From an uncultured delta proteobacterium (GTDB taxonomy: Bacteria > Myxococcota_A > Polyangia > Fen-1088): DNA of 64,000 nt. The stretch is from the NCBI GenBank assembly GCA_963796685.1, contig CAWCMR010000025.1:2016001-2080000 (forward strand), read 5' to 3'. The notes beneath the pieces are model-generated. The model ran no database searches. It was given only the letters and a program-made list of their open reading frames with translations, and was not told the DNA's origin. Positions 1 through 64,000 of the stretch are shown in pieces. Within the stretch, counting starts at the first letter, position 1. Every line of letters begins with the position of its first letter. The translations under genes and the position numbers were made by a program.

Positions 1-26
1 AAAACCGCGGCAGACATGGCCTCATC

Positions 27-1580
27 ATGCGATTGACTCCCAAGAGAGATTTCAGGATTCGCGCGGATCGCAGCTGGTCGCACGCGTGGAGTATTGCTTG
101 GGTGGGGACTTTGACGGTCCTTTTCGGCGCGGCCTCGTGCAGTCACGGCTCGCGAGTTTCAACCAAGCAGGATGCCTCAAGCATCGAAGCTGAGGCCTCG
201 ACGGAGACTGGAGCCGATTTGTCGCCAGACAGCGAAGTGGAAATCGGGCAAGACCGCACCATCGAATTCTCTTCGGACGGCGGCCAGCCATCGTTGGTCG
301 ATGGCGCTGTCGAGCTCACTGCAGACAGCGGCGGCAGCCAGCTCCTTCCAGATGGTGGCGGATCAGCTACCCAGACTGACTCGGTCGATGGTGGCGGACC
401 AGTCACGGGCGCAATTCTCTCCACATGGGGGGGACATGGCTTCCCGGGGCGCCAGGTGATCATCGGAAATCAGAGCACTGTGACCGATAGCGTTGGAGGA
501 TTCTCCTTCGAACAGGTGGCTGAAACCTACGACGTCGTCATGGTTGAGCCGGGCGGATGGGACGTCTCTGTCTACTATGGATTGACGAAGCGAGATCCGA
601 TTCTGTCAGATAGCGGGAACGGTGGTTCTAGCCTGGATACCCTGATGCAATCCGTCTCGATCACTGGGACACTGACCGCGGATTTTCCGTTCCCGGTCGA
701 CTCGTCGCATCTTGTCACGCTGTACTATCTCGCTGATCGCGGACACGGAGCTGTGCAGGTCGGGAATGGTCTTGCCAGTGCTGGCCCGGGCTACGGTCCG
801 ATTTGGGTGGGATGGAATGGAGACACCTCGATCACCGGAAGCCTGGTGGCTGTTGGGCAATACGGATTGGCGGGCGCGCCCTGGACGACGGCCTTTCTGG
901 CAAGCAAGCCGCTTTCGCTTGCCAGCGGCGACGCGCCCACCGTGGATCTCGCTCTGGCTGAAGTTTCAACCGGGCAGATCGGCGGCACCGTTCAAATGTA
1001 CAACGGCAACGCAGTAGAAGGAGTCGACTTCACCTATCGTCTCACGGGCATGATGGGTGCCATCGAGCTTGGTCGATGCAGTACGACGGGCAAATACAGT
1101 TGCGGGATTCCCGATCTGAGCGCGCTAGGTGGTGACTACTGCGTGTCTATCGTCGATGTTCTGGGGTTTGCCCAAGCGAAAAGGTGTGGCGGCGCGATCG
1201 GCCTGAGCGATTTCTCAGTCCAGGTTCAGGCTCCGCCGGAATTCCAGAAGCCGGCAGACGGTTCGCCCATTACCAAGGACTCAAAGTTGTCATGGACGGG
1301 CATCTCGAATGGCGTCTATATGCTTGACCTGAGCCCTGACAGCCCCTCGGTCGCCTCACCCCACATCCAGGTCTACACGACTGCGACCCAACTTCTCTGG
1401 CCGGACCTTCATGCGATCGGGGTAGAGTTTCCGGCAGGCGCGACCTATACCTGCCAGGTTTCCGGGCTCTCGCCATATGCGTCGATAGACGACCTGGCGT
1501 CATCGCGAGGGTTGTTCAACGATCAGATGGATCGTCAATGGCTAGATTCCACCACGATAGACCTCTCCCTGGTTCAATAG
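27..1580 (+). CDS. Hypothetical secreted lipoprotein (Ser/Gly/Asp-rich linker, beta-rich C-terminal domains)
   Basis: 517-aa ORF; hydrophobic N-terminal stretch ending in lipobox-like AASC; DGG-rich linker typical of myxobacterial lipoproteins. Confidence 0.7.
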   Translation: MRLTPKRDFRIRADRSWSHAWSIAWVGTLTVLFGAASCSHGSRVSTKQDASSIEAEASTETGADLSPDSEVEIGQDRTIEFSSDGGQPSLVDGAVELTADSGGSQLLPDGGGSATQTDSVDGGGPVTGAILSTWGGHGFPGRQVIIGNQSTVTDSVGGFSFEQVAETYDVVMVEPGGWDVSVYYGLTKRDPILSDSGNGGSSLDTLMQSVSITGTLTADFPFPVDSSHLVTLYYLADRGHGAVQVGNGLASAGPGYGPIWVGWNGDTSITGSLVAVGQYGLAGAPWTTAFLASKPLSLASGDAPTVDLALAEVSTGQIGGTVQMYNGNAVEGVDFTYRLTGMMGAIELGRCSTTGKYSCGIPDLSALGGDYCVSIVDVLGFAQAKRCGGAIGLSDFSVQVQAPPEFQKPADGSPITKDSKLSWTGISNGVYMLDLSPDSPSVASPHIQVYTTATQLLWPDLHAIGVEFPAGATYTCQVSGLSPYASIDDLASSRGLFNDQMDRQWLDSTTIDLSLVQ

Positions 1581-1594
1581 GGCCAGAAACCGTC

Positions 1595-2071
1595 ATGCTG
1601 TTTCGCCGCTCTAGACATTGCCAGGTTGGGCTCCTTGGCTGTCTCGCAGTAGTGGCAGCCATGGCCGGCGCTGGATGCAAGCCGACGGGAAACTCGCAGC
1701 AGACCCACACCGGGACCGTCGAGCCTCAGCGGGATGCAGTGGTCGCGCCCAGGGCGCCCGCCGTGAAGGCCGCATCAACTCCGACGAACGAGAAGACAAG
1801 CGACAAGACCCGCAAGTGCGAAGAAATCTGCCGGATAGCAGTCCCGCTCCATTGCACTCACCAAGACGAATGTGTGCAGGGATGCGAGTCCATGGCCTCG
1901 GCGCCTATGTGCAAGGCCGAGCTCAATCGAATGTATGACTGTTTGCTTCGGCAGCCGGTCGAGAGCTGGGAGTGCGATGAAAACGGGGTCGGTGCCATCC
2001 GTGACCCGTTCTGTGGCAAGGAGCAAGCTGCAGTGGTGAATTGTGTAGGGGGCAACCTCGATAGGATGTGA
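1595..2071 (+). CDS. Cys-rich lipoprotein
   Basis: ATG at 1595, 14 nt after the upstream stop; signal peptide ending GAGC; C-terminal domain with about 10 Cys (CEEIC, CVQGC, etc.). Confidence 0.7.
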   Translation: MLFRRSRHCQVGLLGCLAVVAAMAGAGCKPTGNSQQTHTGTVEPQRDAVVAPRAPAVKAASTPTNEKTSDKTRKCEEICRIAVPLHCTHQDECVQGCESMASAPMCKAELNRMYDCLLRQPVESWECDENGVGAIRDPFCGKEQAAVVNCVGGNLDRM

Positions 2072-2183
2072 CGGTCCGCGCAGAGGAGGGCCAGAGGGTG
2101 GTGGCCGCTGCCGACAGGACTCGGGGGCCTTCCCGCCACTCCCCCCCTCGCGCTTTGCGCTCGTGACCTGACAGCATGATAAG

Positions 2184-3011
2184 CTACCGCCCAGCACCGA
2201 AATGGCATGCCCGGTCACCCTCTCGGAGTAGCGGAGTAGCAGCGCCGCCGCTTGGCGCGTAGTCGCGACGCGCGTGGTACTTGGCCATGCCCATCGCCAG
2301 ATCGCGCTCGACGGCCAGGTCTTGGGGCAGGGAAGCGGGCAAGCGCGCAAGCTCGTCGAGGGCCTCCTGGAAGTGGTGGCCCTTGGACAGCGTGGCTGCC
2401 CGCTGCAGACGCTCGCTCGGCGATGGCTCGCTGGCCACCGGTCTGTCCACGGTGGTCGGCGCCAGCAGTGCGGCGCGCCTGCCGGCCTCGTCGCCGAGCG
2501 GGTGCGCGGGAAAATCCACGTGAACCTGCATGAAGGCACGCGCCGCCGCGTCCGTCGCCGATCTGGCGTCCTTGGCGTACGGTGCCGCCTCGGCTTGTGC
2601 CTCCGCCATGCGAAAACGCGCCACCGCCTGATCGAACGCAGGTTTGCCGCCGAGGAGCTTGCGATAGGCAACGGCCGCCTCCTCGTGCTTGCCCTCCATC
2701 CACAGGCAATCGGCGACCCGTGCCGGCGCCGCTGCGGCGAAACGCGAATCGCGCTGCTTGCCCAGCTCCGAAAAGGCCGCACGAGCCTTGGCGTAGGCGC
2801 CGGCATAGAACTGACTTTCGCCCAGAAAATAGAGGTAGTAGTCCTTGTTCTTGGGCAGGGCATCGCCGAGCCCGGGTAGGGCGCGCGCGGATTCCTCGTA
2901 ATCACCAGCCCGGAACGCGGACAGAGCCTTCCCGAAGTCGCCGGCCTCCGTGCGCGTCTTGGTCGTGGCGGAAGCGGCAAGCACGAGTACTGCGAAGACG
3001 GCGGGCGACAT
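2184..3011 (-). pseudogene. TPR-repeat protein, resembling the N-terminal part of a soluble lytic transglycosylase; apparently truncated
   Basis: Signal peptide plus TPR-like helices (YYLYFLGESQFYAGAYAKARAAF); frameshift near 2255, then protein-like sequence is lost after AAALLL; no catalytic domain. Confidence 0.55.
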
Positions 3012-3074
3012 GGCCGGTAACTATAGCGCAGCCGGGAGCCGCCCAGGCCGACGGCACTCGAGATACCGAGCCCA

Positions 3075-4517
3075 TCAGCCCGCGAGCGGGCCGGGCGTCG
3101 TCCGGATGGCGACCATCTGGATATTGGTCATCTCCTCGATGGCGTAGCGCACGCCTTCGCAACCGATTCCACTTTGACGGTTTCCACCGTAGGGCATGTG
3201 GTCGGCCCTGAAGATCGGGGCGTCGTTGATGATCACGCCGCCGAAGTCGAGACGTGCGATGGCGCGAAAGACCCGGTCGATGTCGCGCGTGAACACGCTC
3301 GCTTGCAGTCCGTAGGCGGTCGCATTGGCCTGGGCGAGCGCCGATTCGAAATCGTCGCTGGCCAGCAGGGAGGCCACGGGCGCGAACGCCTCCTCCGCAA
3401 CGACCTTCATCGCGTCGTCGACCTGGGCAAGGACCGTGGGCCAATAGACGGCGCCCACGCGTTTGGCCCCGGTCAGCACGTGCGCGCCCGCACCCCGGGC
3501 CTCTTCGACCCAGTGCTCGATGCGCGCGGCCTCGCCTTCGTCGATCATGGGCCCCACGTCCACGCCCTCGTCGAGCGGATCGCCTACCACCATGGCCTGG
3601 CTGGCCTTGACAAAGCGATCGCGGAACGGCTCGTAGACCTGGCGCTGGCAGTAGATGCGCTGGACCGAAAGGCACACCTGGCCCGAGTTGTAATAGGCGC
3701 CCACGGCACAGCGCCTGGCGGCGAAGTCGAGATCGGCATCGGGGGCGACGATCACGGGCGAGGTGTTCCCGAGCTCGAGGGTGATCTTCTTGATGCCGGC
3801 CAACTCGGTGATGCGCCGGCCCACCGCCGGACTGCCGGTGAACGTGACCTTGGCGACGCGCGGATCGGCGACCAGCCATTCCCCCACCGTGCTCCCGCTG
3901 CCCACGACCAGGTTCAGCGCGCCCGCCGGCAGGCCGGCCTGGGCCAGCACTTCGCACAGCTTCACCGCGGTGATCGGCGTCGACGAGGCGGGCTTGAGCA
4001 CGACGGCATTGCCTGCCGCCAGGGCCGGCGCCACCTTGTGCGCCACCAGGTTGAGGGGAAAGTTGAAAGGCGCGATAGCCGCCACCACGCCGACCGGTCG
4101 CCGGATGAAGAAGCCGAAGTAGCCCTCGCCGGAGGGCACCGCGTCCAGGGGGACGGTCTTGCCCGCCACGCGTTTGGCCTCCTCGGACGCGATCGAGAAG
4201 GTCTGGGCTCCGCGATCGACCTCGGCCCGAGCGTATTTCAAGGCCTTGCCCGCCTCGGCGGCGATGGTGCGTGCGAAGTCTTCACGCCGCTCGAGGATCG
4301 CTGCCGAGGCCCGCGCCAAGATCTCCGCCCGATGGAAGGCGGGCAGCGCGGCCATGATGCGAGCTGCCCGCTGCGCGGCATCCACTGCGGCGTCCACCTC
4401 CTGGCGGCGCGCGGTCGAGACCGTGGCCAGAAGGTCGCCCGAGTACTTGTTGCGCACCTCCAGCGGGGCACCCCCAGGTGCCGATCGACCATCGATGAAC
4501 AGCGGGTACTCGGGCAT
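3075..4517 (-). CDS. NAD(P)-dependent aldehyde dehydrogenase
   Basis: PFNFP, FTGS, LELG, catalytic GQVC and EEAFAP motifs; AGGAGGA RBS before ATG 4517. Confidence 0.95.
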   Translation of the reverse strand: MPEYPLFIDGRSAPGGAPLEVRNKYSGDLLATVSTARRQEVDAAVDAAQRAARIMAALPAFHRAEILARASAAILERREDFARTIAAEAGKALKYARAEVDRGAQTFSIASEEAKRVAGKTVPLDAVPSGEGYFGFFIRRPVGVVAAIAPFNFPLNLVAHKVAPALAAGNAVVLKPASSTPITAVKLCEVLAQAGLPAGALNLVVGSGSTVGEWLVADPRVAKVTFTGSPAVGRRITELAGIKKITLELGNTSPVIVAPDADLDFAARRCAVGAYYNSGQVCLSVQRIYCQRQVYEPFRDRFVKASQAMVVGDPLDEGVDVGPMIDEGEAARIEHWVEEARGAGAHVLTGAKRVGAVYWPTVLAQVDDAMKVVAEEAFAPVASLLASDDFESALAQANATAYGLQASVFTRDIDRVFRAIARLDFGGVIINDAPIFRADHMPYGGNRQSGIGCEGVRYAIEEMTNIQMVAIRTTPGPLAG

Positions 4518-4647
4518 GGCTCCTCCTGCGTGACTCGTTAAGCGTAGCAGCCCGGGCCCGGCTGACGGGAGAGCTACCCGTGGAGCGCGCGGGCAAATCG
4601 TCCGTGCTGGATAACTAGACATCGGTCTGCTATAGCGGACACATACC

Positions 4648-5391
4648 ATGACGAACGATCTGCGAATCGATTGCGCGAAAGCCCACGAGAGGCTCGGACC
4701 GCTTGCCGCCGAGGAGCGGATCCAGTGGGCCGCCGAGACATTTTCCGACGATCTCGTGCTGCTCTCCAGCATGCAGAGGACAGCGGTGGTGTTGATGCAC
4801 ATGGCCCACGCCCTCCGTCTACCAAACGAGATCCTCTTCCTCGATACCGGTTACCACTTTAACGAGACGCTGCAGATGCGCGACGAGTACATGCGGCGCT
4901 ACCACATGAACATCGTGACCCTGTATCCCGAGCTGACGATCGAAGAGCAGGAAGCCAAGCATGGCAAGAAGTTGTACACGTGCGCGGACGGTCAGCCCGA
5001 GTGTTGCCGCTTGCGCAAGGAGATCCCGTTGCTGCGCCACCTGGCGACGAAGAAATGCCCGGTGACGGTCAACGGATTGCGCCGCGCCGAGGGGGGCAAG
5101 CGGGCGGACATCCTGGCCATCAGCCCGGATCCGCGTACGGGCGGCTACGGATTTTCGCCCATCTTCGATTGGACGTCCGAGGACGTGCAGGCCTACATCG
5201 ACAAGCACGCGCTGCCGGTCCATCCCTTGTATGCGAAATGCTATGCCAGCATCGGATGCTCTCCCTGCACCACGCCGATCGCGCAGGGGGAAAACCCTCG
5301 CGCGGGCCGCTGGCGGCACCTGCGGCCGCCCGAGGCCGAGGAGGCGCCCAAGTACTGCGGGGTCAATTTCTCCGACGGCAGCGGCATCTAG
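4648..5391 (+). CDS. cysH: Adenylylsulfate/phosphoadenylylsulfate reductase (CysH family, Fe-S APS-reductase type)
   Basis: FLDTGYHFNET, CCRLRK, SIGCSPCT and RAGRW motifs. Confidence 0.88.
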   Translation: MTNDLRIDCAKAHERLGPLAAEERIQWAAETFSDDLVLLSSMQRTAVVLMHMAHALRLPNEILFLDTGYHFNETLQMRDEYMRRYHMNIVTLYPELTIEEQEAKHGKKLYTCADGQPECCRLRKEIPLLRHLATKKCPVTVNGLRRAEGGKRADILAISPDPRTGGYGFSPIFDWTSEDVQAYIDKHALPVHPLYAKCYASIGCSPCTTPIAQGENPRAGRWRHLRPPEAEEAPKYCGVNFSDGSGI

Positions 5392-5553
5392 GAGGCTGGT
5401 GCTAAATGGCGGACCGAGCTCTGGCGGAGCGAGGAGCCCCGGTTGCGAGGCGCGACGAGGGCGAATACTGGACGTATTTAACCGACGAGCAACGAAGCGG
5501 GCGGGACCCGCAGCCCGCCAAGCGACGGGAGCCGTTTGACACTAGCTTCCTAG
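5388..5553. mobile_element. MITE-like element, about 158 bp, with imperfect terminal inverted repeats and flanking CTAG
   Basis: Left end CTAG-GAGGCTGGTGCTAAATGGC and right end GCCGTTTGACACTAGCTTC-CTAG are near reverse complements; CTAG at 5388-5391 and 5550-5553. Confidence 0.65.
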
Positions 5554-5572
5554 AGCCGGTCGCGCCGAGCCC

Positions 5573-7045
5573 TCAGACCTTTGCTGAGCCGTCGAAGCGA
5601 ATCGCCACCAAGGAAACGTCGTCGTTGGGGCGGGCGCACCAGGCCTGAAGCTTCGTCCACACCCGGTCGCACAACTCATCCGTCGAGCCTTCGCCCCACG
5701 TGGCGATCTCGCTACGCAGTCGTTCGATGCCGAACATGTCGCCCGTCTTGTTTCTCGATTCGATGAGACCGTCGGTGAACGCGACCAACAGATCTCCGGG
5801 ATCGAGGTGGATCTGCAAGTCGACCGTGGTCGCCTTGATATCGGGTATTGCGCCCAGCCATGCACCCTGCGTCGAAATGGTCTCGCAGGTTCCTGTTCGC
5901 GCCCTGCGGATGAGCAGCTCCTCGTGACTGCCAGCAAATACGACACGCCCATCTTCGAACACGCGGAGAAGCACGAACGTCACGTGGTCGTCGCTCTCAA
6001 GGCGCTCGCGAATGTTCTTGTACATCACGCTGTTCAGCAGCGTCACAAGCTCGCTCGGCTTGGCGCCTGGTCGAGCCGCCGTCAGCGTCGCCACCGCACT
6101 CTGGAGCATGAAGGTGATAAGACCGGCCTCCAGGCCGTGTCCCGACACATCGCCAACTCCAATCCAAGCCCCGTCGGCAACCGGAAGTACATCGTAATAG
6201 TCGCCACCGACCTCTTCAGCCGGCACCATGCGCGCCGAGATGGTGATGGACGGGGCCGTGGTCGATTTCGGCAAGATCGACGTCTGGATCCGCCGAGGCA
6301 GATCGCGCAGCTCTCGGTTCCTGCTGGCCAACTCCTGGGTGCGCTCGCGAACGCGTTGCTCGAGGGTCTCGTTGGCGGCGAGCAGCTGCCCGGCCGCTTC
6401 CTGCAAAGCCTGGTCCCGCTGCTCCAGGGTCGAATTGACCTGCCGAAGCCTTTTCTTGTCCAGCTCTAGCTCAGCCACCAGGAGCGCATTCGCCAACAAG
6501 GACTCCACATGTTGGGCGGCATTGTTGAAATGTGCCGCGTCGCTTTCCAGAAACGGCGACTGAAAGGCGGCCTTGGCGTGGTCGAAGCCTGCCGCCATCA
6601 AGATGGGTGGACGCCCGGCGCACGCGATTCGACTCCACATGAATTGATGCAGACCAAGCGTCTCGGCCAAGGCCGCCACGCCGGAAGGAGTCGAAGCTCC
6701 CTTGGGATCGTTACACAAGCCCCAAGGCTGAGCCTCCAGCAACGAGCGCGCCTCGATGGGCAGTCGACAGTCCGGGCCGGTGGGCGCGAGGGCGTACAAG
6801 GCTTCCGTGCGAACTTCCAGCAGCAGTACCCGCTGTAGCCGCAACTTGGCGACGAGGGTTTTTCGGATGTGGCTCCACACCTTCTCTGGCGAAGCGCCTC
6901 CATTCAGGAACAGGTCGGGCAGCGCTTGTCCGAAGACCAACCATGCCGCAACCTGATCGAGCTTCAGGCGCAGCTCGAACAGCTCTCGCTCGCGCTGTAG
7001 CAAGAGCCTGGCCTTTTCTCTCAGAAGGTGCTCCTCGGCTACCAC
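5573..7045 (-). CDS. PP2C/SpoIIE (RsbU-like) protein phosphatase with N-terminal sensory region and coiled coil
   Basis: VGGDYYD, GDVSGHG, FTDGLIE and DDVSL motifs; LEQRVRERTQEL signalling helix. Confidence 0.92.
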   Translation of the reverse strand: MVAEEHLLREKARLLLQRERELFELRLKLDQVAAWLVFGQALPDLFLNGGASPEKVWSHIRKTLVAKLRLQRVLLLEVRTEALYALAPTGPDCRLPIEARSLLEAQPWGLCNDPKGASTPSGVAALAETLGLHQFMWSRIACAGRPPILMAAGFDHAKAAFQSPFLESDAAHFNNAAQHVESLLANALLVAELELDKKRLRQVNSTLEQRDQALQEAAGQLLAANETLEQRVRERTQELASRNRELRDLPRRIQTSILPKSTTAPSITISARMVPAEEVGGDYYDVLPVADGAWIGVGDVSGHGLEAGLITFMLQSAVATLTAARPGAKPSELVTLLNSVMYKNIRERLESDDHVTFVLLRVFEDGRVVFAGSHEELLIRRARTGTCETISTQGAWLGAIPDIKATTVDLQIHLDPGDLLVAFTDGLIESRNKTGDMFGIERLRSEIATWGEGSTDELCDRVWTKLQAWCARPNDDVSLVAIRFDGSAKV

Positions 7046-7097
7046 GAAACTAGGAGCCTAGCAGAGGAACCGGTTTGTAGTAAGGCTTGGCAAACGC

Positions 7098-8294
7098 TCA
7101 CCGCTCTTCGTCGGCCAAGACGAGCAGCGGGTAGCTGTAGTTGTGAAAAGCCGGCCTGCCCGCGCAGGGGCCGATCTCGCCCCAAGCCATCATGCCCAGC
7201 CATGCTGCCTCGGGTGCCACGGCGGCGCGCAAGCCCTTGTGTTCCTTGCACGTGTTCGCTTCACCCAGAAACGGAAAAGTTCGGGCTGCGCACTCGAAGC
7301 CAAGCACGGCCCAGGGGCGGCGCCGTTCCAGGCGGGCCGCCAGATCGCTGGCCATGATCTCCGTACCGCCCAGGACCTTCTCGATGGTCCTGTGATGCAA
7401 CATCACTCGCGTTCCCTCAGGCACCGCGGCCTGGAGGATGATGGCGCCGGTCTGCGGGTCGAATCCAAATGCGCCGCGGATCAGGCGCTCCACTTGACCT
7501 CCGGGCCCCTTCCTCTCCACACCGAGAGCCCAGGTCGCAAAGTGGCTTTGGTGCACCAAATCTTCGCCCCGGCAACCCGTGGTTTCGCGCCAAACGTCAC
7601 CGGCCGGGCGGCCATCCATCTCCAGCACCTGATTGCCAGCGGCCTTGGTGACTACGCTGACGATTCCACTTGGGGCCGTGCCGTGGCAGAGATCCATTTC
7701 CAGCGCGAAAGGGCCGGACAACGCCATGCCTACGACCCCGTGAGAAAGAACCTCCCTGTCCCAGTACTGGAATGTTTCGCGCGGAGGTCCCCAGGGCTGG
7801 CCAGCGGCCCCGCCCACGAGTGGGCACTCAACCTCATGCTGCAATCCTTCGAGGATCGCTTCGACATCGGCTCCGCACAAGGGATCGTAGAGCAGCACCA
7901 CGACCTTGGGCGCGCTGCCGAGGTTGTGCCTGAGCGCTTGTCCGAGCCGGCGCCCCTTTTCCTTGGAGCCATTCTGGATCTCTCGCTCGACCGCCGCGGC
8001 ACAGACGAGATCGCTACCGCCGAAGCCCATGACCCCCAGCGCGAAGCCATCCTCGGTCAGGTGATCATTGGACACCAACCCCTGAACAGAGCAGCCCAAC
8101 AACGGAATGTCCTTGCCGAGCACGTCGCGCAGACCCGCCAGCACCGCCGGCTGGTCATGGTTCATGGTGGCGTAGACGAGCACCACTTTCGGCACCTCGG
8201 CGCCGAACTGCGCAAGAAGTTCCCTGCCGGCACTTCGAGCTGCATCCAGCGATTCCGGCTCATCAGAAAAGACACTCCGCGCTAGCTTCCCCAT
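7098..8294 (-). CDS. FIST domain signal transduction protein
   Basis: PLLGCS, LVGGAAG, GFECAAR, GMMAWGEIGP and FHNYS motifs of FIST_N/FIST_C. Confidence 0.9.
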   Translation of the reverse strand: MGKLARSVFSDEPESLDAARSAGRELLAQFGAEVPKVVLVYATMNHDQPAVLAGLRDVLGKDIPLLGCSVQGLVSNDHLTEDGFALGVMGFGGSDLVCAAAVEREIQNGSKEKGRRLGQALRHNLGSAPKVVVLLYDPLCGADVEAILEGLQHEVECPLVGGAAGQPWGPPRETFQYWDREVLSHGVVGMALSGPFALEMDLCHGTAPSGIVSVVTKAAGNQVLEMDGRPAGDVWRETTGCRGEDLVHQSHFATWALGVERKGPGGQVERLIRGAFGFDPQTGAIILQAAVPEGTRVMLHHRTIEKVLGGTEIMASDLAARLERRRPWAVLGFECAARTFPFLGEANTCKEHKGLRAAVAPEAAWLGMMAWGEIGPCAGRPAFHNYSYPLLVLADEER

Positions 8295-8381
8295 CTTGAC
8301 CTCCTGCCGGTGGATTCATCGGGCAGATCTCAGGACCCGTCAAGTGAGGAACGGCGGCGATAGGGAGAACCTTTAGCCGCT

Positions 8382-11300
8382 CTAGAAACGGATCGCCTGC
8401 GCCGTCGAGGCGCGGGCGCGCAACAAGTCGAGCCAGCCGTCGCCCGAGAGGCGGCGGGCCAACTCGACGACGATGTGGCGCGGCCTTGCGTCGGTGTCCA
8501 CATTGCGGCCGAGACCTTGCAGGCACGACGGGCAGTTGGTGAGCAAGGTCGTGCCGCCCTCCGTGCCGAGGATCTCCCGGGTCGCGACGGACTTGCGGTG
8601 GCGCATGGCCTCGGTGATATCCGGGCGCGACAGCGCGAGCGTGCCCGCCTCGGAGCAGCAGTGAGGCACCGCGCGTACGTCGATTCCACAGACCGCGGCC
8701 AGGACTTGAGGGCCGCTGCCATCGAGCGAGTCGTGGCAGGGGGCGTGGTACGCGTAGTCGCCGCCACCGGGCAATCGTAGCCCGCGGTCGGCCGTCCAGC
8801 GCGCGACATCGACCACCGGGCAGCCGAAGATCTTGGCCGCCTCCATGGCGCCCAGGGCCTCGCGACAGGTGCCGCACGTGACCGCGACGGCATCGAAGCG
8901 GAGGTAGGCGAACATCTCGCGGATCTGGGTGAAGAGCAGCGCGCTTCGCAGCACGATCCGGCCGTGGAGGTCGGAGCGGCCGTTGGCGTGGGCCGGGAAC
9001 CCGCAGCAAAGGTAGGGCGGCGGCAGCACGACCCGGGCGCCTGTCTTGGTCAGCACGTGCAGCGCCGCCATCGAGACCGACGAGTAGAGTCGTTCGGAGC
9101 CACAACCCGGAAAATAGAACACGGTGGGGCTCGCCTCGCTCTCGGGCTCGAAGACCAGAGCCTGATCGGACGCGCAAGGGGGCAAGATGTCGCGCAGGGT
9201 GACGGGATCCGGGGCCGGAATGGGCGAGCGCAGAATCGACGCCACATACGAGCCCCTCGCGGCGTCCGCGTCTCCGGTCGGGGGGCCAAGGCGCGCCATC
9301 GAGCGCTGGACCGCCCCCAGCACACCCAGAACGCCGGTGCGAAAGATCGCATTGTAGGTGGGCGACCGGCTTTCCAGGTATCCAAGCGTCGCGCGCGTGG
9401 CCAGGGCGGTGTGCTTGTAGCCGTGCGCGACCAGGATCTCGCGCTCCAGCACCGAGACCTCACCGGTGTCGATGTCCACCGGGCAAGGTTTCTCGCACTT
9501 GTGGCAGATGGTGCAGTGGTCGGCCACCTCTTCGAGGTAGCGCAGAAGCTCGAAGCTCGAGCTGCGCTCGCGTTGGGCCTCGTAGAGCAACGCCTCGATG
9601 AGGGCGCCGATGGCCAGGTTCTTGCCACGCGGATGGTAGAAGAGATTGCGTGCGGGATAGAAGACGCAGCAGTTCGGCTTGCAACGGCCGCAGCGCACGC
9701 ACTGGGCGATGCGCAAGGCCAGCTCCTCGAGCTTGCCGTGCTGGAGGATGCGCGCTTCCAGGCTGAGCAGATTGAACGACGGCGTGAAGATGTGCTCGAT
9801 GGCCGCCAGATCGGAGAGCTTGCCCGGGTTCATGATCCCGGACGGGTCGACCCTGCGCCGGTAGTCTCCGAGCTCGGCGATGATGCTCGGTTCGATGTAG
9901 CGCAGCTTGGTGACGCCGATGCCGTGCTCGCCCGAGCACACCCCGCCGAGCTCGGCGACCTTGTCCATGATCCGATCCACTGCCTGTTGCGCGCGCCTCA
10001 TCATGGCGCGGTCGTTGGACAAGACCGGAATGTTCACGTGCACGTTGCCGTCGCCCGCGTGCATGTGCGTGGCCAGCACGATGAGCCGGCGCCGCTCCTC
10101 GGCGAACGCGACCTCGAGGTCGTCGCCGAGATGCTCGTGGCCGCGAACCAGCTCGCGAAGCTCATCGCGCAGCGCCTTGGCGATGGACAGCGAACGCAGG
10201 CTGCTCGGATCCGCGTCGGCCAAAACGGCGACTGACTGATCGCACTTCGCCCTGGCCTGTTCGATCTTCTCGGCCAGCCATGCGTCGTCCTCGCCACCCG
10301 CTTCGATCTGCAACAGCGTGCGCGCCCTCTCGATGAAGGCGAGCTGGCTTTCGCGCTCCTCTTCCACGTTCACGCCGTCGCAGAAACGCGCCAGCTCGGC
10401 CAGCGCGTCGAGGGGCAGGACGATGTCCTCGTTGAGCTTGAAGGCGTTGGTGCGTGCCGCGATGGCGCCGAGCTTCTTGCGGTCGGCCCAGTAGCGCTTG
10501 GTCTCGGCCTCGCCCTTGGCCTCGAACAGAAACGTGTTCTTGTGGTGCTCGAGGAGGTGGCGGATGCGGGCCACGCCGCGCGCCACCTCGGCCGGCTCGT
10601 GGCCGACGACATCGATCAGCAGCACGGCCTTGGGCGCGTCACCGCGCGGGGCCTTCACCTTGTAGCCGATGGCGCGGACATATTCGTTGTCGAAGTGCTC
10701 GAGCGCTTGCAGGACCTCGTGGCCCTCGTTGGGGAAGCCGCGCGACAGCTCGACGATGACCTTGCTGGCCTCGTCCATGTCCGGGCCGAAGAACTCCAGG
10801 CACAGCGTGGCCGCAGCCTCGTACTTCGGGTACAGGACGAAACGGGCCGAGGTGATGACGCCGTCGGTCCCCTCTTTCTGAAGACCGGGCACTCCCCCGA
10901 GGGTCTTGTTGGTGATGTCCTTCCACAGACCGCGCCGTCGGATCTCGCCGCCCTTGAGCGCAAGGGTGTCTGCGACCTTGCCGTCGCCGTCGAGGATTTC
11001 GAAGAGGACCTCGTCGCCAGGCAGGATCTTGCGCAGCGGGTGGCCCCTGCGCCGGACGGTCACGCGCTTGCCGCCCGGCATGGCGATGTCGTAGGACAGC
11101 AAGTTGTCGATGCACGTGCCCCACAGCACCGCCGTCTTGCCGCCGGCGTTTTCGGCGATGTTGCCGCCGATGGTGCAGGCCCACGCGCTCGTCGGATCGG
11201 TGGCGAACACCAGGCCGCGCGCCGCCGCAAACTCGATGGCCTGCTCGGTGACCACGCCGGCCTCTACATCGATGACGTTGGCCTTGGCTGTCGCGCCTGA

Positions 11301-12005
11301 GGCCAGGCGAAACGCTCGCTCGTCGATGCCGCGGATCCGACACAGCTTCTCGGTGTTGACGATGATGCAGCCCGGACGCAGAGGCACGGCGCCACCCGTC
11401 AGCCCCGTGCCGGCACCGCGCGGAATGGCGAACAGGCCCAGCCCGGCGATGGCCGCCAGCAGCGGCGCCACCTCCGCCTCTTCGCGGGGCATGGCCACCG
11501 CGACCGGCAGGTGCAGGCGCCAGTCGGTCGCGTCCGTGGCGTGCGACACGAGGGTATAGGGATCGAACAGCACGTTGGCCTTGCCGACGACGGCGCCGAG
11601 CGCGGCCGCGATACGCTGGCGCTCCGCGGGCGCCTGCGTGATCTCGCGCTTGATAGCGGCCAGCAGGCCGCGGCAGGCCCCGATGACCTCGCCGACCAGG
11701 GCCTCGCCCCCCGCGTTGGCCTCGACGATGCCGAGGTCGGTCTCGAGGTTGCGCAAGAATCTACGGCGGCGTTTTCGATCGTCGATCAGCTCCTGGTACA
11801 GGTAGGCGTTGCGCCGGTGGATGAGAACTTCGCCGAAGAAACGCATCAGCAAACGCGCCGAGCGACCGGTGACCCTGCGCTCGCGCAGCCGTTCGAGCTT
11901 GCGCCAGATGTCGTCGCCGAGCAGCTGCGACACGGCCTGCCGATCGTCGGCCGACGTGTAGTTGAAAGGGATCTCTCGTGGGGACTCGGGGCTGGGCTGG
12001 CGCAT
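8382..12005 (-). CDS. FAD-linked oxidase / Fe-S oxidoreductase (GlcD-GlcF-like fusion, DUF3683/DUF3400 type)
   Basis: REIPFNYTS N-terminus; PRGAGTGLTGG, HAGDGNVH and GEHGIG motifs; CVRCGRC, CTICHKC and CCG motifs; start placed at ATG 12005. Confidence 0.88.
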   Translation of the reverse strand: MRQPSPESPREIPFNYTSADDRQAVSQLLGDDIWRKLERLRERRVTGRSARLLMRFFGEVLIHRRNAYLYQELIDDRKRRRRFLRNLETDLGIVEANAGGEALVGEVIGACRGLLAAIKREITQAPAERQRIAAALGAVVGKANVLFDPYTLVSHATDATDWRLHLPVAVAMPREEAEVAPLLAAIAGLGLFAIPRGAGTGLTGGAVPLRPGCIIVNTEKLCRIRGIDERAFRLASGATAKANVIDVEAGVVTEQAIEFAAARGLVFATDPTSAWACTIGGNIAENAGGKTAVLWGTCIDNLLSYDIAMPGGKRVTVRRRGHPLRKILPGDEVLFEILDGDGKVADTLALKGGEIRRRGLWKDITNKTLGGVPGLQKEGTDGVITSARFVLYPKYEAAATLCLEFFGPDMDEASKVIVELSRGFPNEGHEVLQALEHFDNEYVRAIGYKVKAPRGDAPKAVLLIDVVGHEPAEVARGVARIRHLLEHHKNTFLFEAKGEAETKRYWADRKKLGAIAARTNAFKLNEDIVLPLDALAELARFCDGVNVEEERESQLAFIERARTLLQIEAGGEDDAWLAEKIEQARAKCDQSVAVLADADPSSLRSLSIAKALRDELRELVRGHEHLGDDLEVAFAEERRRLIVLATHMHAGDGNVHVNIPVLSNDRAMMRRAQQAVDRIMDKVAELGGVCSGEHGIGVTKLRYIEPSIIAELGDYRRRVDPSGIMNPGKLSDLAAIEHIFTPSFNLLSLEARILQHGKLEELALRIAQCVRCGRCKPNCCVFYPARNLFYHPRGKNLAIGALIEALLYEAQRERSSSFELLRYLEEVADHCTICHKCEKPCPVDIDTGEVSVLEREILVAHGYKHTALATRATLGYLESRSPTYNAIFRTGVLGVLGAVQRSMARLGPPTGDADAARGSYVASILRSPIPAPDPVTLRDILPPCASDQALVFEPESEASPTVFYFPGCGSERLYSSVSMAALHVLTKTGARVVLPPPYLCCGFPAHANGRSDLHGRIVLRSALLFTQIREMFAYLRFDAVAVTCGTCREALGAMEAAKIFGCPVVDVARWTADRGLRLPGGGDYAYHAPCHDSLDGSGPQVLAAVCGIDVRAVPHCCSEAGTLALSRPDITEAMRHRKSVATREILGTEGGTTLLTNCPSCLQGLGRNVDTDARPRHIVVELARRLSGDGWLDLLRARASTAQAIRF

Positions 12006-12205
12006 GCGCGATGGTGCCCAAGTTGTAGCAGATCGGCCAAGGTCAAGTGGGGCGACGACCCGCTCCGCGCCCACTTCCATGGCGACATCGTGTGGGCCTG
12101 GTTCGAAGCCGCCTCGAGCATCACCATGCACTTTGCCCGCGTGCACGCGGGAGGCACCTACACAGCTGGGTTGCCGAACGCCCTGGTGGTGCTACATAGA
12201 CAGGC

Positions 12206-12718
12206 GTGACGTCCATCCATCAGAAGACCAGTACGACGCATGCGCTCCTCGTCGCGGCACTCAGTGGATTCTTGTCCGTCGCTGCCGCATGTGGCGGCAA
12301 GGGGCCAGCGCCCGGCCCCACGGTCCCCACGTCGCCGGCTGGCGCGAACGCCGCGGATGCGGACAATGGTGCGCTCTACGACTCGGCGGCCGGTGCGTTC
12401 TCCGCCGATTCCGGCGCCTTGGTCGCGAGCTCCTCGGACACCCCGGCGAACCCGCATACACCAATCCCCGCGACCAAGTGTGCTTCCGGTCAGGTGCCCA
12501 ATCCGGAAGTGACCTCGACCGTGGTTGGCGCCCTCACCCAAGACGAGTTTGCGTCGCGGTGTGCTGCTCTCGACGGCATTTTCGAGATTCAGCCCCTGTG
12601 CGGCGGCTCCAATTCGTGCCGTGGCATGTCCTACGACTCTGGCTCGCAAACCTTGACCGAGCACTCGTGCCAGGCGACCAACACCTGCGCGGGTTATAGC
12701 TGCGTCGTGTGCGGCTGA
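12206..12718 (+). CDS. Cys-rich lipoprotein, candidate bufferin-like MNIO precursor
   Basis: Signal ALLVAALSGFLSVAAAC (lipobox); C-terminal CGGSNSCRG and CQATNTCAG motifs; adjacent to DUF692/DUF2063. Confidence 0.7.
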   Translation: MTSIHQKTSTTHALLVAALSGFLSVAAACGGKGPAPGPTVPTSPAGANAADADNGALYDSAAGAFSADSGALVASSSDTPANPHTPIPATKCASGQVPNPEVTSTVVGALTQDEFASRCAALDGIFEIQPLCGGSNSCRGMSYDSGSQTLTEHSCQATNTCAGYSCVVCG

Positions 12719-13593
12719 GCGTCCTCGTCGACATCACCGTCGCGGCGAAGCGTGCACCAGAAGCCGAGCTGGATGCTACGCGCGAGCCAAACGCGTACCT
12801 GCTCCGGCAAATTCCCTCGTTCCTGCACCGGGCAGGAGCTTTCGAGGCGCTCGAGCGCCTCGCCCACGGCGTGTTTCCCCAGCAGCATGATCAGCTCGGC
12901 CTCGCGAGCCTCGAGCGGGATGTGCGCGATGCCCGCTTCGCGCCGGACGATCGCCCAGGCCTGCGGTCGTGCGAGAAGTGGGGGCAACTCGGCGGTAGCG
13001 CGGTTCGATGACCCGAGCAGCGTGGTGCGGAGCGCGAGCAGCGCACGGTGCTCCTCGACGAGACGCAACGCCGGGTGGGCCGCCAGGTGCCCGCCAAGCA
13101 GGTCGGCCGCCTCGCTTGCCGATGGCCGATACGGCGGCAAGCTCGCCGCGCGAAACACCTCCCGATACGCGGCGTCGATACGCACGCTTTCGATCAGAGC
13201 GAGGCGCAGAGCGGGTTCGCTCTCGCCCAGTGCGTCCTCGAAAAATGCCGGGAAACCATCGGCGATCTGTTCGATGTCCCAGCCGCGCGGCGGGTGCGCG
13301 AGCAGGTACTTGGAGGCCACCGCATTGAGCTCCCAATAGCCCATCAGGCGCGCAGTGAGCGGAAATCCCGAATGCAGCACACTCAACAATCGAAACCAAT
13401 ACTGCCGATTGTAGACCGCGAGTCGTTCAGCTCCGCTGACCAGGGGGCCGTCCAGCGCTTGGGCGCATAGATGCGGGTCATACTGGGCGACCGCGGCGGT
13501 GAGTGTACCGCTCGCACGATCGAGTGGCGTTCGCAGCATGGTGCCGAACGCCGCTTGGAAGTCGGCGAGCCAACCGGGCGCGGGTCGGCTCAT
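12694..13593 (-). CDS. MNIO partner protein (DUF2063; HvfC/BufC-like)
   Basis: LADFQAAF, ERLAVYNRQYWFRL and FPLTARLMG motifs; ATG overlaps the DUF692 stop (TGATG). Confidence 0.85.
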   Translation of the reverse strand: MSRPAPGWLADFQAAFGTMLRTPLDRASGTLTAAVAQYDPHLCAQALDGPLVSGAERLAVYNRQYWFRLLSVLHSGFPLTARLMGYWELNAVASKYLLAHPPRGWDIEQIADGFPAFFEDALGESEPALRLALIESVRIDAAYREVFRAASLPPYRPSASEAADLLGGHLAAHPALRLVEEHRALLALRTTLLGSSNRATAELPPLLARPQAWAIVRREAGIAHIPLEAREAELIMLLGKHAVGEALERLESSCPVQERGNLPEQVRVWLARSIQLGFWCTLRRDGDVDEDAQPHTTQL

Positions 13594-14444
13594 CACCGCG
13601 CCTCCCGCGCCTTTTCCAGCTCCAGCAACGCCTCGGGCAGCGGTGGGATGCGGGCGTCCCACTCGAGCAACGTGGGGAAGGGACCGCCCAGGCGCCAGGC
13701 GCGCGCGTACAGCTCCCAAACCGGGTTCGCCACGGGGTGGTCGTGCGTGTCGACCACCGTCCCGTTCGGTTCGCGCGTGTGGCCCGCCAGATGCACCTCC
13801 AGCACGCGCGAAAAGTCGATCGCCGCGAGATAGACGTCTGCATCGAAGCCGTGGTTCTGGCTGGAGACATACACGTTGTTGATGTCGAACAGAGACCAGC
13901 AGCCCGACTCGCGCACCACGGCGGTATAGAACTCCCACTCGCTGAGGGTGGAAGAGCGGAGCTCGACGTAGCTCGACAGGTTCTCGATGGCGAAGGGCCT
14001 GCCGAGTCGGCGCTGCACCTCGCATGCGCGCTCGGCCGCCAGCTCGACCAACTCCGGGACGTACGGCGCCGGCAACAGATCGTGGTGGCTTACGCCGTGG
14101 GCGCCGGTCCAGCACAGGTGGTCGCTGACGAACGGCGCGTCCACGGCGTCCGCCAAGCGAGACAGTACCTCGAGGTACCGGTTGTCGAGTGGCGCGTGGC
14201 CGAGCAGGTTCAGGCCTACGCCGTGTAGAACGATGGGGTAGCTTGCCCGCACGCGTTCGAGGCGCGCGCGCGGCGTGGGCGCGGGACCGAGAAAATTCTC
14301 GCTGATGACCTCGAAGTAATCCACCTGCGGCCTGTGCTCGAGGACGTATTCGTAGTGTGGCACGCGCAGTCCTAGCCCGAGGGCCTCGGGCGCGAGCCCA
14401 CGCGCTCGGCGCAGGCTTTCTGCTTGTTCAGGGGAAAACGCCAT
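13593..14444 (-). CDS. Multinuclear non-heme iron-dependent oxidase (MNIO, DUF692/UPF0276)
   Basis: GLGLRVPHY, EVISENF, HGVGLNL, SDHLCW, IENLSSY, DINNVYV, EVHLAGH, DTHD and LLEWD motifs. Confidence 0.95.
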   Translation of the reverse strand: MAFSPEQAESLRRARGLAPEALGLGLRVPHYEYVLEHRPQVDYFEVISENFLGPAPTPRARLERVRASYPIVLHGVGLNLLGHAPLDNRYLEVLSRLADAVDAPFVSDHLCWTGAHGVSHHDLLPAPYVPELVELAAERACEVQRRLGRPFAIENLSSYVELRSSTLSEWEFYTAVVRESGCWSLFDINNVYVSSQNHGFDADVYLAAIDFSRVLEVHLAGHTREPNGTVVDTHDHPVANPVWELYARAWRLGGPFPTLLEWDARIPPLPEALLELEKAREAR

Positions 14445-14736
14445 GCCCTTGACCGTAGCACCGGTTTGGGCCTCAGGTCGTCGCTAGGTGTTCGGAGGAC
14501 GGAACCCGTCCGTCCTGCCCGCGAAGTAACGCTCCGCGAGTGTCGCTGGGGACACGTGTCGCGCGTGCCGCTCATGATGTTCGGTTTGCCCTCTGGTTGT
14601 TAGGCATGAAGCAAGGCTAGCATTGTACCCAAGAGGCTGCCCGGAAGCCCGCGGCCAACGGCCCGCGAGCCGGCGCGTCGATCTTGGCGAAGGCTCAGTC
14701 AACTCCAGAAGCGAAGCCCCTCATGAAGCAAGGAAT

Positions 14737-16455
14737 TCACTGCAGCCCAGCCGTCCTCCCAGGCCGGAGCAGCAAGATCTTGGCGAACTCGTTTTCGTGG
14801 ACAACGGGCAGCGCGCTGACCTTTTGGCGAGAAACGATCCAGTAGCTCAAGCCGAACCGAGCGCCGAGCTCGAGTGCGCGGTGGTCGTCCAGCTTGGCGA
14901 AGGCTTGTGAGGAGGCGACCATCAATCGCGGAAAGGCCAGCTGCGGGTCCATCGGGTCGACCCCCAGCGCCCGAAGCCGCTTGACCCAATCACGCGCAAA
15001 GGGTTGGTAGATGAGCATGCCCGAGCCCTCTTTCCAGGTTACGAAGGAGCTGCGACGCGAGAGCATGCGGAACGCAGCCCACGAAGGGTCTGTGAGAAAG
15101 CCGGCGTCGACCGGAGTCTGGCTGGCAACCCACTGCGTGAGTTGAACCTCAGCCTGGCTGCGCATCTGGAAGGGTGCGTGGGGGGCGGAATGTGACAACA
15201 ACAGCCAGCCCGAGAAGGCCGTGAGTATCCACAGCGGAAGCACCAGTGGTGCGAAGTGAATCAGCCACGGTCGACGCAATCGTCCCCCGATCGCGAGAGC
15301 CAGCCATGCGGGCATTGCCAGGGCTAGCAGCGCGACCTGAAGACCGTGAAAAGTCCAAAGGAGAAAGACACCGGTCAGGGCCACAGCCCCAAGCCCGAGC
15401 GCCCAGCCATTTTGGGCGTACTTCTCCAAGGTCACGACCACGGTTGCGGTGACAAACACCGCGGCCACCGGCGTCCACAGGTCACTGGAACGCGCGAACT
15501 GCAGGTTGATGCAGCCGGCGCTGCCAAGCACCTCGACGGCCACGGCGGCTCCCAGCAGGACCCAATGACCCAAGGTAAGGCCCAGCACCAACCTTGCCGC
15601 GCCCTTGCCGAGGATCGCCACGCGAATACACAGCAGCACGGCGGCACCCGCCAGGCTGGCGAGAATCCACTCCCGCAACGTCCAGCTGGATGGCAGGTAA
15701 TGCTGGGGCACGTACAGCGAGAGCAGACGCAGGTAGGTCTCTGGCTTGATGCGCGGCTGCCGCATGGTTTGCGCGGCCAGGACAATCGCGGGGCTCATGA
15801 TCAGAAAGGCGACCAGCCACGCACGTCGGCGCTTCAGCGTCGAGCGAGCCTCGGGAGATGCGATGGCGACCGCGGCCATCATGATTGCTCCGTGCATCGC
15901 GTGCATGATATTGGCAATCCCGACCACCCCGAAGAAGACTCCGGTGTGGAGCGGCTTGCCCTCGAGAACGAAGCTCAGACACAGGAGGTAGCTCGCCACC
16001 GCCAAGCTCGTGTGTTCGAAGTTGCGGGGCAGCACGGTCCCCCAGCCAAGCAGGGGAGACATGCCGAACGCGAAGAGACACCACACCACAGCTTCGGTCG
16101 TGCGACTTTCGCCGGCCAGGGTTCGCGCGAGTCGTCCGGCCCCGTACAGACAATACCCTCGCTGAAGAACCGTCAGCAGAACCAGCAGTGGCGCTTCTGG
16201 AATGAAGCGAAACGGGACCCACAGGATCCGCCAGAGCAATCCGGGGTAGTGAGACATCGCCGCCATGAATGGGTCGCCCGGGTACAAGCTCGGGTCGTTG
16301 GCGATCTGCACGAGCGGGATGTGTTGCTCGTTGTTGGTGTCGTAGATGGCCAAGCCAAGCAAGTGGAAACTCGCCAGGAGAGCGACGAGCTTCACGCCGT
16401 TGCGGACCCAGCGGGCTGACGACGAGGTAGGCGTGATTCCCAAAGCGGGTGCCAT
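14737..16455 (-). CDS. Polytopic membrane protein (DUF6798-like, possible GT-C glycosyltransferase)
   Basis: Many TM helices; DPSLYPGDPF, PQHYLPSSW and FRMLSRRSSFVTWKEG motifs; start uncertain. Confidence 0.65.
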   Translation of the reverse strand: MAPALGITPTSSSARWVRNGVKLVALLASFHLLGLAIYDTNNEQHIPLVQIANDPSLYPGDPFMAAMSHYPGLLWRILWVPFRFIPEAPLLVLLTVLQRGYCLYGAGRLARTLAGESRTTEAVVWCLFAFGMSPLLGWGTVLPRNFEHTSLAVASYLLCLSFVLEGKPLHTGVFFGVVGIANIMHAMHGAIMMAAVAIASPEARSTLKRRRAWLVAFLIMSPAIVLAAQTMRQPRIKPETYLRLLSLYVPQHYLPSSWTLREWILASLAGAAVLLCIRVAILGKGAARLVLGLTLGHWVLLGAAVAVEVLGSAGCINLQFARSSDLWTPVAAVFVTATVVVTLEKYAQNGWALGLGAVALTGVFLLWTFHGLQVALLALAMPAWLALAIGGRLRRPWLIHFAPLVLPLWILTAFSGWLLLSHSAPHAPFQMRSQAEVQLTQWVASQTPVDAGFLTDPSWAAFRMLSRRSSFVTWKEGSGMLIYQPFARDWVKRLRALGVDPMDPQLAFPRLMVASSQAFAKLDDHRALELGARFGLSYWIVSRQKVSALPVVHENEFAKILLLRPGRTAGLQ

Positions 16456-16689
16456 CTTCGCCCATTTTCGCGCAGGAGATGCACTTGTCTTCGACGCCAC
16501 GTCGAAGGCGCAAAATCGACCGACGAGGTACCATCCGACCAAGGGGTGGCGTCCAGCGGGATCCTGTTGGGTTTGCGCCTGGAAACGGCTGCGTAAGAGC
16601 GCTCGGCGTGGCGCAGAAGGGCCTCGGGCTGCCGGGATGCGCAGCATGTAGGACTCCCGCACCGGTGCTGTTTTCGTTCAGAGCTCCGA

Positions 16690-17493
16690 TCAGTTGGCGG
16701 TCAAGGAAAAACCATTGACCTGGAAGGTGGCGTCCGCGCCGTCTGTCGACACGATCTCGACACCGTAATCGATGGCACCGACCGTAGAGGTGGCCGGGAT
16801 CCAGCCCTTCGCGATGATGTAGGTGAAGAACGATAGCAGGTTCACGGTCCCGGACGCCAGGTTGGTGACCTCCACGAATGCGATGTAGCTGCCACTCTTG
16901 TAGACCTGATAGCTTTCACCGTCGAAGACCACGGTGTCGAGCACCGTCCCTGATGGCACCTGGTGGTAATTGTCGGTCCAGATCATCACCTCGGTGGCGC
17001 CCGTGGTGGCGACACCGTTCAGCCAGATGTCGTAAGCAAATTCGTAAATCCCGACGTGCGGCGCGGTGTGGGCAAAGCTGCTCCAAAGGGTGCTGAAGGA
17101 GTTGATGAGGGGAGCGCCGTTGAAATCCTTGTGCACGTTGGGATACGTCTTCACGGCGCCATCGCCGGTGACGTTGTCCATGCTTGCGACCACGTACCAG
17201 TTGTCGTAGTTGCATACGTACAGGGTTTGCGTTACCTCGTAGCTCGCCGCATTCCAGGTGTCCGTATCGACGTAGAAGCCACCGAGCGTGATGCCGTCTT
17301 GGGGGTTCCCCGGATTCAATGGCAAGATGTGGGAAGGATTCGTGCAGGTCTGCGCCACCGTGCTGGCGCCGCCCTCTACCGGCAACGTCGTCTGGGTCCC
17401 GCTGCAGCCCGAGAACGCAACGAGAGCCGCCCCGATCAGCGCCGCGCGGTGTTTCCGCAAGGTGGAGATCGTGGCGGCTTGCTTCATGGTCAT
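16690..17493 (-). CDS. Glycoside hydrolase family 12 endoglucanase, lipoprotein
   Basis: VKTYPN, AYDIWL, EVMIW (nucleophile Glu) and GVEI (acid/base Glu); lipobox FSGC. Confidence 0.8.
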   Translation of the reverse strand: MTMKQAATISTLRKHRAALIGAALVAFSGCSGTQTTLPVEGGASTVAQTCTNPSHILPLNPGNPQDGITLGGFYVDTDTWNAASYEVTQTLYVCNYDNWYVVASMDNVTGDGAVKTYPNVHKDFNGAPLINSFSTLWSSFAHTAPHVGIYEFAYDIWLNGVATTGATEVMIWTDNYHQVPSGTVLDTVVFDGESYQVYKSGSYIAFVEVTNLASGTVNLLSFFTYIIAKGWIPATSTVGAIDYGVEIVSTDGADATFQVNGFSLTAN

Positions 17494-17588
17494 CCCGAAG
17501 ATGTTAATCCCAGCATGGCAGCACGTCGAGACGAGGCTACCGGCGTGTGGCTACCGGCGACGACACGGATCGGTTGCCGGTCGGGCGG

Positions 17589-17774
17589 CTATTTTCCCCC
17601 TTTCCACTGGCGCAACCGGGCGGCCTCGTCGTGAAGCTGCCCCCACACCCGTTCGGATTGCCGCCGTAGTCGCTGCTCGTGGCGCCGTTCGTAGGCCAGA
17701 GCTTCGCGCTCCAGCTTCTGGTAGTGCTCGAGGCGCTCGGCTGCAAGGACGCCAGCCGCGATGGCTGGGCTCAT
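17589..17774 (-). pseudogene. C-terminal remnant resembling RsgA (ribosome small subunit-dependent GTPase)
   Basis: AIAAGVLAAERLEHYQKLEREALAYERR matches the helical tail after the RsgA Zn finger; GTPase domain absent. Confidence 0.5.
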
Positions 17775-17817
17775 GCAAGGCGAGTCAACTCTTGCAAAAG
17801 AGACAAAAGAGAATCGA

Positions 17818-18672
17818 TCAGCGGCCCAGCATGGCGTCGAGAATCACGGCGCCCATGACCATCACGGCATAATAGTTGATGGCGTGGAAAGCTCGGCGGA
17901 AGCCCTGTTTGCTCGGGACACGCAGCGAGCGCCAGGCTACGACGGTCAGCCAGGTGCCGGCCGCCGCCAGGCCGAGGCCGAGGAAGGGCGAGCTCGACAG
18001 GCCGAAGATGGGAAGCAGCAGCGCCGAGGCCGCGGTGGCCGCGGTCCACATGAAGGTCACCCGCGACAGGGACTCCGTGCCCATGGCACGCACGAAGGTG
18101 GGGAACTGCGCCTGCTCGTAGTCGCCGCTGATACCGAGGGCCAGCAGCCAGAAATGCGGGATCTGCCACATGAGCAAGAAAAACGACAGTGAGAGGATGG
18201 GGCCGTCGAGCACGCCGCCGGCGCACACCCACCCGATGGCCGGGGGGATGGCGCCGATCACGGAGCCGACCACCGAGGCAAGCGAGCTGACACGTTTCAG
18301 GTAGGTGTAGATGCCGTTGTACCAAATCACGGCCAAGGCACCGAGCCCGGCCGCCATCGCCCCGCCCATGAGCCACAGCGAGGCCAAGGCCACAGCGCCG
18401 AGCGCCGAAGCCAGGACGACGGCCCCGGCGGCGGAAATCTTGCCCGACGGAATGGGGCGCTTTCGCGTGCGATCCATCAGGGCGTCCAGCTTGTGCTCCT
18501 GGGCCTCGTTGAGGGCGCACGCGGCAAAAGCAAGGATCAAGACCGCGCCCGACATGGGCAGCAGTCGCCAGGTCAAGGAATGGGTACGCGCCACGTAGCC
18601 GGTCGCGGCGGACACCGTCGACATCATCGAGATGGGGAACTTGAACAGCTGGGCGAAGTCGCGCCGGTTCAC
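17818..18672 (-). CDS. cyoE: Protoheme IX farnesyltransferase (heme O synthase)
   Basis: DALMDRTRKRPIPSG, YTYLKR, GAIPP and WQIPHF motifs. Confidence 0.93.
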   Translation of the reverse strand: MNRRDFAQLFKFPISMMSTVSAATGYVARTHSLTWRLLPMSGAVLILAFAACALNEAQEHKLDALMDRTRKRPIPSGKISAAGAVVLASALGAVALASLWLMGGAMAAGLGALAVIWYNGIYTYLKRVSSLASVVGSVIGAIPPAIGWVCAGGVLDGPILSLSFFLLMWQIPHFWLLALGISGDYEQAQFPTFVRAMGTESLSRVTFMWTAATAASALLLPIFGLSSSPFLGLGLAAAGTWLTVVAWRSLRVPSKQGFRRAFHAINYYAVMVMGAVILDAMLGR

Positions 18673-18682
18673 GAAGGCTCCA

Positions 18683-19618
18683 TCATCGCAGGGATTTGAT
18701 GAAGGCGACCAAATCGTCCACGTCGCGCTCTTTCAAATCCACCTTGGGCATCTGCGCCGCGAAGCCCTTGACGACCTCTTGCGGGGGGTGGTGAATAGAC
18801 CGTTTGATGTAGTCCTCGTCGGCGGTGACGGTCGACTCCTTGCCGTCGGTCAGCACCGCGACCTGGCTGCCCCACAGCCCCTTCCAGGTCGGTCCCACCA
18901 GCTTGGATCCATCGGTGGTGTGGCAGGCCACGCAGCCCTTGAGCTTGAAGGCGCGCTCGCCTCGCGCGGGATCGGGACCGGCGGGTCCGGTCTCCGCGAG
19001 CTTGGGCGGCTCCGCCGATTCGCCGAAATACCACGTCGAGAATGCCCCCTCGGGAATGACATGGACCTTGGACAGCATGTACGAGTGGTTGACCCCGCAC
19101 ATGACCGTGCACTCGATGTCGTAGTCGCCCAATTGATCGGCCTGGAACCACGTGTAGTTGTGCTTGCCCGGAACGACGTCGGACTTGACCCGGAACGCCG
19201 GTATGTAGAACCCGTGCAGGACGTCGAGGGACTTGAGGTTGAGGCGGACCGGCCGTCCGAGGGCGACGTAGAGCTCGCTGGTCTGGCGGCCGTTCGGGTA
19301 GGTAAACGACCACGCCCATTGCCGAGCCGTCACCTGAATCACCATGGCGTCGCGTGGAACCTCGCGCAGGTAGCGATAGTTGGTCCACCCGTAATAGAAC
19401 ATGGTCAAGAACAGAACCAACGGGATCCCGGTCCACAGCAATTCGAGCGTGGTATGGCCGTGGATGTCTTCGGCCTTCGCGCCCTTGCTCCGTCGGAAGC
19501 GCACGACGAGGTAGATCATCACGAAGGTGATGAACACCAGGAACGCGATGGTAAGCGCGGAAATGTAGAGAAAGACCGCGTCGACTTTGTCCGAAACGCT
19601 GGAAGCACCGCCAAACAT
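18683..19618 (-). CDS. coxB: Cytochrome c oxidase subunit II with fused C-terminal cytochrome c
   Basis: DVLHGF, CuA motif CTVMCGVNHSYM, heme motif CVACH. Confidence 0.95.
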   Translation of the reverse strand: MFGGASSVSDKVDAVFLYISALTIAFLVFITFVMIYLVVRFRRSKGAKAEDIHGHTTLELLWTGIPLVLFLTMFYYGWTNYRYLREVPRDAMVIQVTARQWAWSFTYPNGRQTSELYVALGRPVRLNLKSLDVLHGFYIPAFRVKSDVVPGKHNYTWFQADQLGDYDIECTVMCGVNHSYMLSKVHVIPEGAFSTWYFGESAEPPKLAETGPAGPDPARGERAFKLKGCVACHTTDGSKLVGPTWKGLWGSQVAVLTDGKESTVTADEDYIKRSIHHPPQEVVKGFAAQMPKVDLKERDVDDLVAFIKSLR

Positions 19619-19624
19619 CGTCGT

Positions 19625-19927
19625 CTACCTATAGAGATAATCGGCAAAGGTTAGAAGGATGAAGATGACGAGCACGGCGACGGCGATGGCGACCATGTAC
19701 TTGAGCGCCGCGCTCTCGTCCTTGAGGTGCATGAAATAGTAGAAAACCAGGCTGGCCTTGGTGGGGGTGATGACCAGCAGTCCGAGCAGGGCCAGATTCG
19801 GCCGGCGCGCGAGGCTCAGCGCGACCAGCATCCCGGTCAACGTGACCAAGGCGATCCAGACCTTGATGTAGGTCGCGTAGCCGAGGACGTGCGGCTGTTC
19901 GACTTGGGATTGCATGCTTTGGCTCAT
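19625..19927 (-). CDS. Cytochrome c oxidase subunit IV family protein
   Basis: Three TM helices; KASLVFYYFMHLK motif. Confidence 0.9.
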   Translation of the reverse strand: MSQSMQSQVEQPHVLGYATYIKVWIALVTLTGMLVALSLARRPNLALLGLLVITPTKASLVFYYFMHLKDESAALKYMVAIAVAVLVIFILLTFADYLYR

Positions 19928-19945
19928 GGGCGATGGTTCATGGGG

Positions 19946-20581
19946 CTAGGCGGCCAGGTAGAAGAGGGGCAAAAGGAAAATCCAGATGACGTCGACGAGG
20001 TGCCAGTAAAGGCCCGTGTTCTCCAGCTTGATGAAATCGTCCTGGCGGATGCGATCGCGCTTGATGAGGATCAGCATGACCGACATGACCACCACGCCGA
20101 CCGTGACGTGCAAGCCGTGCAGCCCGGTCATGCCGAAGTATAGGCCGAAGAACAGGCGCTCGCCCGGGGGACGTGTCATCAGATGCTCCGCGCCGGGGTA
20201 GAGGCCGTGATGAATCTTGGCCTTCCACTCGAAGAACTTGTTCACCAAGAAGACCACGCCGAGCACCATGGTCGAGCTGAGGAAAATCATGGACTGGAGC
20301 TTGCGCCCGAGACGCAGGGCCACGATGGCCAGCACCATGGTCAAGCTGCTGGTGAGAAGGATGATGGTGTTGGTGACCCCGAGAGTGACGTTCAATTCGC
20401 CCGAAGCATGATGGAAATCGTGCGGGTGCATCGAGCGGTACATGCCGTAAGCCACGAACAAGCCGCCGAACAGGATCAGCTCGGTGAAGATGAAGATCCA
20501 CATGCCGAGCTTGGCGCCGGCATAATCGCGATGCTCGGCGGCATGCTCGCCGGCGGGCTGGGGCTCGGCGGACGCGTTCAT
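19946..20581 (-). CDS. coxC: Cytochrome c oxidase subunit III
   Basis: GMWIFIFTE, TGLHGLHV and YWHLVDVIW motifs; ATG 20581 overlaps the subunit I stop. Confidence 0.95.
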   Translation of the reverse strand: MNASAEPQPAGEHAAEHRDYAGAKLGMWIFIFTELILFGGLFVAYGMYRSMHPHDFHHASGELNVTLGVTNTIILLTSSLTMVLAIVALRLGRKLQSMIFLSSTMVLGVVFLVNKFFEWKAKIHHGLYPGAEHLMTRPPGERLFFGLYFGMTGLHGLHVTVGVVVMSVMLILIKRDRIRQDDFIKLENTGLYWHLVDVIWIFLLPLFYLAA

Positions 20582-22224
20582 GTCGCGGGCTCCTTGGCCG
20601 GGGGATTGAAGGTGTAGGGCGGCTCGGTGATGACCGGAAGAATGTCGAAGTTCTCCACCGGCGGGGGCGACGGAACGGTCCATTCCAAGGTCACGCCGCC
20701 CCACGGGTTGGCAGGAATGTGCGTCTTGCGGAAGAGGCCGCGCAAGAGGTTGGCGAACATGATGAGAAGCCCAGCCACCATGATCCAGGACCCGACGGTG
20801 GCGACGATGTGTCCGGTATGGAACTGGGGAAGGTGATCGTAGTAGCGGCGGGGCATGCCCTCCATTCCCAATACCAGGAACGTGAAATAGAGCACATTGA
20901 AGCCGACGAAGATGTGCACGAAGGCCACGATGGCGGTGCGCTCGTTGTACATGCGGCCGAACATCTTGGGATACCAGTAGTGGATGGCTGCGAAGAAGGC
21001 GAACCCGGTGCCGCCGAACATGACGTAGTGGAAGTGACCCACGATGAAATAGGTATCGTGGATGTGCACATTGATGGCGAGGGCGCCCTGGAACAGGCCG
21101 GTGAGCCCGCCTATGCTGAACAGGAAGATGAAGGCCAAGGCGAAGAGCATGGGCGGGCGCAATTCGATCGATCCCTTGTACAGGGTGGCCACCCAGTTGA
21201 AGACCTTGATGGCGCTCGGGATCGCAACCAGGAAGGTGAGCAGGGAGAAGACGACGATGGCGAATTCGCTCATGCCGCTGGTGAACATGTGGTGTGCCCA
21301 CACCAGCGAGCCGAGGGCAGCGATTCCCATGCTGGAGTACACGATGGCCTTGTAGCCGAAGATGGTCCGGTGGGCGAAGGTCGGGATGATCTCCGAGATC
21401 GCGCCCATGGCGGGTAGGATCATGATGTAGACCGCCGGGTGCGAGTAGGTCCAGAAGAGGTGCTGGTACAGGATGGGATCGCCGCCGATGGCGGGATCGA
21501 AGATGCCGAGATGGAAGACACGCTCGAGGATGACCAGCAAGAGCGTGATGCCGAGGATGGGGGTGGCCAGCACTTGCACCCAGGCGGTTGCGTACAGCGA
21601 CCAGGGGAAGAGCGGCATGCGCATCCAACTCATGCCCTTGGCTCGCATGCGGTGGATGGTGGTGATGAAGTTGAGGCCGGTGAGGATGGAGGAGAACCCG
21701 AGGATGAAGGCGCCGAACACCGCCATGGTGACGTTGGTTCCGGTCCGCACGCTGTAGGGCACGTAGAACGACCATCCCGTGTCGGGAGGTCCCCCGCCGG
21801 TAAACAGCGACAACACGGCGACGGCGCCGCCGGTCATGAACAGGTACCAGGACAGAAGATTGAGACGCGGGAAGGCCACGTCCTTGGCGCCGATCATGAT
21901 GGGCAGAAAGAAGTTCCCGAACACCGCTGGCAGTCCCGGGATCACGAAGAGAAAGATCATGATCACGCCGTGCACGGTGAACATGGCGTTGTAGGTCGTG
22001 GGCTTCATGATCGTGGGGCCCATGGTCAGCTGCTCGATGCGCATGAGCACGCCGATGGTCATGCCCACCAGGAAGAACGTGAGCATGGCGGTGAGATACA
22101 TGAGGCCGATGCGCTTGTGATCCGTGGTGAGGAGCCAAGAGAGAACGCCCTTGCGCGAAGAGCCCGCGTAGAAGTCGGGTTCGCCTGTGGGGGCGACGGC
22201 GATGGTTGCGGCGGCAGTGCTCAC
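20578..22224 (-). CDS. coxA: Heme-copper oxidase subunit I, type A2
   Basis: DHKRIG, YSHPAVY (A2 signature), WAHHMF, HFHY and MPRRY motifs; GTG start at 22224. Confidence 0.96.
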   Translation of the reverse strand: MSTAAATIAVAPTGEPDFYAGSSRKGVLSWLLTTDHKRIGLMYLTAMLTFFLVGMTIGVLMRIEQLTMGPTIMKPTTYNAMFTVHGVIMIFLFVIPGLPAVFGNFFLPIMIGAKDVAFPRLNLLSWYLFMTGGAVAVLSLFTGGGPPDTGWSFYVPYSVRTGTNVTMAVFGAFILGFSSILTGLNFITTIHRMRAKGMSWMRMPLFPWSLYATAWVQVLATPILGITLLLVILERVFHLGIFDPAIGGDPILYQHLFWTYSHPAVYIMILPAMGAISEIIPTFAHRTIFGYKAIVYSSMGIAALGSLVWAHHMFTSGMSEFAIVVFSLLTFLVAIPSAIKVFNWVATLYKGSIELRPPMLFALAFIFLFSIGGLTGLFQGALAINVHIHDTYFIVGHFHYVMFGGTGFAFFAAIHYWYPKMFGRMYNERTAIVAFVHIFVGFNVLYFTFLVLGMEGMPRRYYDHLPQFHTGHIVATVGSWIMVAGLLIMFANLLRGLFRKTHIPANPWGGVTLEWTVPSPPPVENFDILPVITEPPYTFNPPAKEPAT

Positions 22225-23015
22225 GAAGATTCCTTTGTATCGGACCTGGGATGCTTCTTGCGCTTCACGGCCACGGCAAGGCCGAACCCGGCGGCCAGCA
22301 TGATGGTGAAAGCCGCCGCGACGCGCGTGACGTTGAGGGAATACCTGTGGCCGGAGGGGTCGTAGCTGTAGCAGAACCTGAGGAAGCGAGCGATGGTAGG
22401 ACCGGTACGCCCTTGCGCCGCCTCGGTCACGGCCATCTTGACGTCGAAGGGCAGGAAGGTGATCCCATACAGGTAGCGCGTCACCATGCCGGTGGGTGAC
22501 AGCACCATGATGGCGCCCGGGTGAACGTAGTCCTCCCCGTGCTTGGCGAACTTGAACCCGACCGCGTCGGCCAAGCGTTTGGTCGAAATCGGGTCGCCGG
22601 TCAGGAAGCGCCAGGCATTCTGCGGGAAAGCGGGTCCGAGCTGCTTCGTGTAGTTCTTCTTCTTTTCGGCCGCAAGCTCCGCGTTGTCGCGCGGGTCGAA
22701 GCTCACCGTCAGGATCTGGAAGTCCTTCCCCGGGATCTGATCGGTCTTTTGCAGCATCTCGGCCACGCCGTTGAGAAGCGGCGTGCACAGGCCGGTGCAG
22801 CGGAAATAGTTGAGCGTGAGCAAGGTCGGCTTGTCGATGAGATCGTGCAGCGAGACCCGGTCGCCTTGCTCGTCGACGAGCTTGATGTCGAGCGGCACCG
22901 TCTGCCCCAGCTTTTCATCGATGCCGATGTCGGGCGGGTTCGCGGTGGGCGCCGCGGCCAGGGCCATGCGGGCTGGTAGCGACAACAACAGACAGGTTGC
23001 GAGTAGGGTCTTCAT
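22221..23015 (-). CDS. SCO1/SenC family copper chaperone
   Basis: YFRCTGLC (CxxxC), conserved His in YVHP, C-terminal TM. Confidence 0.9.
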   Translation of the reverse strand: MKTLLATCLLLSLPARMALAAAPTANPPDIGIDEKLGQTVPLDIKLVDEQGDRVSLHDLIDKPTLLTLNYFRCTGLCTPLLNGVAEMLQKTDQIPGKDFQILTVSFDPRDNAELAAEKKKNYTKQLGPAFPQNAWRFLTGDPISTKRLADAVGFKFAKHGEDYVHPGAIMVLSPTGMVTRYLYGITFLPFDVKMAVTEAAQGRTGPTIARFLRFCYSYDPSGHRYSLNVTRVAAAFTIMLAAGFGLAVAVKRKKHPRSDTKESS

Positions 23016-23983
23016 GGTTGCTTAGCCTGATCCTCCGAAGGGGCCTGCGCCACTGTCTCGTTACCGAGCAGCGCGCGGGCGATGTCCTGCCACTCGGCGG
23101 CCGTGACATCGGCCAGCGAGGGCGCGAAACCGTTGGCAGGCGCGCCGGCCGCCCAGTCGCGCGCCACGGCGGTGCGGTCGGTGCGCGTCGATGTGGCGGC
23201 CACGGTGCGCGCCACGCGCGCCGGATCCACGATCACCTCGCGCAACAGATCCGCCGTCGGGGAAAGGTCGTCGCGGCCGGGCAGCTTGAGCGGCGGTACA
23301 GGACGCTCTTCTTGCAGCATCTTCGTGATGGCCATGGAGACAGGAATGCGGTTGGGTATGTGAACGCCCTTGGAACGGAACAGGTTGGCCAGCGCCTCGG
23401 TCGCCTTGGGCTCTTCGGGACCGTGATCGAACGCGCCGAGCGAGCGGACGTAGTGCACGAGCGCCATGCGATCCGCGGGAACGATGAAGTCGAAGGCAGC
23501 CATGCCGGTTCCCTTCACGCCGGAGGTGATCGTGGTGAAGATGTCGGTGATGCGGTAGCCGCGCGTCCAGTTGTTGGGCTGGGTGAAGTTGCGCGGCTTG
23601 GGGTTGAGGGTACCCGCCGCGGGGCCGTCGCCGTGCCCGGTCTCGCCGTGGCACGACACGCAGTTCTGCTTGAACAGGGCCTCGCCGCGCGCCAGCAGCT
23701 TGGGATTCGGGGTCATGACCGTCGATGGATCCACGGGCGGCAGATCCCTGCCCTTGCTGGGCGGCATCTCCGTTTGGTCGAGCCAACCCACGCTGGCCGG
23801 CGCCGGCTGGTCAGAAGGCGCGCGCTTTCGCGGCTCGCGCTCGCGGATCAAGGCGGGAAGAATGATCAGCCCGAAGAGCACGAAGGTGATGGCCACGCCG
23901 AAAAAGACGGCATAGCGGCCGACCAGCCCCTGGGCTTCCTCGCGCCACGTGGGTGGGGTGTGCTCTTCGCTCACAGCTGCCAC
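23012..23983 (-). CDS. Membrane-anchored monoheme cytochrome c
   Basis: N-terminal TM; CVSCHG..G.GDGP..LNPKPRNF; axial Met in GTGM. Confidence 0.85.
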   Translation of the reverse strand: MAAVSEEHTPPTWREEAQGLVGRYAVFFGVAITFVLFGLIILPALIREREPRKRAPSDQPAPASVGWLDQTEMPPSKGRDLPPVDPSTVMTPNPKLLARGEALFKQNCVSCHGETGHGDGPAAGTLNPKPRNFTQPNNWTRGYRITDIFTTITSGVKGTGMAAFDFIVPADRMALVHYVRSLGAFDHGPEEPKATEALANLFRSKGVHIPNRIPVSMAITKMLQEERPVPPLKLPGRDDLSPTADLLREVIVDPARVARTVAATSTRTDRTAVARDWAAGAPANGFAPSLADVTAAEWQDIARALLGNETVAQAPSEDQAKQP

Positions 23984-25134
23984 TCCAATCCCTTGGTCAG
24001 CAGCGGGTCGCCTACGGGCATGTCGGCGCCGCGGCCCATGGCGCGACGAATCTGCAGGAGGCCGAGGCCGAGGAAAAAACAGGCCATGACGAGCTCGGGC
24101 CAGCCGAGAAGCGGCCGCGGTCCGAGCACCGGGAAGACTAGCCAGTACATGTCGACGAAGTGCGCGAACAGGAGGGAGAGCATGGCGACGCGCAGGATTT
24201 TCGGGTTCTTCTTTCCCACGGCTCCGATGAGCAGAAAGAAGGGCAGCGTGAAGTGGAAGACCGGCAGGAGCATGGCCACGGGGTACCAGGGGCCTTCGAT
24301 GCGATGCTTAAACCACACCACTTCCTCGGGCAGGTTGGCGTACCAGATCAGCATGTACTGCGCGAAGCCGATGTAGGCGTAGAAGACCGTGAAGGCCAGG
24401 CCCAGGGTACCGAGATTGTAGAAGTGCTTGGGCTTGACCTCGGGCAGGCGGCCCTTGCGAATGAGGCCGAGCACGCCCAGCGCCATGGCGGCGATGCCGG
24501 ACAGGAACGTGCCGGCGAAGAGATACACGCCGAACATGTCGCTGTACCACTCGGGCTCGAGACCCGAGATCCAGTCGAAGGCAAGGATGGTCACGGTGAA
24601 GAAGAAGACCACCACGAACACGGGCGCCAGCTTGCGCGCCCGAATGGTGAACGCGGCGTCCTTGCTTTCGTCCTGGCGCAAAGATCCGCGCACATAGAAG
24701 GAATAGAAGAGCAACCAGAGCAGGGAGCACGCAGCCAGCCGGATGGCGAAGAAGGGCAGGTTCAGCCAAGGCGCCTTGGCGACCAGGATGGGGTTGTGCG
24801 CCGCCTCTGCGCGCGTCCAGGGGAAGAGCACGGGCAGGCTGAAGAAGGCGACAATGAGCAGGGGCACGGCCAGCGGAATCAGGGACGCGATTCGCTCAGG
24901 CACGCGGCGCATGGGCACGCTCCAGTGCGCGCCAACCAGGCGCTCGAGCGCGACCAGGAACAGGTTGCCGAGACCCAGGGTGAGCAGGAACAGCGTCCAC
25001 ACCAGCCAGTTGGCCCAGAAGCGAGTCGGCCCTTCCTGGGTGTAGACCAGCACGGTACCCACCGCGCCGAAGAGGGTCAGCGCAATCAGGGCGTTGCGTG
25101 CGAGCAAAGAGCGGGGAGCGTCGTTCGGGGTCAT
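23971..25134 (-). CDS. actF: Alternative complex III subunit ActF
   Basis: Polytopic; DWISGLEPEWYSDMFG and QYMLIWYANLPEE motifs. Confidence 0.88.
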   Translation of the reverse strand: MTPNDAPRSLLARNALIALTLFGAVGTVLVYTQEGPTRFWANWLVWTLFLLTLGLGNLFLVALERLVGAHWSVPMRRVPERIASLIPLAVPLLIVAFFSLPVLFPWTRAEAAHNPILVAKAPWLNLPFFAIRLAACSLLWLLFYSFYVRGSLRQDESKDAAFTIRARKLAPVFVVVFFFTVTILAFDWISGLEPEWYSDMFGVYLFAGTFLSGIAAMALGVLGLIRKGRLPEVKPKHFYNLGTLGLAFTVFYAYIGFAQYMLIWYANLPEEVVWFKHRIEGPWYPVAMLLPVFHFTLPFFLLIGAVGKKNPKILRVAMLSLLFAHFVDMYWLVFPVLGPRPLLGWPELVMACFFLGLGLLQIRRAMGRGADMPVGDPLLTKGLEWQL

Positions 25135-26276
25135 GGCAGATCCGAGTCCTTGGCGTCCTGGGACCGCTGCAACACGCGCACGTAGTGCACGACGGCCCAG
25201 CGGTCGGATTCATCCAGATCCGGGGCGTAGCTCGGCATGGCGTTCTTACCCAGCATCATTACGCCGTAAATGTAGCCATCGGGCCGGGCGTGCATCTCGT
25301 TCGACAGCAGGTTGCCTGGCTTGGCGCCGTAGGCACGCGAGAGCATGGCCACGCCGTCGCCCACGACACCGTGGCATACCGCGCAGTGGTCGTTGAACAC
25401 CTTGCGTCCGCGCTCGGCGATCTGCCGGGTGAGCGGCAGCGGGTTGCTGAGCATCGCACCGGCCTGCTCCGGGGTGGTGAAGGCGGGCGGAAGATGCCCG
25501 CGCGCCACCGTGCCTGCAACGGCCGGACGCATCCCGCGACCGTCGGCGAAGAACAGGCTCGGGCGGAAAGCGTCGAGCTTGGGTTGGTCGAGCATGTGGA
25601 CGTAAGGGGGAACGACGGGAATCAGCTTCTCTACCGCGTAAAGTCCCGCACCGGCCACCAGGCAAGCGGCGGCGATGGCGGCGATGGTGTGCAGAAGCCC
25701 GATCAGGCTGAGCGGCCGATCGAAAGTTGGAATCGGCACGATCTCCACCGACTCGGCGCCGCTTTCGAGCAAGGCCTGGCGAGCCGCCTCGGCATCGAAA
25801 GCGGCGCTCGTGCTCTCGATGCTGAGCGCGAGCTTGTCGCGCGTGATGCCCGCGATGGCCTTGGAATGCAGCACCGGATGGCCGAAGAAGGGCAGCTTGT
25901 TCAAGGCGAAGAGCATGGCCAGGCCGGCGGTGAAGGTGGCGAACAGCACCGTGACCTCGAACATCACAGGGATGAAGGCCTGCCACGAGAACAGCGCCTT
26001 GCCGTCCACGATCAGCGGGTAGTCCACCGCGCTCGTCCACCACTCGAAGAGCAGCGCCAAGGCCGCACCGAGCAGCCCCATGCCCATCACCAGCTTGCCG
26101 AGTGGCGAGGGCGGCAACCCGACCGCCTTGTCGAGCCCGTGCACCGGGTAGGGCGTGTACGCTTCGAGCCGTCCGAGCTTGCGCGGGCGAATCTGTTTCG
26201 CGGCCTCGATGATCTTGTCGGCTTCGGTGTAGAGGCCCAGAACCGCGAAGGTGCCGGGGGAGGCGGGGCTACTCAT
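25131..26276 (-). CDS. actDE: Alternative complex III ActD-ActE fusion (DUF3341 + monoheme cytochrome c)
   Basis: YTPYPVHGLD and FIPVMFEVTVL (ActD) followed by MLDQPK, GTVARG and CAVCH (ActE) in one ORF. Confidence 0.88.
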   Translation of the reverse strand: MSSPASPGTFAVLGLYTEADKIIEAAKQIRPRKLGRLEAYTPYPVHGLDKAVGLPPSPLGKLVMGMGLLGAALALLFEWWTSAVDYPLIVDGKALFSWQAFIPVMFEVTVLFATFTAGLAMLFALNKLPFFGHPVLHSKAIAGITRDKLALSIESTSAAFDAEAARQALLESGAESVEIVPIPTFDRPLSLIGLLHTIAAIAAACLVAGAGLYAVEKLIPVVPPYVHMLDQPKLDAFRPSLFFADGRGMRPAVAGTVARGHLPPAFTTPEQAGAMLSNPLPLTRQIAERGRKVFNDHCAVCHGVVGDGVAMLSRAYGAKPGNLLSNEMHARPDGYIYGVMMLGKNAMPSYAPDLDESDRWAVVHYVRVLQRSQDAKDSDLP

Positions 26277-27657
26277 AGCCGCCTCCATGTCCTGCCTGGG
26301 CGCCAGGCAGGCTGGCCTTCATCTCGCTGGTGGCGATGACCGGCATGACGCGCGCGAAGAGCAGCACCAGCGTGAAGAAGAGCCCGAACGAGCCGAGCAA
26401 GATGCCGAAGTCGATCTTGGTCGGGATGTACTTGTGCCACGCGGTCGGCAGGTAGTCCTGGCTCAGCGAGATCACGATGATCACGAAACGCTCCATCCAC
26501 ATGCCGAGCGTCACGGCCAGGGCCACGAAGATCATGGCCGGGATGGACCGGCGCATGCGGCGGAACCAGAAGATCTGCGGGATGACGATGTTGCAGGTGA
26601 TGGTGGTGATGCCGGCCCAACCGTAGAACCCGCTGATGTAGTTCATGAAGGTGTGCTGGATGTACGGATTGGCGCTGTACCAGGCCGTGCCGCCTTCCAT
26701 GAAATACGCGTAGCCCATGATGCACGACATGGCCAGGATGAGCTTGTTCATGGTGTCGAGGTGGTTGTCGGTGATGAGGTTCGAAAGGTTCATGGTCTTG
26801 CGAACCACGATCAGCGCCATGACCACCATGGCGAAGCCGGCGAAGATGGCGCCCGCGACGAAGTAGGGCGGGAAGATGGTCATGTGCCAACCCGGCACCA
26901 GCGACACCGCGAAGTCGAAGGACACGACCGAGTGCACGCTGATGACGAGGCCGGTGGCCAGGCCTGCGAGCAGAAGGTACGCCTTGTCGTAGTGGACCCA
27001 GTGCGAGGCCGCGCCCCGCCAACCCATGCTGAGCACGCCGTAGATGCGCTTGCGGATACCCTCGGGCGTGCGATCGCGCATGGACGCGAAGTCAGGCACG
27101 AGACCGAGGTACCAGAACACCAGCGACACCGAAAAATAGGTGCTGACCGCGAATACGTCCCAAATGAGCGGTGAGCGGAAGTTGACCCAGATGGAGCGTT
27201 CGTTGGGGTAGGGAAAGAGCCAGTACGCGAACCACGGGCGACCGGTGTGCAGCACGGGGAAGATGCCCGCGCACATGACCGCGAAGATGGTCATGGCCTC
27301 GGAGAAACGGGCGATGGCGTTGCGCCAGCGCGCCCGGAAGAGAAAGAGGATTGCCGAAATCAAGGTTCCTGCGTGGCCGATCCCGACCCAGAACACGAAG
27401 TTGATGATGCCGAAGCCCCAGGCCACGGGGCGGTTGTTGCCCCACGTGCCGATGCCGTAGTACAGCGTCCAGCCCATGCAGAACACGCCGATGCCGAGCG
27501 CGGTCAGGGTCACGGCCAAGGCCAGGTACCAGGCGCGCGGCGGTCGCCGATCGGGGAATTGCAGAACCTGATCGTCGAGGGAGCCCGGCGTGACCCTGCC
27601 CTCGATGAGCTCCATCGGCGCCAGCGCCGCCGGCAGCTCTGCCACCGCGGACTTCAT
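26269..27657 (-). CDS. actC: Alternative complex III subunit ActC (NrfD/PsrC family)
   Basis: NFVFWVGIGHAGTLISA, HTGRPW, SPLIWDVFAVSTY and GMWMERF motifs; ATG 27657. Confidence 0.93.
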   Translation of the reverse strand: MKSAVAELPAALAPMELIEGRVTPGSLDDQVLQFPDRRPPRAWYLALAVTLTALGIGVFCMGWTLYYGIGTWGNNRPVAWGFGIINFVFWVGIGHAGTLISAILFLFRARWRNAIARFSEAMTIFAVMCAGIFPVLHTGRPWFAYWLFPYPNERSIWVNFRSPLIWDVFAVSTYFSVSLVFWYLGLVPDFASMRDRTPEGIRKRIYGVLSMGWRGAASHWVHYDKAYLLLAGLATGLVISVHSVVSFDFAVSLVPGWHMTIFPPYFVAGAIFAGFAMVVMALIVVRKTMNLSNLITDNHLDTMNKLILAMSCIMGYAYFMEGGTAWYSANPYIQHTFMNYISGFYGWAGITTITCNIVIPQIFWFRRMRRSIPAMIFVALAVTLGMWMERFVIIVISLSQDYLPTAWHKYIPTKIDFGILLGSFGLFFTLVLLFARVMPVIATSEMKASLPGAQAGHGGGYE

Positions 27658-30610
27658 TTCTCCCCCCCACCGTCTTTTGCGGACGGGTTCTTGAGCGACG
27701 CAAGGTAGGTGATCGCGGGGATGGTCCCGAGCTTCCTCGAGCACGTGGAAACCACGGTTGCTGCGCGAGAGCTTGGAGACCTCGCTCTCCGGGTCCCTGA
27801 TGTTGCCGAAGACGATGGCGCTGGCCGGGCAGGCCACCGCGCACGCGGGGACGACGTCCTTGTCGCGTAGACCCCGGTTGTGGCGCTTGGCGACTTGCTC
27901 GGCGTTGCGAATGCGTTGCACGCAGAAGGTGCACTTCTCCATCACGCCGCGCGGGCGGACGGTGACCTCGGGATTGAAAGCCAGCCTGTATCGACGGGGG
28001 CGTCTCGCTGGTGAAATCGAGGAAGTTGAAGCGCCTGACCTTGTACGGGCAATTGTTGGCGCAGTAGCGGGTTCCTACACAGCGGTTGTAGGCCATCTGG
28101 TTGATACCATCGGGGCCGTGGTTGGTGGCTTGCACCGGGCACACGGTCTCGCAGGGAGCGTTGTCGCACTGCTGGCACAGCATGGGCTCGTGAATCACGC
28201 CGGGCGCCGCCATATCCCCCTCGTAGTAGCGATCGATGCGCATCCACTGCATGGCCCGTCCTTTGCGAACTTGCTCGGGGCCCACGACAGGGGTGTTGTT
28301 CTCCGACTGGCAGGCCACCACGCAGGCGCCGCAGCCCACGCACGACGACAAATCGATGGCCATGCCCCAACGCGGACCCGTGTACACCTGTTTGTCGTAA
28401 AGCGTGGGCAGAGCCTCACGCTCGAGCTCGTGCTGGGGCTTGCGCGCGTACTCCGCCAGCGTCCACTGGCGGGCGACGTCGCGTCCGTCCATGGTGTCGT
28501 GAGCCTGCGACAGGGTCAGCTCTTGGCGGCCACCGGTGGGGCCGACCGCCGCGATCGGCACGACCCGTGCGCCAGCCTCGGGTGCGAAGGTCCAAGCACG
28601 CATGCCCACGCCCGAGGCCACGCTCCCCTGCCAGCGGCCATGCCCGAGCTTGAGGCGCAATACCCCGTCGGCCTGTCCAGGCTGACGCAGGACGGGCACC
28701 GGCGTTCCCTTGCCCAGGGTCACGAGATCGCCATCCTTGAGATGCAGTCGATCCGCATCCGCGGGCGACACGGACAGCGGGTTGCCCCACGCGGTCTTGG
28801 TGATCGGATCGGGCATCTCTTGCAGCCACCCGTTGTTGGCGTACCGACCGTCGAAGAGGCGCGGATCGACGTCGAACACCAGCTCGAATGCGCCGGCTTC
28901 CGCCTTGGTGGCGGCCCGGGCGGCGCGGGCACACGCCTCGCCGTTCAAGGTGCGCGCGGCCGGCTTCGCGGATCCACGTAGAAAGAGCCCGTCATGCAAG
29001 GAAACGTTCCAGAAGCGCTCGAACGGGATGGGGCTGGCCTTGGGCTGAACCTCGTCTTGCCAGCGTTGCTTGAGGAAAGCGAGATAGGTCTTGGACAACG
29101 GGCGTCCAAGCTCGGCCAGGCAGTGCAGGAGGATGTCCTCGCCCTGGCGCGTGTCGTAGAGCGGGGCCACGACCGGCTGTTGCAGGGTCAACGTGTCTTG
29201 GCTGGTTTCGAAATCGTTCCAGCTCTCCAGCCAGTGGTTGACGGGCAAAACCAGGTTGCACGAGGCAGCCGTCTCGTCGGGCAGCAGGCCCAGCCGAACG
29301 CGCAGGGCCACCTTGGCCACGGCGGCACGCCAGGCGCCGTCTCCGTCGTCGGACGAGGCCAGGTCGTAGGCGGGATTGACGTCCCAGAACAGCGCGGCAG
29401 CGATGCGGCCTGCCGCCATGTCGTCGACCAGCTTCTTGAAGTCGGCGGGCGTGGCCAGCGCGGGCGCGTCCAGCTCCGAGAGCACGGTCTTGCCTTCGGC
29501 CCCGAGCATGCGGTTCAGCAGGTGGCAGGCAGCGTGCGTCTCGGTCGAGGCCGCCGGGCCGGCCAGCACCAGGGCTTTGTCGCTGGCGGCGCACAGGTCC
29601 TTCACCAGGGCGTCGAGCTGGGTGGAAAACGGCTTGGCCTCGGGCAGCTTGTCGAGCGCGAAGGCGTCGAGGGCCGAGGCCTCCAGCCCGGCCGGCAGGG
29701 CGCGATTGCCCTGGAGATGAACCGCGCGCAAAAGCCCGAAGGCGATGCGCGCGAGAGCGGACGGACGCATGGCCATGCGCACGTCGGCCTTGCTGCCGGT
29801 CAGGCTCATTCCCCCCTCCACGACGTAGAGGCGGTTCATGGTGCCGGCAGACGAAGCAGGGCGGCGCATGCCGGCGAAGCCGGCGATGGCGGATACGGTG
29901 TCGCCGAGGGTTCCCAGAAAATCGGCCTCCAGGGCAAGAATGACCTGCGCCTCACCGAAAGCATACCGAGGCAGTCGGACATCGCCGAAGAGCGCCTGCT
30001 CGGCCGCGCGGGCGGCCTGGTCGGCGGCGGGCTCCCACTGGACGTGGCGCAGGCCGGGCAGCGCCTCGGCGAGCTTCGCCAGCACTGCCTTTCGGCTGGG
30101 CGAAAGCAGCGCCGGCGTGACCAGCGCGATGGTCTTGCCCGAGGCCTCTTTCAGGCCACGCGTCAACTCTGCGAGGGCCTGCTCCCAGGAGCAGGCGCGC
30201 CCATTCGACACGGGGCCGCGCAGGCGGTCGGGGTCGTACAGACCCAACAAATCCGCGGTCGCATGAAAACTGGTCTTGCCCTTGTACAGCGGGTGCTCGT
30301 CGTTGCCCTCGACATGGATGGGGCGGCCCTCGCGTGCCTTGACCAGCACCGGATAGGCGACCTCGCCCTCCTGAAAGGTGCTGGCGTAGTAGTCCGCGAT
30401 GCCGGGAACGATCTCTTCCTGTTTCTTGGTGTAGGGCACGACGGTCGTGCAATCTTTCGCCAGCCCGCACCCTGCGCCCGTGGCCAGGGCCGCGGACGCT
30501 CCGAACAGGGCCAGAAACCGCCGACGGGAAACGCCGTCGCCATCGCCATCGGTGGGTTGGCCGCCGGAGGCGAGCACTGGAAGCTTGACGGGGGGCCTGC
30601 GTTCATCCAT
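27654..30610 (-). CDS. actB: Alternative complex III subunit ActB (molybdopterin-oxidoreductase-like + 4Fe-4S), two apparent +1 frameshifts near 27985 and 27733
   Basis: TAT signal SRRRFL; YDPDR; CVGCGACVVAC, CQQCDNAPCETVCP and CVGTRYCANNCP; removing one base at each site restores NPEVTVRPRGVMEKCTFC and LEELGTIPAITYL, with the stop overlapping the actC start. Confidence 0.9.
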
Positions 30611-30842
30611 GGCGTTTCACGGCTTCGGGGGCTGGCTTGAGCACGAGCTTGACACCGGCCGGGGCATCGGCAGATGCCGAAGCGGGGCGCGGCACCCGGC
30701 TCGGCGCGGTGGACGAAACGGTGGCGCGCCGGCCACGGCGGGGCCAGGACCACGCCGCAAGACCGGCGGCAGCGGCCGAAAATACGCCGAGCCAGCGCCG
30801 GCGCTGCGCGAAGGGTGTCGGATCGGGTGTTTCGGATTTCAT
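30603..30842 (-). CDS. Small (79 aa) twin-arginine-signal protein between actA and actB
   Basis: ATG overlaps the actA stop (ATGA); QRRRWLGVFSAAAAGLAAW; stop overlaps the actB start. Confidence 0.6.
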   Translation of the reverse strand: MKSETPDPTPFAQRRRWLGVFSAAAAGLAAWSWPRRGRRATVSSTAPSRVPRPASASADAPAGVKLVLKPAPEAVKRHG

Positions 30843-31402
30843 CGGTGGCACGCGTAGCAATTGGTTGGGCCTTGGGTGATCTTGGAACCGGGCGGAACCG
30901 CGGCGTGGGCGTCGCGGTGGCAGGACAGACAGTTGCCCATGCGCATGAGCATCTCGCGCGAGACGCGCTCCATGGTCTCCACTTCGCCGTGGCAGGTTTG
31001 ACAGGCGATGCCGGCATTCACGTGGGGCCGGTGATCGAAGTAGACGTGGTCGGGCAGGTTGTACACGCGCTGCCAATCGATGACTTCGTTGGCCTTGAAG
31101 GCCGCGGTCAGGTGTTGGATCTCGGGCTTATCGACCCGGGTGACCGTATGGCAGTTCATGCACGTCTCCGTCGCGGGCACGCCGGCGTGTCGCGAACGCT
31201 CGGCGCCGGTGTGGCAGTAGAGGCAGGGGATGTGGTTGTCCCCGGCGTGCAGCTTGTGCGAGAAGGCGATGGGTTGCGTGGGCGAATACCCGAGGGCGAA
31301 GCGATCCGGTTCGGTAGCGTAGCCGACCGCCAGAAGGGTCGATAAAACCGAAACGGCCCCGATGGGCAGAATCACGCGCCAAAAACGATCTCGTGGGTGC
31401 AA
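30839..31402 (-). CDS. actA: Alternative complex III pentaheme cytochrome c ActA
   Basis: QPIAFSHKLHAG, LPDHVYFDH and five CxxCH motifs (CLYCH, CMNCH, CQTCH, CLSCH, CYACH). Confidence 0.93.
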   Translation of the reverse strand: MHPRDRFWRVILPIGAVSVLSTLLAVGYATEPDRFALGYSPTQPIAFSHKLHAGDNHIPCLYCHTGAERSRHAGVPATETCMNCHTVTRVDKPEIQHLTAAFKANEVIDWQRVYNLPDHVYFDHRPHVNAGIACQTCHGEVETMERVSREMLMRMGNCLSCHRDAHAAVPPGSKITQGPTNCYACHR

Positions 31403-31455
31403 ACGGTCCTCGCGGGGCAGTCTGTGCCGAATTCAGGTAGAATGGGTCCAGTTCT

Positions 31456-31486
31456 CGTCAACAAGGGATTCGTTATTCTTGTCACA
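31456..31486 (-). promoter_or_regulatory. Possible act-cox operon promoter: TTGACG -35 with an upstream CRP/FNR-like box
   Basis: Minus strand TGTGA-CAAGAA-TAACG (31486-31471) and TTGACG (31461-31456); no clear -10. Confidence 0.3.
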
Positions 31487-31554
31487 AATGGTGGCTGGGG
31501 CGAACGTTAGATGCCGCCAAACGGGGCGAGGTCACAGGTCTTTCGCAGTCCGGT

Positions 31555-32316
31555 TCAGATGGCGTACAAACGCCGCAACCCCTGGGCGGCGTCGGCCATA
31601 CGAACGGGTTCGCCGACGCGCCGCGCGCGCCAGAGGAGATGGTGCGGGGTATGCGTGGGGGCAACAAACGAGACTACCGTCGTCTCATAGCCGGCGGCCT
31701 CCAGACGCAAGGTACGTTCGGCATCCACGATGGCCTGGATGAACCGTCGCCTGACCTCCGCATGACGCGGAATCCCCAATGCCTCCGCCTGCCGTGTTGC
31801 CACCCGCGCTGCCGCCACGTGCTCCGAGGTGCAGCATGGTACGAGGAGCAGGTGCCGCGTCCGGCATGCCGCCGCTCGCTCGACGATGGTGTCCGAGGCC
31901 GGTCCGCAAGCGTGCAAAGCGACGACCACATCGGGTTCGTCCGGCCACGCCGCCGCGTTCTCGACGTCGCCTTCCACGATGGTGAAGTCCACCTGCGCAG
32001 CATGCACTTTGGCGACTGCACCTCGGCACAGGGCCGCGCGCTTGGGTTCGCGCTCGATCACCGTGACGTGACTTTGCCGAACCCTTCCCGTCAGAAGGAA
32101 TTCCGCTGCCAGCAGCCCGACGTAGGCCTTGCCGGCCGCCGCGTCCACGAGGTGGATGGGGCGGTCGGGTCTCGTGCCTCCCACGACATGCTCGATTTCG
32201 GCCAAGAGACCGAGCAACTCGGCGGCCTTCTTTCGATCCTCCTTGCGCAGGGCCGCCCCCGGCGCCGCGATGTACAAGCGGTGAAGGGCTTCCTGCACGG
32301 CGGGCAGAGTGACCAT
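31555..32316 (-). CDS. SAM-dependent methyltransferase (Methyltransf_32-like)
   Basis: LVDAAAGKAYVG, ALHACGPASD and VPCC motifs. Confidence 0.8.
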   Translation of the reverse strand: MVTLPAVQEALHRLYIAAPGAALRKEDRKKAAELLGLLAEIEHVVGGTRPDRPIHLVDAAAGKAYVGLLAAEFLLTGRVRQSHVTVIEREPKRAALCRGAVAKVHAAQVDFTIVEGDVENAAAWPDEPDVVVALHACGPASDTIVERAAACRTRHLLLVPCCTSEHVAAARVATRQAEALGIPRHAEVRRRFIQAIVDAERTLRLEAAGYETTVVSFVAPTHTPHHLLWRARRVGEPVRMADAAQGLRRLYAI

Positions 32317-32329
32317 ATCTCGCCCGGCG

Positions 32330-33893
32330 CTAGGCCCTTGCCGCGCGCGAAAGTCGTTCCGGGTTGGCCCCGGTTCGTGCGCGCAAATCGATGTAGATCC
32401 GCGCCAGCACCATGGCCGGGACCGGCAGGACGGCCATCGCGAGCAGATCGCTGGCGATGAAATGCAGGAAAACCACGGCCCGGCTCCCGGAGGTGGGCAG
32501 CACCAGCTCGGTCAAGGTGGCCGCGACGAAGCCCAGCAGGGCGAACGACAGGAAGGCAAGCGCCACGCGAACGGCGTCGCTTCGCACCAGCTCGATGCTG
32601 CGTGAAAGTGCGGCGCGCCCGCCTCGCTTCTCGAACAGCACCGCGTGCGGAACGAAGACGAAGAGGGCGCTCGACAGCAGGCCGGGCAGGACGAAGAGGG
32701 CATTGCCGACGGCCACCAGCAACGCGGCCGGGATCAGAGAGACCAGGAAGAGCTCCCCGCGTGCGAGCAGGATAGGCCATAGATCGCCGATGCTCGGCAG
32801 CGCGCCGCCGCCCTGCGTGTCGGCGGTCGCGACGGCCAGTGTTCCGCAAGCCACGGGAAACGCCATACCGAAGAGCAGCAGTCCCTGGATCAGCAGCGCA
32901 AGCTTTTCGCGCAACCCGCTGCCTTCGCCGGGCCTCTCCTCGGGTGCGCGCCCTTGTGTCGTCTCGACCGCGGTGAGCGCGGCCAGCTCGGCGGCCGCTT
33001 GCTTGTCGATCTCCCCTTTGGCCTGGCTGGCCTGAATGCGCGCCGCCAAGGCGGCCTTGCGCGCCGAGAAATCGACCGTCGCGCCTGACTTGGCAAACAC
33101 CGAAGCATCGGGCCCACGAGCGACCCCGGCGAGCAGGCAGGACTGCAACACGGAAGCCGGCAGGACGAGCATCGCGACCAGCACGAAAAAGGGGGCGGGC
33201 TTGCGCAGGTAGGTGCCGACTGCCCACTGAAAGAGGTCGAGGACGCCGCGCGCATCCGCGGTCAGGCGCTCGGGGAAACTCCCGCTCTTCGTCCGCCGGG
33301 CCTCTCCCGAGGTGGCACCGTTCGCGGGCTGGGGAAGCGCGAAGGGCCTGCCTTTTCCAGGGGGTGGCAGATCCGTCGGCGTTTCTCCGGTCGGCAACGG
33401 GGCATTGCCGCTGGCGAAGCCGGCTCCAGGCGGGCTGGGCAGGTCCACCGGCGTGTCGATGCCCAGGATGGAGGGTGATGCTTCACGCGTGATGGTGTCG
33501 ATCACGACCTGAGCTCTCGGCGTCGGGGTCAGGTCGAGACTGATGACCAGAATCGGGGTTGTCCCTGGCCTCGGCCTCGGTGGGCAGGCGGAGCGGCGGG
33601 GTCCTTGGCGGTGGCAATTTGGCCGACGGAGTCGCCACCCCGAACATGGTCTTGCCGAGAGCGAGGGCGCTCGACCGATTGCCGGGCCTGCCGGGTGGCA
33701 AGGGGCGTGGGGCAGGCAAGGTGACGCGTGGAACGGCCTTGCTCGTTTCAGGCAGCGGCGGGGCAAGGGCAGCCGGGACACCGAACAGGGTCTTTTCCAT
33801 CGATGGGGCTTGCACCCCAATGACCTTTCCGGTCTTGGGACAAATGCGCTGGCTCGCATCGTGGTTCTGTCCGCAATAGATGCAAATGCTCAC
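32330..33893 (-). CDS. Hypothetical membrane protein (N-terminal CxxCxxxH...C motif, Pro-rich linker, C-terminal TM bundle); frameshift near 33560-33600
   Basis: Two overlapping ORFs join: CIYCGQNH...CPKTGK plus KTLFG/KTMFG repeats, then a multi-TM domain. Confidence 0.6.
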
Positions 33894-33981
33894 GGTGAGG
33901 CCTTTTGCCGAAGATGTTAGCCCAACTGGCGACGCATTGCCCGTTTCCAAATGACCGTAACCCTGACAGAATTGGAGGATC

Positions 33982-35836
33982 TTGGGCCAAGAGACGCAGG
34001 TGCTACACAAGCCGGCAAGCCTGGTCGGGCAGATCGTGGGAGGTTACCGGTTGGTGACTGCGCTTCGTAGCGGTGGCATGGGCACGGTTTACTATGCCGA
34101 GCACACGGTCATCGGCCGCCGCGCCGCCGTGAAGGTCCTGCACCCCGAGGTGTCGCGCAACCCGCAACTGGTCTCGCGTTTTCTCATCGAGGCGCGCGCC
34201 GCCAACGACATCCGGCACCCCAACGTGGTGGAAATCACCGATCTCGGGCAGTCGGGCGACCTGCACTACATCGTCATGAGCTTCCTCGAAGGCGAGACGC
34301 TCGGCGAACGGTTGGAGCGGGAGAAAACTTTCGACGAAGCCTCCACGGTTCGCATCGTGCGCCAGGTCGCCTCCGCGCTGGCCGCCGCCCACGACCGCGG
34401 CATCGTCCACCGGGATCTGAAGCCCGAGAACGTCTTTCTGCTCAACCACCCCGACTACCCCGACTATGTCAAAGTCCTAGACTTCGGCATCGCCAAGCTC
34501 ATCGGCGCGCAGCAGGCCAATGCGCCCCACAACACCATGATGGGCACGGTTCTGGGCACGCCCGCCTATATGTCCCCCGAGCAGTGCCGCGGCGAACCCG
34601 AGCTCGATCACCGCAGCGACATTTACTCTCTCGGCGTCATGCTCTTCGAGATGCTGACCGGCACGCTCCCCTTCCGTCGCGATTCTCCGGCCGACGTGCT
34701 GCTCGCGCACGTGCAGGACAAGCCCGAGTCGCCGCTCGACCTCAACCCCAAGCTGTCGACGCACATGGCCGCCGCCATCCTGCGCGCCATGGAAAAGGAT
34801 CCGGCGCGGCGATTCTCGAGCATGCGCGAGCTGCGCGACGCCGTGGAGAACGTGGCCAGGCCGGCCAAGGCCGCCGCGGCGCCCACCGCGATCGAGGAAG
34901 AAACCTTCGAGAAGCGCGAGAAACGCGAGGCCTCCTTCGTCGTCGGCAAGCTCACCGACATCATTCTCAAGCGCCTCGAGAGCGACAACCTGCTCGTGCC
35001 CGCCATGCCGGCGATCGCGGTGCAGTGCATGCGGCTACTCGAGGATCCGAACCAGAGCTTCAAGCAGGTCGGCGAGCTCGTGGGCAAGGATCCCGTGCTG
35101 GCTTCGCGCGTGCTGCGCCTGGCGAACAGCGCCGCCTTTCCTGGCAAGACGCCGGCCGCCACGCTCGAACAAGCCATCCCGCGCATGGGAACCGAGGGGC
35201 TCAAGCTCGCGCTCGTGCACTATTCGATGTACCAGGCATTTTCGTCGCGGGATGCGCGCATCCAGTCGGCGTTTCGCGGTATCTGGGAACACTCCTTGGC
35301 GGTGGCTCTCCTTGCCAAGGAGATCGCCGGACAGGTGCAGGAACCGAGCATCGTGGACACAGGGGTCGCCTATCTGGCCGGCCTGCTTCACGACGTGGGC
35401 AAGCCCGTGGTCGCGGCCTTGCTACTCGAGGCGGAGAAGCTCGCGTCCCTGCACAAGTCGGCGGTGCCATGGATCAGCCATAGCGTGTGGCGACAGGTGG
35501 TCGATCGTTCGCACCGCAACATCGGCGTCGAGCTTTCCCGTCGCTGGCGAGCTGCCGGTCGAGATCAGCCAAGCGGTCGAAAAGTGCGCCGCCTACGATC
35601 CGGCGGTGCCCTGGGCGTATTCCAATATCGTCCGCCTGGCCAACGCCTTTGCCAAGCAGCAAGGCCTCTACGCGGGGGACGTGGACGCCGTGCACGAGGG
35701 CCAGGTGGTCGCGGAAGGCAAGAGCCTGCTCGGCCTCGGCGACGAGGTGATGACCTTGTTGTGCGCAGGCTTGTATTCCCGCGTCGGCACGCTGTTCGAG
35801 ATCAAAATCGGCAGTGCCCAATCCAAGCCGTCGTAA
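33982..35836 (+). CDS. Ser/Thr protein kinase fused to an HDOD domain; +1 frameshift near 35549
   Basis: GGMGTVY, AVK, HRDLKPEN, DFG and SPEQ; HDOD DPVLASRVLRLANS, WEHS and GLLHDVGK; continues as LPVEISQAV in the shifted frame. Confidence 0.88.
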
Positions 35837-35976
35837 GCGCATGGGCCCAGGCCGTGCGCGAGGGCGCGCGCGGTGTGGTCAGATGATTTTTTCGGCGATC
35901 TTCGCCGCCTCCTTGCTTCCTTGCACGCGGCTGTTGCATCTATTGGCGACAGGAAGAAAACCGGAAAGGTGCCACG

Positions 35977-36309
35977 ATGGAACTTGGAAAAAAGAAATGT
36001 CTTCCATGTGAAGGTGGCGCGACCACGCTGCCAGCGGATGAAGTGGAGCGCTTGCTGTCGCAGATCTCGGGATGGCAAGTCGAGCCCGGGTTTCCCGAGC
36101 TGCGCAAGCGCTTCAAGTTCCTCAGCTTCATGGACACGATGGCCTTCGTGAATCGCATGGCCGAGCTGGCCGAGGCCGAAGGCCACCATCCCGATTTCTG
36201 CGTGCGCTACACGAACCTCGATGTGTCGCTGACCACGCACGCCATCGGCGGCCTATCCGAGAACGACTTCATCTTGGCTGCCAAGATCGATCAGCTTCCG
36301 CGCTCCTGA
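35977..36309 (+). CDS. phhB: Pterin-4-alpha-carbinolamine dehydratase
   Basis: CLPCEGG, AEAEGHHPD and THAIGGLSENDFILAAKID motifs. Confidence 0.93.
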   Translation: MELGKKKCLPCEGGATTLPADEVERLLSQISGWQVEPGFPELRKRFKFLSFMDTMAFVNRMAELAEAEGHHPDFCVRYTNLDVSLTTHAIGGLSENDFILAAKIDQLPRS

Positions 36310-37482
36310 CTACAGGGGCGGATGGGCGTTGTGGACCAGATCCATGAAGTAGGACTCGAACCACTGACCGGCCTGGGGTGCGCCCTTGGCCGCGTCGGGT
36401 CCGCCGCACATGGGATCGAAGCGCGGTTGCGAGGGATCGGAGACGCCGTCCGACTCTCCCGGCGGCTTGATCCAGAAGTACGCATCGATGCCGGGTCCGG
36501 GCGCGACCTTGGGACGCTCGCCGAGGCCCGCGCCGTGCACGTTGCACCAGCTGCCCCACTTGGCACGAATGTTTCCCTTGCCGTTGCGGGAGGTGTCAAT
36601 GATGAAGGCCGGGTGATTGAAGCCGTACATCTGCAGCGTTTCGCCCAGGATCCTGGCGTAGGTCAGCTCGTTCGGGCACGGGTTGGTGGGCTCGAGCACG
36701 GCACCATCGCGGTTCGACAGGCTGGTGTAGTTCGCGGTGTTGATGGCGAAACCGCGAATCATATCGGGACCGCCCGCCTCGTTGAGAACGGTCTTGAAGA
36801 TCCGCGCGATCTTGGCGCGGTTGTCGTCCCAGCCCAGCCAGCCCGAGTGGGCCGCGTCGAGGTACACGCTGACGTTGGGTAGGGCAAACTGCTTGATGGC
36901 GTACACGATGCCATCCTTGTAGGCGGTTTTCGCTTCTTGGCACATGGGCAGCGCCATGTTGGTGGCCAAGTTGCCGAGCGAGTCGGGTTCGAGGACGACG
37001 GCGATGGGCTGGGTCGGGTGGGCCTTGAACTGCGCGGTAATGGGGTCGATGAATTCTTTCATGTAGCGGGCCTCGCCGTTCTGCGAGACCTTGAGCTCGC
37101 CAGCCGACGATTCGGCCGAGCAGTCGCGGTTCGGCAGGTCGTAGACCACCACCATCGTCAGCGTCGGCTTGCCGGTCGCATCCTGCTGCTTCTTCGCGTC
37201 GTCGAGCCAGCCTTGGAGATTGCCCACGGCTTTGATGGAATCCAGCCACACCGCGGTCGGGTACGTGGCGACCTTGCGAATCGTGTCGGCCTCGTCCGGG
37301 TGCTTCTTCGCGGTGGCTTCGACGTTCGCGGTGTACTCCGGATTGAGGAAGAAGGCGACGTCCTTGAACGGGTTCTTGCTCGACCCCGGGCTGGACGATC
37401 CAGCTTCGCCGAGGGATCCCGCGCAGGACGAGGCGGCAAGAATGACGAACAACGCTGGATTTATGCGGATACGCTGATGCAT
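36310..37482 (-). CDS. Glycoside hydrolase family 6 cellulase, lipoprotein
   Basis: YDLPNRDC, EPDSL, HSGWLGW, IDTSRNG, WCN and KPPGESDG motifs; lipobox ASSC. Confidence 0.93.
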   Translation of the reverse strand: MHQRIRINPALFVILAASSCAGSLGEAGSSSPGSSKNPFKDVAFFLNPEYTANVEATAKKHPDEADTIRKVATYPTAVWLDSIKAVGNLQGWLDDAKKQQDATGKPTLTMVVVYDLPNRDCSAESSAGELKVSQNGEARYMKEFIDPITAQFKAHPTQPIAVVLEPDSLGNLATNMALPMCQEAKTAYKDGIVYAIKQFALPNVSVYLDAAHSGWLGWDDNRAKIARIFKTVLNEAGGPDMIRGFAINTANYTSLSNRDGAVLEPTNPCPNELTYARILGETLQMYGFNHPAFIIDTSRNGKGNIRAKWGSWCNVHGAGLGERPKVAPGPGIDAYFWIKPPGESDGVSDPSQPRFDPMCGGPDAAKGAPQAGQWFESYFMDLVHNAHPPL

Positions 37483-37647
37483 CGCTGAGCTCTCCTGCCG
37501 ATGCGGCGAGTTCGTTGCGCCAGGCCATCCTGGCAAAGGCTGCCGCTTCGGCGCACGTGATACTACACGATCTCTCCGTGCACAGACCAGGCGCAGTCGC
37601 GAAAAGAAGGCGCGATGCGCTGCATCCTCGTCGGATTCGGCTCTGGG

Positions 37648-38571
37648 CTAGCAGACGCGGTTTCGCCCCGTGTTCTTCGCTTCGTAGAGGCGGGCATCGG
37701 TTCGGGTCAGCAGATCGCTGATGGATTCGCCGGGTCCCGGCTGGTAGACGCCCCCCGAGATGGTGACCTCGAAACCCACCCGCAGGCTTACGCTCGCCAC
37801 CCTCGCGCGGATCTTTTCCGCGCACAGGAGGGCCCCCGCATAGGACGTCTCGGGTAGCATGACGAGAAACTCCTCGCCGCCCCATCGCGCGACCAGATCG
37901 GTGTCGCGCACGCCCGAGGAGATGGCCTTGGCCACCTGGCGCAACACCTCGTCTCCTGTCTCGTGCCCATGCGCATCGTTGATACTCTTGAAGTGGTCGA
38001 TGTCGAACAGGACGAACGACACCGGTGTTTGAAAGCGGCGCAGGCGAAGCATTTCCTGGCTGATTTCGCGCTCGATCCCGCGGCGGTTGGCAATCCCCGT
38101 CAGGCGGTCGGTCAGCGCCATCCGCTCATAAGCATGGGTGAGGTCCACGTCCGCCGTGATGTCGGTGCCGACGGCCACGATGGCGTAGTGCGGACTTTGG
38201 ACTTTGCGGGCCACCCAGCGGACCACGGTTCGCGACGGGCGGGCCAGCTCGAATTCCTCGCATCTGACCGCGCTGCCCATGGGGAACAGGCCCTTGTCGC
38301 ACAGAGGCTTGGAGGGATCGTCCATCAGCGAGAGGGTGAGCGCGCTGAAGTCGGTGGCGGCCATCCCCACGAGGGTCTCGGGGGCTTGGCCGAACAGCAC
38401 GGCCATGGCCAGGCTACAAATCGTGATTCTGCCGTCGTCGCCCACCAGCATGACGCCCGATTCGAGCGAATCGAAGAGCGGCCGCAGGATCTCGACAAGC
38501 GTCGTCTCCGCACTGTCCCTGGGCGCTTTTTCGGCACCTTCTGGAACAAAGGCCTGTGCTGGGTTCCGCAC
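37648..38571 (-). CDS. PAS-GGDEF diguanylate cyclase
   Basis: TDRLTGIANRR, DIDHFKSIND, RxxD I-site (RDTD) and GGEEF; start uncertain (GTG 38571). Confidence 0.88.
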   Translation of the reverse strand: MRNPAQAFVPEGAEKAPRDSAETTLVEILRPLFDSLESGVMLVGDDGRITICSLAMAVLFGQAPETLVGMAATDFSALTLSLMDDPSKPLCDKGLFPMGSAVRCEEFELARPSRTVVRWVARKVQSPHYAIVAVGTDITADVDLTHAYERMALTDRLTGIANRRGIEREISQEMLRLRRFQTPVSFVLFDIDHFKSINDAHGHETGDEVLRQVAKAISSGVRDTDLVARWGGEEFLVMLPETSYAGALLCAEKIRARVASVSLRVGFEVTISGGVYQPGPGESISDLLTRTDARLYEAKNTGRNRVC

Positions 38572-38576
38572 GGGAG

Positions 38577-38954
38577 CTACGCTTGGATGGTGATGATTTC
38601 GTTGGCCAGACAGGCCAAGGCATTCAGGCTGCGCCGTTGCCAGTACACCGAGGGACTGGACAGGAAGACGATGCGGTATTTCCCCTCGCCAGGCTGTTCC
38701 TGCACCGTGCTGATCCACCACACGAAGCACTTGAGGCACGACGAGTTCATGAATTCGAGCTGGCGCATGTCGACGGTGACTTCCTCGGCCAGGCAGCGTT
38801 GCGCCTCCGAGTGGACGTTGCGCAGGAAGTGATCGAGTTGGTTCTTGACCGTCAGATCGGCGGTCCCGGTCAGGTTGACCTGAATCCTTCGCTCGTCCGT
38901 GCTGGCATGCGCGGTGAAGTCGCTCTCCTTCATGGTCTCCACCCAATCAGTCAT
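38577..38954 (-). CDS. STAS-like anti-anti-sigma / SiaC-like protein
   Basis: VDMRQLEFMNSS putative phosphoacceptor motif; WQRRSL. Confidence 0.75.
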   Translation of the reverse strand: MTDWVETMKESDFTAHASTDERRIQVNLTGTADLTVKNQLDHFLRNVHSEAQRCLAEEVTVDMRQLEFMNSSCLKCFVWWISTVQEQPGEGKYRIVFLSSPSVYWQRRSLNALACLANEIITIQA

Positions 38955-39439
38955 GCGATGCACTCCTCGATGGCAAGCAACTCGCCGTGATGGTGACCAT
39001 GCTGCCTTCGATTTCGAGAGATAGGTCGAGCTTCGCCCTCGGCGCGAATGCGCGCCAGGCCCAGGCCCGATTCGTCCTGAACGCCGAACGTCCTGCGCAT
39101 CAGGCTTTGGTAGAGCACGAACGGGTCCGTGCTGGCCTGGATCTCGTCGATGCACGCGCGCAGCCGGGCGATGTGCTCGGGGGTGGTTTGGTTGGTCAGC
39201 TTGATCTTCGCCGCCGAACCGTTCGACTCGAAGTGGACGGTAAGGCCGGTCTTGTCGCCGACGGCGTACTTTGCGGCATTCTCCAGGAGCTCGTGCACGG
39301 CCAAGGAAACCCTGAATACCGCTTCGGGATCTCCCACCAGCTTCTCGAAGCTCTCCTCCACGAACCGGCGTACGATGGACACCATGCGTGATCGAGGCTG
39401 AATCTGGAGTCCAAAGCTAAGGGTGGGTCCTTCGGGCAT
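38947..39439 (-). CDS. HATPase-fold Ser kinase / anti-sigma-like (SiaB-like) protein; probable frameshift near 39032
   Basis: HELLENAAKY N-box and SGLGLARI G-box; the shifted frame gives a plausible LDLSLEIEGSMVTITAS end. Confidence 0.72.
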
Positions 39440-39676
39440 GGGAACCGTCTCTAGGGCATCGGCAGCGCGAAGGAAAGAGTTTAGCCGATAAGGAGCGCGA
39501 CGAGGCACCCTTCCACGACGGATGCACGCACCCGATCGAAGCGATGGAGGGTGGACGCAGACGGCTTACGACCACGACCTCCCGCGGCTACCGCGGGATA
39601 ATGGGAACCTGGCGGTGCTGGACTCGCACGGCAACCCTGGGTCATAGTCGGCCCGACGTGCAGACACGAGGCAAGC

Positions 39677-41344
39677 ATGCGCGGCGTTGGTAACTTGAGG
39701 GTGGGCGGCCCCATTTCGCTCATCCTGGTCCTGGTTTTTCCCGCCATGATCGCCGCCGCCGTCGCCCTGGCGTACTACGGTTTCAAGCACGCCGAGGACG
39801 TGTCCCGACCGGTGGAGCAGCTCTTTCGCCAGGAATGCCAGGACTACGCCGAGGGACTGGCCAAGACCGTCGAAAGCAAGCTCGATCGCGACGCGCTGGC
39901 GCTGTTCGCCAAGATCGCGGTCTTGGAAGACGATCCCGCGTCGACCGACCCCTGCGATCTGGATCCCGGATCGGGCATTGATTCCTTTGCCGTGCTCGGC
40001 GAGACCCGTCGTGTCGAGTGCACGTGGCCACGCGCTCGCGAAACCGATTCCAAACGGCGGCGGTCGGCCGATGCCGGCCAGGCGAGGATCACGTGGCTCG
40101 CGAAAATCAAGAACCTGGCCTGGTCGCAGCTCGATCTGGACAACTTCGCCTACCACCATGACGTGCTCGACAGCGGTGGCTCGGCGCTGCTCGCCTACAC
40201 GGCTCGCAGGGCCAGCGACGGCGAGCTGTACCACGTGGTGGCCAGGCTGACCCTCGATTTCATCGGCAAACAATGGGCTGATGGAGAGCTTGGGCCCGTG
40301 CGCAAGAACCGCCGCGTGGCCATCCTCGACGAGTCGAACGCTCTCATCGCGGGCGTGCGGCCCACCGGGCCCGAGGCGCGTCCGGGGGGCCGTCTCTTCT
40401 ACGAGGGGCCGTTCGGCAAGGCACTCTATCGCTGGCGCATTCAAATGGTTCCGCAAAACGCCGAGGAGTTTCAGGCGCAGTGGGAACGGACCAAGAGCCT
40501 GCGCCGCATTCTCATCTTGCTGGCGACGGTCATCATCGTCGTGGGTCTGGTGCTGGTTTGGCTGGCCATCTTGACCGAGCGCCGCGCCTCGCGCATGAAG
40601 AGCGACTTCATCGCCAACGTGTCGCATGAGCTCAAGACGCCGCTCTCGCTCATCCGCATGTTCGGCGAGATGGTGGCCACCGGTCGTCACAAGGGCGAAG
40701 AGGCGGCGCGCGAATACGGTGGCATCATCACCCGCGAGTCCGAGCGGCTGTCGCACCTCATCGACAACGTGCTCGATTTCTCGCGCCTCGAGCGTGGCAA
40801 GGCCAGCTACCACTTCGCCGAGGGCAATCTGGCCGAGGTGGTGGAGCGCGCGCTCGACGTGTGTCGCTACCGGCTCGAACGCGACAAGATGAAGCTGGTG
40901 GTCGACATCGCGCCGGATTTGCCCGCCGTGCGCATGGACGAGAACGAGATGACCCTGGTCGTGCTCAACCTGATCGACAACGCCATCAAGCACGCCGCCG
41001 ACGGTGGCAAGGTCGTAGTGACGGTGGTGCGCTCGGGAGGCTTCGTGACCCTCGCGGTGCGCGACTTCGGTCCTGGCATCGTACGCGAGGAGCATCCGCG
41101 CGTATTCGAGCGCTTCTACCGATCGCAAAGCACGCGCGAGAGAAATGTCCGCGGCAGTGGTATAGGATTGGCCCTGGTCAAGCACATCGCCGAGGCCCAC
41201 GGTGGTCGCGTGACCGTTCAAAGCCCCGTCTCCGACACGCCCGACGATGCGAAAGGTTGCCTCTTCAAAGTCTTCGTTCCCGCACCGGTTCCCGCCCTCG
41301 TCGAGGGCCTTGCGCAGGGGCCGGCCGTCGAGGGGTCCAGGTAG
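39677..41344 (+). CDS. Membrane sensor histidine kinase
   Basis: Two TMs; SHELKTPL, NLIDNAIKH, DFGPGI, FERFYR and GSGIGL motifs. Confidence 0.95.
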   Translation: MRGVGNLRVGGPISLILVLVFPAMIAAAVALAYYGFKHAEDVSRPVEQLFRQECQDYAEGLAKTVESKLDRDALALFAKIAVLEDDPASTDPCDLDPGSGIDSFAVLGETRRVECTWPRARETDSKRRRSADAGQARITWLAKIKNLAWSQLDLDNFAYHHDVLDSGGSALLAYTARRASDGELYHVVARLTLDFIGKQWADGELGPVRKNRRVAILDESNALIAGVRPTGPEARPGGRLFYEGPFGKALYRWRIQMVPQNAEEFQAQWERTKSLRRILILLATVIIVVGLVLVWLAILTERRASRMKSDFIANVSHELKTPLSLIRMFGEMVATGRHKGEEAAREYGGIITRESERLSHLIDNVLDFSRLERGKASYHFAEGNLAEVVERALDVCRYRLERDKMKLVVDIAPDLPAVRMDENEMTLVVLNLIDNAIKHAADGGKVVVTVVRSGGFVTLAVRDFGPGIVREEHPRVFERFYRSQSTRERNVRGSGIGLALVKHIAEAHGGRVTVQSPVSDTPDDAKGCLFKVFVPAPVPALVEGLAQGPAVEGSR

Positions 41345-41347
41345 GCC

Positions 41348-42067
41348 ATGAACGGCTCGACCTCGGTTACCAACGCGGGGGCAAATCGGCGCCGCATTCT
41401 CGTCATCGAAGACGAGCCGGACATCGCGCGCGGTCTGCGCGACGCCCTGGAATTCGAGCAGTTCGAGGTCGCCACCACGGGCCTCGGCCGCGACGGTATC
41501 AAGACCCTGCGCGAGCGCGGCGCCGACCTGGTCATCCTGGATCTCATGCTGCCCGACATCAACGGCTTCACCGTGTGCGAGGAGATCCGGCAAAGCCATC
41601 CCGTGGTGCCCATCATCATGCTCACCGCGCGCTCGCAAGAGACGGACAAGATTCGCGGCCTCGAGGCCGGTGCCGACGACTACGTGACCAAGCCGTTCTC
41701 CGTGGGCGAGCTCATCGCGCGTATCGGCGCGATTTTCCGCAGGCTTCATCGCAGCGGTGGCAGCGACGAAGCCATTCGAATCGGACAGGCGACGATTTAC
41801 CCGCGCCGACACGAGCTGGTTCGCAACCGCAGGACCGTACCCTTGTCGTTCTACGAGGTTGAGATTTTGCGCCTGCTTCACGAACGCGCCGGCGAGCCCG
41901 TGCCGCGCGAGGAGATCCTCGAGAAGATCTGGGGCGTTACGGGGTACGGTAGCAGCCGCTCGGTGGACAATTTCGTGGTCAAGCTGCGCAAGAAGATCGA
42001 AGAGGATGCATCAAGTCCACGTCACATCGTGACGATATACGGAACCGGGTACAAACTTCTACTCTAG
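41348..42067 (+). CDS. OmpR/PhoB-family response regulator
   Basis: [20 protein letters not shown]; winged-helix C-terminus ending TIYGTGYK. Confidence 0.95.
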
Positions 42068-42131
42068 CTCCTGGCTTGGCGCGGAGACTGACCATCCTCG
42101 CCGGGCCGGGTCGTTGCATTCAAGGAACCTC

Positions 42132-42527
42132 ATGAACGTCAATTCCTCTTCTCCCGACGGGGGCAGGGTTTCGCTGCAAGTGGACGGTAGCCTCGTCACC
42201 ATCCGCGGGGAAATCGACCAAACGAGCCCCAAGCTTTTTCTGGCGCCATTCTTCGAGGAGATCCATGCGGCGGCCGAGCAAGAGGGCTTGCACGAGGTGA
42301 AGGTGGACATTCGCAGCCTGCACTTCCTCAACTCGGCCGCGGTCAAGGAGCTCATCGCCTGGGTGCTCAAGCGTAACCGCCTGCCGCCGGGGAAGAAGTA
42401 CGTGCTCGATTTCATCTACGATTCGTCCATCCTGTGGCAGCGGGTGACCATGCCGACCCTCAGCCAGCTCGATCCGGACTTCGTGGTGCTCAGCGATCAT
42501 AGCAAGTCGCCATCTCGGCATAGGTAG
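42132..42527 (+). CDS. Second STAS-like (SiaC-like) protein
   Basis: VDIRSLHFLNSAAVKELIAW...WQRVT, paralogous to 38577-38954. Confidence 0.72.
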   Translation: MNVNSSSPDGGRVSLQVDGSLVTIRGEIDQTSPKLFLAPFFEEIHAAAEQEGLHEVKVDIRSLHFLNSAAVKELIAWVLKRNRLPPGKKYVLDFIYDSSILWQRVTMPTLSQLDPDFVVLSDHSKSPSRHR

Positions 42528-42597
42528 GTGGACCGCAGCCTCGACCCGCAACCGGGTTGCAACGGCATCACCTGGGACGGTCGTTGCATGGATCAGA

Positions 42598-43941
42598 TCA
42601 TTTACTAGCGCCCTCGTCGAACACGACGTGCGAGAAGCCGCTCGCGTTGTCGACGAATGCGGCGCCGAGCCCCGCGGAGGTCGGGCCCCAACCGAAGTAG
42701 TCGCCGAGCCAATCGGGCACGTGCCGTTGCAAGGTTGGGGTCAAACCCGTTGCCAGGACAGCTTCGTTGGCGAACGAGCGGCCGCCATCGGCAGAGACGA
42801 CGTACACCAGATCGGCCGAGCCCGTGCCTTCACCGGCCGCCCGATAGGCCGCCAACTCCGGCGAGCCGTCGGCCCCTCGTGCGAGCTGTGGAAACAGCAA
42901 GAACCCTGGCGCAGCTCCGCCATCGGCCTCGGGAGCACCGCCGTCGGAGATGGTCTGCGCCATGCCCGCCCCATCGAGCGCGACCACGTCGCTGTCGGCT
43001 GTGGATGCGCCCAGGGTGACGTGCGCCACGTGAACGGAAAGCAAGCGTGCTACGGGCACGTCGTAGCCGTCCCGCGTTCGTCCATAGGAGATCCACGCCT
43101 CGTCGCCATTGGCGATGCACGTCGGATCTTGGAAGGCCACGTTTCCGACGGGATCCGACACGGCCACGTCCACCGGCGTCGACCAGGTGACACCACCGTC
43201 CCCTGTGTGCGCGAGGCGAATGGCGTGGTTCGCGACATAGGTGACGAATGCGCCGCCGGGGCGGCCGTCCGGGCACGAGGCCGCAAGATTCGCCATCGCC
43301 GGATCGACGATCGCACGCTGGAAGGTCGCGCCGCCGTCGGACGACGCCGCCGCCAGGATGCCGCCGCGCCGGAGGTCGCTGTAGCTGACCACGAGCACGT
43401 CGTCGGACGTGAGGATCATCCATGGTTTGTCGTACAGCGAATCGGTGATGGGTTCGCTCAATTCGACAGGGGGCTCGAAACCGTTTGCGCCCGCCGACCA
43501 GCGTGCGAATTGGATGTGAATGTCCCTGACCCCCACCTGGGGCTGGGCGGGATTGGGTCCCGGCGTCCACGATGCCCAGGCCGCGAACAGCGTCCCCGCA
43601 CCATCGCGGGCCAGCGTCACGTTGCTGGCCATTTGACCGTTCGGGCTATCGAGGTAGCGCGGCTTTGCGAACCCCGTCGGTCCCTTGCGGGTGTAGCCCA
43701 CACGGGTCACCCCATCGCAGCCATACGCTTCCCAGGCGATGGCGGTATCGTTGGCCCGCTCCACGAAAAACGGCTCGACCTCGAACTGGCTTGCGCCGTC
43801 CAGCGACACGAAGGGCGCGCCGGACCGGTCAGGCCAATCGCTGCAACCACGCGCATCGGATGTCGGCTCTCTTGCCGCCGTCGATGGGCCGCAAGCCCAC
43901 GCCACGAGCGGCAGGGCGCAAAGAGGTGCCCGCCAATCCAT
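42598..43941 (-). CDS. BNR/Asp-box beta-propeller lipoprotein (sialidase-like)
   Basis: Lipobox AWAC; Asp-boxes SSDGGATF, TGDGGVTW and SADGGRSF; DKPW and GDY motifs. Confidence 0.75.
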   Translation of the reverse strand: MDWRAPLCALPLVAWACGPSTAAREPTSDARGCSDWPDRSGAPFVSLDGASQFEVEPFFVERANDTAIAWEAYGCDGVTRVGYTRKGPTGFAKPRYLDSPNGQMASNVTLARDGAGTLFAAWASWTPGPNPAQPQVGVRDIHIQFARWSAGANGFEPPVELSEPITDSLYDKPWMILTSDDVLVVSYSDLRRGGILAAASSDGGATFQRAIVDPAMANLAASCPDGRPGGAFVTYVANHAIRLAHTGDGGVTWSTPVDVAVSDPVGNVAFQDPTCIANGDEAWISYGRTRDGYDVPVARLLSVHVAHVTLGASTADSDVVALDGAGMAQTISDGGAPEADGGAAPGFLLFPQLARGADGSPELAAYRAAGEGTGSADLVYVVSADGGRSFANEAVLATGLTPTLQRHVPDWLGDYFGWGPTSAGLGAAFVDNASGFSHVVFDEGASK

Positions 43942-44117
43942 GCGCGATCGTTTCACCGGATACAACGACTCCCGCTCCGGCGTTGATCGCGCGCGGTCGC
44001 AAATGCCATGGCCGCGCATTGTACGCCGGGCGAGGTTCTGGGCGCCATCATGCGACCCGGCGCGCCTCCCTTTCCCCTTGACTGCCGACGGCCAACTGCG
44101 GACTTATGACAACCATC

Positions 44118-45554
44118 ATGTCGGTTCGTGTTCGCATCGCTCCATCGCCCACCGGCGATCCCCACGTGGGGACCGCCTACATCGCCTTGTTCAACTACGT
44201 GTTCGCCAAGAAGCACGGCGGCCAGTTCATCCTGCGTATCGAGGACACGGATCGCGCGCGTTCGACGCCCGATTCCGAGGCGGCCATCCTGCGTGCTCTG
44301 CGCTGGGTGGGCGTGGGCTGGGACGAAGGGCCCGACGTGGGCGGGCCGTGCGGGCCGTACCGGCAGTCGGAACGCAGTGAGATCTATAAGTCCGAGGTGG
44401 CGAAGCTCGTCGCCACGGGTGCGGCCTACCGGTGCTTTTGCACGGCCCAGCGGCTGGAAGAGATGCGTGCCGCCGCCAAGGGCAAGTCGTTCGTGGGCTA
44501 CGACGGGCACTGCCGCGGCGTCGACAAGGCCGAGTCCGACCGGCGCGCGACTGCGGGCGAGCCCTTCGTCATCCGCCTGGCCATGCCCAAGACCGGCGAG
44601 ACCGTGTTCACCGATCGCCTGCGCGGCGAGGTCCGCTTCGACAACACCCAGATCGACGACCAGATCCTGCTCAAGAGCGACGGCTTCCCCACCTACCACC
44701 TGGCCAACGTGGTCGACGACCGCCTGATGGGCATCACCCACGTCATTCGCGCCGAGGAATGGCTGTCGTCCACGCCCAAGCACGTCGAGCTGTACAAGGC
44801 CTTCGGCTGGCAAGCACCCGAGTGGATCCACATGCCGCTCCTGCGCAACGCCGACAAGTCGAAGATCTCCAAGCGCAAAAATCCCGTCTCGCTCGACTAC
44901 TACCGCGCCGCCGGCTTCCTGCCCGAGGCGCTGCTCAACTACCTCGGCACCATGGGCTGGTCCATCTCGGGCGACCGCGAGAAGTTCACCCTGGCCGAGA
45001 TGATCGAGGTCTTCACCTTCGACCGCATGAGCCTGGGCGGCCCGGTGTTCGACCTGGTCAAGCTGTCGGCCATGAACGCCGACTACCTGCGGGCGCTGGA
45101 CGACGCGGGCATCGTGGCGCGCCTGCGCGGATGGCGCCTGGGCGACGAGTACCTGAAGCAGCTCGTGCCGCTGGTGCGCCAGCGGGTGCAGCGCCTGGAC
45201 GAATTCATTCCCATGACCGAGTTCTTCTACTCGGGCGATCTCGACTACACGCCGGTCGCCAAGGATCTGATTCCCAAGAACCGCACCGCCAAGGACGTGG
45301 CCGATTGCCTGCTCGGCTTCGTCGAGGCCCTGGACGTGCAGCGCGACTTCTCCCACGCTGCCCTGGAAGCCGCCACGCGCGCCTACGCCGAGAAGATCGC
45401 CTGGGACGTGAAAGAGCTGTTCATGGTCGTGCGCATGGCCGCCACGGCTCGCAAGGCCACCCCGCCGCTCTTCGAAACCCTGGCCGTGCTCGGCCGCGAC
45501 CTCGTCCGCCGCCGCCTGCGCCTGTGCGGCGAATTCATGAAGCGGATGAAGTAG
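44118..45554 (+). CDS. gltX: Glutamate--tRNA ligase
   Basis: [26 protein letters not shown] and KISKR motifs. Confidence 0.97.
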
Positions 45555-45563
45555 GCGCAGGGC

Positions 45564-45579
45564 CATTACCATGGTAATG
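45564..45579. promoter_or_regulatory. Perfect 16-bp palindrome CATTACCATGGTAATG, probable vapBC autoregulatory operator overlapping the -10
   Basis: Exact palindrome 7 nt upstream of the antitoxin ATG. Confidence 0.65.
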
Positions 45580-45586
45580 TGTATCC

Positions 45587-45847
45587 ATGGCGCTGGCACA
45601 ATCGAGGATTACCGCACAGGGGCAGATTTCCGTTCCGCTCGAGGTGCGCAAGAGGCTCGGCATAGGGCCGGGGGCCGTGCTTGAATGGAATGAGGAGAAC
45701 GGGCAGGTCTTCGTTCGCCGGGCCGGCCGCACCTCTTCGGTCGAAATCCATCAGGCCTTGTTCTCGGCTCGACCGCCGCACAAGAGCGCCGCCGAAATGA
45801 AAGAGGGGATCAGACGCCTCGTCAGAAAACGCCATGCGCGCCATTGA
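45587..45847 (+). CDS. vapB: AbrB/MazE/SpoVT-family antitoxin (VapB)
   Basis: SRITAQGQISVPLEVRKRLGIGPG; overlaps the PIN gene. Confidence 0.9.
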   Translation: MALAQSRITAQGQISVPLEVRKRLGIGPGAVLEWNEENGQVFVRRAGRTSSVEIHQALFSARPPHKSAAEMKEGIRRLVRKRHARH

Positions 45848-46214
45848 TACCAATGTTCTCGTGCGGCTCCTGGCGCGCGACGACGCCAAGCAAGTCGCGG
45901 CGGCCGAGCGTTTCGTGGAAAACGGCGCCTGGGTTTCTCACCTGGTCCTGATGGAGACCGCGTGGGTGCTGGAGAGCGTCTATGACCTCGCCCCTGATCG
46001 CATCGCGCTCGCGCTGGAGATGCTGATTGGCCATGCCCATCTCACCATCGAAAGGGCGGAGGTCGTCGTGGCGGCGCTCGACGAGCTCCGCAAGCGACCG
46101 AAACTGGGGTTCTCGGACTGCCTCATCGTCGCCACGGCCCGCCACGCCGGCCACATCCCGGTCGCGACCTTCGACCGAGACCTGGCCAAGCTCGAAGACG
46201 TGCAGAGGCTGTGA
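45834..46214 (+). CDS. vapC: PIN-domain toxin VapC
   Basis: IDTNVLVR, conserved Glu, FSDCLI and TFDRDL motifs. Confidence 0.92.
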   Translation: MRAIDTNVLVRLLARDDAKQVAAAERFVENGAWVSHLVLMETAWVLESVYDLAPDRIALALEMLIGHAHLTIERAEVVVAALDELRKRPKLGFSDCLIVATARHAGHIPVATFDRDLAKLEDVQRL

Positions 46215-46324
46215 GCCAATCCCGCGCCCCGTCTCCGTGTCCTCCTCTGCCTCTGCGCTCCCTCCTTACAAAGAATCACACATGATTACAATTGCGTGAC
46301 AATTGCGGGGGTAGGTTGCCCGTC

Positions 46325-47992
46325 ATGGACGCCTCCAGCGTGCTCACGACGCTCTACCTGATCATTCTTCCCTTGCTCGCGGTCTACGGGTTCCATCGCT
46401 CGTCGCTGGTGTATCTCTACTACCGCCACAAGGACAAGCAGCCCGTCGAGCCGGGCAAGTTCGCCGACCTGCCCGCCGTGACGGTGCAGTTGCCGCTCTT
46501 CAACGAGATGTACGTGGTCGAGCGCCTGCTCGACGCCGTGGCGGCCATCCGCTATCCGCACGACCGCTTCCAGATCCAGGTGCTCGACGATTCCACCGAC
46601 GAGACCTGCGACATCTGCAAGAACAAGATCGAGCAGCTCATCGTGCGCTACCCCGACCTCGACATCGAGTACGTGCACCGTACGGATCGCACGGGCTTCA
46701 AGGCCGGCGCGCTCGACAACGGCCTGCGCACGGCCAAGGGCGAGCTGGTCATGATCTTCGACGCCGACTTCGTTCCCAACCCCGACATCCTCGAAAAGAC
46801 CGTCCACCACTTCCTCGACCCCAAGGTCGCGGTGGTGCAGTGCCGCTGGGAGCACATCAACCGCGATTTCTCGGCCCTGACCGAGGCGCAGGCCCTGATG
46901 CTCAACGGTCACTTCGTGATGGAGCACGCGGGCCGCAACCGCTCGGGCCGCTTCTTCAATTTCAACGGCACCGCCGGTATGTGGCGGCGCGCGGCCATCG
47001 TGGATGCCGGCGGCTGGCACCACGATACGCTGACAGAGGATATGGATCTGTCCTACCGCGCGCAGCTACGCGGCTGGCGCTTCGTGTACCTGCCCGACAT
47101 CGCCGCGCCGGCCGAGCTGCCCGTCGAGATGTCGGCCTTCAAGGCGCAACAGTTTCGCTGGGCCAAGGGCTCGATCCAGGTCGCGCGCAAGCTTCTGCCG
47201 CGCATCCTCAGGTCGAACGCGACCTTCGGCCAGAAGAGCGAGGCCTTCTTTCACCTGACCAACAACTTCGCCTACCCGCTCTTGCTGCTGCTCTCGCTGC
47301 TGCTCCTGCCCAACCTGATGTTTCGCACCACCCACGGCGTGCGCGAGGTGCTGCTCATCGATCTGCCGCTCTTCTTCGGCACCACCCTCAGCATCGCCTC
47401 GTTTTACGTCACCTCCGAACGCGAGGTCGCGCGCATGAGCGGCTCCACGTCGCACTCGACCTGGGGCACCCTGGCCCAGATCCCCTTGGTCCTGTCCCTC
47501 GGCATCGGCCTGTGCGTGAACCAGACCCGCGCGGTGATCGAGGCGGTGTTCGGCCGCGAGACCGAGTTCGTGCGCACGCCCAAGCACGGCATCTGCGGCA
47601 AGCTGGAATCCTGGTCGGGCAAGAAGTACCGCGCCGCCAAGTCGCTGACGCCGTTCTTCGAGATGTTCATGGCCGCGTACTTCGTGGTCGCGGTCCAGAT
47701 CGCGATCGCCAACGGGCACTACGTCTCCGTTCCGTTCTTGCTGCTCTTTCTCTTCGGCTTCTCCTACGTGGGCGCGCTGTCCATGTGGCAAGGCGGCTTC
47801 GGCCAGGCCCTGCGCAGGGTGTGGCAACGCGAGGAGCGCGCCGTGGTGCCCGTGTCCATGATGTCCGCGCCCTTCGTGGCGGCCATGCCCGACGCCACGC
47901 CCGGCCCCATCTTGCTGCCCATGGAGGCGCGCCCGCTGCGCCCGGCGCGCGCCCGCGCAGGCAACGAGCCCCACGGCCGCGCTTCGGTTTGA
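46325..47992 (+). CDS. Processive GT2 glycosyltransferase (cellulose-synthase-like family)
   Basis: QVLDDSTD, GFKAGAL, FDADF, TEDMDLSYR and QQFRW (D,D,D,QxxRW) motifs plus TM helices. Confidence 0.9.
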   Translation: MDASSVLTTLYLIILPLLAVYGFHRSSLVYLYYRHKDKQPVEPGKFADLPAVTVQLPLFNEMYVVERLLDAVAAIRYPHDRFQIQVLDDSTDETCDICKNKIEQLIVRYPDLDIEYVHRTDRTGFKAGALDNGLRTAKGELVMIFDADFVPNPDILEKTVHHFLDPKVAVVQCRWEHINRDFSALTEAQALMLNGHFVMEHAGRNRSGRFFNFNGTAGMWRRAAIVDAGGWHHDTLTEDMDLSYRAQLRGWRFVYLPDIAAPAELPVEMSAFKAQQFRWAKGSIQVARKLLPRILRSNATFGQKSEAFFHLTNNFAYPLLLLLSLLLLPNLMFRTTHGVREVLLIDLPLFFGTTLSIASFYVTSEREVARMSGSTSHSTWGTLAQIPLVLSLGIGLCVNQTRAVIEAVFGRETEFVRTPKHGICGKLESWSGKKYRAAKSLTPFFEMFMAAYFVVAVQIAIANGHYVSVPFLLLFLFGFSYVGALSMWQGGFGQALRRVWQREERAVVPVSMMSAPFVAAMPDATPGPILLPMEARPLRPARARAGNEPHGRASV

Positions 47993-48039
47993 TCGCCATC
48001 CGCACTTGGTCGCGGTCGCGAATGAGCGAAGTCCACCGA

Positions 48040-48111
48040 GTAGGGGCGGGTTTGAAACCCGCCCTCAGGTGTCTCGCGATCCAGTGGGGCGGGTTTCAAA
48101 CCCGCCCCTAC
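48040..48111. repeat. Inverted pair of GTAG-type REP sequences (REPIN-like)
   Basis: GTAGGGGCGGGTTTGAAACCCGCCC at 48040 and reverse copy GGGGCGGGTTTCAAACCCGCCCCTAC ending 48111, between convergent genes. Confidence 0.85.
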
Positions 48112-48116
48112 CAGCG

Positions 48117-48587
48117 CTAGCCAGGGGTCGGTTTTGATTCCGCCCGGGCGGGCTTTTCGGTGGCCGGCTCGGGCACCAGCGGAAAGCGATCGCCGCGGGC
48201 GCGCCGCTGTTTGATCATCATCCAGCGACCGCCGCGCTGTTCCCAGCGCTGTTGCAGGGTGGCCTGGCGAACCGACGGATCGCTCTTCTTGTACCACTCG
48301 ATCTTCACGTCGACCGTCGCCGCCTCGGCTCCTTGCATGAACCGCACTCCCAGCACCTCGTAGTCCACGATAACCAAATCCGCGTCCACCATGTTTGCGC
48401 GCGCCTGAAAGAGCGCGTTTTCTTCCGGGGTCATGGACTGTCCCACGATTTCCCAACGCCCCCAGCGGAAATCGTCGTTGAACATACGTGCGTCGCGAAT
48501 CAAGTCGTCCTGGCGCCGCTGCGACGGGGTCATACACCCAAGCGCGCTCGCGAAAAGCAACGCCGCTGTCACGGTTCTCCATCTCAT
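48117..48587 (-). CDS. Hypothetical lipoprotein
   Basis: Lipobox ALGC; FNDDFRWGR; compact 156-aa ORF downstream of prmC. Confidence 0.75.
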   Translation of the reverse strand: MRWRTVTAALLFASALGCMTPSQRRQDDLIRDARMFNDDFRWGRWEIVGQSMTPEENALFQARANMVDADLVIVDYEVLGVRFMQGAEAATVDVKIEWYKKSDPSVRQATLQQRWEQRGGRWMMIKQRRARGDRFPLVPEPATEKPARAESKPTPG

Positions 48588-48647
48588 TGGACGACTCCCC
48601 TCGACTCTTTCAAGATCCGAAAACCCTTCTGGTTGATTTCTTCCACG

Positions 48648-49550
48648 TCACTCGCCTGGCCGGCCGAAGACTACGCGCTCGATGCCGGCGAGATCCCGTC
48701 GCGTGCTCACCGCGCTGTACCCTTCGCCGCGCAAGAGCTCCGTCACCGCGGCGGCCTGACCTGCGCCGATTTCCATGGCCAGCGCGCCATCCGGCGCCAA
48801 GACCTGTCGCGCCTCGCTGGCCAGCCGGCGTATGAGCGCCAGGCCGTCCTCGCCACCGTCGAGGGCCAGGCGCGGCTCTCGAAGCACCTCGGGTGAAAGC
48901 CCGTCGATGTCTCGGGTGGGGATGTACGGCGGGTTGCTGGCCACGAGATCGAAGGGGCCGCGTCCGGTCAGCGGCGCGACGAGGTCGCCCTGCAAGAAGG
49001 CGACTTCGAGGCCGAGGCGCTCGGCATTGCCGCGCGCCACTTCCAGCGCTTCCGGCGACAGATCGACGGCCAAGACCTCGTCGCCGGGGCGTTCTTTCTT
49101 GAGGGCCAGGGCCAGCGCGCCCGAGCCCGTGCCGATGTCCGCCACGCGCAACGCTCTCCCGCGGTCGGGCATCGCCTCGAGCAGCTCCAGCGCTTGCGCG
49201 ACCAGGGTTTCCGTGTCGGGCCGGGGCACCAGCACGCGCGCGTCGACCATCAGATCCAGGCTCCAGAACTCCTTGCGACCGAGGATGTACGCCACCGATT
49301 CGCCGGCCATGCGTCGCTGCACGAGGCCGCGGTACGCGCCGAGCTCGGGGTCGCCGAGGGGCTGATCGAAGTGCGTGTACAGCTCGACCCGCGTCCGGCC
49401 GAAAGCCTGCGTAGCCAGCAGCTCGGCGTCCAGGCGCGCGCTCGCGATGCCCTGGCGCTCGAATCGCCCGATGGTCCAGCGCAAGACCTCGAGGATGGTC
49501 CAGATCGGTTTCTGCGCGGGTGGCGCGGGCGGCAATCGACTGTCGAGCAC
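48648..49550 (-). CDS. prmC: Release factor glutamine methyltransferase
   Basis: ARLDAELL, VLVPRPDTE, DIGTGSG, SNPPY and ALDGGEDG motifs. Confidence 0.95.
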   Translation of the reverse strand: MLDSRLPPAPPAQKPIWTILEVLRWTIGRFERQGIASARLDAELLATQAFGRTRVELYTHFDQPLGDPELGAYRGLVQRRMAGESVAYILGRKEFWSLDLMVDARVLVPRPDTETLVAQALELLEAMPDRGRALRVADIGTGSGALALALKKERPGDEVLAVDLSPEALEVARGNAERLGLEVAFLQGDLVAPLTGRGPFDLVASNPPYIPTRDIDGLSPEVLREPRLALDGGEDGLALIRRLASEARQVLAPDGALAMEIGAGQAAAVTELLRGEGYSAVSTRRDLAGIERVVFGRPGE

Positions 49551-49633
49551 CCGATGATTGTGCCGGATGCATCCCGGGATTGCGAGATTCCTTGGTTTCC
49601 GCCCCCGCGGCCGGGCTGCTACACTCGGCGGCG

Positions 49634-51756
49634 ATGAACCGTCCCAGCTCGGCGATAGTAGCCTGCGCAAGCGCCTTTCTGGTGGCCGCCGCGGCCTCGG
49701 CCACGACGACGCGACTGTTTCGCCAGAGCACGGCCAAGGACTTCGAGGAAGGGGAGGCTACGGCCACCATGGTTGCGCCCCGGGCCAAGTGCTGCCCGGC
49801 CTGAAGAGCACCCGCGTGGCCATCGACGCGGCGTTTGCATGGTGCGGTGTCCTTTCGCGCGACCGGGGCACGGCGTACTTCGGCACCGGCGACCGCGGAC
49901 GCATCTTTGCCGTGGCGGCCGCCGGGACGGGGGGCGCGCGCCTGCTGGCCCAGATCGATGCCCCGTGGGTTACCGCCCTGGCGGTGCGGCCCGACGGAAG
50001 CCTGCTGGCCGGCTCGACCCCGGGTGGACGCATCTTCGCCGTCGACGCCAAGACCGGCAAGAGCAGCGTGTTCGCCAAGCTCGACGCCGAGCACGTGTGG
50101 GCCATCGAATACGATGCCGTGCGCGCCCTGACCTATGCCGCCACCGGCGATGGCGGGAAGATCTTCGCCATCGACGCCAAGGGGCATTCGCACCTGTATT
50201 GGGATGCCGGAGACGCACACGTGATGTCGCTGGCCAGGGATGGCGATGCGCTCTTGGCGGGTACCGCGGGCAAGGCCTTGCTCTACCGCGTGTACGCCAA
50301 CGGCCGCTCCGAGGCCTTGCACGACTTCGATGCCGACGAGGTTCGGGCCATCGTGCGCGGCAAGGGCGCGATCTATCTGGCCGTCAACGATTTCGACAAT
50401 CCGGCGGACACCAAGGATCCAGCGCCCACCGGCGCGCAGCCGGCCAAGGGCACGCGCATCGTGACTGGCCCCGCGCCCGCGTCGGGCGCCATCGCACGCG
50501 CCGACGCGGTCAAGGCCAAGGCCGCCATCTACCGGCTCGACGACGACGGCCGCATCGAGCAGCTCTTTGCCCTGGCCGACGGCTACTTCACCGCTTTGCT
50601 GCTCGACGAGAAGGGCAACCTGTTCGCCTCGGCGGGTAGCCAGGGCAAGATCTACCGCATCGCGCCCGATCGGACCGTGGCCCTGGCGGCCGACATCTCC
50701 GAACGGCAGGCGCTGACCATGGTGCAAACCCGGGATGGTTTTCTGGTGGGCAGCGGCGATGTCGGTGCCATCTACCGGGTGCGTCCGGTCCAGGGCGCCG
50801 AGGCCTCCTATCTCAGCAAGGTGTTCGATGCCGAAACGCCCGCGCGTTGGGGCCACGTGTGGTGGACTGGCTCGCGCGACTTGGTGCTGGAGACGCGTTC
50901 GGGCAACACCGGCAAGCCGGATGCAAGCTGGTCGTCGTTTCTCCGGCTTGCCGACGTCAGCCACGCCGGGGGGGAGGGCACGGGCGGCATCCGCAGCCCG
51001 GGTGGTCGCTACTTGCAGTACCGCGCGACCTTGCCCGGCCGTGATTCGGTTCTGAGCGACATCTCGATCTACTACGCCCCCCACAACCAGCGTGCGCGCA
51101 TCACCGAGGTCTATCTCGCCGATGCATCGACGTCGGCCGGCCAAAGCACGGGCGGAACGTCTGCGGCCGCCGCGCCCTCGGCGGGCAGCGCGCGGGCGCA
51201 CTCTTCGACGTTGAAGCTGCGTTGGAAGGTCGAGAATCCCGACAACGACGAGCTCATCTACAAGCTGTGGTTTCGCCAGGTGGGCGATTCCGTGTGGCGC
51301 CCGCTGGGCGGACCGGATCCCTTGGGCAAAGCCGAATACGACTGGAACACCGACTCGGTTCCCGACGGGCGCTACGCCATCCGGGTGTGGGCCTCGGACG
51401 AAAAGGTCACGCCCGCCGACCGCGCCCTCGACTTCCTGTTCGAGTCGCCCCCCTTCCTGGTCGACAACACCAAGCCGGAGATCCGCGGCCTTGCGACCCT
51501 GGCTGCCACCCCGATGCGCGTCATCGGCCGCGCCCACGACGCGCGCTCCGTGATCTCGGCCATCGAGTTTGCCGTCGACGGCAACGAGTGGTGGCCGGCC
51601 CAGCCCGACGACGGAGTGCTGGACGAACGCGACGAGGCGTTCACCGTGCAACTGTCGAAAGCGCTCGCTCCAGGACCGCACATCGTCAACGTGCGCGCCT
51701 GGGACTCCGCCGACAACGTGGGCTCGGCCCGCATCGAGATTCGCGTCGGGAAATAG
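49634..51756 (+). CDS. Secreted beta-propeller (WD40-like) + FN3/Ig-like protein; frameshift near 49780
   Basis: Signal peptide and TTRLFRQSTAKDFEEG in one frame, propeller repeats and VDNTKP tail in the adjacent frame. Confidence 0.75.
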
Positions 51757-51793
51757 CGCGAAGTCGCGCTCGGGACGCCGCCGAAAGGCGCGA

Positions 51794-52168
51794 CTACTTC
51801 GCGGCCTTGGCCTTTGCCTTCACCTTGACGGCGGGCTTCTTGGCCTTGCGCTCGGTGGCCTTGGCCAGGTCGACCAGGCGCGCGTCCGAGTAGGCGGCCA
51901 GGCGCTCGACGAAGGGCTTGTCCTTGGTGCGGCCCAGGGCCTTGGCCACTTGCTCGACGAGAGCGTCGCGGTTGCTGTACTTGTCCTTCACCACCATCGC
52001 GACCTGATGCAGGCGCAGCAGCTTGGTGTTGGCGGCACTGCTCAGGCGCTTGCGCAAATCATCCTTCGACTCGTCGCCGCGGTCGAGCAGCCCGACCAGC
52101 TTGTCTACCAGCTTGTCCTTGGCGCCGAAGGTTTCGTTCACGATTGCGAGGGGGGATTTCTGCGACAT
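51794..52168 (-). CDS. Small basic hypothetical protein with Lys/Ala-rich tail
   Basis: 124-aa ORF, GGAG RBS, strongly biased codon usage. Confidence 0.8.
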   Translation of the reverse strand: MSQKSPLAIVNETFGAKDKLVDKLVGLLDRGDESKDDLRKRLSSAANTKLLRLHQVAMVVKDKYSNRDALVEQVAKALGRTKDKPFVERLAAYSDARLVDLAKATERKAKKPAVKVKAKAKAAK

Positions 52169-52216
52169 GGTCTGTCTCCGTCTTTCCGAAGAGGCTTAGC
52201 GACGAGGGCGCTTCTC

Positions 52217-53516
52217 TTACCTCAAAACGTGCAACGTCGCCAGAGTCTCTTGGGCGGCGGCCACAAAAGAATCGATTTCCGCATCCGTGTGCGCCAGCGA
52301 AATGAAGGCAGCTTCGAGCTGGGCGGGCGGCAAGTAGAAGCCGCGGTCCAGCATGCCGTGGAAGAAGTCCGCATAAACCTTGGTGTTCGCCCTCTTCGCG
52401 TCTGCGAAATCCGCAACCGGGCCTGGGAAAAAGAAGAGGGTGAAGGCTGACCCAACGCGCTGAACACACGCGTCGACGCTGGACTTTGAGATTGCGTCAT
52501 GAATTCCTGCTTCAAGCCTGGCGCCCATGGTTTCGAGGCGCTCGTAGCTCTTGGCATTCAGCTGGCTCAGCATGGCAAGGCCCGCGGCCATGGCCAAGGG
52601 ATTGCCCGAGAGGGTTCCGGCCTGGTACACCGGGCCGTCGGGAGCCACCATCTTCATGATGTCGGCCCGCCCGCCGTATGCGCCGAGAGGCAGGCCGCCA
52701 CCGATGATCTTGCCCAGGCAGGTCAGGTCCGGGCGAACCGAATACAGTCTCTGCGCGCCCCCGGGCCCTGCCCGAAAGCCGGAGATGACTTCGTCGAAGA
52801 TGAGCAGGGCGCCGGCTTCGTCACACAGGCGGCGCAAGGCCTGCAGGTAGCCGGCCTTGGGCGGCACCAGGCCCATGTTGCCCGGAATCGGCTCCACGAT
52901 GAGCGCCGCCACCTGGCCCGGATTGGCGGCAAAGGCCGCGGCCATGGCCCGCTCGTCGTTGAAGGGCACGATGACGGTATCGGCCACCGCCGCCGCCGTC
53001 ACTCCCGCCGAGCCGGGAATGCCCAGGGTCGCGGCACCCGAGCCGGCAGCGGCCAGCAGCATGTCCGCGTGTCCGTGGTAGCCGCCATCGATCTTGATGA
53101 GCTTGTTGCGCCCGGTGAAGCCGCGCGCCACCCGTAGGGCCGACATGGTGGCCTCGGTCCCCGAAGACACGAACCGCATGCGCTCCATCGAAGGGAAGAG
53201 GGCGCGGATGGCCTCGCCGAGCTCGAATCTCGCGCTCCGTCGAGGCCCCGAAGGTCGTGCCTTGCCCGGCGGCCTCGGTGATGGCGGCCACGACCCGCGG
53301 GTTGGCGTGCCCGAGGATGAGCGGCCCCCACGAACCGAGAAAATCGGTGTAGCGATTCCCGTCGGCGTCCCACACGAAGGCGCCCTCGCCGCGCGCGAGG
53401 AACACCGGCGTTCCCCCCACCGCCTTGAACGCCCGCACCGGTGAATTCACGCCGCCCGGGAAGAGCCCGCAGGCGCGTTCGAATAGTTGCCGCGATTTCT
53501 CGTTCTGCCTGCCCAT
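52217..53516 (-). CDS. hemL: Glutamate-1-semialdehyde 2,1-aminomutase; frameshift near 53227
   Basis: [39 protein letters not shown] and [10 protein letters not shown] split over two ORFs. Confidence 0.93.
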
Positions 53517-53589
53517 CTAGAACACCTCCGGGTTGCGGAAGGGGCGCTGCGGCAATTCGTGGGGGTGCAAAGAGATCCAACAATGAGGT

Positions 53590-53633
53590 CCCCTCGCCCC
53601 GGCGTCAGCCGGGGAGAGGGACAGGGTGAGGGG
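53590..53633. repeat. CCCCTCGCCCC...GGGGAGAGGG-type palindromic REP
   Basis: CCCCTCGCCCCGGCGTCAGCCGGGGAGAGGGACAGGGTGAGGGG hairpin between gyrA and hemL. Confidence 0.6.
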
Positions 53634-53661
53634 CCAACCAGCCCCTAGGTCGTCGATCACG

Positions 53662-56352
53662 CTAGTTCGTCTTTCCATCATCGTCGGCGCCCTCGTCGTC
53701 AACCGCCTCGTCGCTCTCCTCCCCCTCATCCACCTCGTCGTCATCGTCCGCCGTGGCCTCTTCGCCCAAGTCCTCCTCGGCCAGGGTCTGCTCCTCGGCG
53801 CGCGCGGCGGCCACCTCGGGCGAGACCTCGTGCTCGCCTTCTTCCTTGTCGGCCATGCGCTCCATGGCCACCACGACCTCGTCATCCTCCAGCCGGATCA
53901 GGCGCACCCCTTGCGTGTTGCGGCCGATCGTCGGAATGCCGTCGATGGGCATGCGGATGAGCTTGCCGCGGCTGGTGATGAGCATCAGGTCTTCGTCGTC
54001 GGTGACCATGCGCAGGCCGACCACCTTGCCGTTGCGCTCGGTCGTCTTGATGGTGATGACGCCCTTGCCGCCGCGGTTCTTGGTCGGGTAGTCGGTCGAA
54101 ACCGTGCGCTTGCCGAACCCGCGCTCGCACACCGTGAGCAGGGTGGCCGGCGTCTCGCGCGGCACGGCCGCCATGCCGATGACGAAATCGTCCTTGTCGC
54201 GCAGCCGGATCCCGCGCACGCCGGCCGCCGAGCGGCCCATGGGCCGGACGGTCTCTTCGCGGAAGCGGATGGCCCAGCCGTCGCGCGTGCCCAGCATGAG
54301 GTCGGCGCTGCCCTCGGTGATGCGCAGGCCGACCAGATCGTCGTCCTCGCCGATGGACAGCGCGATGATGCCCGAGCTGCGGATGTTCTGAAAGGCTTGC
54401 AGCGAGGTCTTCTTGATCTTGCCGCGCTTGGTGGCCATGACCACGAACGCGCCCTCCGAGAATTCGCGCACCGGCTGCAGCGCCACCACCCGCTCGCCCT
54501 CTTGCAGCGGGATGAGGTTCACGAAGGCCTTGCCCTTGGCGGTGCGGCCGGCCTGGGGGATCTCCCAGATCTTCTTGGCGTAGACCCGGCCCTTGCTGGT
54601 GAACATCAGCATGGTGTCGTGGGTCGACGCCACGAAGAGCTGCGCCACGAAGTCTTCCTCGTGCGTGGACGCGCCCGTGATGCCGCGCCCGCCGCGCCGC
54701 TGCGGCTTGTACAGATCCTTCGGGTTGCGCTTGACGTAGCCGCCGTGGGTGACGGTGACGACCATCTCCTCCTCGGCGATCATGTCTTCGACGTCGATAT
54801 CGCCCACGTCGATGTCCAGGATCTCGGTGCGCCGTTCGTCGCCGTAGAGCTCCTTCTGCTCTTCCAGCTCGGTGACGATGACCCCGACCAGGACCTCGTC
54901 GCTGGCCAGGATCTCCTCCAGGCGGGCGATCAGCGCCGCGGTCTCGGCGATCTCCGCGTCCAGCTTGTCGCGCTCGAGCCCGGTCAGCTTGGACAGGCGC
55001 ATGTTCAGGATTTCCTGGGCCTGGATGGCCGACAGGTCGAAGCTCTCCATCAGGCCGGTCTTGGCCGCCTCGGTGTCTTTTGACGATCGAATCAAATCGA
55101 TGACCGCGTCGATGTGGTCGATCGCGATCTTGAGGCCCTCCAGGATGTGCATGTGGGCCTTGGCCTTGGCCAGGTCGAACTGGGTGCGCCGGGTGACGAC
55201 GTCGCGACGGTGCTGGATGAAGTACTGGAGGGCGTGCTTGAGCGACAGCGTCTGCGGCCGTCCGTCGACGATGGCCAGCATGTTGATGCCGAAGGACTCC
55301 TGCATCGGCGTCATCTTCCACAGGTTGTTCTGCACGACCTCGGGCACGGCGTCCTTCTTGAGGTCGATGACCACGCGCATGCCCTCGCGGTCCGATTCGT
55401 CGCGCACGTCGGAGATGCCGTCGATCTTCTTTTCGCGCACCAGCTCGGCGATCTTCTCGATCAGGCGCGCCTTGTTGACCTGGTACGGGATCTCGCTGGC
55501 CACGATGGACTTGCGCCCGCTCTTGGGATGCTCCTCGATGACGGTGCGGGCCCGCATGAGCAGGCTGCCGCGCCCCGAGCGGTAGGCCGCGCGAATGCCG
55601 CCGCGCCCGCAAATGAAGCCGCCGGTGGGAAAATCCGGGCCGGGAACGATGTCCAGTAGCTCGTCGACCTCGATGTCGGGGTTCTTGATGATGGCGATGG
55701 TGGCGTCGATGATCTCGCTCAGGTTGTGCGGCGGAATATTGGTGGCCATGCCGACCGCGATGCCGGAGGCGCCGTTGACCAAGAGGTTGGGCAGGCGCGT
55801 GGGCAGGACCGTGGGCTCGGTTTCCTTGTCGTCGTAGTTGGGCTGGAAGTCGACCGTGTTCTTGTCGATGTCGGCCAGTAATTCTTGGCCGATCTTCTTC
55901 ATCCGACACTCGGTGTAGCGGTAAGCCGCCGCCGGATCGCCGTCGATGGAGCCGAAGTTTCCCTGCCCGTCGATGAGCGGGTAGCGCATGGAAAAGTCCT
56001 GCGCCAGGCGTACCAGGGCGTCGTAGCAGGCGCTGTCGCCGTGGGGATGGAACTTGCCCAGCACCTCGCCGACCACGCGGGCGCACTTGATGTACGGCCG
56101 GTTCCACACGTTGTTCATCTGGTGCTGGCCGAACAGGATGCGGCGGTGGACCGGCTTGAGCCCGTCGCGCACGTCGGGCAACGCGCGCGAGACGATCACG
56201 CTCATGGCGTAGTCCATGAACGACGACTTCATCTCCTCCTCGATGGACACGGGAATGCGAATGCCGCCCGAAGAGGGCGGCACCGCGGGCGGCACCATGG
56301 GGGGTGTCGGGGGGATCGGGGGTGGAGGCGAGCTGCCGTCAGTAGGTTCCAT
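53662..56352 (-). CDS. gyrA: DNA gyrase subunit A
   Basis: [22 protein letters not shown] (catalytic Tyr), GyrA-box QRRGGRG, acidic tail. Confidence 0.98.
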
Positions 56353-56385
56353 GCGGTGGCCGCGAAACCTATCAAGGAGCGCGCT

Positions 56386-56754
56386 TCAAGTCACGAGGCG
56401 CGAGCCCGTTCCGTCGACACCCGCCGTCGCGGCGGTCTTGGTAGGGGCGGGTTTCGAACCCGCCCCGGGACACTTTTCGCGATACACGTCTTTTCGGTCC
56501 CCGATCCGAATCACACAGATGAGGATCTCTTTGTCCACGATGTCGACGATGATCCTGTAGTCCCCGTGGTCGTATCGCCAGAAGTCGCCCAGCTTGGAAC
56601 CCTTCAACGCCTTTCCAATGGCTCGCGGATTTTCCAGCGGCGCGATGCGCTCGTCGAGATACTTCAGGATGCGCCTTGCGATCTGGCGGTCGAAAGACTT
56701 GAGGTTTCGCTCGGCTTCGGGTGAGTAGCGTAACTGCCAGAGGGCCTTACTCAT
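56386..56754 (-). CDS. relE: RelE/StbE-family toxin (C-terminus extends through a REP)
   Basis: NPRAIGKALKG, WRYDHGDYRII and IGDRKDVYR motifs. Confidence 0.88.
   Translation of the reverse strand: MSKALWQLRYSPEAERNLKSFDRQIARRILKYLDERIAPLENPRAIGKALKGSKLGDFWRYDHGDYRIIVDIVDKEILICVIRIGDRKDVYREKCPGAGSKPAPTKTAATAGVDGTGSRLVT
56441..56466 (+). repeat. GTAG-type REP
   Basis: GTAGGGGCGGGTTTCGAACCCGCCCC. Confidence 0.85.
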
Positions 56755-56977
56755 TGGCCGTCTTCAAACCGTACCGCTTCATCATGTCCTCATGCGAAAT
56801 CGTTGGGGCACCGGCACGAACTTCGGCGAGGCTCTTCTCGGCGAGGTACACGTCTTCCATGTCGTCGATTCGCTCTTCGATGGCCAGGCGGGCGTAGAAC
56901 GATTTCGTTCGTCCAGTGGTCTTTGCCAGGGAGGTGAGGCGTTTCTCTAGGGCTTGGGGTAGGCGTATCGCGAGCAC
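56747..56977 (-). CDS. relB: RHH/CopG-type RelB antitoxin
   Basis: MLAIRLP...RL..LA..TGRTKSFY...AI; overlaps the toxin start. Confidence 0.88.
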   Translation of the reverse strand: MLAIRLPQALEKRLTSLAKTTGRTKSFYARLAIEERIDDMEDVYLAEKSLAEVRAGAPTISHEDMMKRYGLKTANE

Positions 56978-56989
56978 GAGTTCGTACCT

Positions 56990-57009
56990 ATGTCATACAC
57001 GTATAACAT
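56990..57009. promoter_or_regulatory. Inverted repeat ATGTCATAC-AC-GTATAACAT, probable relBE operator
   Basis: 9-bp arms with one mismatch just upstream of the antitoxin start. Confidence 0.55.
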
Positions 57010-57063
57010 CCTGGAATTTCCTTGCAAGGCTTGTCGCGGCAAAGAGTCCCAAGGATGGCTTTT

Positions 57064-57088
57064 GTAGGGGCGGGTTTCAAACCCGCCC
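57064..57088 (+). repeat. GTAG-type REP
   Basis: GTAGGGGCGGGTTTCAAACCCGCCC. Confidence 0.85.
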
Positions 57089-57122
57089 ACAGGTGACGCT
57101 TTACGAGAACGGAGCTCAATCG

Positions 57123-57739
57123 TCAGAAAGTAGATCTGATCCTACTCAGCCGCGTTCGGATCTCTGGCGAGTCAAGCTCGGGATGGTCTTCGAGAAGCCG
57201 GACCACGTCAGCTACATCGTGGATCTCTTGCTCGTCCGCCTTTGGGGCCCTTCGGCTGCCGCCAACTTCAACAAAATCAAATCCGGCATCGTCGCGAGTT
57301 GAAATGAAAAGCGTCCCACGCAGGCCTTCTCGGCACGCCCTACCGCTAGAGCCATGAGAGGGTCGCTCGAGAATTGGACCGCCACCCGCTGCCTTCGAGG
57401 TGTTCCTACCGGGGCTGGGCCTCTCCAGTTTTCCGACCATTCGTGGATGCCGTCGGGACTAAATCCGGCTGCCTCGAGTTTTTGTCTTGGCAGATCGTCA
57501 TGAGAGCGAAGGTCAATGTCGAGATCGGCCGTGGTACGTGGCTCCTCCGTGTAGAGCTGCATGGCAACCCCGCCGATCACGGCGTAGGGCGTTCCCGTGG
57601 ATTCGAGCACGTCCACCAAGCCTGCCAACACCTTCTCTTTGTCGTCTACGGGCAACCCCATGGTTTCGCCCCAGAGATGGTCGAGGGTAAGCCCGACCGC
57701 AAAGCGATCTTCGAGCTGCTCTGCGGTGGGCCGGGGCAT
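57123..57739 (-). CDS. Nucleotidyltransferase-superfamily protein (AbiEii-like); frameshift near 57225
   Basis: YAVIGGVAM...PRTTADLDI and LILLKL motifs; DVADVVRLL in the shifted frame. Confidence 0.7.
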
Positions 57740-58162
57740 AGGTAGATTGTAGCATGCGTAGAGAGGACTTCGGCGGCACCTGCCCTTCTCTCCCAGCGCA
57801 GACGCTGCGAAGCGGGGAGGGCGTTGGGCAAGGAGCGGTCCCGCCGGGCCCCATTTTCTCGCCGTCCCCGACACCTTCCCCTCCGTCGAACGCTCGGACA
57901 AGAACGTTTCTTTTCAACTTAGTGTGTTTCCCACTACATTTGCGACACGCGCTTCCGGGATCTGCGACGGTGGTGTGCGCGCGGTCATGTTTTGTCTGCT
58001 GTCAGCTCCTACCTTTACGTCCAAAATGTCGGCCACCGGGGCTAAGAAAGCGCAGTTAATGATTATTTTTCTTGCCTCTTTCGGTACTGGCCCCAAAATG
58101 TTCCGGCTGCTGCGATGCGCTCGCATTGCGGAACAACATTGGGTTTCGACGGAGGCTATTAC

Positions 58163-61100
58163 ATGACGTGTTCTAAGAACTTCGGACGGTTGCTCCAGGC
58201 CAGTTGCCTGGGGCTCATTGGCATGCTGACGGTCGTCGGCTGCGGCGGGAGTGAAAACCCCGCTCACAACGACGCTGCTCCAAGTGATGGCGGGGGCTCG
58301 AAAGTGCCCAACCTCACCGCTAGTACGGGGACCGTAAGCGTCGGTACCGTCGACGTCGGCAAGATCTCGACGGCGGCTACGGTGGTCATCACCAACAACG
58401 GAACCGGTGCGGGCGTGGTGACCGTGACACCATCCGGGGTCACGGCTTCCGGCTGCGCCGGAAACCTGGCAGTCAATGCACCGTGCACGCTCTCGATCAC
58501 CGCGACCCCGTCGGTTGCAGGTCCGATCACGGGCAGCGTATCCGTCGTCATCGCCGGGGGCAACACCCTCACCATCGGCGTCACCGGCAACGCCGTGCCT
58601 CCGGGTAACTTTACCCTCGACAAGACCGCCATCGACCTCGGCCCGCTTGCTGTCGGCCAGGTCGCTCAGGCCACGGTCACGGTCACGGCCGGGTCGGCGT
58701 TGACCGGGCTCACGACGACCGTGCAAGGTGCGGACGTCAAGCCAGACGCCGCCTCTACATGCACTGCGACCCTTGGTGCTGGCCTGACCTGCACCGTGGT
58801 GGTCGACTTCAGCATGGCCACGGCCGGCACCCCGATCGGCGACGCGATCCTCGTTTCTCAGGGCGGCGTCACCAAGACCGTCCCCATCACAGCCACTGTC
58901 CTGGCGTTGGCCAAGCTCAGCGCCTCGCCGCTTTCGGGGGCCCTTGTGGCAGCGCCGGGCGCGACAAGCGCTCCGCTCTCCATCAATGTCGGCAACACGG
59001 GTGGTATGACGACCGGTCAGATCGTCGTGGCGATTTCCGGCGCGAATGCGGCGGATTTCAAGATCGTCTCTGATACCTGCAGCATCGTGAACCTTGCGGG
59101 CGGCGCGACCTGCGCCGTGGCAGTGGTTTACACCCCGGCTGCCACTGCTACCTTGGCCGAAGCGGCTACCCTGACCATCACGGACAAGGGCGCGGCCGGG
59201 TCCGTGGCCACGGTCGCCCTCAGCGGCACGCCCCAGCTCCCCAGCAACCTCAAGATCACCGGCGGGCCGGACCTTGGCCAGGTGGCCCCAGGCGGCTCGG
59301 GCTCCGAGGTGGTCTTCACGGTGACCAATACCTCCACGACGGCTTCGGGCGCAGTCACCGCGACTGTCGGAAGCTCGAGCGTCACCATCTCCAGCAACAC
59401 CTGCGCGACCAAGGCCACGCTGATCCAGAACGATACCTGCACCATCGGCCTGAAGCTGACGCCTCCGAGCACCGCCCTTGCATCTAGCATTTCGACCCTT
59501 TTGACCGTCTCATCGGCCAGCGGCGACACCACGAACGTGATGGTGACCGGCACCATCCTGAGCGGCGTGGTTCTCTCGGCGACGCCCGCCTCGGTAAGCT
59601 TCGGCTCGGTTCCAGCCAATCAACAGTCGGCTGTCAAGACCGTCACCATCACCAATGGCGGCGCTACCGCGACGAGCATCTTGAGCGCCACGCTCTCGGG
59701 AACGGGTGCGGCCCAGGTCGTTATCACCGGGAACACCTGCACCGGCGTTCTGGCTCCGGCCGCGACCTGCACCGTCTCGGTCCAGTACAGCCCCACGGAT
59801 ACGACCGGCGTCAGTGGCCAGATCACCGTCACCGACGGCGCGGCGACTGTCTCCGTCCCCATGGTGGGCACGGGTTTGGCGCCGAGCGTGTTCACGCTGG
59901 TTACTGACACCTCCGCCTTCTCAGCCTTCGGTCCGACTGTGGTCGGATACACCTCCTCGCCTCAAAGCGTGCATCTCCAGTTAGTGTCCAGCGCTACGAC
60001 CGATTCCGGGGCGATCACTCTTACCATCGGCGGCGCCAATGCAGCCGACTATGCTACGGTGCCTGCGAACACCAACTGCACCCTGCTCCAGGCCGGGCAA
60101 AACTGCGACATCACCGTGGCCTTCACGCCCGGTGCTGTCGGAGCTAGCGCGGCGACCCTCACCGTGACGGGTGCCAAGGGTGGCACGTACACGTTCGACC
60201 TCAAGGGCACCGGCCTGGCCCTGGTTCAGCTCGTCCCGCTGGGTCAGACGGCCACCACGATCGCCACGCCCTACACAGGTCTCGATTTCGGCCAGCAGCC
60301 CAATGCCACGCTAGGCAACGTCTTCGCGTATCGTGTCGTGGTCCGCGGCGCAACCAATCCTGCCGCGACCTCTACGGTGCCCAGCATCGCCATGGCACCT
60401 GGCACGCCGCCGGACTTCACCTACGTGACAGGTACAACAGTTGGGGACGCCACTACGTGGGCGCCCGCCCCGACCAATCCGTGCAATCCCGGTCCAACCC
60501 TGACCCTCCCGGCAGACGCATCTTCATCTCCGTGGATTGTCGGTGCCAAGACGTCTACGAATCCCTCGATCGCGCCTAATGCCCCGGTTTCCACGCTGAA
60601 TACCGATGAGCAGTCCACTGTTTTGTACTGGACCTGCGACTTCTACGTCCAGTTCAGCCCGACCAGTGGCAAGAGTGCGACGCCGAAGACGGCGACGCTC
60701 ACCGCCACCGCCTCGGCTGGCGGGACGGCGACCCTGACCCTGACCGGCACCGCGAGCGGCCCGCTCACTATCACGCCCTCGGTGACCTTCGACCCGACTC
60801 CGCTCGGCACGAGCAGCGCCGATGTCCAGGCAGGTAACAGGACCTTGACCGTCGTCAACAAGGCGGTTAACAGCATCAGCCAAGGGCCGCTATCGGTGGC
60901 ACTGGGAGGTGCCAACGCGGCCGATTTCGCGATCGTTTCAGACGGTTGTTCCGGCCAGCCGCCGCTCGTCCCCAGTGGAGGCCACTGCGATATCGTCGTT
61001 GCCTTCACCCCGAGTGTGGCTGCTGTCGAGACAGCGACACTCACCGTGACGGCTTCGAATACGGGAGAAACTGCGCAGGCTACCCTCAAGGGTACCGGCA

Positions 61101-63805
61101 GCGCGTCTTCCGCCATCACCGTGACCCCGACCGCGGTGGCGCCTGCCGCCGTGGACTTCGGCTCGGTGGCTCAGAACAACGTCGGTGTGTGGACCAGCTT
61201 CACCGTTACCAATCCAGCGACGGGTACGGAAACCGGCCCCCTCGCCTACTCGCTTGGTAGCGAAGATCCATTCGAGCTGTACACGCCCGCGGCTGCGGGT
61301 GTCACCGCGTACCCGGCTGGCTTCTGTGGCGATCCCTCCGGCGGTGCTCAATCCACCTCGTTGGTCCCTGGCGCAACCTGCATCATTCAGGTCCGCTTTA
61401 TTCCGACGCTAGTTGGTGCGGCGAGTGGCTCACTGACCGTGGGTAGCCTTGCCGCTATTCCGCTCAAGGGCATGGGGACGGCCCAGCTGGTCCTCTCCGG
61501 AAGCGCCATCACGACGGTCAACAGCGTCCAGACCCTGGCCTTCGGCAATGTTGGCGTGGGTGCGACAGGCACGCAAACCTTCACCGTCACCAACAATGGT
61601 GCAGCCACCTCGGCAGGCAGCGTCGCGTTGACGCTATCCAACAATGCTGCCGACCCGGCGGTCTTTGCCGCAGGTCTCCCGCCCCACTTCAGTCCAGGAA
61701 CCACCGGTTGTGGGTCGACTCTGGCCGGCGGTCAGAGCTGCCAGATGACCCTCATCTACACGGGCGTTGCCCTGGAGACTGTGTCCCAACAGATCGTCAT
61801 CTCGAATTCAACTCCGCTCGGCACTACGAATCCCGTCAACGCGTCGCTGGTTCTCACGGCTAAGACCGTGAATCCGGCACTGCTTGCGCTGTCCGGCTTC
61901 GACTATTACACGCCGCCTACGCCAGCTGATGGATCGGGCCAGGCGATCGACCTAGGGGCAACGCCGATTGGTACGTCCACCGGTGTGCTTACGCTGGTAT
62001 TCGTCAACAACGGAGCCGTCGCTGCTACAGGGCTCCAGGCCTCATGGCCGTTCACCAATCCTCCCGGGAACACCGACTTCTCGATTGCGGCAGAAAACCA
62101 GGGGACCTGCTTCGGGATCGGTGGAACGCTCGCACCGCAGCAGACCTGCACCGTCAACGTTCGTTGCACGCCGTCGGCTCTAGGTGACCGCGTTGCCGAG
62201 CTTCAACTGAACGGCCTGGCTGCGCCCGGCCCCGTCGTCAAGCTTCACGCGACTGGGATTGCGCCCACGAACGTGTACGCCTTCGCGCAAGGCGGAAGCA
62301 ACTCGTTCTACAACTTCGTCGGAGCCACAACCGCTCTGCCCGGTGCGGGGGCCAAGGCCTACTTCACGTTGGTCAATGGCACGACGAGCCCGATTCCCCT
62401 CGGAACCAGCACCACTGACTTCACGGGTGGCTCGGGCACCACCCTCAGTGTCATCGGGGTCGCGCTTCCAACCACCGAGCCTTCTACGGACTTCGCCCTG
62501 TCGAAGCCGACAGGCGTGGCAGGCATCGCAAATCCGTGCGGGACGACGCTCAGTTCAGGCGGTCAATGCACCTTCGCGGTGACCTTCACGCCCACGTGGA
62601 ACGATACCGACCATCTCTACCGATGGGCCAACGTGACCACGTCCGTAGGGAGCGCCACTGATATCGTTGGGGTCTTTGGTCGGGTGCAGATGCCCGCCAT
62701 GCTGCAGCTCAGCGCCGCGCCTTCGGTGGGGCAGGTAACTGTCACTGCGGCGACCACTAGCGTGGCCGGCTCCGTCGACTTCGGTCAAATCCTGACCGGG
62801 CAACTCTCGTCCGAGGTCTTCACCATCACCAACATCGGTGACGTGGCCACGGCCGGAAATGTGGGGTTGAAGATGATCGGCACGGGGTCGTATGCGGTCC
62901 TTGGCACCTCGACGTGCGGAAGCTCTCCGCTCGCTCCGGGCGCAGCCGCAGCCTGCACCGTGACCGTTAACTCCCAGCTCACGTCCAGCACCGGAACTCG
63001 GACGGGTCTGTCGGTCCAAGCGGTCGACCTCGGTGTCCCAACGGCCACCGGCGAGGAGAGCCTGCAGACCTTCGACCTACAGGCCGAGGTCGTGAACCAG
63101 GCAAACCTCACGCTCAATCCCACTGGTACGACGTTTGCGACCAGCACCCCGGCGGGCTCGACGGATGCTGAGAGGGTCACGATTACTGTGGCGAATGGAG
63201 ATCCGGCGAACGATGATGCGTCGAATCGACAGAACACCACGGCGCTCATCGTCACCCTGTCGGACTCGACGAACTTCGCGGTGGACAGCGCCAGCACCTG
63301 TCTGAATCCCTCGACGCAGACGTACAAGGCACTACCGCTCACCGCGAGCGGAGTCGATAGCGAGTCCTGCACGATCATTGTCAAGTTCACTCCGCAGGCC
63401 GCTGGAGCTAAGAGCACGACCGTGTCGGTAAGCGCGACGACGGGAGGCACGCCAACCCCAGTCTCCCTGACGGGAACGGGATTGAGCACGCTGACCTCGG
63501 ATGCGAGTGCCAACCCGGCCGCGCCCACGACCTTCACCATCACCCACGGTGGTAGCGGGACGACGGGTCTTCTCACAGAGTCGCTGACGGGAACCAACGC
63601 CTCCGCCTTCGTCATCAGCGACGATCAATGCTACGGCACTTCGCTCACAGGCAATGGAGACACTTGCCAGGTTACGGTGACCTTCGTCGGCACCTGCAGC
63701 GCGACCACTGCCCAGACCGCCACCCTCAAGGTGACGGATGGAACGGCGAACAGCACCGTGAGCATTCCGATGTCGGTTGGCGGCGCGACCGCTGGCTGCC
63801 CGTAG
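58163..63805 (+). CDS. Giant surface lipoprotein with many Ig-like ASH / choice-of-anchor D repeats
   Basis: GGAGG RBS; lipobox VVGC; repeated (D)FG.V...T.TN.G...GANAADF...C...L..G..C...V.F.P units; T/G/A/V-rich; about 1880 aa. Confidence 0.85.
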   Translation: MTCSKNFGRLLQASCLGLIGMLTVVGCGGSENPAHNDAAPSDGGGSKVPNLTASTGTVSVGTVDVGKISTAATVVITNNGTGAGVVTVTPSGVTASGCAGNLAVNAPCTLSITATPSVAGPITGSVSVVIAGGNTLTIGVTGNAVPPGNFTLDKTAIDLGPLAVGQVAQATVTVTAGSALTGLTTTVQGADVKPDAASTCTATLGAGLTCTVVVDFSMATAGTPIGDAILVSQGGVTKTVPITATVLALAKLSASPLSGALVAAPGATSAPLSINVGNTGGMTTGQIVVAISGANAADFKIVSDTCSIVNLAGGATCAVAVVYTPAATATLAEAATLTITDKGAAGSVATVALSGTPQLPSNLKITGGPDLGQVAPGGSGSEVVFTVTNTSTTASGAVTATVGSSSVTISSNTCATKATLIQNDTCTIGLKLTPPSTALASSISTLLTVSSASGDTTNVMVTGTILSGVVLSATPASVSFGSVPANQQSAVKTVTITNGGATATSILSATLSGTGAAQVVITGNTCTGVLAPAATCTVSVQYSPTDTTGVSGQITVTDGAATVSVPMVGTGLAPSVFTLVTDTSAFSAFGPTVVGYTSSPQSVHLQLVSSATTDSGAITLTIGGANAADYATVPANTNCTLLQAGQNCDITVAFTPGAVGASAATLTVTGAKGGTYTFDLKGTGLALVQLVPLGQTATTIATPYTGLDFGQQPNATLGNVFAYRVVVRGATNPAATSTVPSIAMAPGTPPDFTYVTGTTVGDATTWAPAPTNPCNPGPTLTLPADASSSPWIVGAKTSTNPSIAPNAPVSTLNTDEQSTVLYWTCDFYVQFSPTSGKSATPKTATLTATASAGGTATLTLTGTASGPLTITPSVTFDPTPLGTSSADVQAGNRTLTVVNKAVNSISQGPLSVALGGANAADFAIVSDGCSGQPPLVPSGGHCDIVVAFTPSVAAVETATLTVTASNTGETAQATLKGTGSASSAITVTPTAVAPAAVDFGSVAQNNVGVWTSFTVTNPATGTETGPLAYSLGSEDPFELYTPAAAGVTAYPAGFCGDPSGGAQSTSLVPGATCIIQVRFIPTLVGAASGSLTVGSLAAIPLKGMGTAQLVLSGSAITTVNSVQTLAFGNVGVGATGTQTFTVTNNGAATSAGSVALTLSNNAADPAVFAAGLPPHFSPGTTGCGSTLAGGQSCQMTLIYTGVALETVSQQIVISNSTPLGTTNPVNASLVLTAKTVNPALLALSGFDYYTPPTPADGSGQAIDLGATPIGTSTGVLTLVFVNNGAVAATGLQASWPFTNPPGNTDFSIAAENQGTCFGIGGTLAPQQTCTVNVRCTPSALGDRVAELQLNGLAAPGPVVKLHATGIAPTNVYAFAQGGSNSFYNFVGATTALPGAGAKAYFTLVNGTTSPIPLGTSTTDFTGGSGTTLSVIGVALPTTEPSTDFALSKPTGVAGIANPCGTTLSSGGQCTFAVTFTPTWNDTDHLYRWANVTTSVGSATDIVGVFGRVQMPAMLQLSAAPSVGQVTVTAATTSVAGSVDFGQILTGQLSSEVFTITNIGDVATAGNVGLKMIGTGSYAVLGTSTCGSSPLAPGAAAACTVTVNSQLTSSTGTRTGLSVQAVDLGVPTATGEESLQTFDLQAEVVNQANLTLNPTGTTFATSTPAGSTDAERVTITVANGDPANDDASNRQNTTALIVTLSDSTNFAVDSASTCLNPSTQTYKALPLTASGVDSESCTIIVKFTPQAAGAKSTTVSVSATTGGTPTPVSLTGTGLSTLTSDASANPAAPTTFTITHGGSGTTGLLTESLTGTNASAFVISDDQCYGTSLTGNGDTCQVTVTFVGTCSATTAQTATLKVTDGTANSTVSIPMSVGGATAGCP

Positions 63806-63836
63806 TCGCTAGTCGCTAGACCTAGCATCCAAAGTG

Positions 63837-63871
63837 AAACCCCGGGGCCTCGGCTCCGGGGTTTTTCTTTT
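63837..63871 (+). terminator. Rho-independent terminator
   Basis: AAACCCCGGGGCC-TC-GGCTCCGGGGTTT hairpin followed by a T-rich tract. Confidence 0.85.
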
Positions 63872-63872
63872 G

Positions 63873-64000
63873 GTGCGCCTAGGATGACCGTCGTCTTGGG
63901 GGTGGAAATTCCCCCGGAAGGAGACCATCCCAAACGAAGCCGCCGCGCCGCGCGCAGTGGAGGTGCCAGAGACTATTGGTCGCTGGGGAGGTGCGCAGTG
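63873..64000 (+). mobile_element. Probable 5' end of a class C (IIC) group II intron, running off the window
   Basis: Starts GTGCGCC right after the terminator T tract; GGATG and GGGGGTGGAAATTCCCCC stem resemble IIC domain I. Confidence 0.55.

Follow-up and report, generated by a model that had tools for sequence, protein, structure and literature searches.

The systems closest to the locus considered here are the bufferins, for which a strictly conserved gene order, bufABC, has been described (PMC12452194). The precursor of Bufferin 2 (Buf2) has a core with six conserved cysteines, the outer pair forming a disulfide and the central ones bearing thiooxazoles (−4 Da), and its modification does not need the signal peptide (PMC11626156). 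According to a survey, Buf2 precursors range from 51 to 367 aa, about 16% have lipoprotein signal peptides, and precursors with Sec signals accompany DUF2063-type partners (PMC12452194). Another report groups as ‘DAG-RiPPs’ the lipidated MNIO RiPPs, including subsets of bufferins and oxazolins, describes the oxazolin NedA as triacylated, and took ORFs of 50–160 aa in its mining (PMC13056109). With Buf2 precursors that are long or are lipoproteins already in print, and lipidated MNIO RiPPs too, the idea of a long, lipid-anchored substrate is not itself new; the initial annotation of the DNA studied here, which took BufA2-type precursors to be small and soluble and the present one to be unusual for that reason, is contradicted on this point by both reports.

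The window (the whole 64-kb stretch of DNA that was analysed) contains a module of three genes, with these features:

12206–12718, plus strand: putative precursor gene for a Cys-rich lipoprotein, 170 aa, GTG start, TGA stop (ORF and homologues)
12206–12292, plus strand: predicted signal peptide ending at the lipobox Cys29, LSVAAAC (sequence reading and pattern)
12293–12457, plus strand: low-complexity Pro/Ala/Ser/Gly/Asp linker, residues 30–84 (variable among homologues)
12458–12715, plus strand: conserved Cys-rich domain, residues 85–170, the presumed modified core (conservation and AF2 model)
12599–12625, plus strand: motif 1, C132-G-G-S-N-S-C138-R-G, in the loop between model strands 2 and 3
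12668–12712, plus strand: motif 2, C155-Q-A-T-N-T-C161-A-G-Y-S-C166-V-V-C169, covering the loop of strands 4/5 and the last strand
12694–12718, both strands: 25-nt overlap where the precursor and DUF2063 genes meet at their convergent 3′ ends (ORF coordinates)
12694–13593, minus strand: DUF2063 partner (PME type 1, BufC-like), 299 aa counted from ATG (Pfam PF09836)
13593–14444, minus strand: MNIO (DUF692) enzyme of BufB type, 283 aa (Pfam PF05114, NCBIfam MNIO_BufB)

The two enzyme genes and the 170-aa ORF facing them, with its linker and eight-cysteine domain, are all present as the initial annotation had described them, ‘facing’ here meaning convergent; the order precursor–MNIO–partner on a single strand is not found in the window. 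The MNIO stop codon, TGA (13595–13593), has one base in common with the DUF2063 ATG (13593–13591), and an alternative DUF2063 start, GTG at 13596, would give a 4-base overlap with the MNIO gene. Since stop and start codons overlap and GGGAGG lies 7 nt upstream of the DUF2063 start, the translational coupling that had been proposed for the pair is plausible.

The MNIO protein matches Pfam PF05114 (MbnB_TglH_ChrH) with an E value of 1.8e-93 and barely reaches the cut-off of the NCBIfam equivalog model MNIO_BufB (310.3 bits against 310); it scores 220 with the HvfB model, which has a cut-off of 360. An alignment of 36 orthologues has 63 invariant columns, and a profile search of the PDB led to 3bww (5.5e-55) and to MbnB (1.9e-11). 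Its partner matches Pfam PF09836 (E 5.8e-15) and is below the NCBIfam HvfC cut-off (18.8 against 142). PDB sequence searches with the partner, by profile or by single sequence, gave no match, and the fold search alone succeeded: for its AF2 model (pLDDT 86.8) Foldseek found TglI in the TglHI complex (8hi7_A, E 2.6e-7), NGO1945 (3dee, E 3.1e-4), a local match to the RRE of 5v1u and a weak one to MbnC (E 0.45). The model suggests that the DUF2063 protein shares the fold of TglI and NGO1945, MNIO partners of solved structure, and has an RRE-like C-terminal part.

The 170-aa ORF, for which the GTG at 12206 is the sole possible start, is a real gene, as judged from its homologues: a first search gave 45, another gave 162 representatives at E ≤ 1e-3, and a profile search gave 484. 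The N-terminus of its product is hydrophobic and fits a PROSITE-like lipobox pattern, and when 25 homologues are aligned at least 90% of them have Cys29. The lipobox claimed by the initial annotation holds up to that extent, although this and all other lipobox and signal-peptide calls given here are pattern-based, made with a PROSITE-style pattern and not by a signal-peptide predictor. A low-scoring match of residues 6–46 to the NCBIfam model ‘invert_tail’ (E 0.0099; 16 bits, cut-off 37) was rejected as reflecting signal-peptide composition. The linker, whose length and sequence differ from one homologue to the next, is long in the window protein, with 52 aa between the lipobox Cys and the start of the domain against a family median of 17. 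The eight domain cysteines (residues 92, 119, 132, 138, 155, 161, 166 and 169) include those of CGGSNSCRG and CQATNTCAGYSCVVC. AF2 modelled the domain with a beta-alpha-beta4 layout (pLDDT 78, pTM 0.72) in which the one helix holds C119 and the last of five strands holds C166; residues 81–90 of the model have a mean pLDDT of 54. The BufA2 family is characterized by a small fold made of a beta-sheet and a helix, closed by a disulfide from the first Cys to the last. Searches with the domain were otherwise unrewarding: the best PDB sequence match (E 0.16) was a chance one, the best PDB fold match (the HGF N domain, E 0.46, TM 0.37) was not significant and no bufferin structure was found, and there was no usable look-alike in the ESM Atlas. 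The precursor itself matched no Pfam family, and not DUF2282 even at E ≤ 10.

More than 300 cluster representatives, nearly all of them from Myxococcota, make up the family to which this protein belongs, and its six core cysteines are near-invariant. Among 318 domain sequences, C119, C132, C161 and C166 are present in every one, C155 in 317 and C138 in 286; N159 is found in 307. C169 is specific to a subfamily (108 of the 318), and the close subfamily keeps all eight domain cysteines without exception. Thirty of the 318 sequences lack both N136 and C138, two keep the asparagine alone and 14 the cysteine alone; such joint loss is what would be expected if N-x-C formed one recognition unit. Of the 262 family proteins that could be evaluated, 179 carry the lipobox pattern; in 54 of 308 the chain continues for over 60 aa beyond the domain, many of these extensions being cytochrome c domains. 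A search of 127 family members at E ≤ 0.1 gave no shared Pfam family, DUF2282 included, and none of the members listed comes from a named isolate: all are unnamed or ‘hypothetical’ proteins from uncultured genomes.

The only known family that the window precursor resembles is Cu_RiPP_BufA2, and that weakly (E 0.18; 12 bits, with the cut-off at 60). Of 145 relatives, 53 match the same model below threshold at E ≤ 0.01, over profile positions of about 27–61 out of 79, and none reaches the cut-off, the best scoring 26.6 bits. Membership of BufA2, which the initial annotation had proposed checking with family models, was not borne out in this way, nor was membership of BufA1, DUF2282 giving no match. 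Set apart from BufA2 by the curated NCBIfam model, these proteins appear from their sequences to be a new, divergent precursor family.

Are the relatives of the precursor gene linked to MNIO and DUF2063 genes, a question that the initial annotation had raised? For the most part they are: a DUF2063 gene adjoins the relative in 37 of 43 genome loci, and in 36 of the 43 both enzyme genes are beside it, one further locus having DUF2063 at a contig end. No MNIO gene was present at three loci (L029, L036 and L042) over full 6-kb flanks, nor in the one flank examined at two others (L026 and L043). Among the 37 linked loci, 33 have the window's convergent orientation, three are divergent and one is co-directional. 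This last (L040, from Oligoflexus), the sole non-myxobacterial locus, has the canonical order precursor–MNIO–DUF2063. The tail-to-tail arrangement is tight at 32 loci, with a median gap of 2 nt, and at 15 of them the 3′ ends overlap. The conserved tail-to-tail layout is new, and it breaks the bufABC order. With the precursor on the strand opposite its presumed maturase, co-expression of the two is therefore not guaranteed.

If the adjacent lipoprotein were a bystander, its place as substrate would have to be taken by a canonical bufferin precursor from another part of the genome. The view taken here is limited to 64 kb of that genome, and surveys do report precursor genes unlinked to MNIO genes (PMC12452194). 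Within the 64-kb window, however, there is no such ORF: nothing plausible lies immediately upstream of the MNIO gene (14445–14736), of the window's 36 further Cys-rich ORFs none matches a bufferin model, and the family profile finds the 170-aa ORF as a single copy. Nor is any Cys-rich ORF shared upstream of the MNIO gene in the 36 related loci, as judged by eye; the canonical short precursor that the initial annotation had wished to see sought is thus missing from that position both in the window and in its relatives. In the part of a published genome table that was covered here, counts of Buf1, Buf2 and Buf_EGKCG are zero in 12 of 12 Polyangia rows, nine of which have MNIO genes (PMC12452194), and the lipoprotein family is too constantly linked to the enzyme pair to be a bystander. 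We consider a substrate elsewhere highly improbable.

A different doubt is whether the lipoprotein is modified at all, as it might be an ordinary disulfide-rich protein of the periplasm or cell surface that works with the true product (as its receptor or carrier), or that is located here for some unrelated reason. Non-RiPP lipoproteins have been reported in or beside bufferin clusters (PMC13056109), and the convergent orientation, the failure of the BufA2 model and the prediction that the domain folds alone all fit such a role. Yet the enzyme pair would then have no substrate gene in any of the 36 loci, the conserved cysteines lie in bufferin-like motifs with six in the core, as in Buf2, and the Oligoflexus homologue occupies the canonical precursor position. 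An unmodified lipoprotein seems to us quite unlikely.

The claim of the initial annotation that this is a membrane-anchored, bufferin-like precursor has accordingly come through the tests of linkage and of rival precursors. It is probable, in our view, that the three genes form a module of the bufferin/captophorin type, in which cytoplasmic modification of the precursor precedes its export and lipidation and the product binds metal; the failure of the precursor and of all its relatives to satisfy the curated BufA2 model counts against a bufferin. By analogy with Bufferins 1 and 2 and with the lipidated RiPPs, from which the choice of cysteines, the chemistry, the lipidation, the metal and the membrane are all taken, the 170-aa protein would be made with a lipoprotein signal peptide and, before export, cysteines of its C-terminal domain would be oxidized to 5-thiooxazoles by the cytoplasmic MNIO enzyme together with the DUF2063 protein, which would bind the substrate through its RRE-like part. 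The likeliest targets would be C138 and C161, the cysteines of N-x-C-x-G, and C132 and C155 may be modified too. Export by Sec would be followed by diacylglycerol modification and cleavage at Cys29, and the remaining cysteines could form disulfides (C119 with C166, plus the subfamily pair C92 with C169). The folded domain, tethered to a membrane by some 55 residues of flexible linker, might then buffer copper or some other soft metal.

Copper is a guess, because no DoxX, sigma/anti-sigma or copper-resistance gene was found near the module. The initial annotation had pointed to a copper-demanding oxidase/SCO operon close by; this cytochrome oxidase/SCO operon is real, but its proximity is treated as coincidence, since at the other loci neither cox nor SCO genes cluster with the module. 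All-against-all clustering of the neighbouring ORFs found only the precursor, MNIO and DUF2063 genes to be conserved, the next cluster being in six loci. These next most shared neighbours include a Ser/Thr kinase cluster, and a cluster found in three loci is a histidine kinase; none is metal-related. Regulatory sequences were equally elusive: neither a sigma-70-like promoter nor an intrinsic terminator was found in 11900–14900, no terminator-like site was found at the 25-nt convergent overlap, the window contains no Rfam family, and the upstream regions of 35 MNIO genes and of 47 precursor genes (whose start codons were guessed) showed no enriched 7-mer.

Might the enzyme pair modify the lipoprotein to give something other than a bufferin? 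Its product could be an oxazolone-thioamide or a crosslink, or its role could involve another metal, redox activity or electron transfer. MNIOs close in sequence differ in the reactions that they carry out, and structures already published needed revision (PMC13097082); a different role would suit the many cytochrome c domains among the 54 of 308 family proteins with long C-terminal extensions, as it would the lack of a copper-stress gene beside the module in the window. We nevertheless see this as no better than a minor possibility, given that the window MNIO scores best as BufB, that the N-x-C-[KRA]-G motif resembles that of bufferin-type sequences in the supplement to one paper, and that the characterized DUF2063-dependent MNIO products from Cys-rich precursors with signal peptides are described as being, without exception, copper-binding thiooxazole peptides (PMC13097082).

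If the three genes do form a bufferin/captophorin-type module, it would supply a substrate for MNIO/DUF2063 pairs of Polyangia, and would indicate that the rule of genome mining by which the precursor precedes the enzyme misses real systems. To the copper-buffering peptides it would add a branch that is mostly lipid-anchored and includes cytochrome c fusions, and it would offer natural cases in which to ask how the enzyme pair recognizes a folded domain of 80 residues and what use large soil predators and cellulose degraders make of a membrane-tethered metal buffer. A bolder reading, which we put forward as speculative and rather doubtful, would make this locus the founding example of an unrecognized family of bufferin/captophorin precursors across Myxococcota, mostly lipoproteins and sometimes fused to cytochrome c, whose genes have lain tail-to-tail with the maturase operon from an early point in the history of the phylum, in many cases with overlapping 3′ ends. 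Were that so, the layout would itself be functional, convergent transcription tying together the levels of precursor and maturase, and surveys of the ORFs that precede MNIO genes would have left many Polyangia MNIO/DUF2063 pairs without a substrate. As the chemistry, the lipidation route and long precursors have already been published, the advance is incremental.

How, finally, does the module compare with known systems? The ‘CxxxxC’ family of the published surveys was considered and rejected: the window motif spaces its cysteines by five residues, and the DoxX and Lactamase_B_2 neighbours described for that family are absent. MbnABC and TglHI have in common with the module an MNIO TIM-barrel enzyme with a helical/RRE-like partner, but their precursors are short, leader-dependent and free of signal peptides, and their chemistry is different. 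The oxazolin/fontiphorin systems (HvfABC, FonABC) likewise combine an MNIO with a PME1 partner and have Cys-rich, exported, copper-binding precursors (PMC13097082; copper being assigned to the window protein by analogy); they differ in the Lys-Cys EGKCG repeats described for those precursors (PMC13097082), and the window MNIO scores far below the HvfB cut-off (220 against 360), its partner likewise staying under that of HvfC (18.8 against 142). The DAG-RiPPs (DybA/DybH, and the lipoprotein oxazolin NedA with NedBC) resemble the window protein in being modified in the cytoplasm, then exported and lipidated at a lipobox Cys, as predicted for the latter; NedA also has an MNIO and a DUF2063-type partner, whereas the core motifs described for DAG-RiPPs are CPxCGxG or EGKCG repeats (PMC13056109). 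Bufferin 1 (BufA1, DUF2282, with BufBCD) has the same enzyme pair and logic, and a motif of the C-x-G-x-N-x-C-K-G type occurs in DUF2282-flagged sequences of one paper's supplement; the window family has six core cysteines rather than four and lacks a DUF2282 match (127 members), DoxX and sigma/anti-sigma genes. Bufferin 2 (BufA2-BufB2-BufC2 of Caulobacter vibrioides; BUF_6/12Cys, in the captophorin ‘Cys-Lys’ group) is closest. The window precursor differs from it in going unrecognized by the curated BufA2 model (12 against 60 bits), in the two extra cysteines of its subfamily, in belonging to a family in which lipoprotein signals are the rule (179 of 262, by pattern, against the reported 16% or so), and in having its gene convergent with the maturase operon and not ahead of it. 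Both, however, have a BufB-type MNIO with a DUF2063 protein and no DoxX, and precursors with an N-terminal export signal, a folded six-Cys core and motifs like N-x-C-[KR]-G, and a minority of the published Buf2 precursors are themselves long or are lipoproteins (PMC12452194).

The initial annotation read an MNIO (DUF692) gene, its DUF2063 partner and a facing 170-aa ORF as a candidate membrane-anchored, bufferin-like RiPP system. The three genes are confirmed, and the bufferin-like interpretation is supported to the extent that comparative genomics allows. The relevant features are as follows.

8382-12146, minus strand: 1254-aa ORF fusing DUF3683, FAD-linked oxidase, 4Fe-4S dicluster, CCG and DUF3400 domains, transcribed away from the precursor gene; the true start probably lies downstream of the annotated one
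12206-12718, plus strand: the 170-aa ORF, the presumed precursor, converging on the DUF2063 gene
13593-14444, minus strand: MNIO enzyme, 283 aa (Pfam PF05114, E 1.8e-93)
14737-16662, minus strand: 641-aa multi-pass membrane protein containing DUF6798, the immediate upstream neighbour of the MNIO gene
16690-17493, minus strand: GH12 glycoside hydrolase, also upstream of MNIO, whose N-terminus resembles that of a lipoprotein
17818-31402, minus strand: long respiratory gene row (aa3-type oxidase, c-type cytochromes), with an oxidase operon comprising haem O synthase (17818-18672), CoxII with a cytochrome c domain, CoxIV, CoxIII, CoxI and SCO1/SenC (22221-23015), then alternative complex III genes; the row also holds ActD, NrfD-like and Fe-S subunits of that complex and a multihaem cytochrome

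The MNIO enzyme barely reaches the cut-off of the NCBIfam BufB equivalog, the bufferin maturase (310.3 bits against 310), and falls far under those of HvfB, ApyH, MbnB and ChrH. Its TGA stop shares one base with the ATG of the DUF2063 gene, which is preceded 7 nt upstream by GGGAGG. The 299-aa DUF2063 protein gave no match in PDB sequence searches; in fold searches its AlphaFold2 model (pLDDT 86.8, pTM 0.83) matched TglI of the TglHI holoenzyme (8hi7_A, E 2.6e-7), NGO1945 (3dee, E 3.1e-4), which is a solved DUF2063 partner (PMC13097082), and, locally, a leader-bound RiPP recognition element (5v1u, probability 0.91).

Sequence comparisons indicate that the 170-aa protein is a real gene product and that its family is large and unnamed. 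The protein has 45 homologues of comparable length; its C-terminal 82 residues alone retrieved 162 cluster representatives (E<=1e-3) from 1.84 billion proteins, and a profile built from 27 members retrieved 484. The only source name for members is 'hypothetical protein', and none of 127 matches a shared Pfam family. Members share one layout: a hydrophobic N-terminal stretch that ends in Cys, then a linker highly variable in length and composition, then a conserved domain some 80 residues long. The Cys that ends the N-terminal stretch, Cys29 in the window protein, is kept in 90% or more of the 25 homologues aligned. A lipobox, scored with a PROSITE-style pattern, lies ahead of the domain in 179 of the 262 proteins with a judgeable N-terminus.

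Four Cys (C119, C132, C161 and C166) are invariant across 318 domain sequences; C155 occurs in 317 of them and C138 in 286, and C92 (134) and C169 (108) mark the subfamily of the window protein. Within the Cys region, both halves repeat a single theme, C-G-G-S-N-S-C-R-G-M-S and C-Q-A-T-N-T-C-A-G-Y-S. N136 and C138 are jointly absent from 30 of the 318 sequences, N alone being kept in two and C alone in 14, a pattern that fits N-x-C acting as a single unit. Variants of this kind, found also at loci L036, L042 and L038, keep the other five core Cys; in one example G-V-V-T-G-P-G replaces G-S-N-S-C-R-G. In the AlphaFold2 model of residues 81-170 (pLDDT 78, pTM 0.72; a strand, a helix and four strands), each C-x5-C motif lies in an inter-strand loop, C119 in the helix and C166 in the last strand; neither sequence nor fold search of the PDB gave a significant match to the domain. 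More than 60 aa follow the domain in 54 of 308 family proteins, and in one sub-branch (e.g. proteins P0059, P0079 and P0192) a CxxCH-bearing cytochrome c domain comes after it.

A single scan of species-representative genomes gave 43 loci with a precursor relative; 42 belong to Myxococcota or to unclassified 'delta proteobacteria', and the remaining one to Oligoflexus. As the bufferin-like reading had anticipated, these relatives are mostly linked to MNIO genes: MNIO and DUF2063 genes both adjoin the relative in 36, and at L037, at a contig end, a DUF2063 gene does. Among the six others, L008 ends 26 nt past the match and is not judgeable, L026 and L043 are seen on one side only, and L029, L036 and L042 have no MNIO or DUF2063 genes in 6 kb on either side. 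The variants lacking N136 and C138 occur in two of these last three, and at L038 though it is MNIO-linked.

In the window the 3' ends of the 170-aa ORF and the DUF2063 gene overlap by 25 nt. The convergent layout recurs in 33 of the 37 linked loci, and in 32 of these the genes lie tail-to-tail at a median distance of 2 nt; the stops overlap in 15, a number that includes an artefactual value at L014 (stop inside the match). Three linked loci (L034, L038, L039) are divergent, and only the Oligoflexus locus, L040, has the co-directional canonical order, with a cytochrome c-fused form (1844-2629, plus strand) in the slot upstream of MNIO-DUF2063. Seven loci (L009, L015, L017, L019, L021, L022, L025) have two or three tandem precursor copies convergent to a single DUF2063-MNIO pair. 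In a quick maximum-likelihood MNIO tree of 36 sequences, convergence extends over all of the myxobacterial part; we chose to root it on L040 and support is lacking at many forks, so the order of events is not proven. Stops packed this tightly (12694-12718 in the window, and in 32 related loci) leave terminators no space, and the window showed no terminator-like site.

No competing substrate, such as a canonical short precursor, was found in the window or in the sequence upstream of MNIO at related loci. In the window, the 292-nt stretch ahead of the MNIO gene contains no plausible ORF with a signal peptide or a high Cys content, none of the 36 other window ORFs with at least four Cys matches the bufferin models, and a profile search found one copy of the family in the window. 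Inspection by eye of 600 nt upstream of MNIO in the 36 loci (L005, at a contig end, lacking upstream sequence) revealed no shared Cys-rich ORF. The single exception to this upstream null is at L018 (8051-8476, minus strand), where a different 141-aa ORF with 13 Cys, a lipoprotein-like N-terminus and no Pfam match lies 87 nt upstream of MNIO and coexists with a convergent family member.

Clustering of all ORFs in the window and the 43 loci, with a minimum length of 70 aa, showed only the three module genes and their shadow frames to be widely shared. Two clusters followed, each in six loci (one of Ser/Thr kinases, the other without Pfam match), and a histidine-kinase cluster was common to only three. 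The oxidase/SCO operon to which the initial annotation had drawn attention is real in the window but shows no linkage to the module elsewhere; at other loci neither the DUF6798 protein nor the GH12 gene is conserved beside the module. The window itself is chromosomal DNA of about 65% GC, with the housekeeping genes gyrA, gltX and prmC and GH6/GH12 cellulases; relatives of the studied genes, where named, are all from uncultured Myxococcota, mostly Polyangiaceae.

The initial annotation overstated how unusual a long, lipid-anchored substrate would be. Such bufferin-type precursors are already published: Buf2 precursors range from 51 to 367 aa, about 16% with lipoprotein signals (PMC12452194), and DAG-RiPPs are lipid-anchored MNIO products (PMC13056109). 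A full-text literature search found no paper on the present family or its convergent layout. The survey in PMC12452194 took only ORFs preceding MNIO genes and calls the bufABC order strictly conserved. In the portion of its genome table that was covered, none of the 12 Polyangia rows lists a Buf1, Buf_6-12Cys or Buf_EGKCG gene, although nine have MNIO and eight DUF2063 genes; supplementary file 2 gives Sorangium, Sandaracinus, Labilithrix and other Polyangia isolates one to six MNIO and up to three DUF2063 genes. These precursor-less pairs look like orphan enzymes, which a family such as the present one might explain. Ten motif strings of the family were absent from the 'Cys-rich ORFs' supplement of PMC13097082, which does hold sequences (10,255 matches to a doubled EGKCG string). 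PMC13056109 drew on every neighbourhood ORF of 50-160 aa that had a lipoprotein signal, and family members might therefore be among those it lists.

Gene linkage is what we observe; each mechanistic step beyond it we infer. Most likely, the domain would be oxidised at its N-x-C-x-G cysteines prior to export, lipidation at Cys29 would follow export, and the domain, carried on a linker some 55 residues long, would chelate copper or a similar metal. Among known systems, BufB and BufC suffice to convert central Cys of bufferins to 5-thiooxazoles (-4 Da each), the outer Cys forming a disulfide and the Sec signal peptide being dispensable for modification (PMC11626156). DUF2063-type partners accompany signal-peptide precursors (PMC12452194). 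Lipobox signals occur in subsets of bufferins and oxazolins, and lipobox MNIO peptides are modified in the cytoplasm first and triacylated after (PMC13056109).

The comparison with BufA2 that the initial annotation had suggested gave a divided answer. Against NCBIfam Cu_RiPP_BufA2 the window protein scores 12 bits (E 0.18; cut-off 60), and none of 145 relatives reaches the cut-off (best 26.6 bits); by our count 53 of them match weakly at E<=0.01, always at about profile positions 27-61 of 79. The family thus has its central Cys motif region and six-Cys count in common with Buf2, yet stands outside the curated family.
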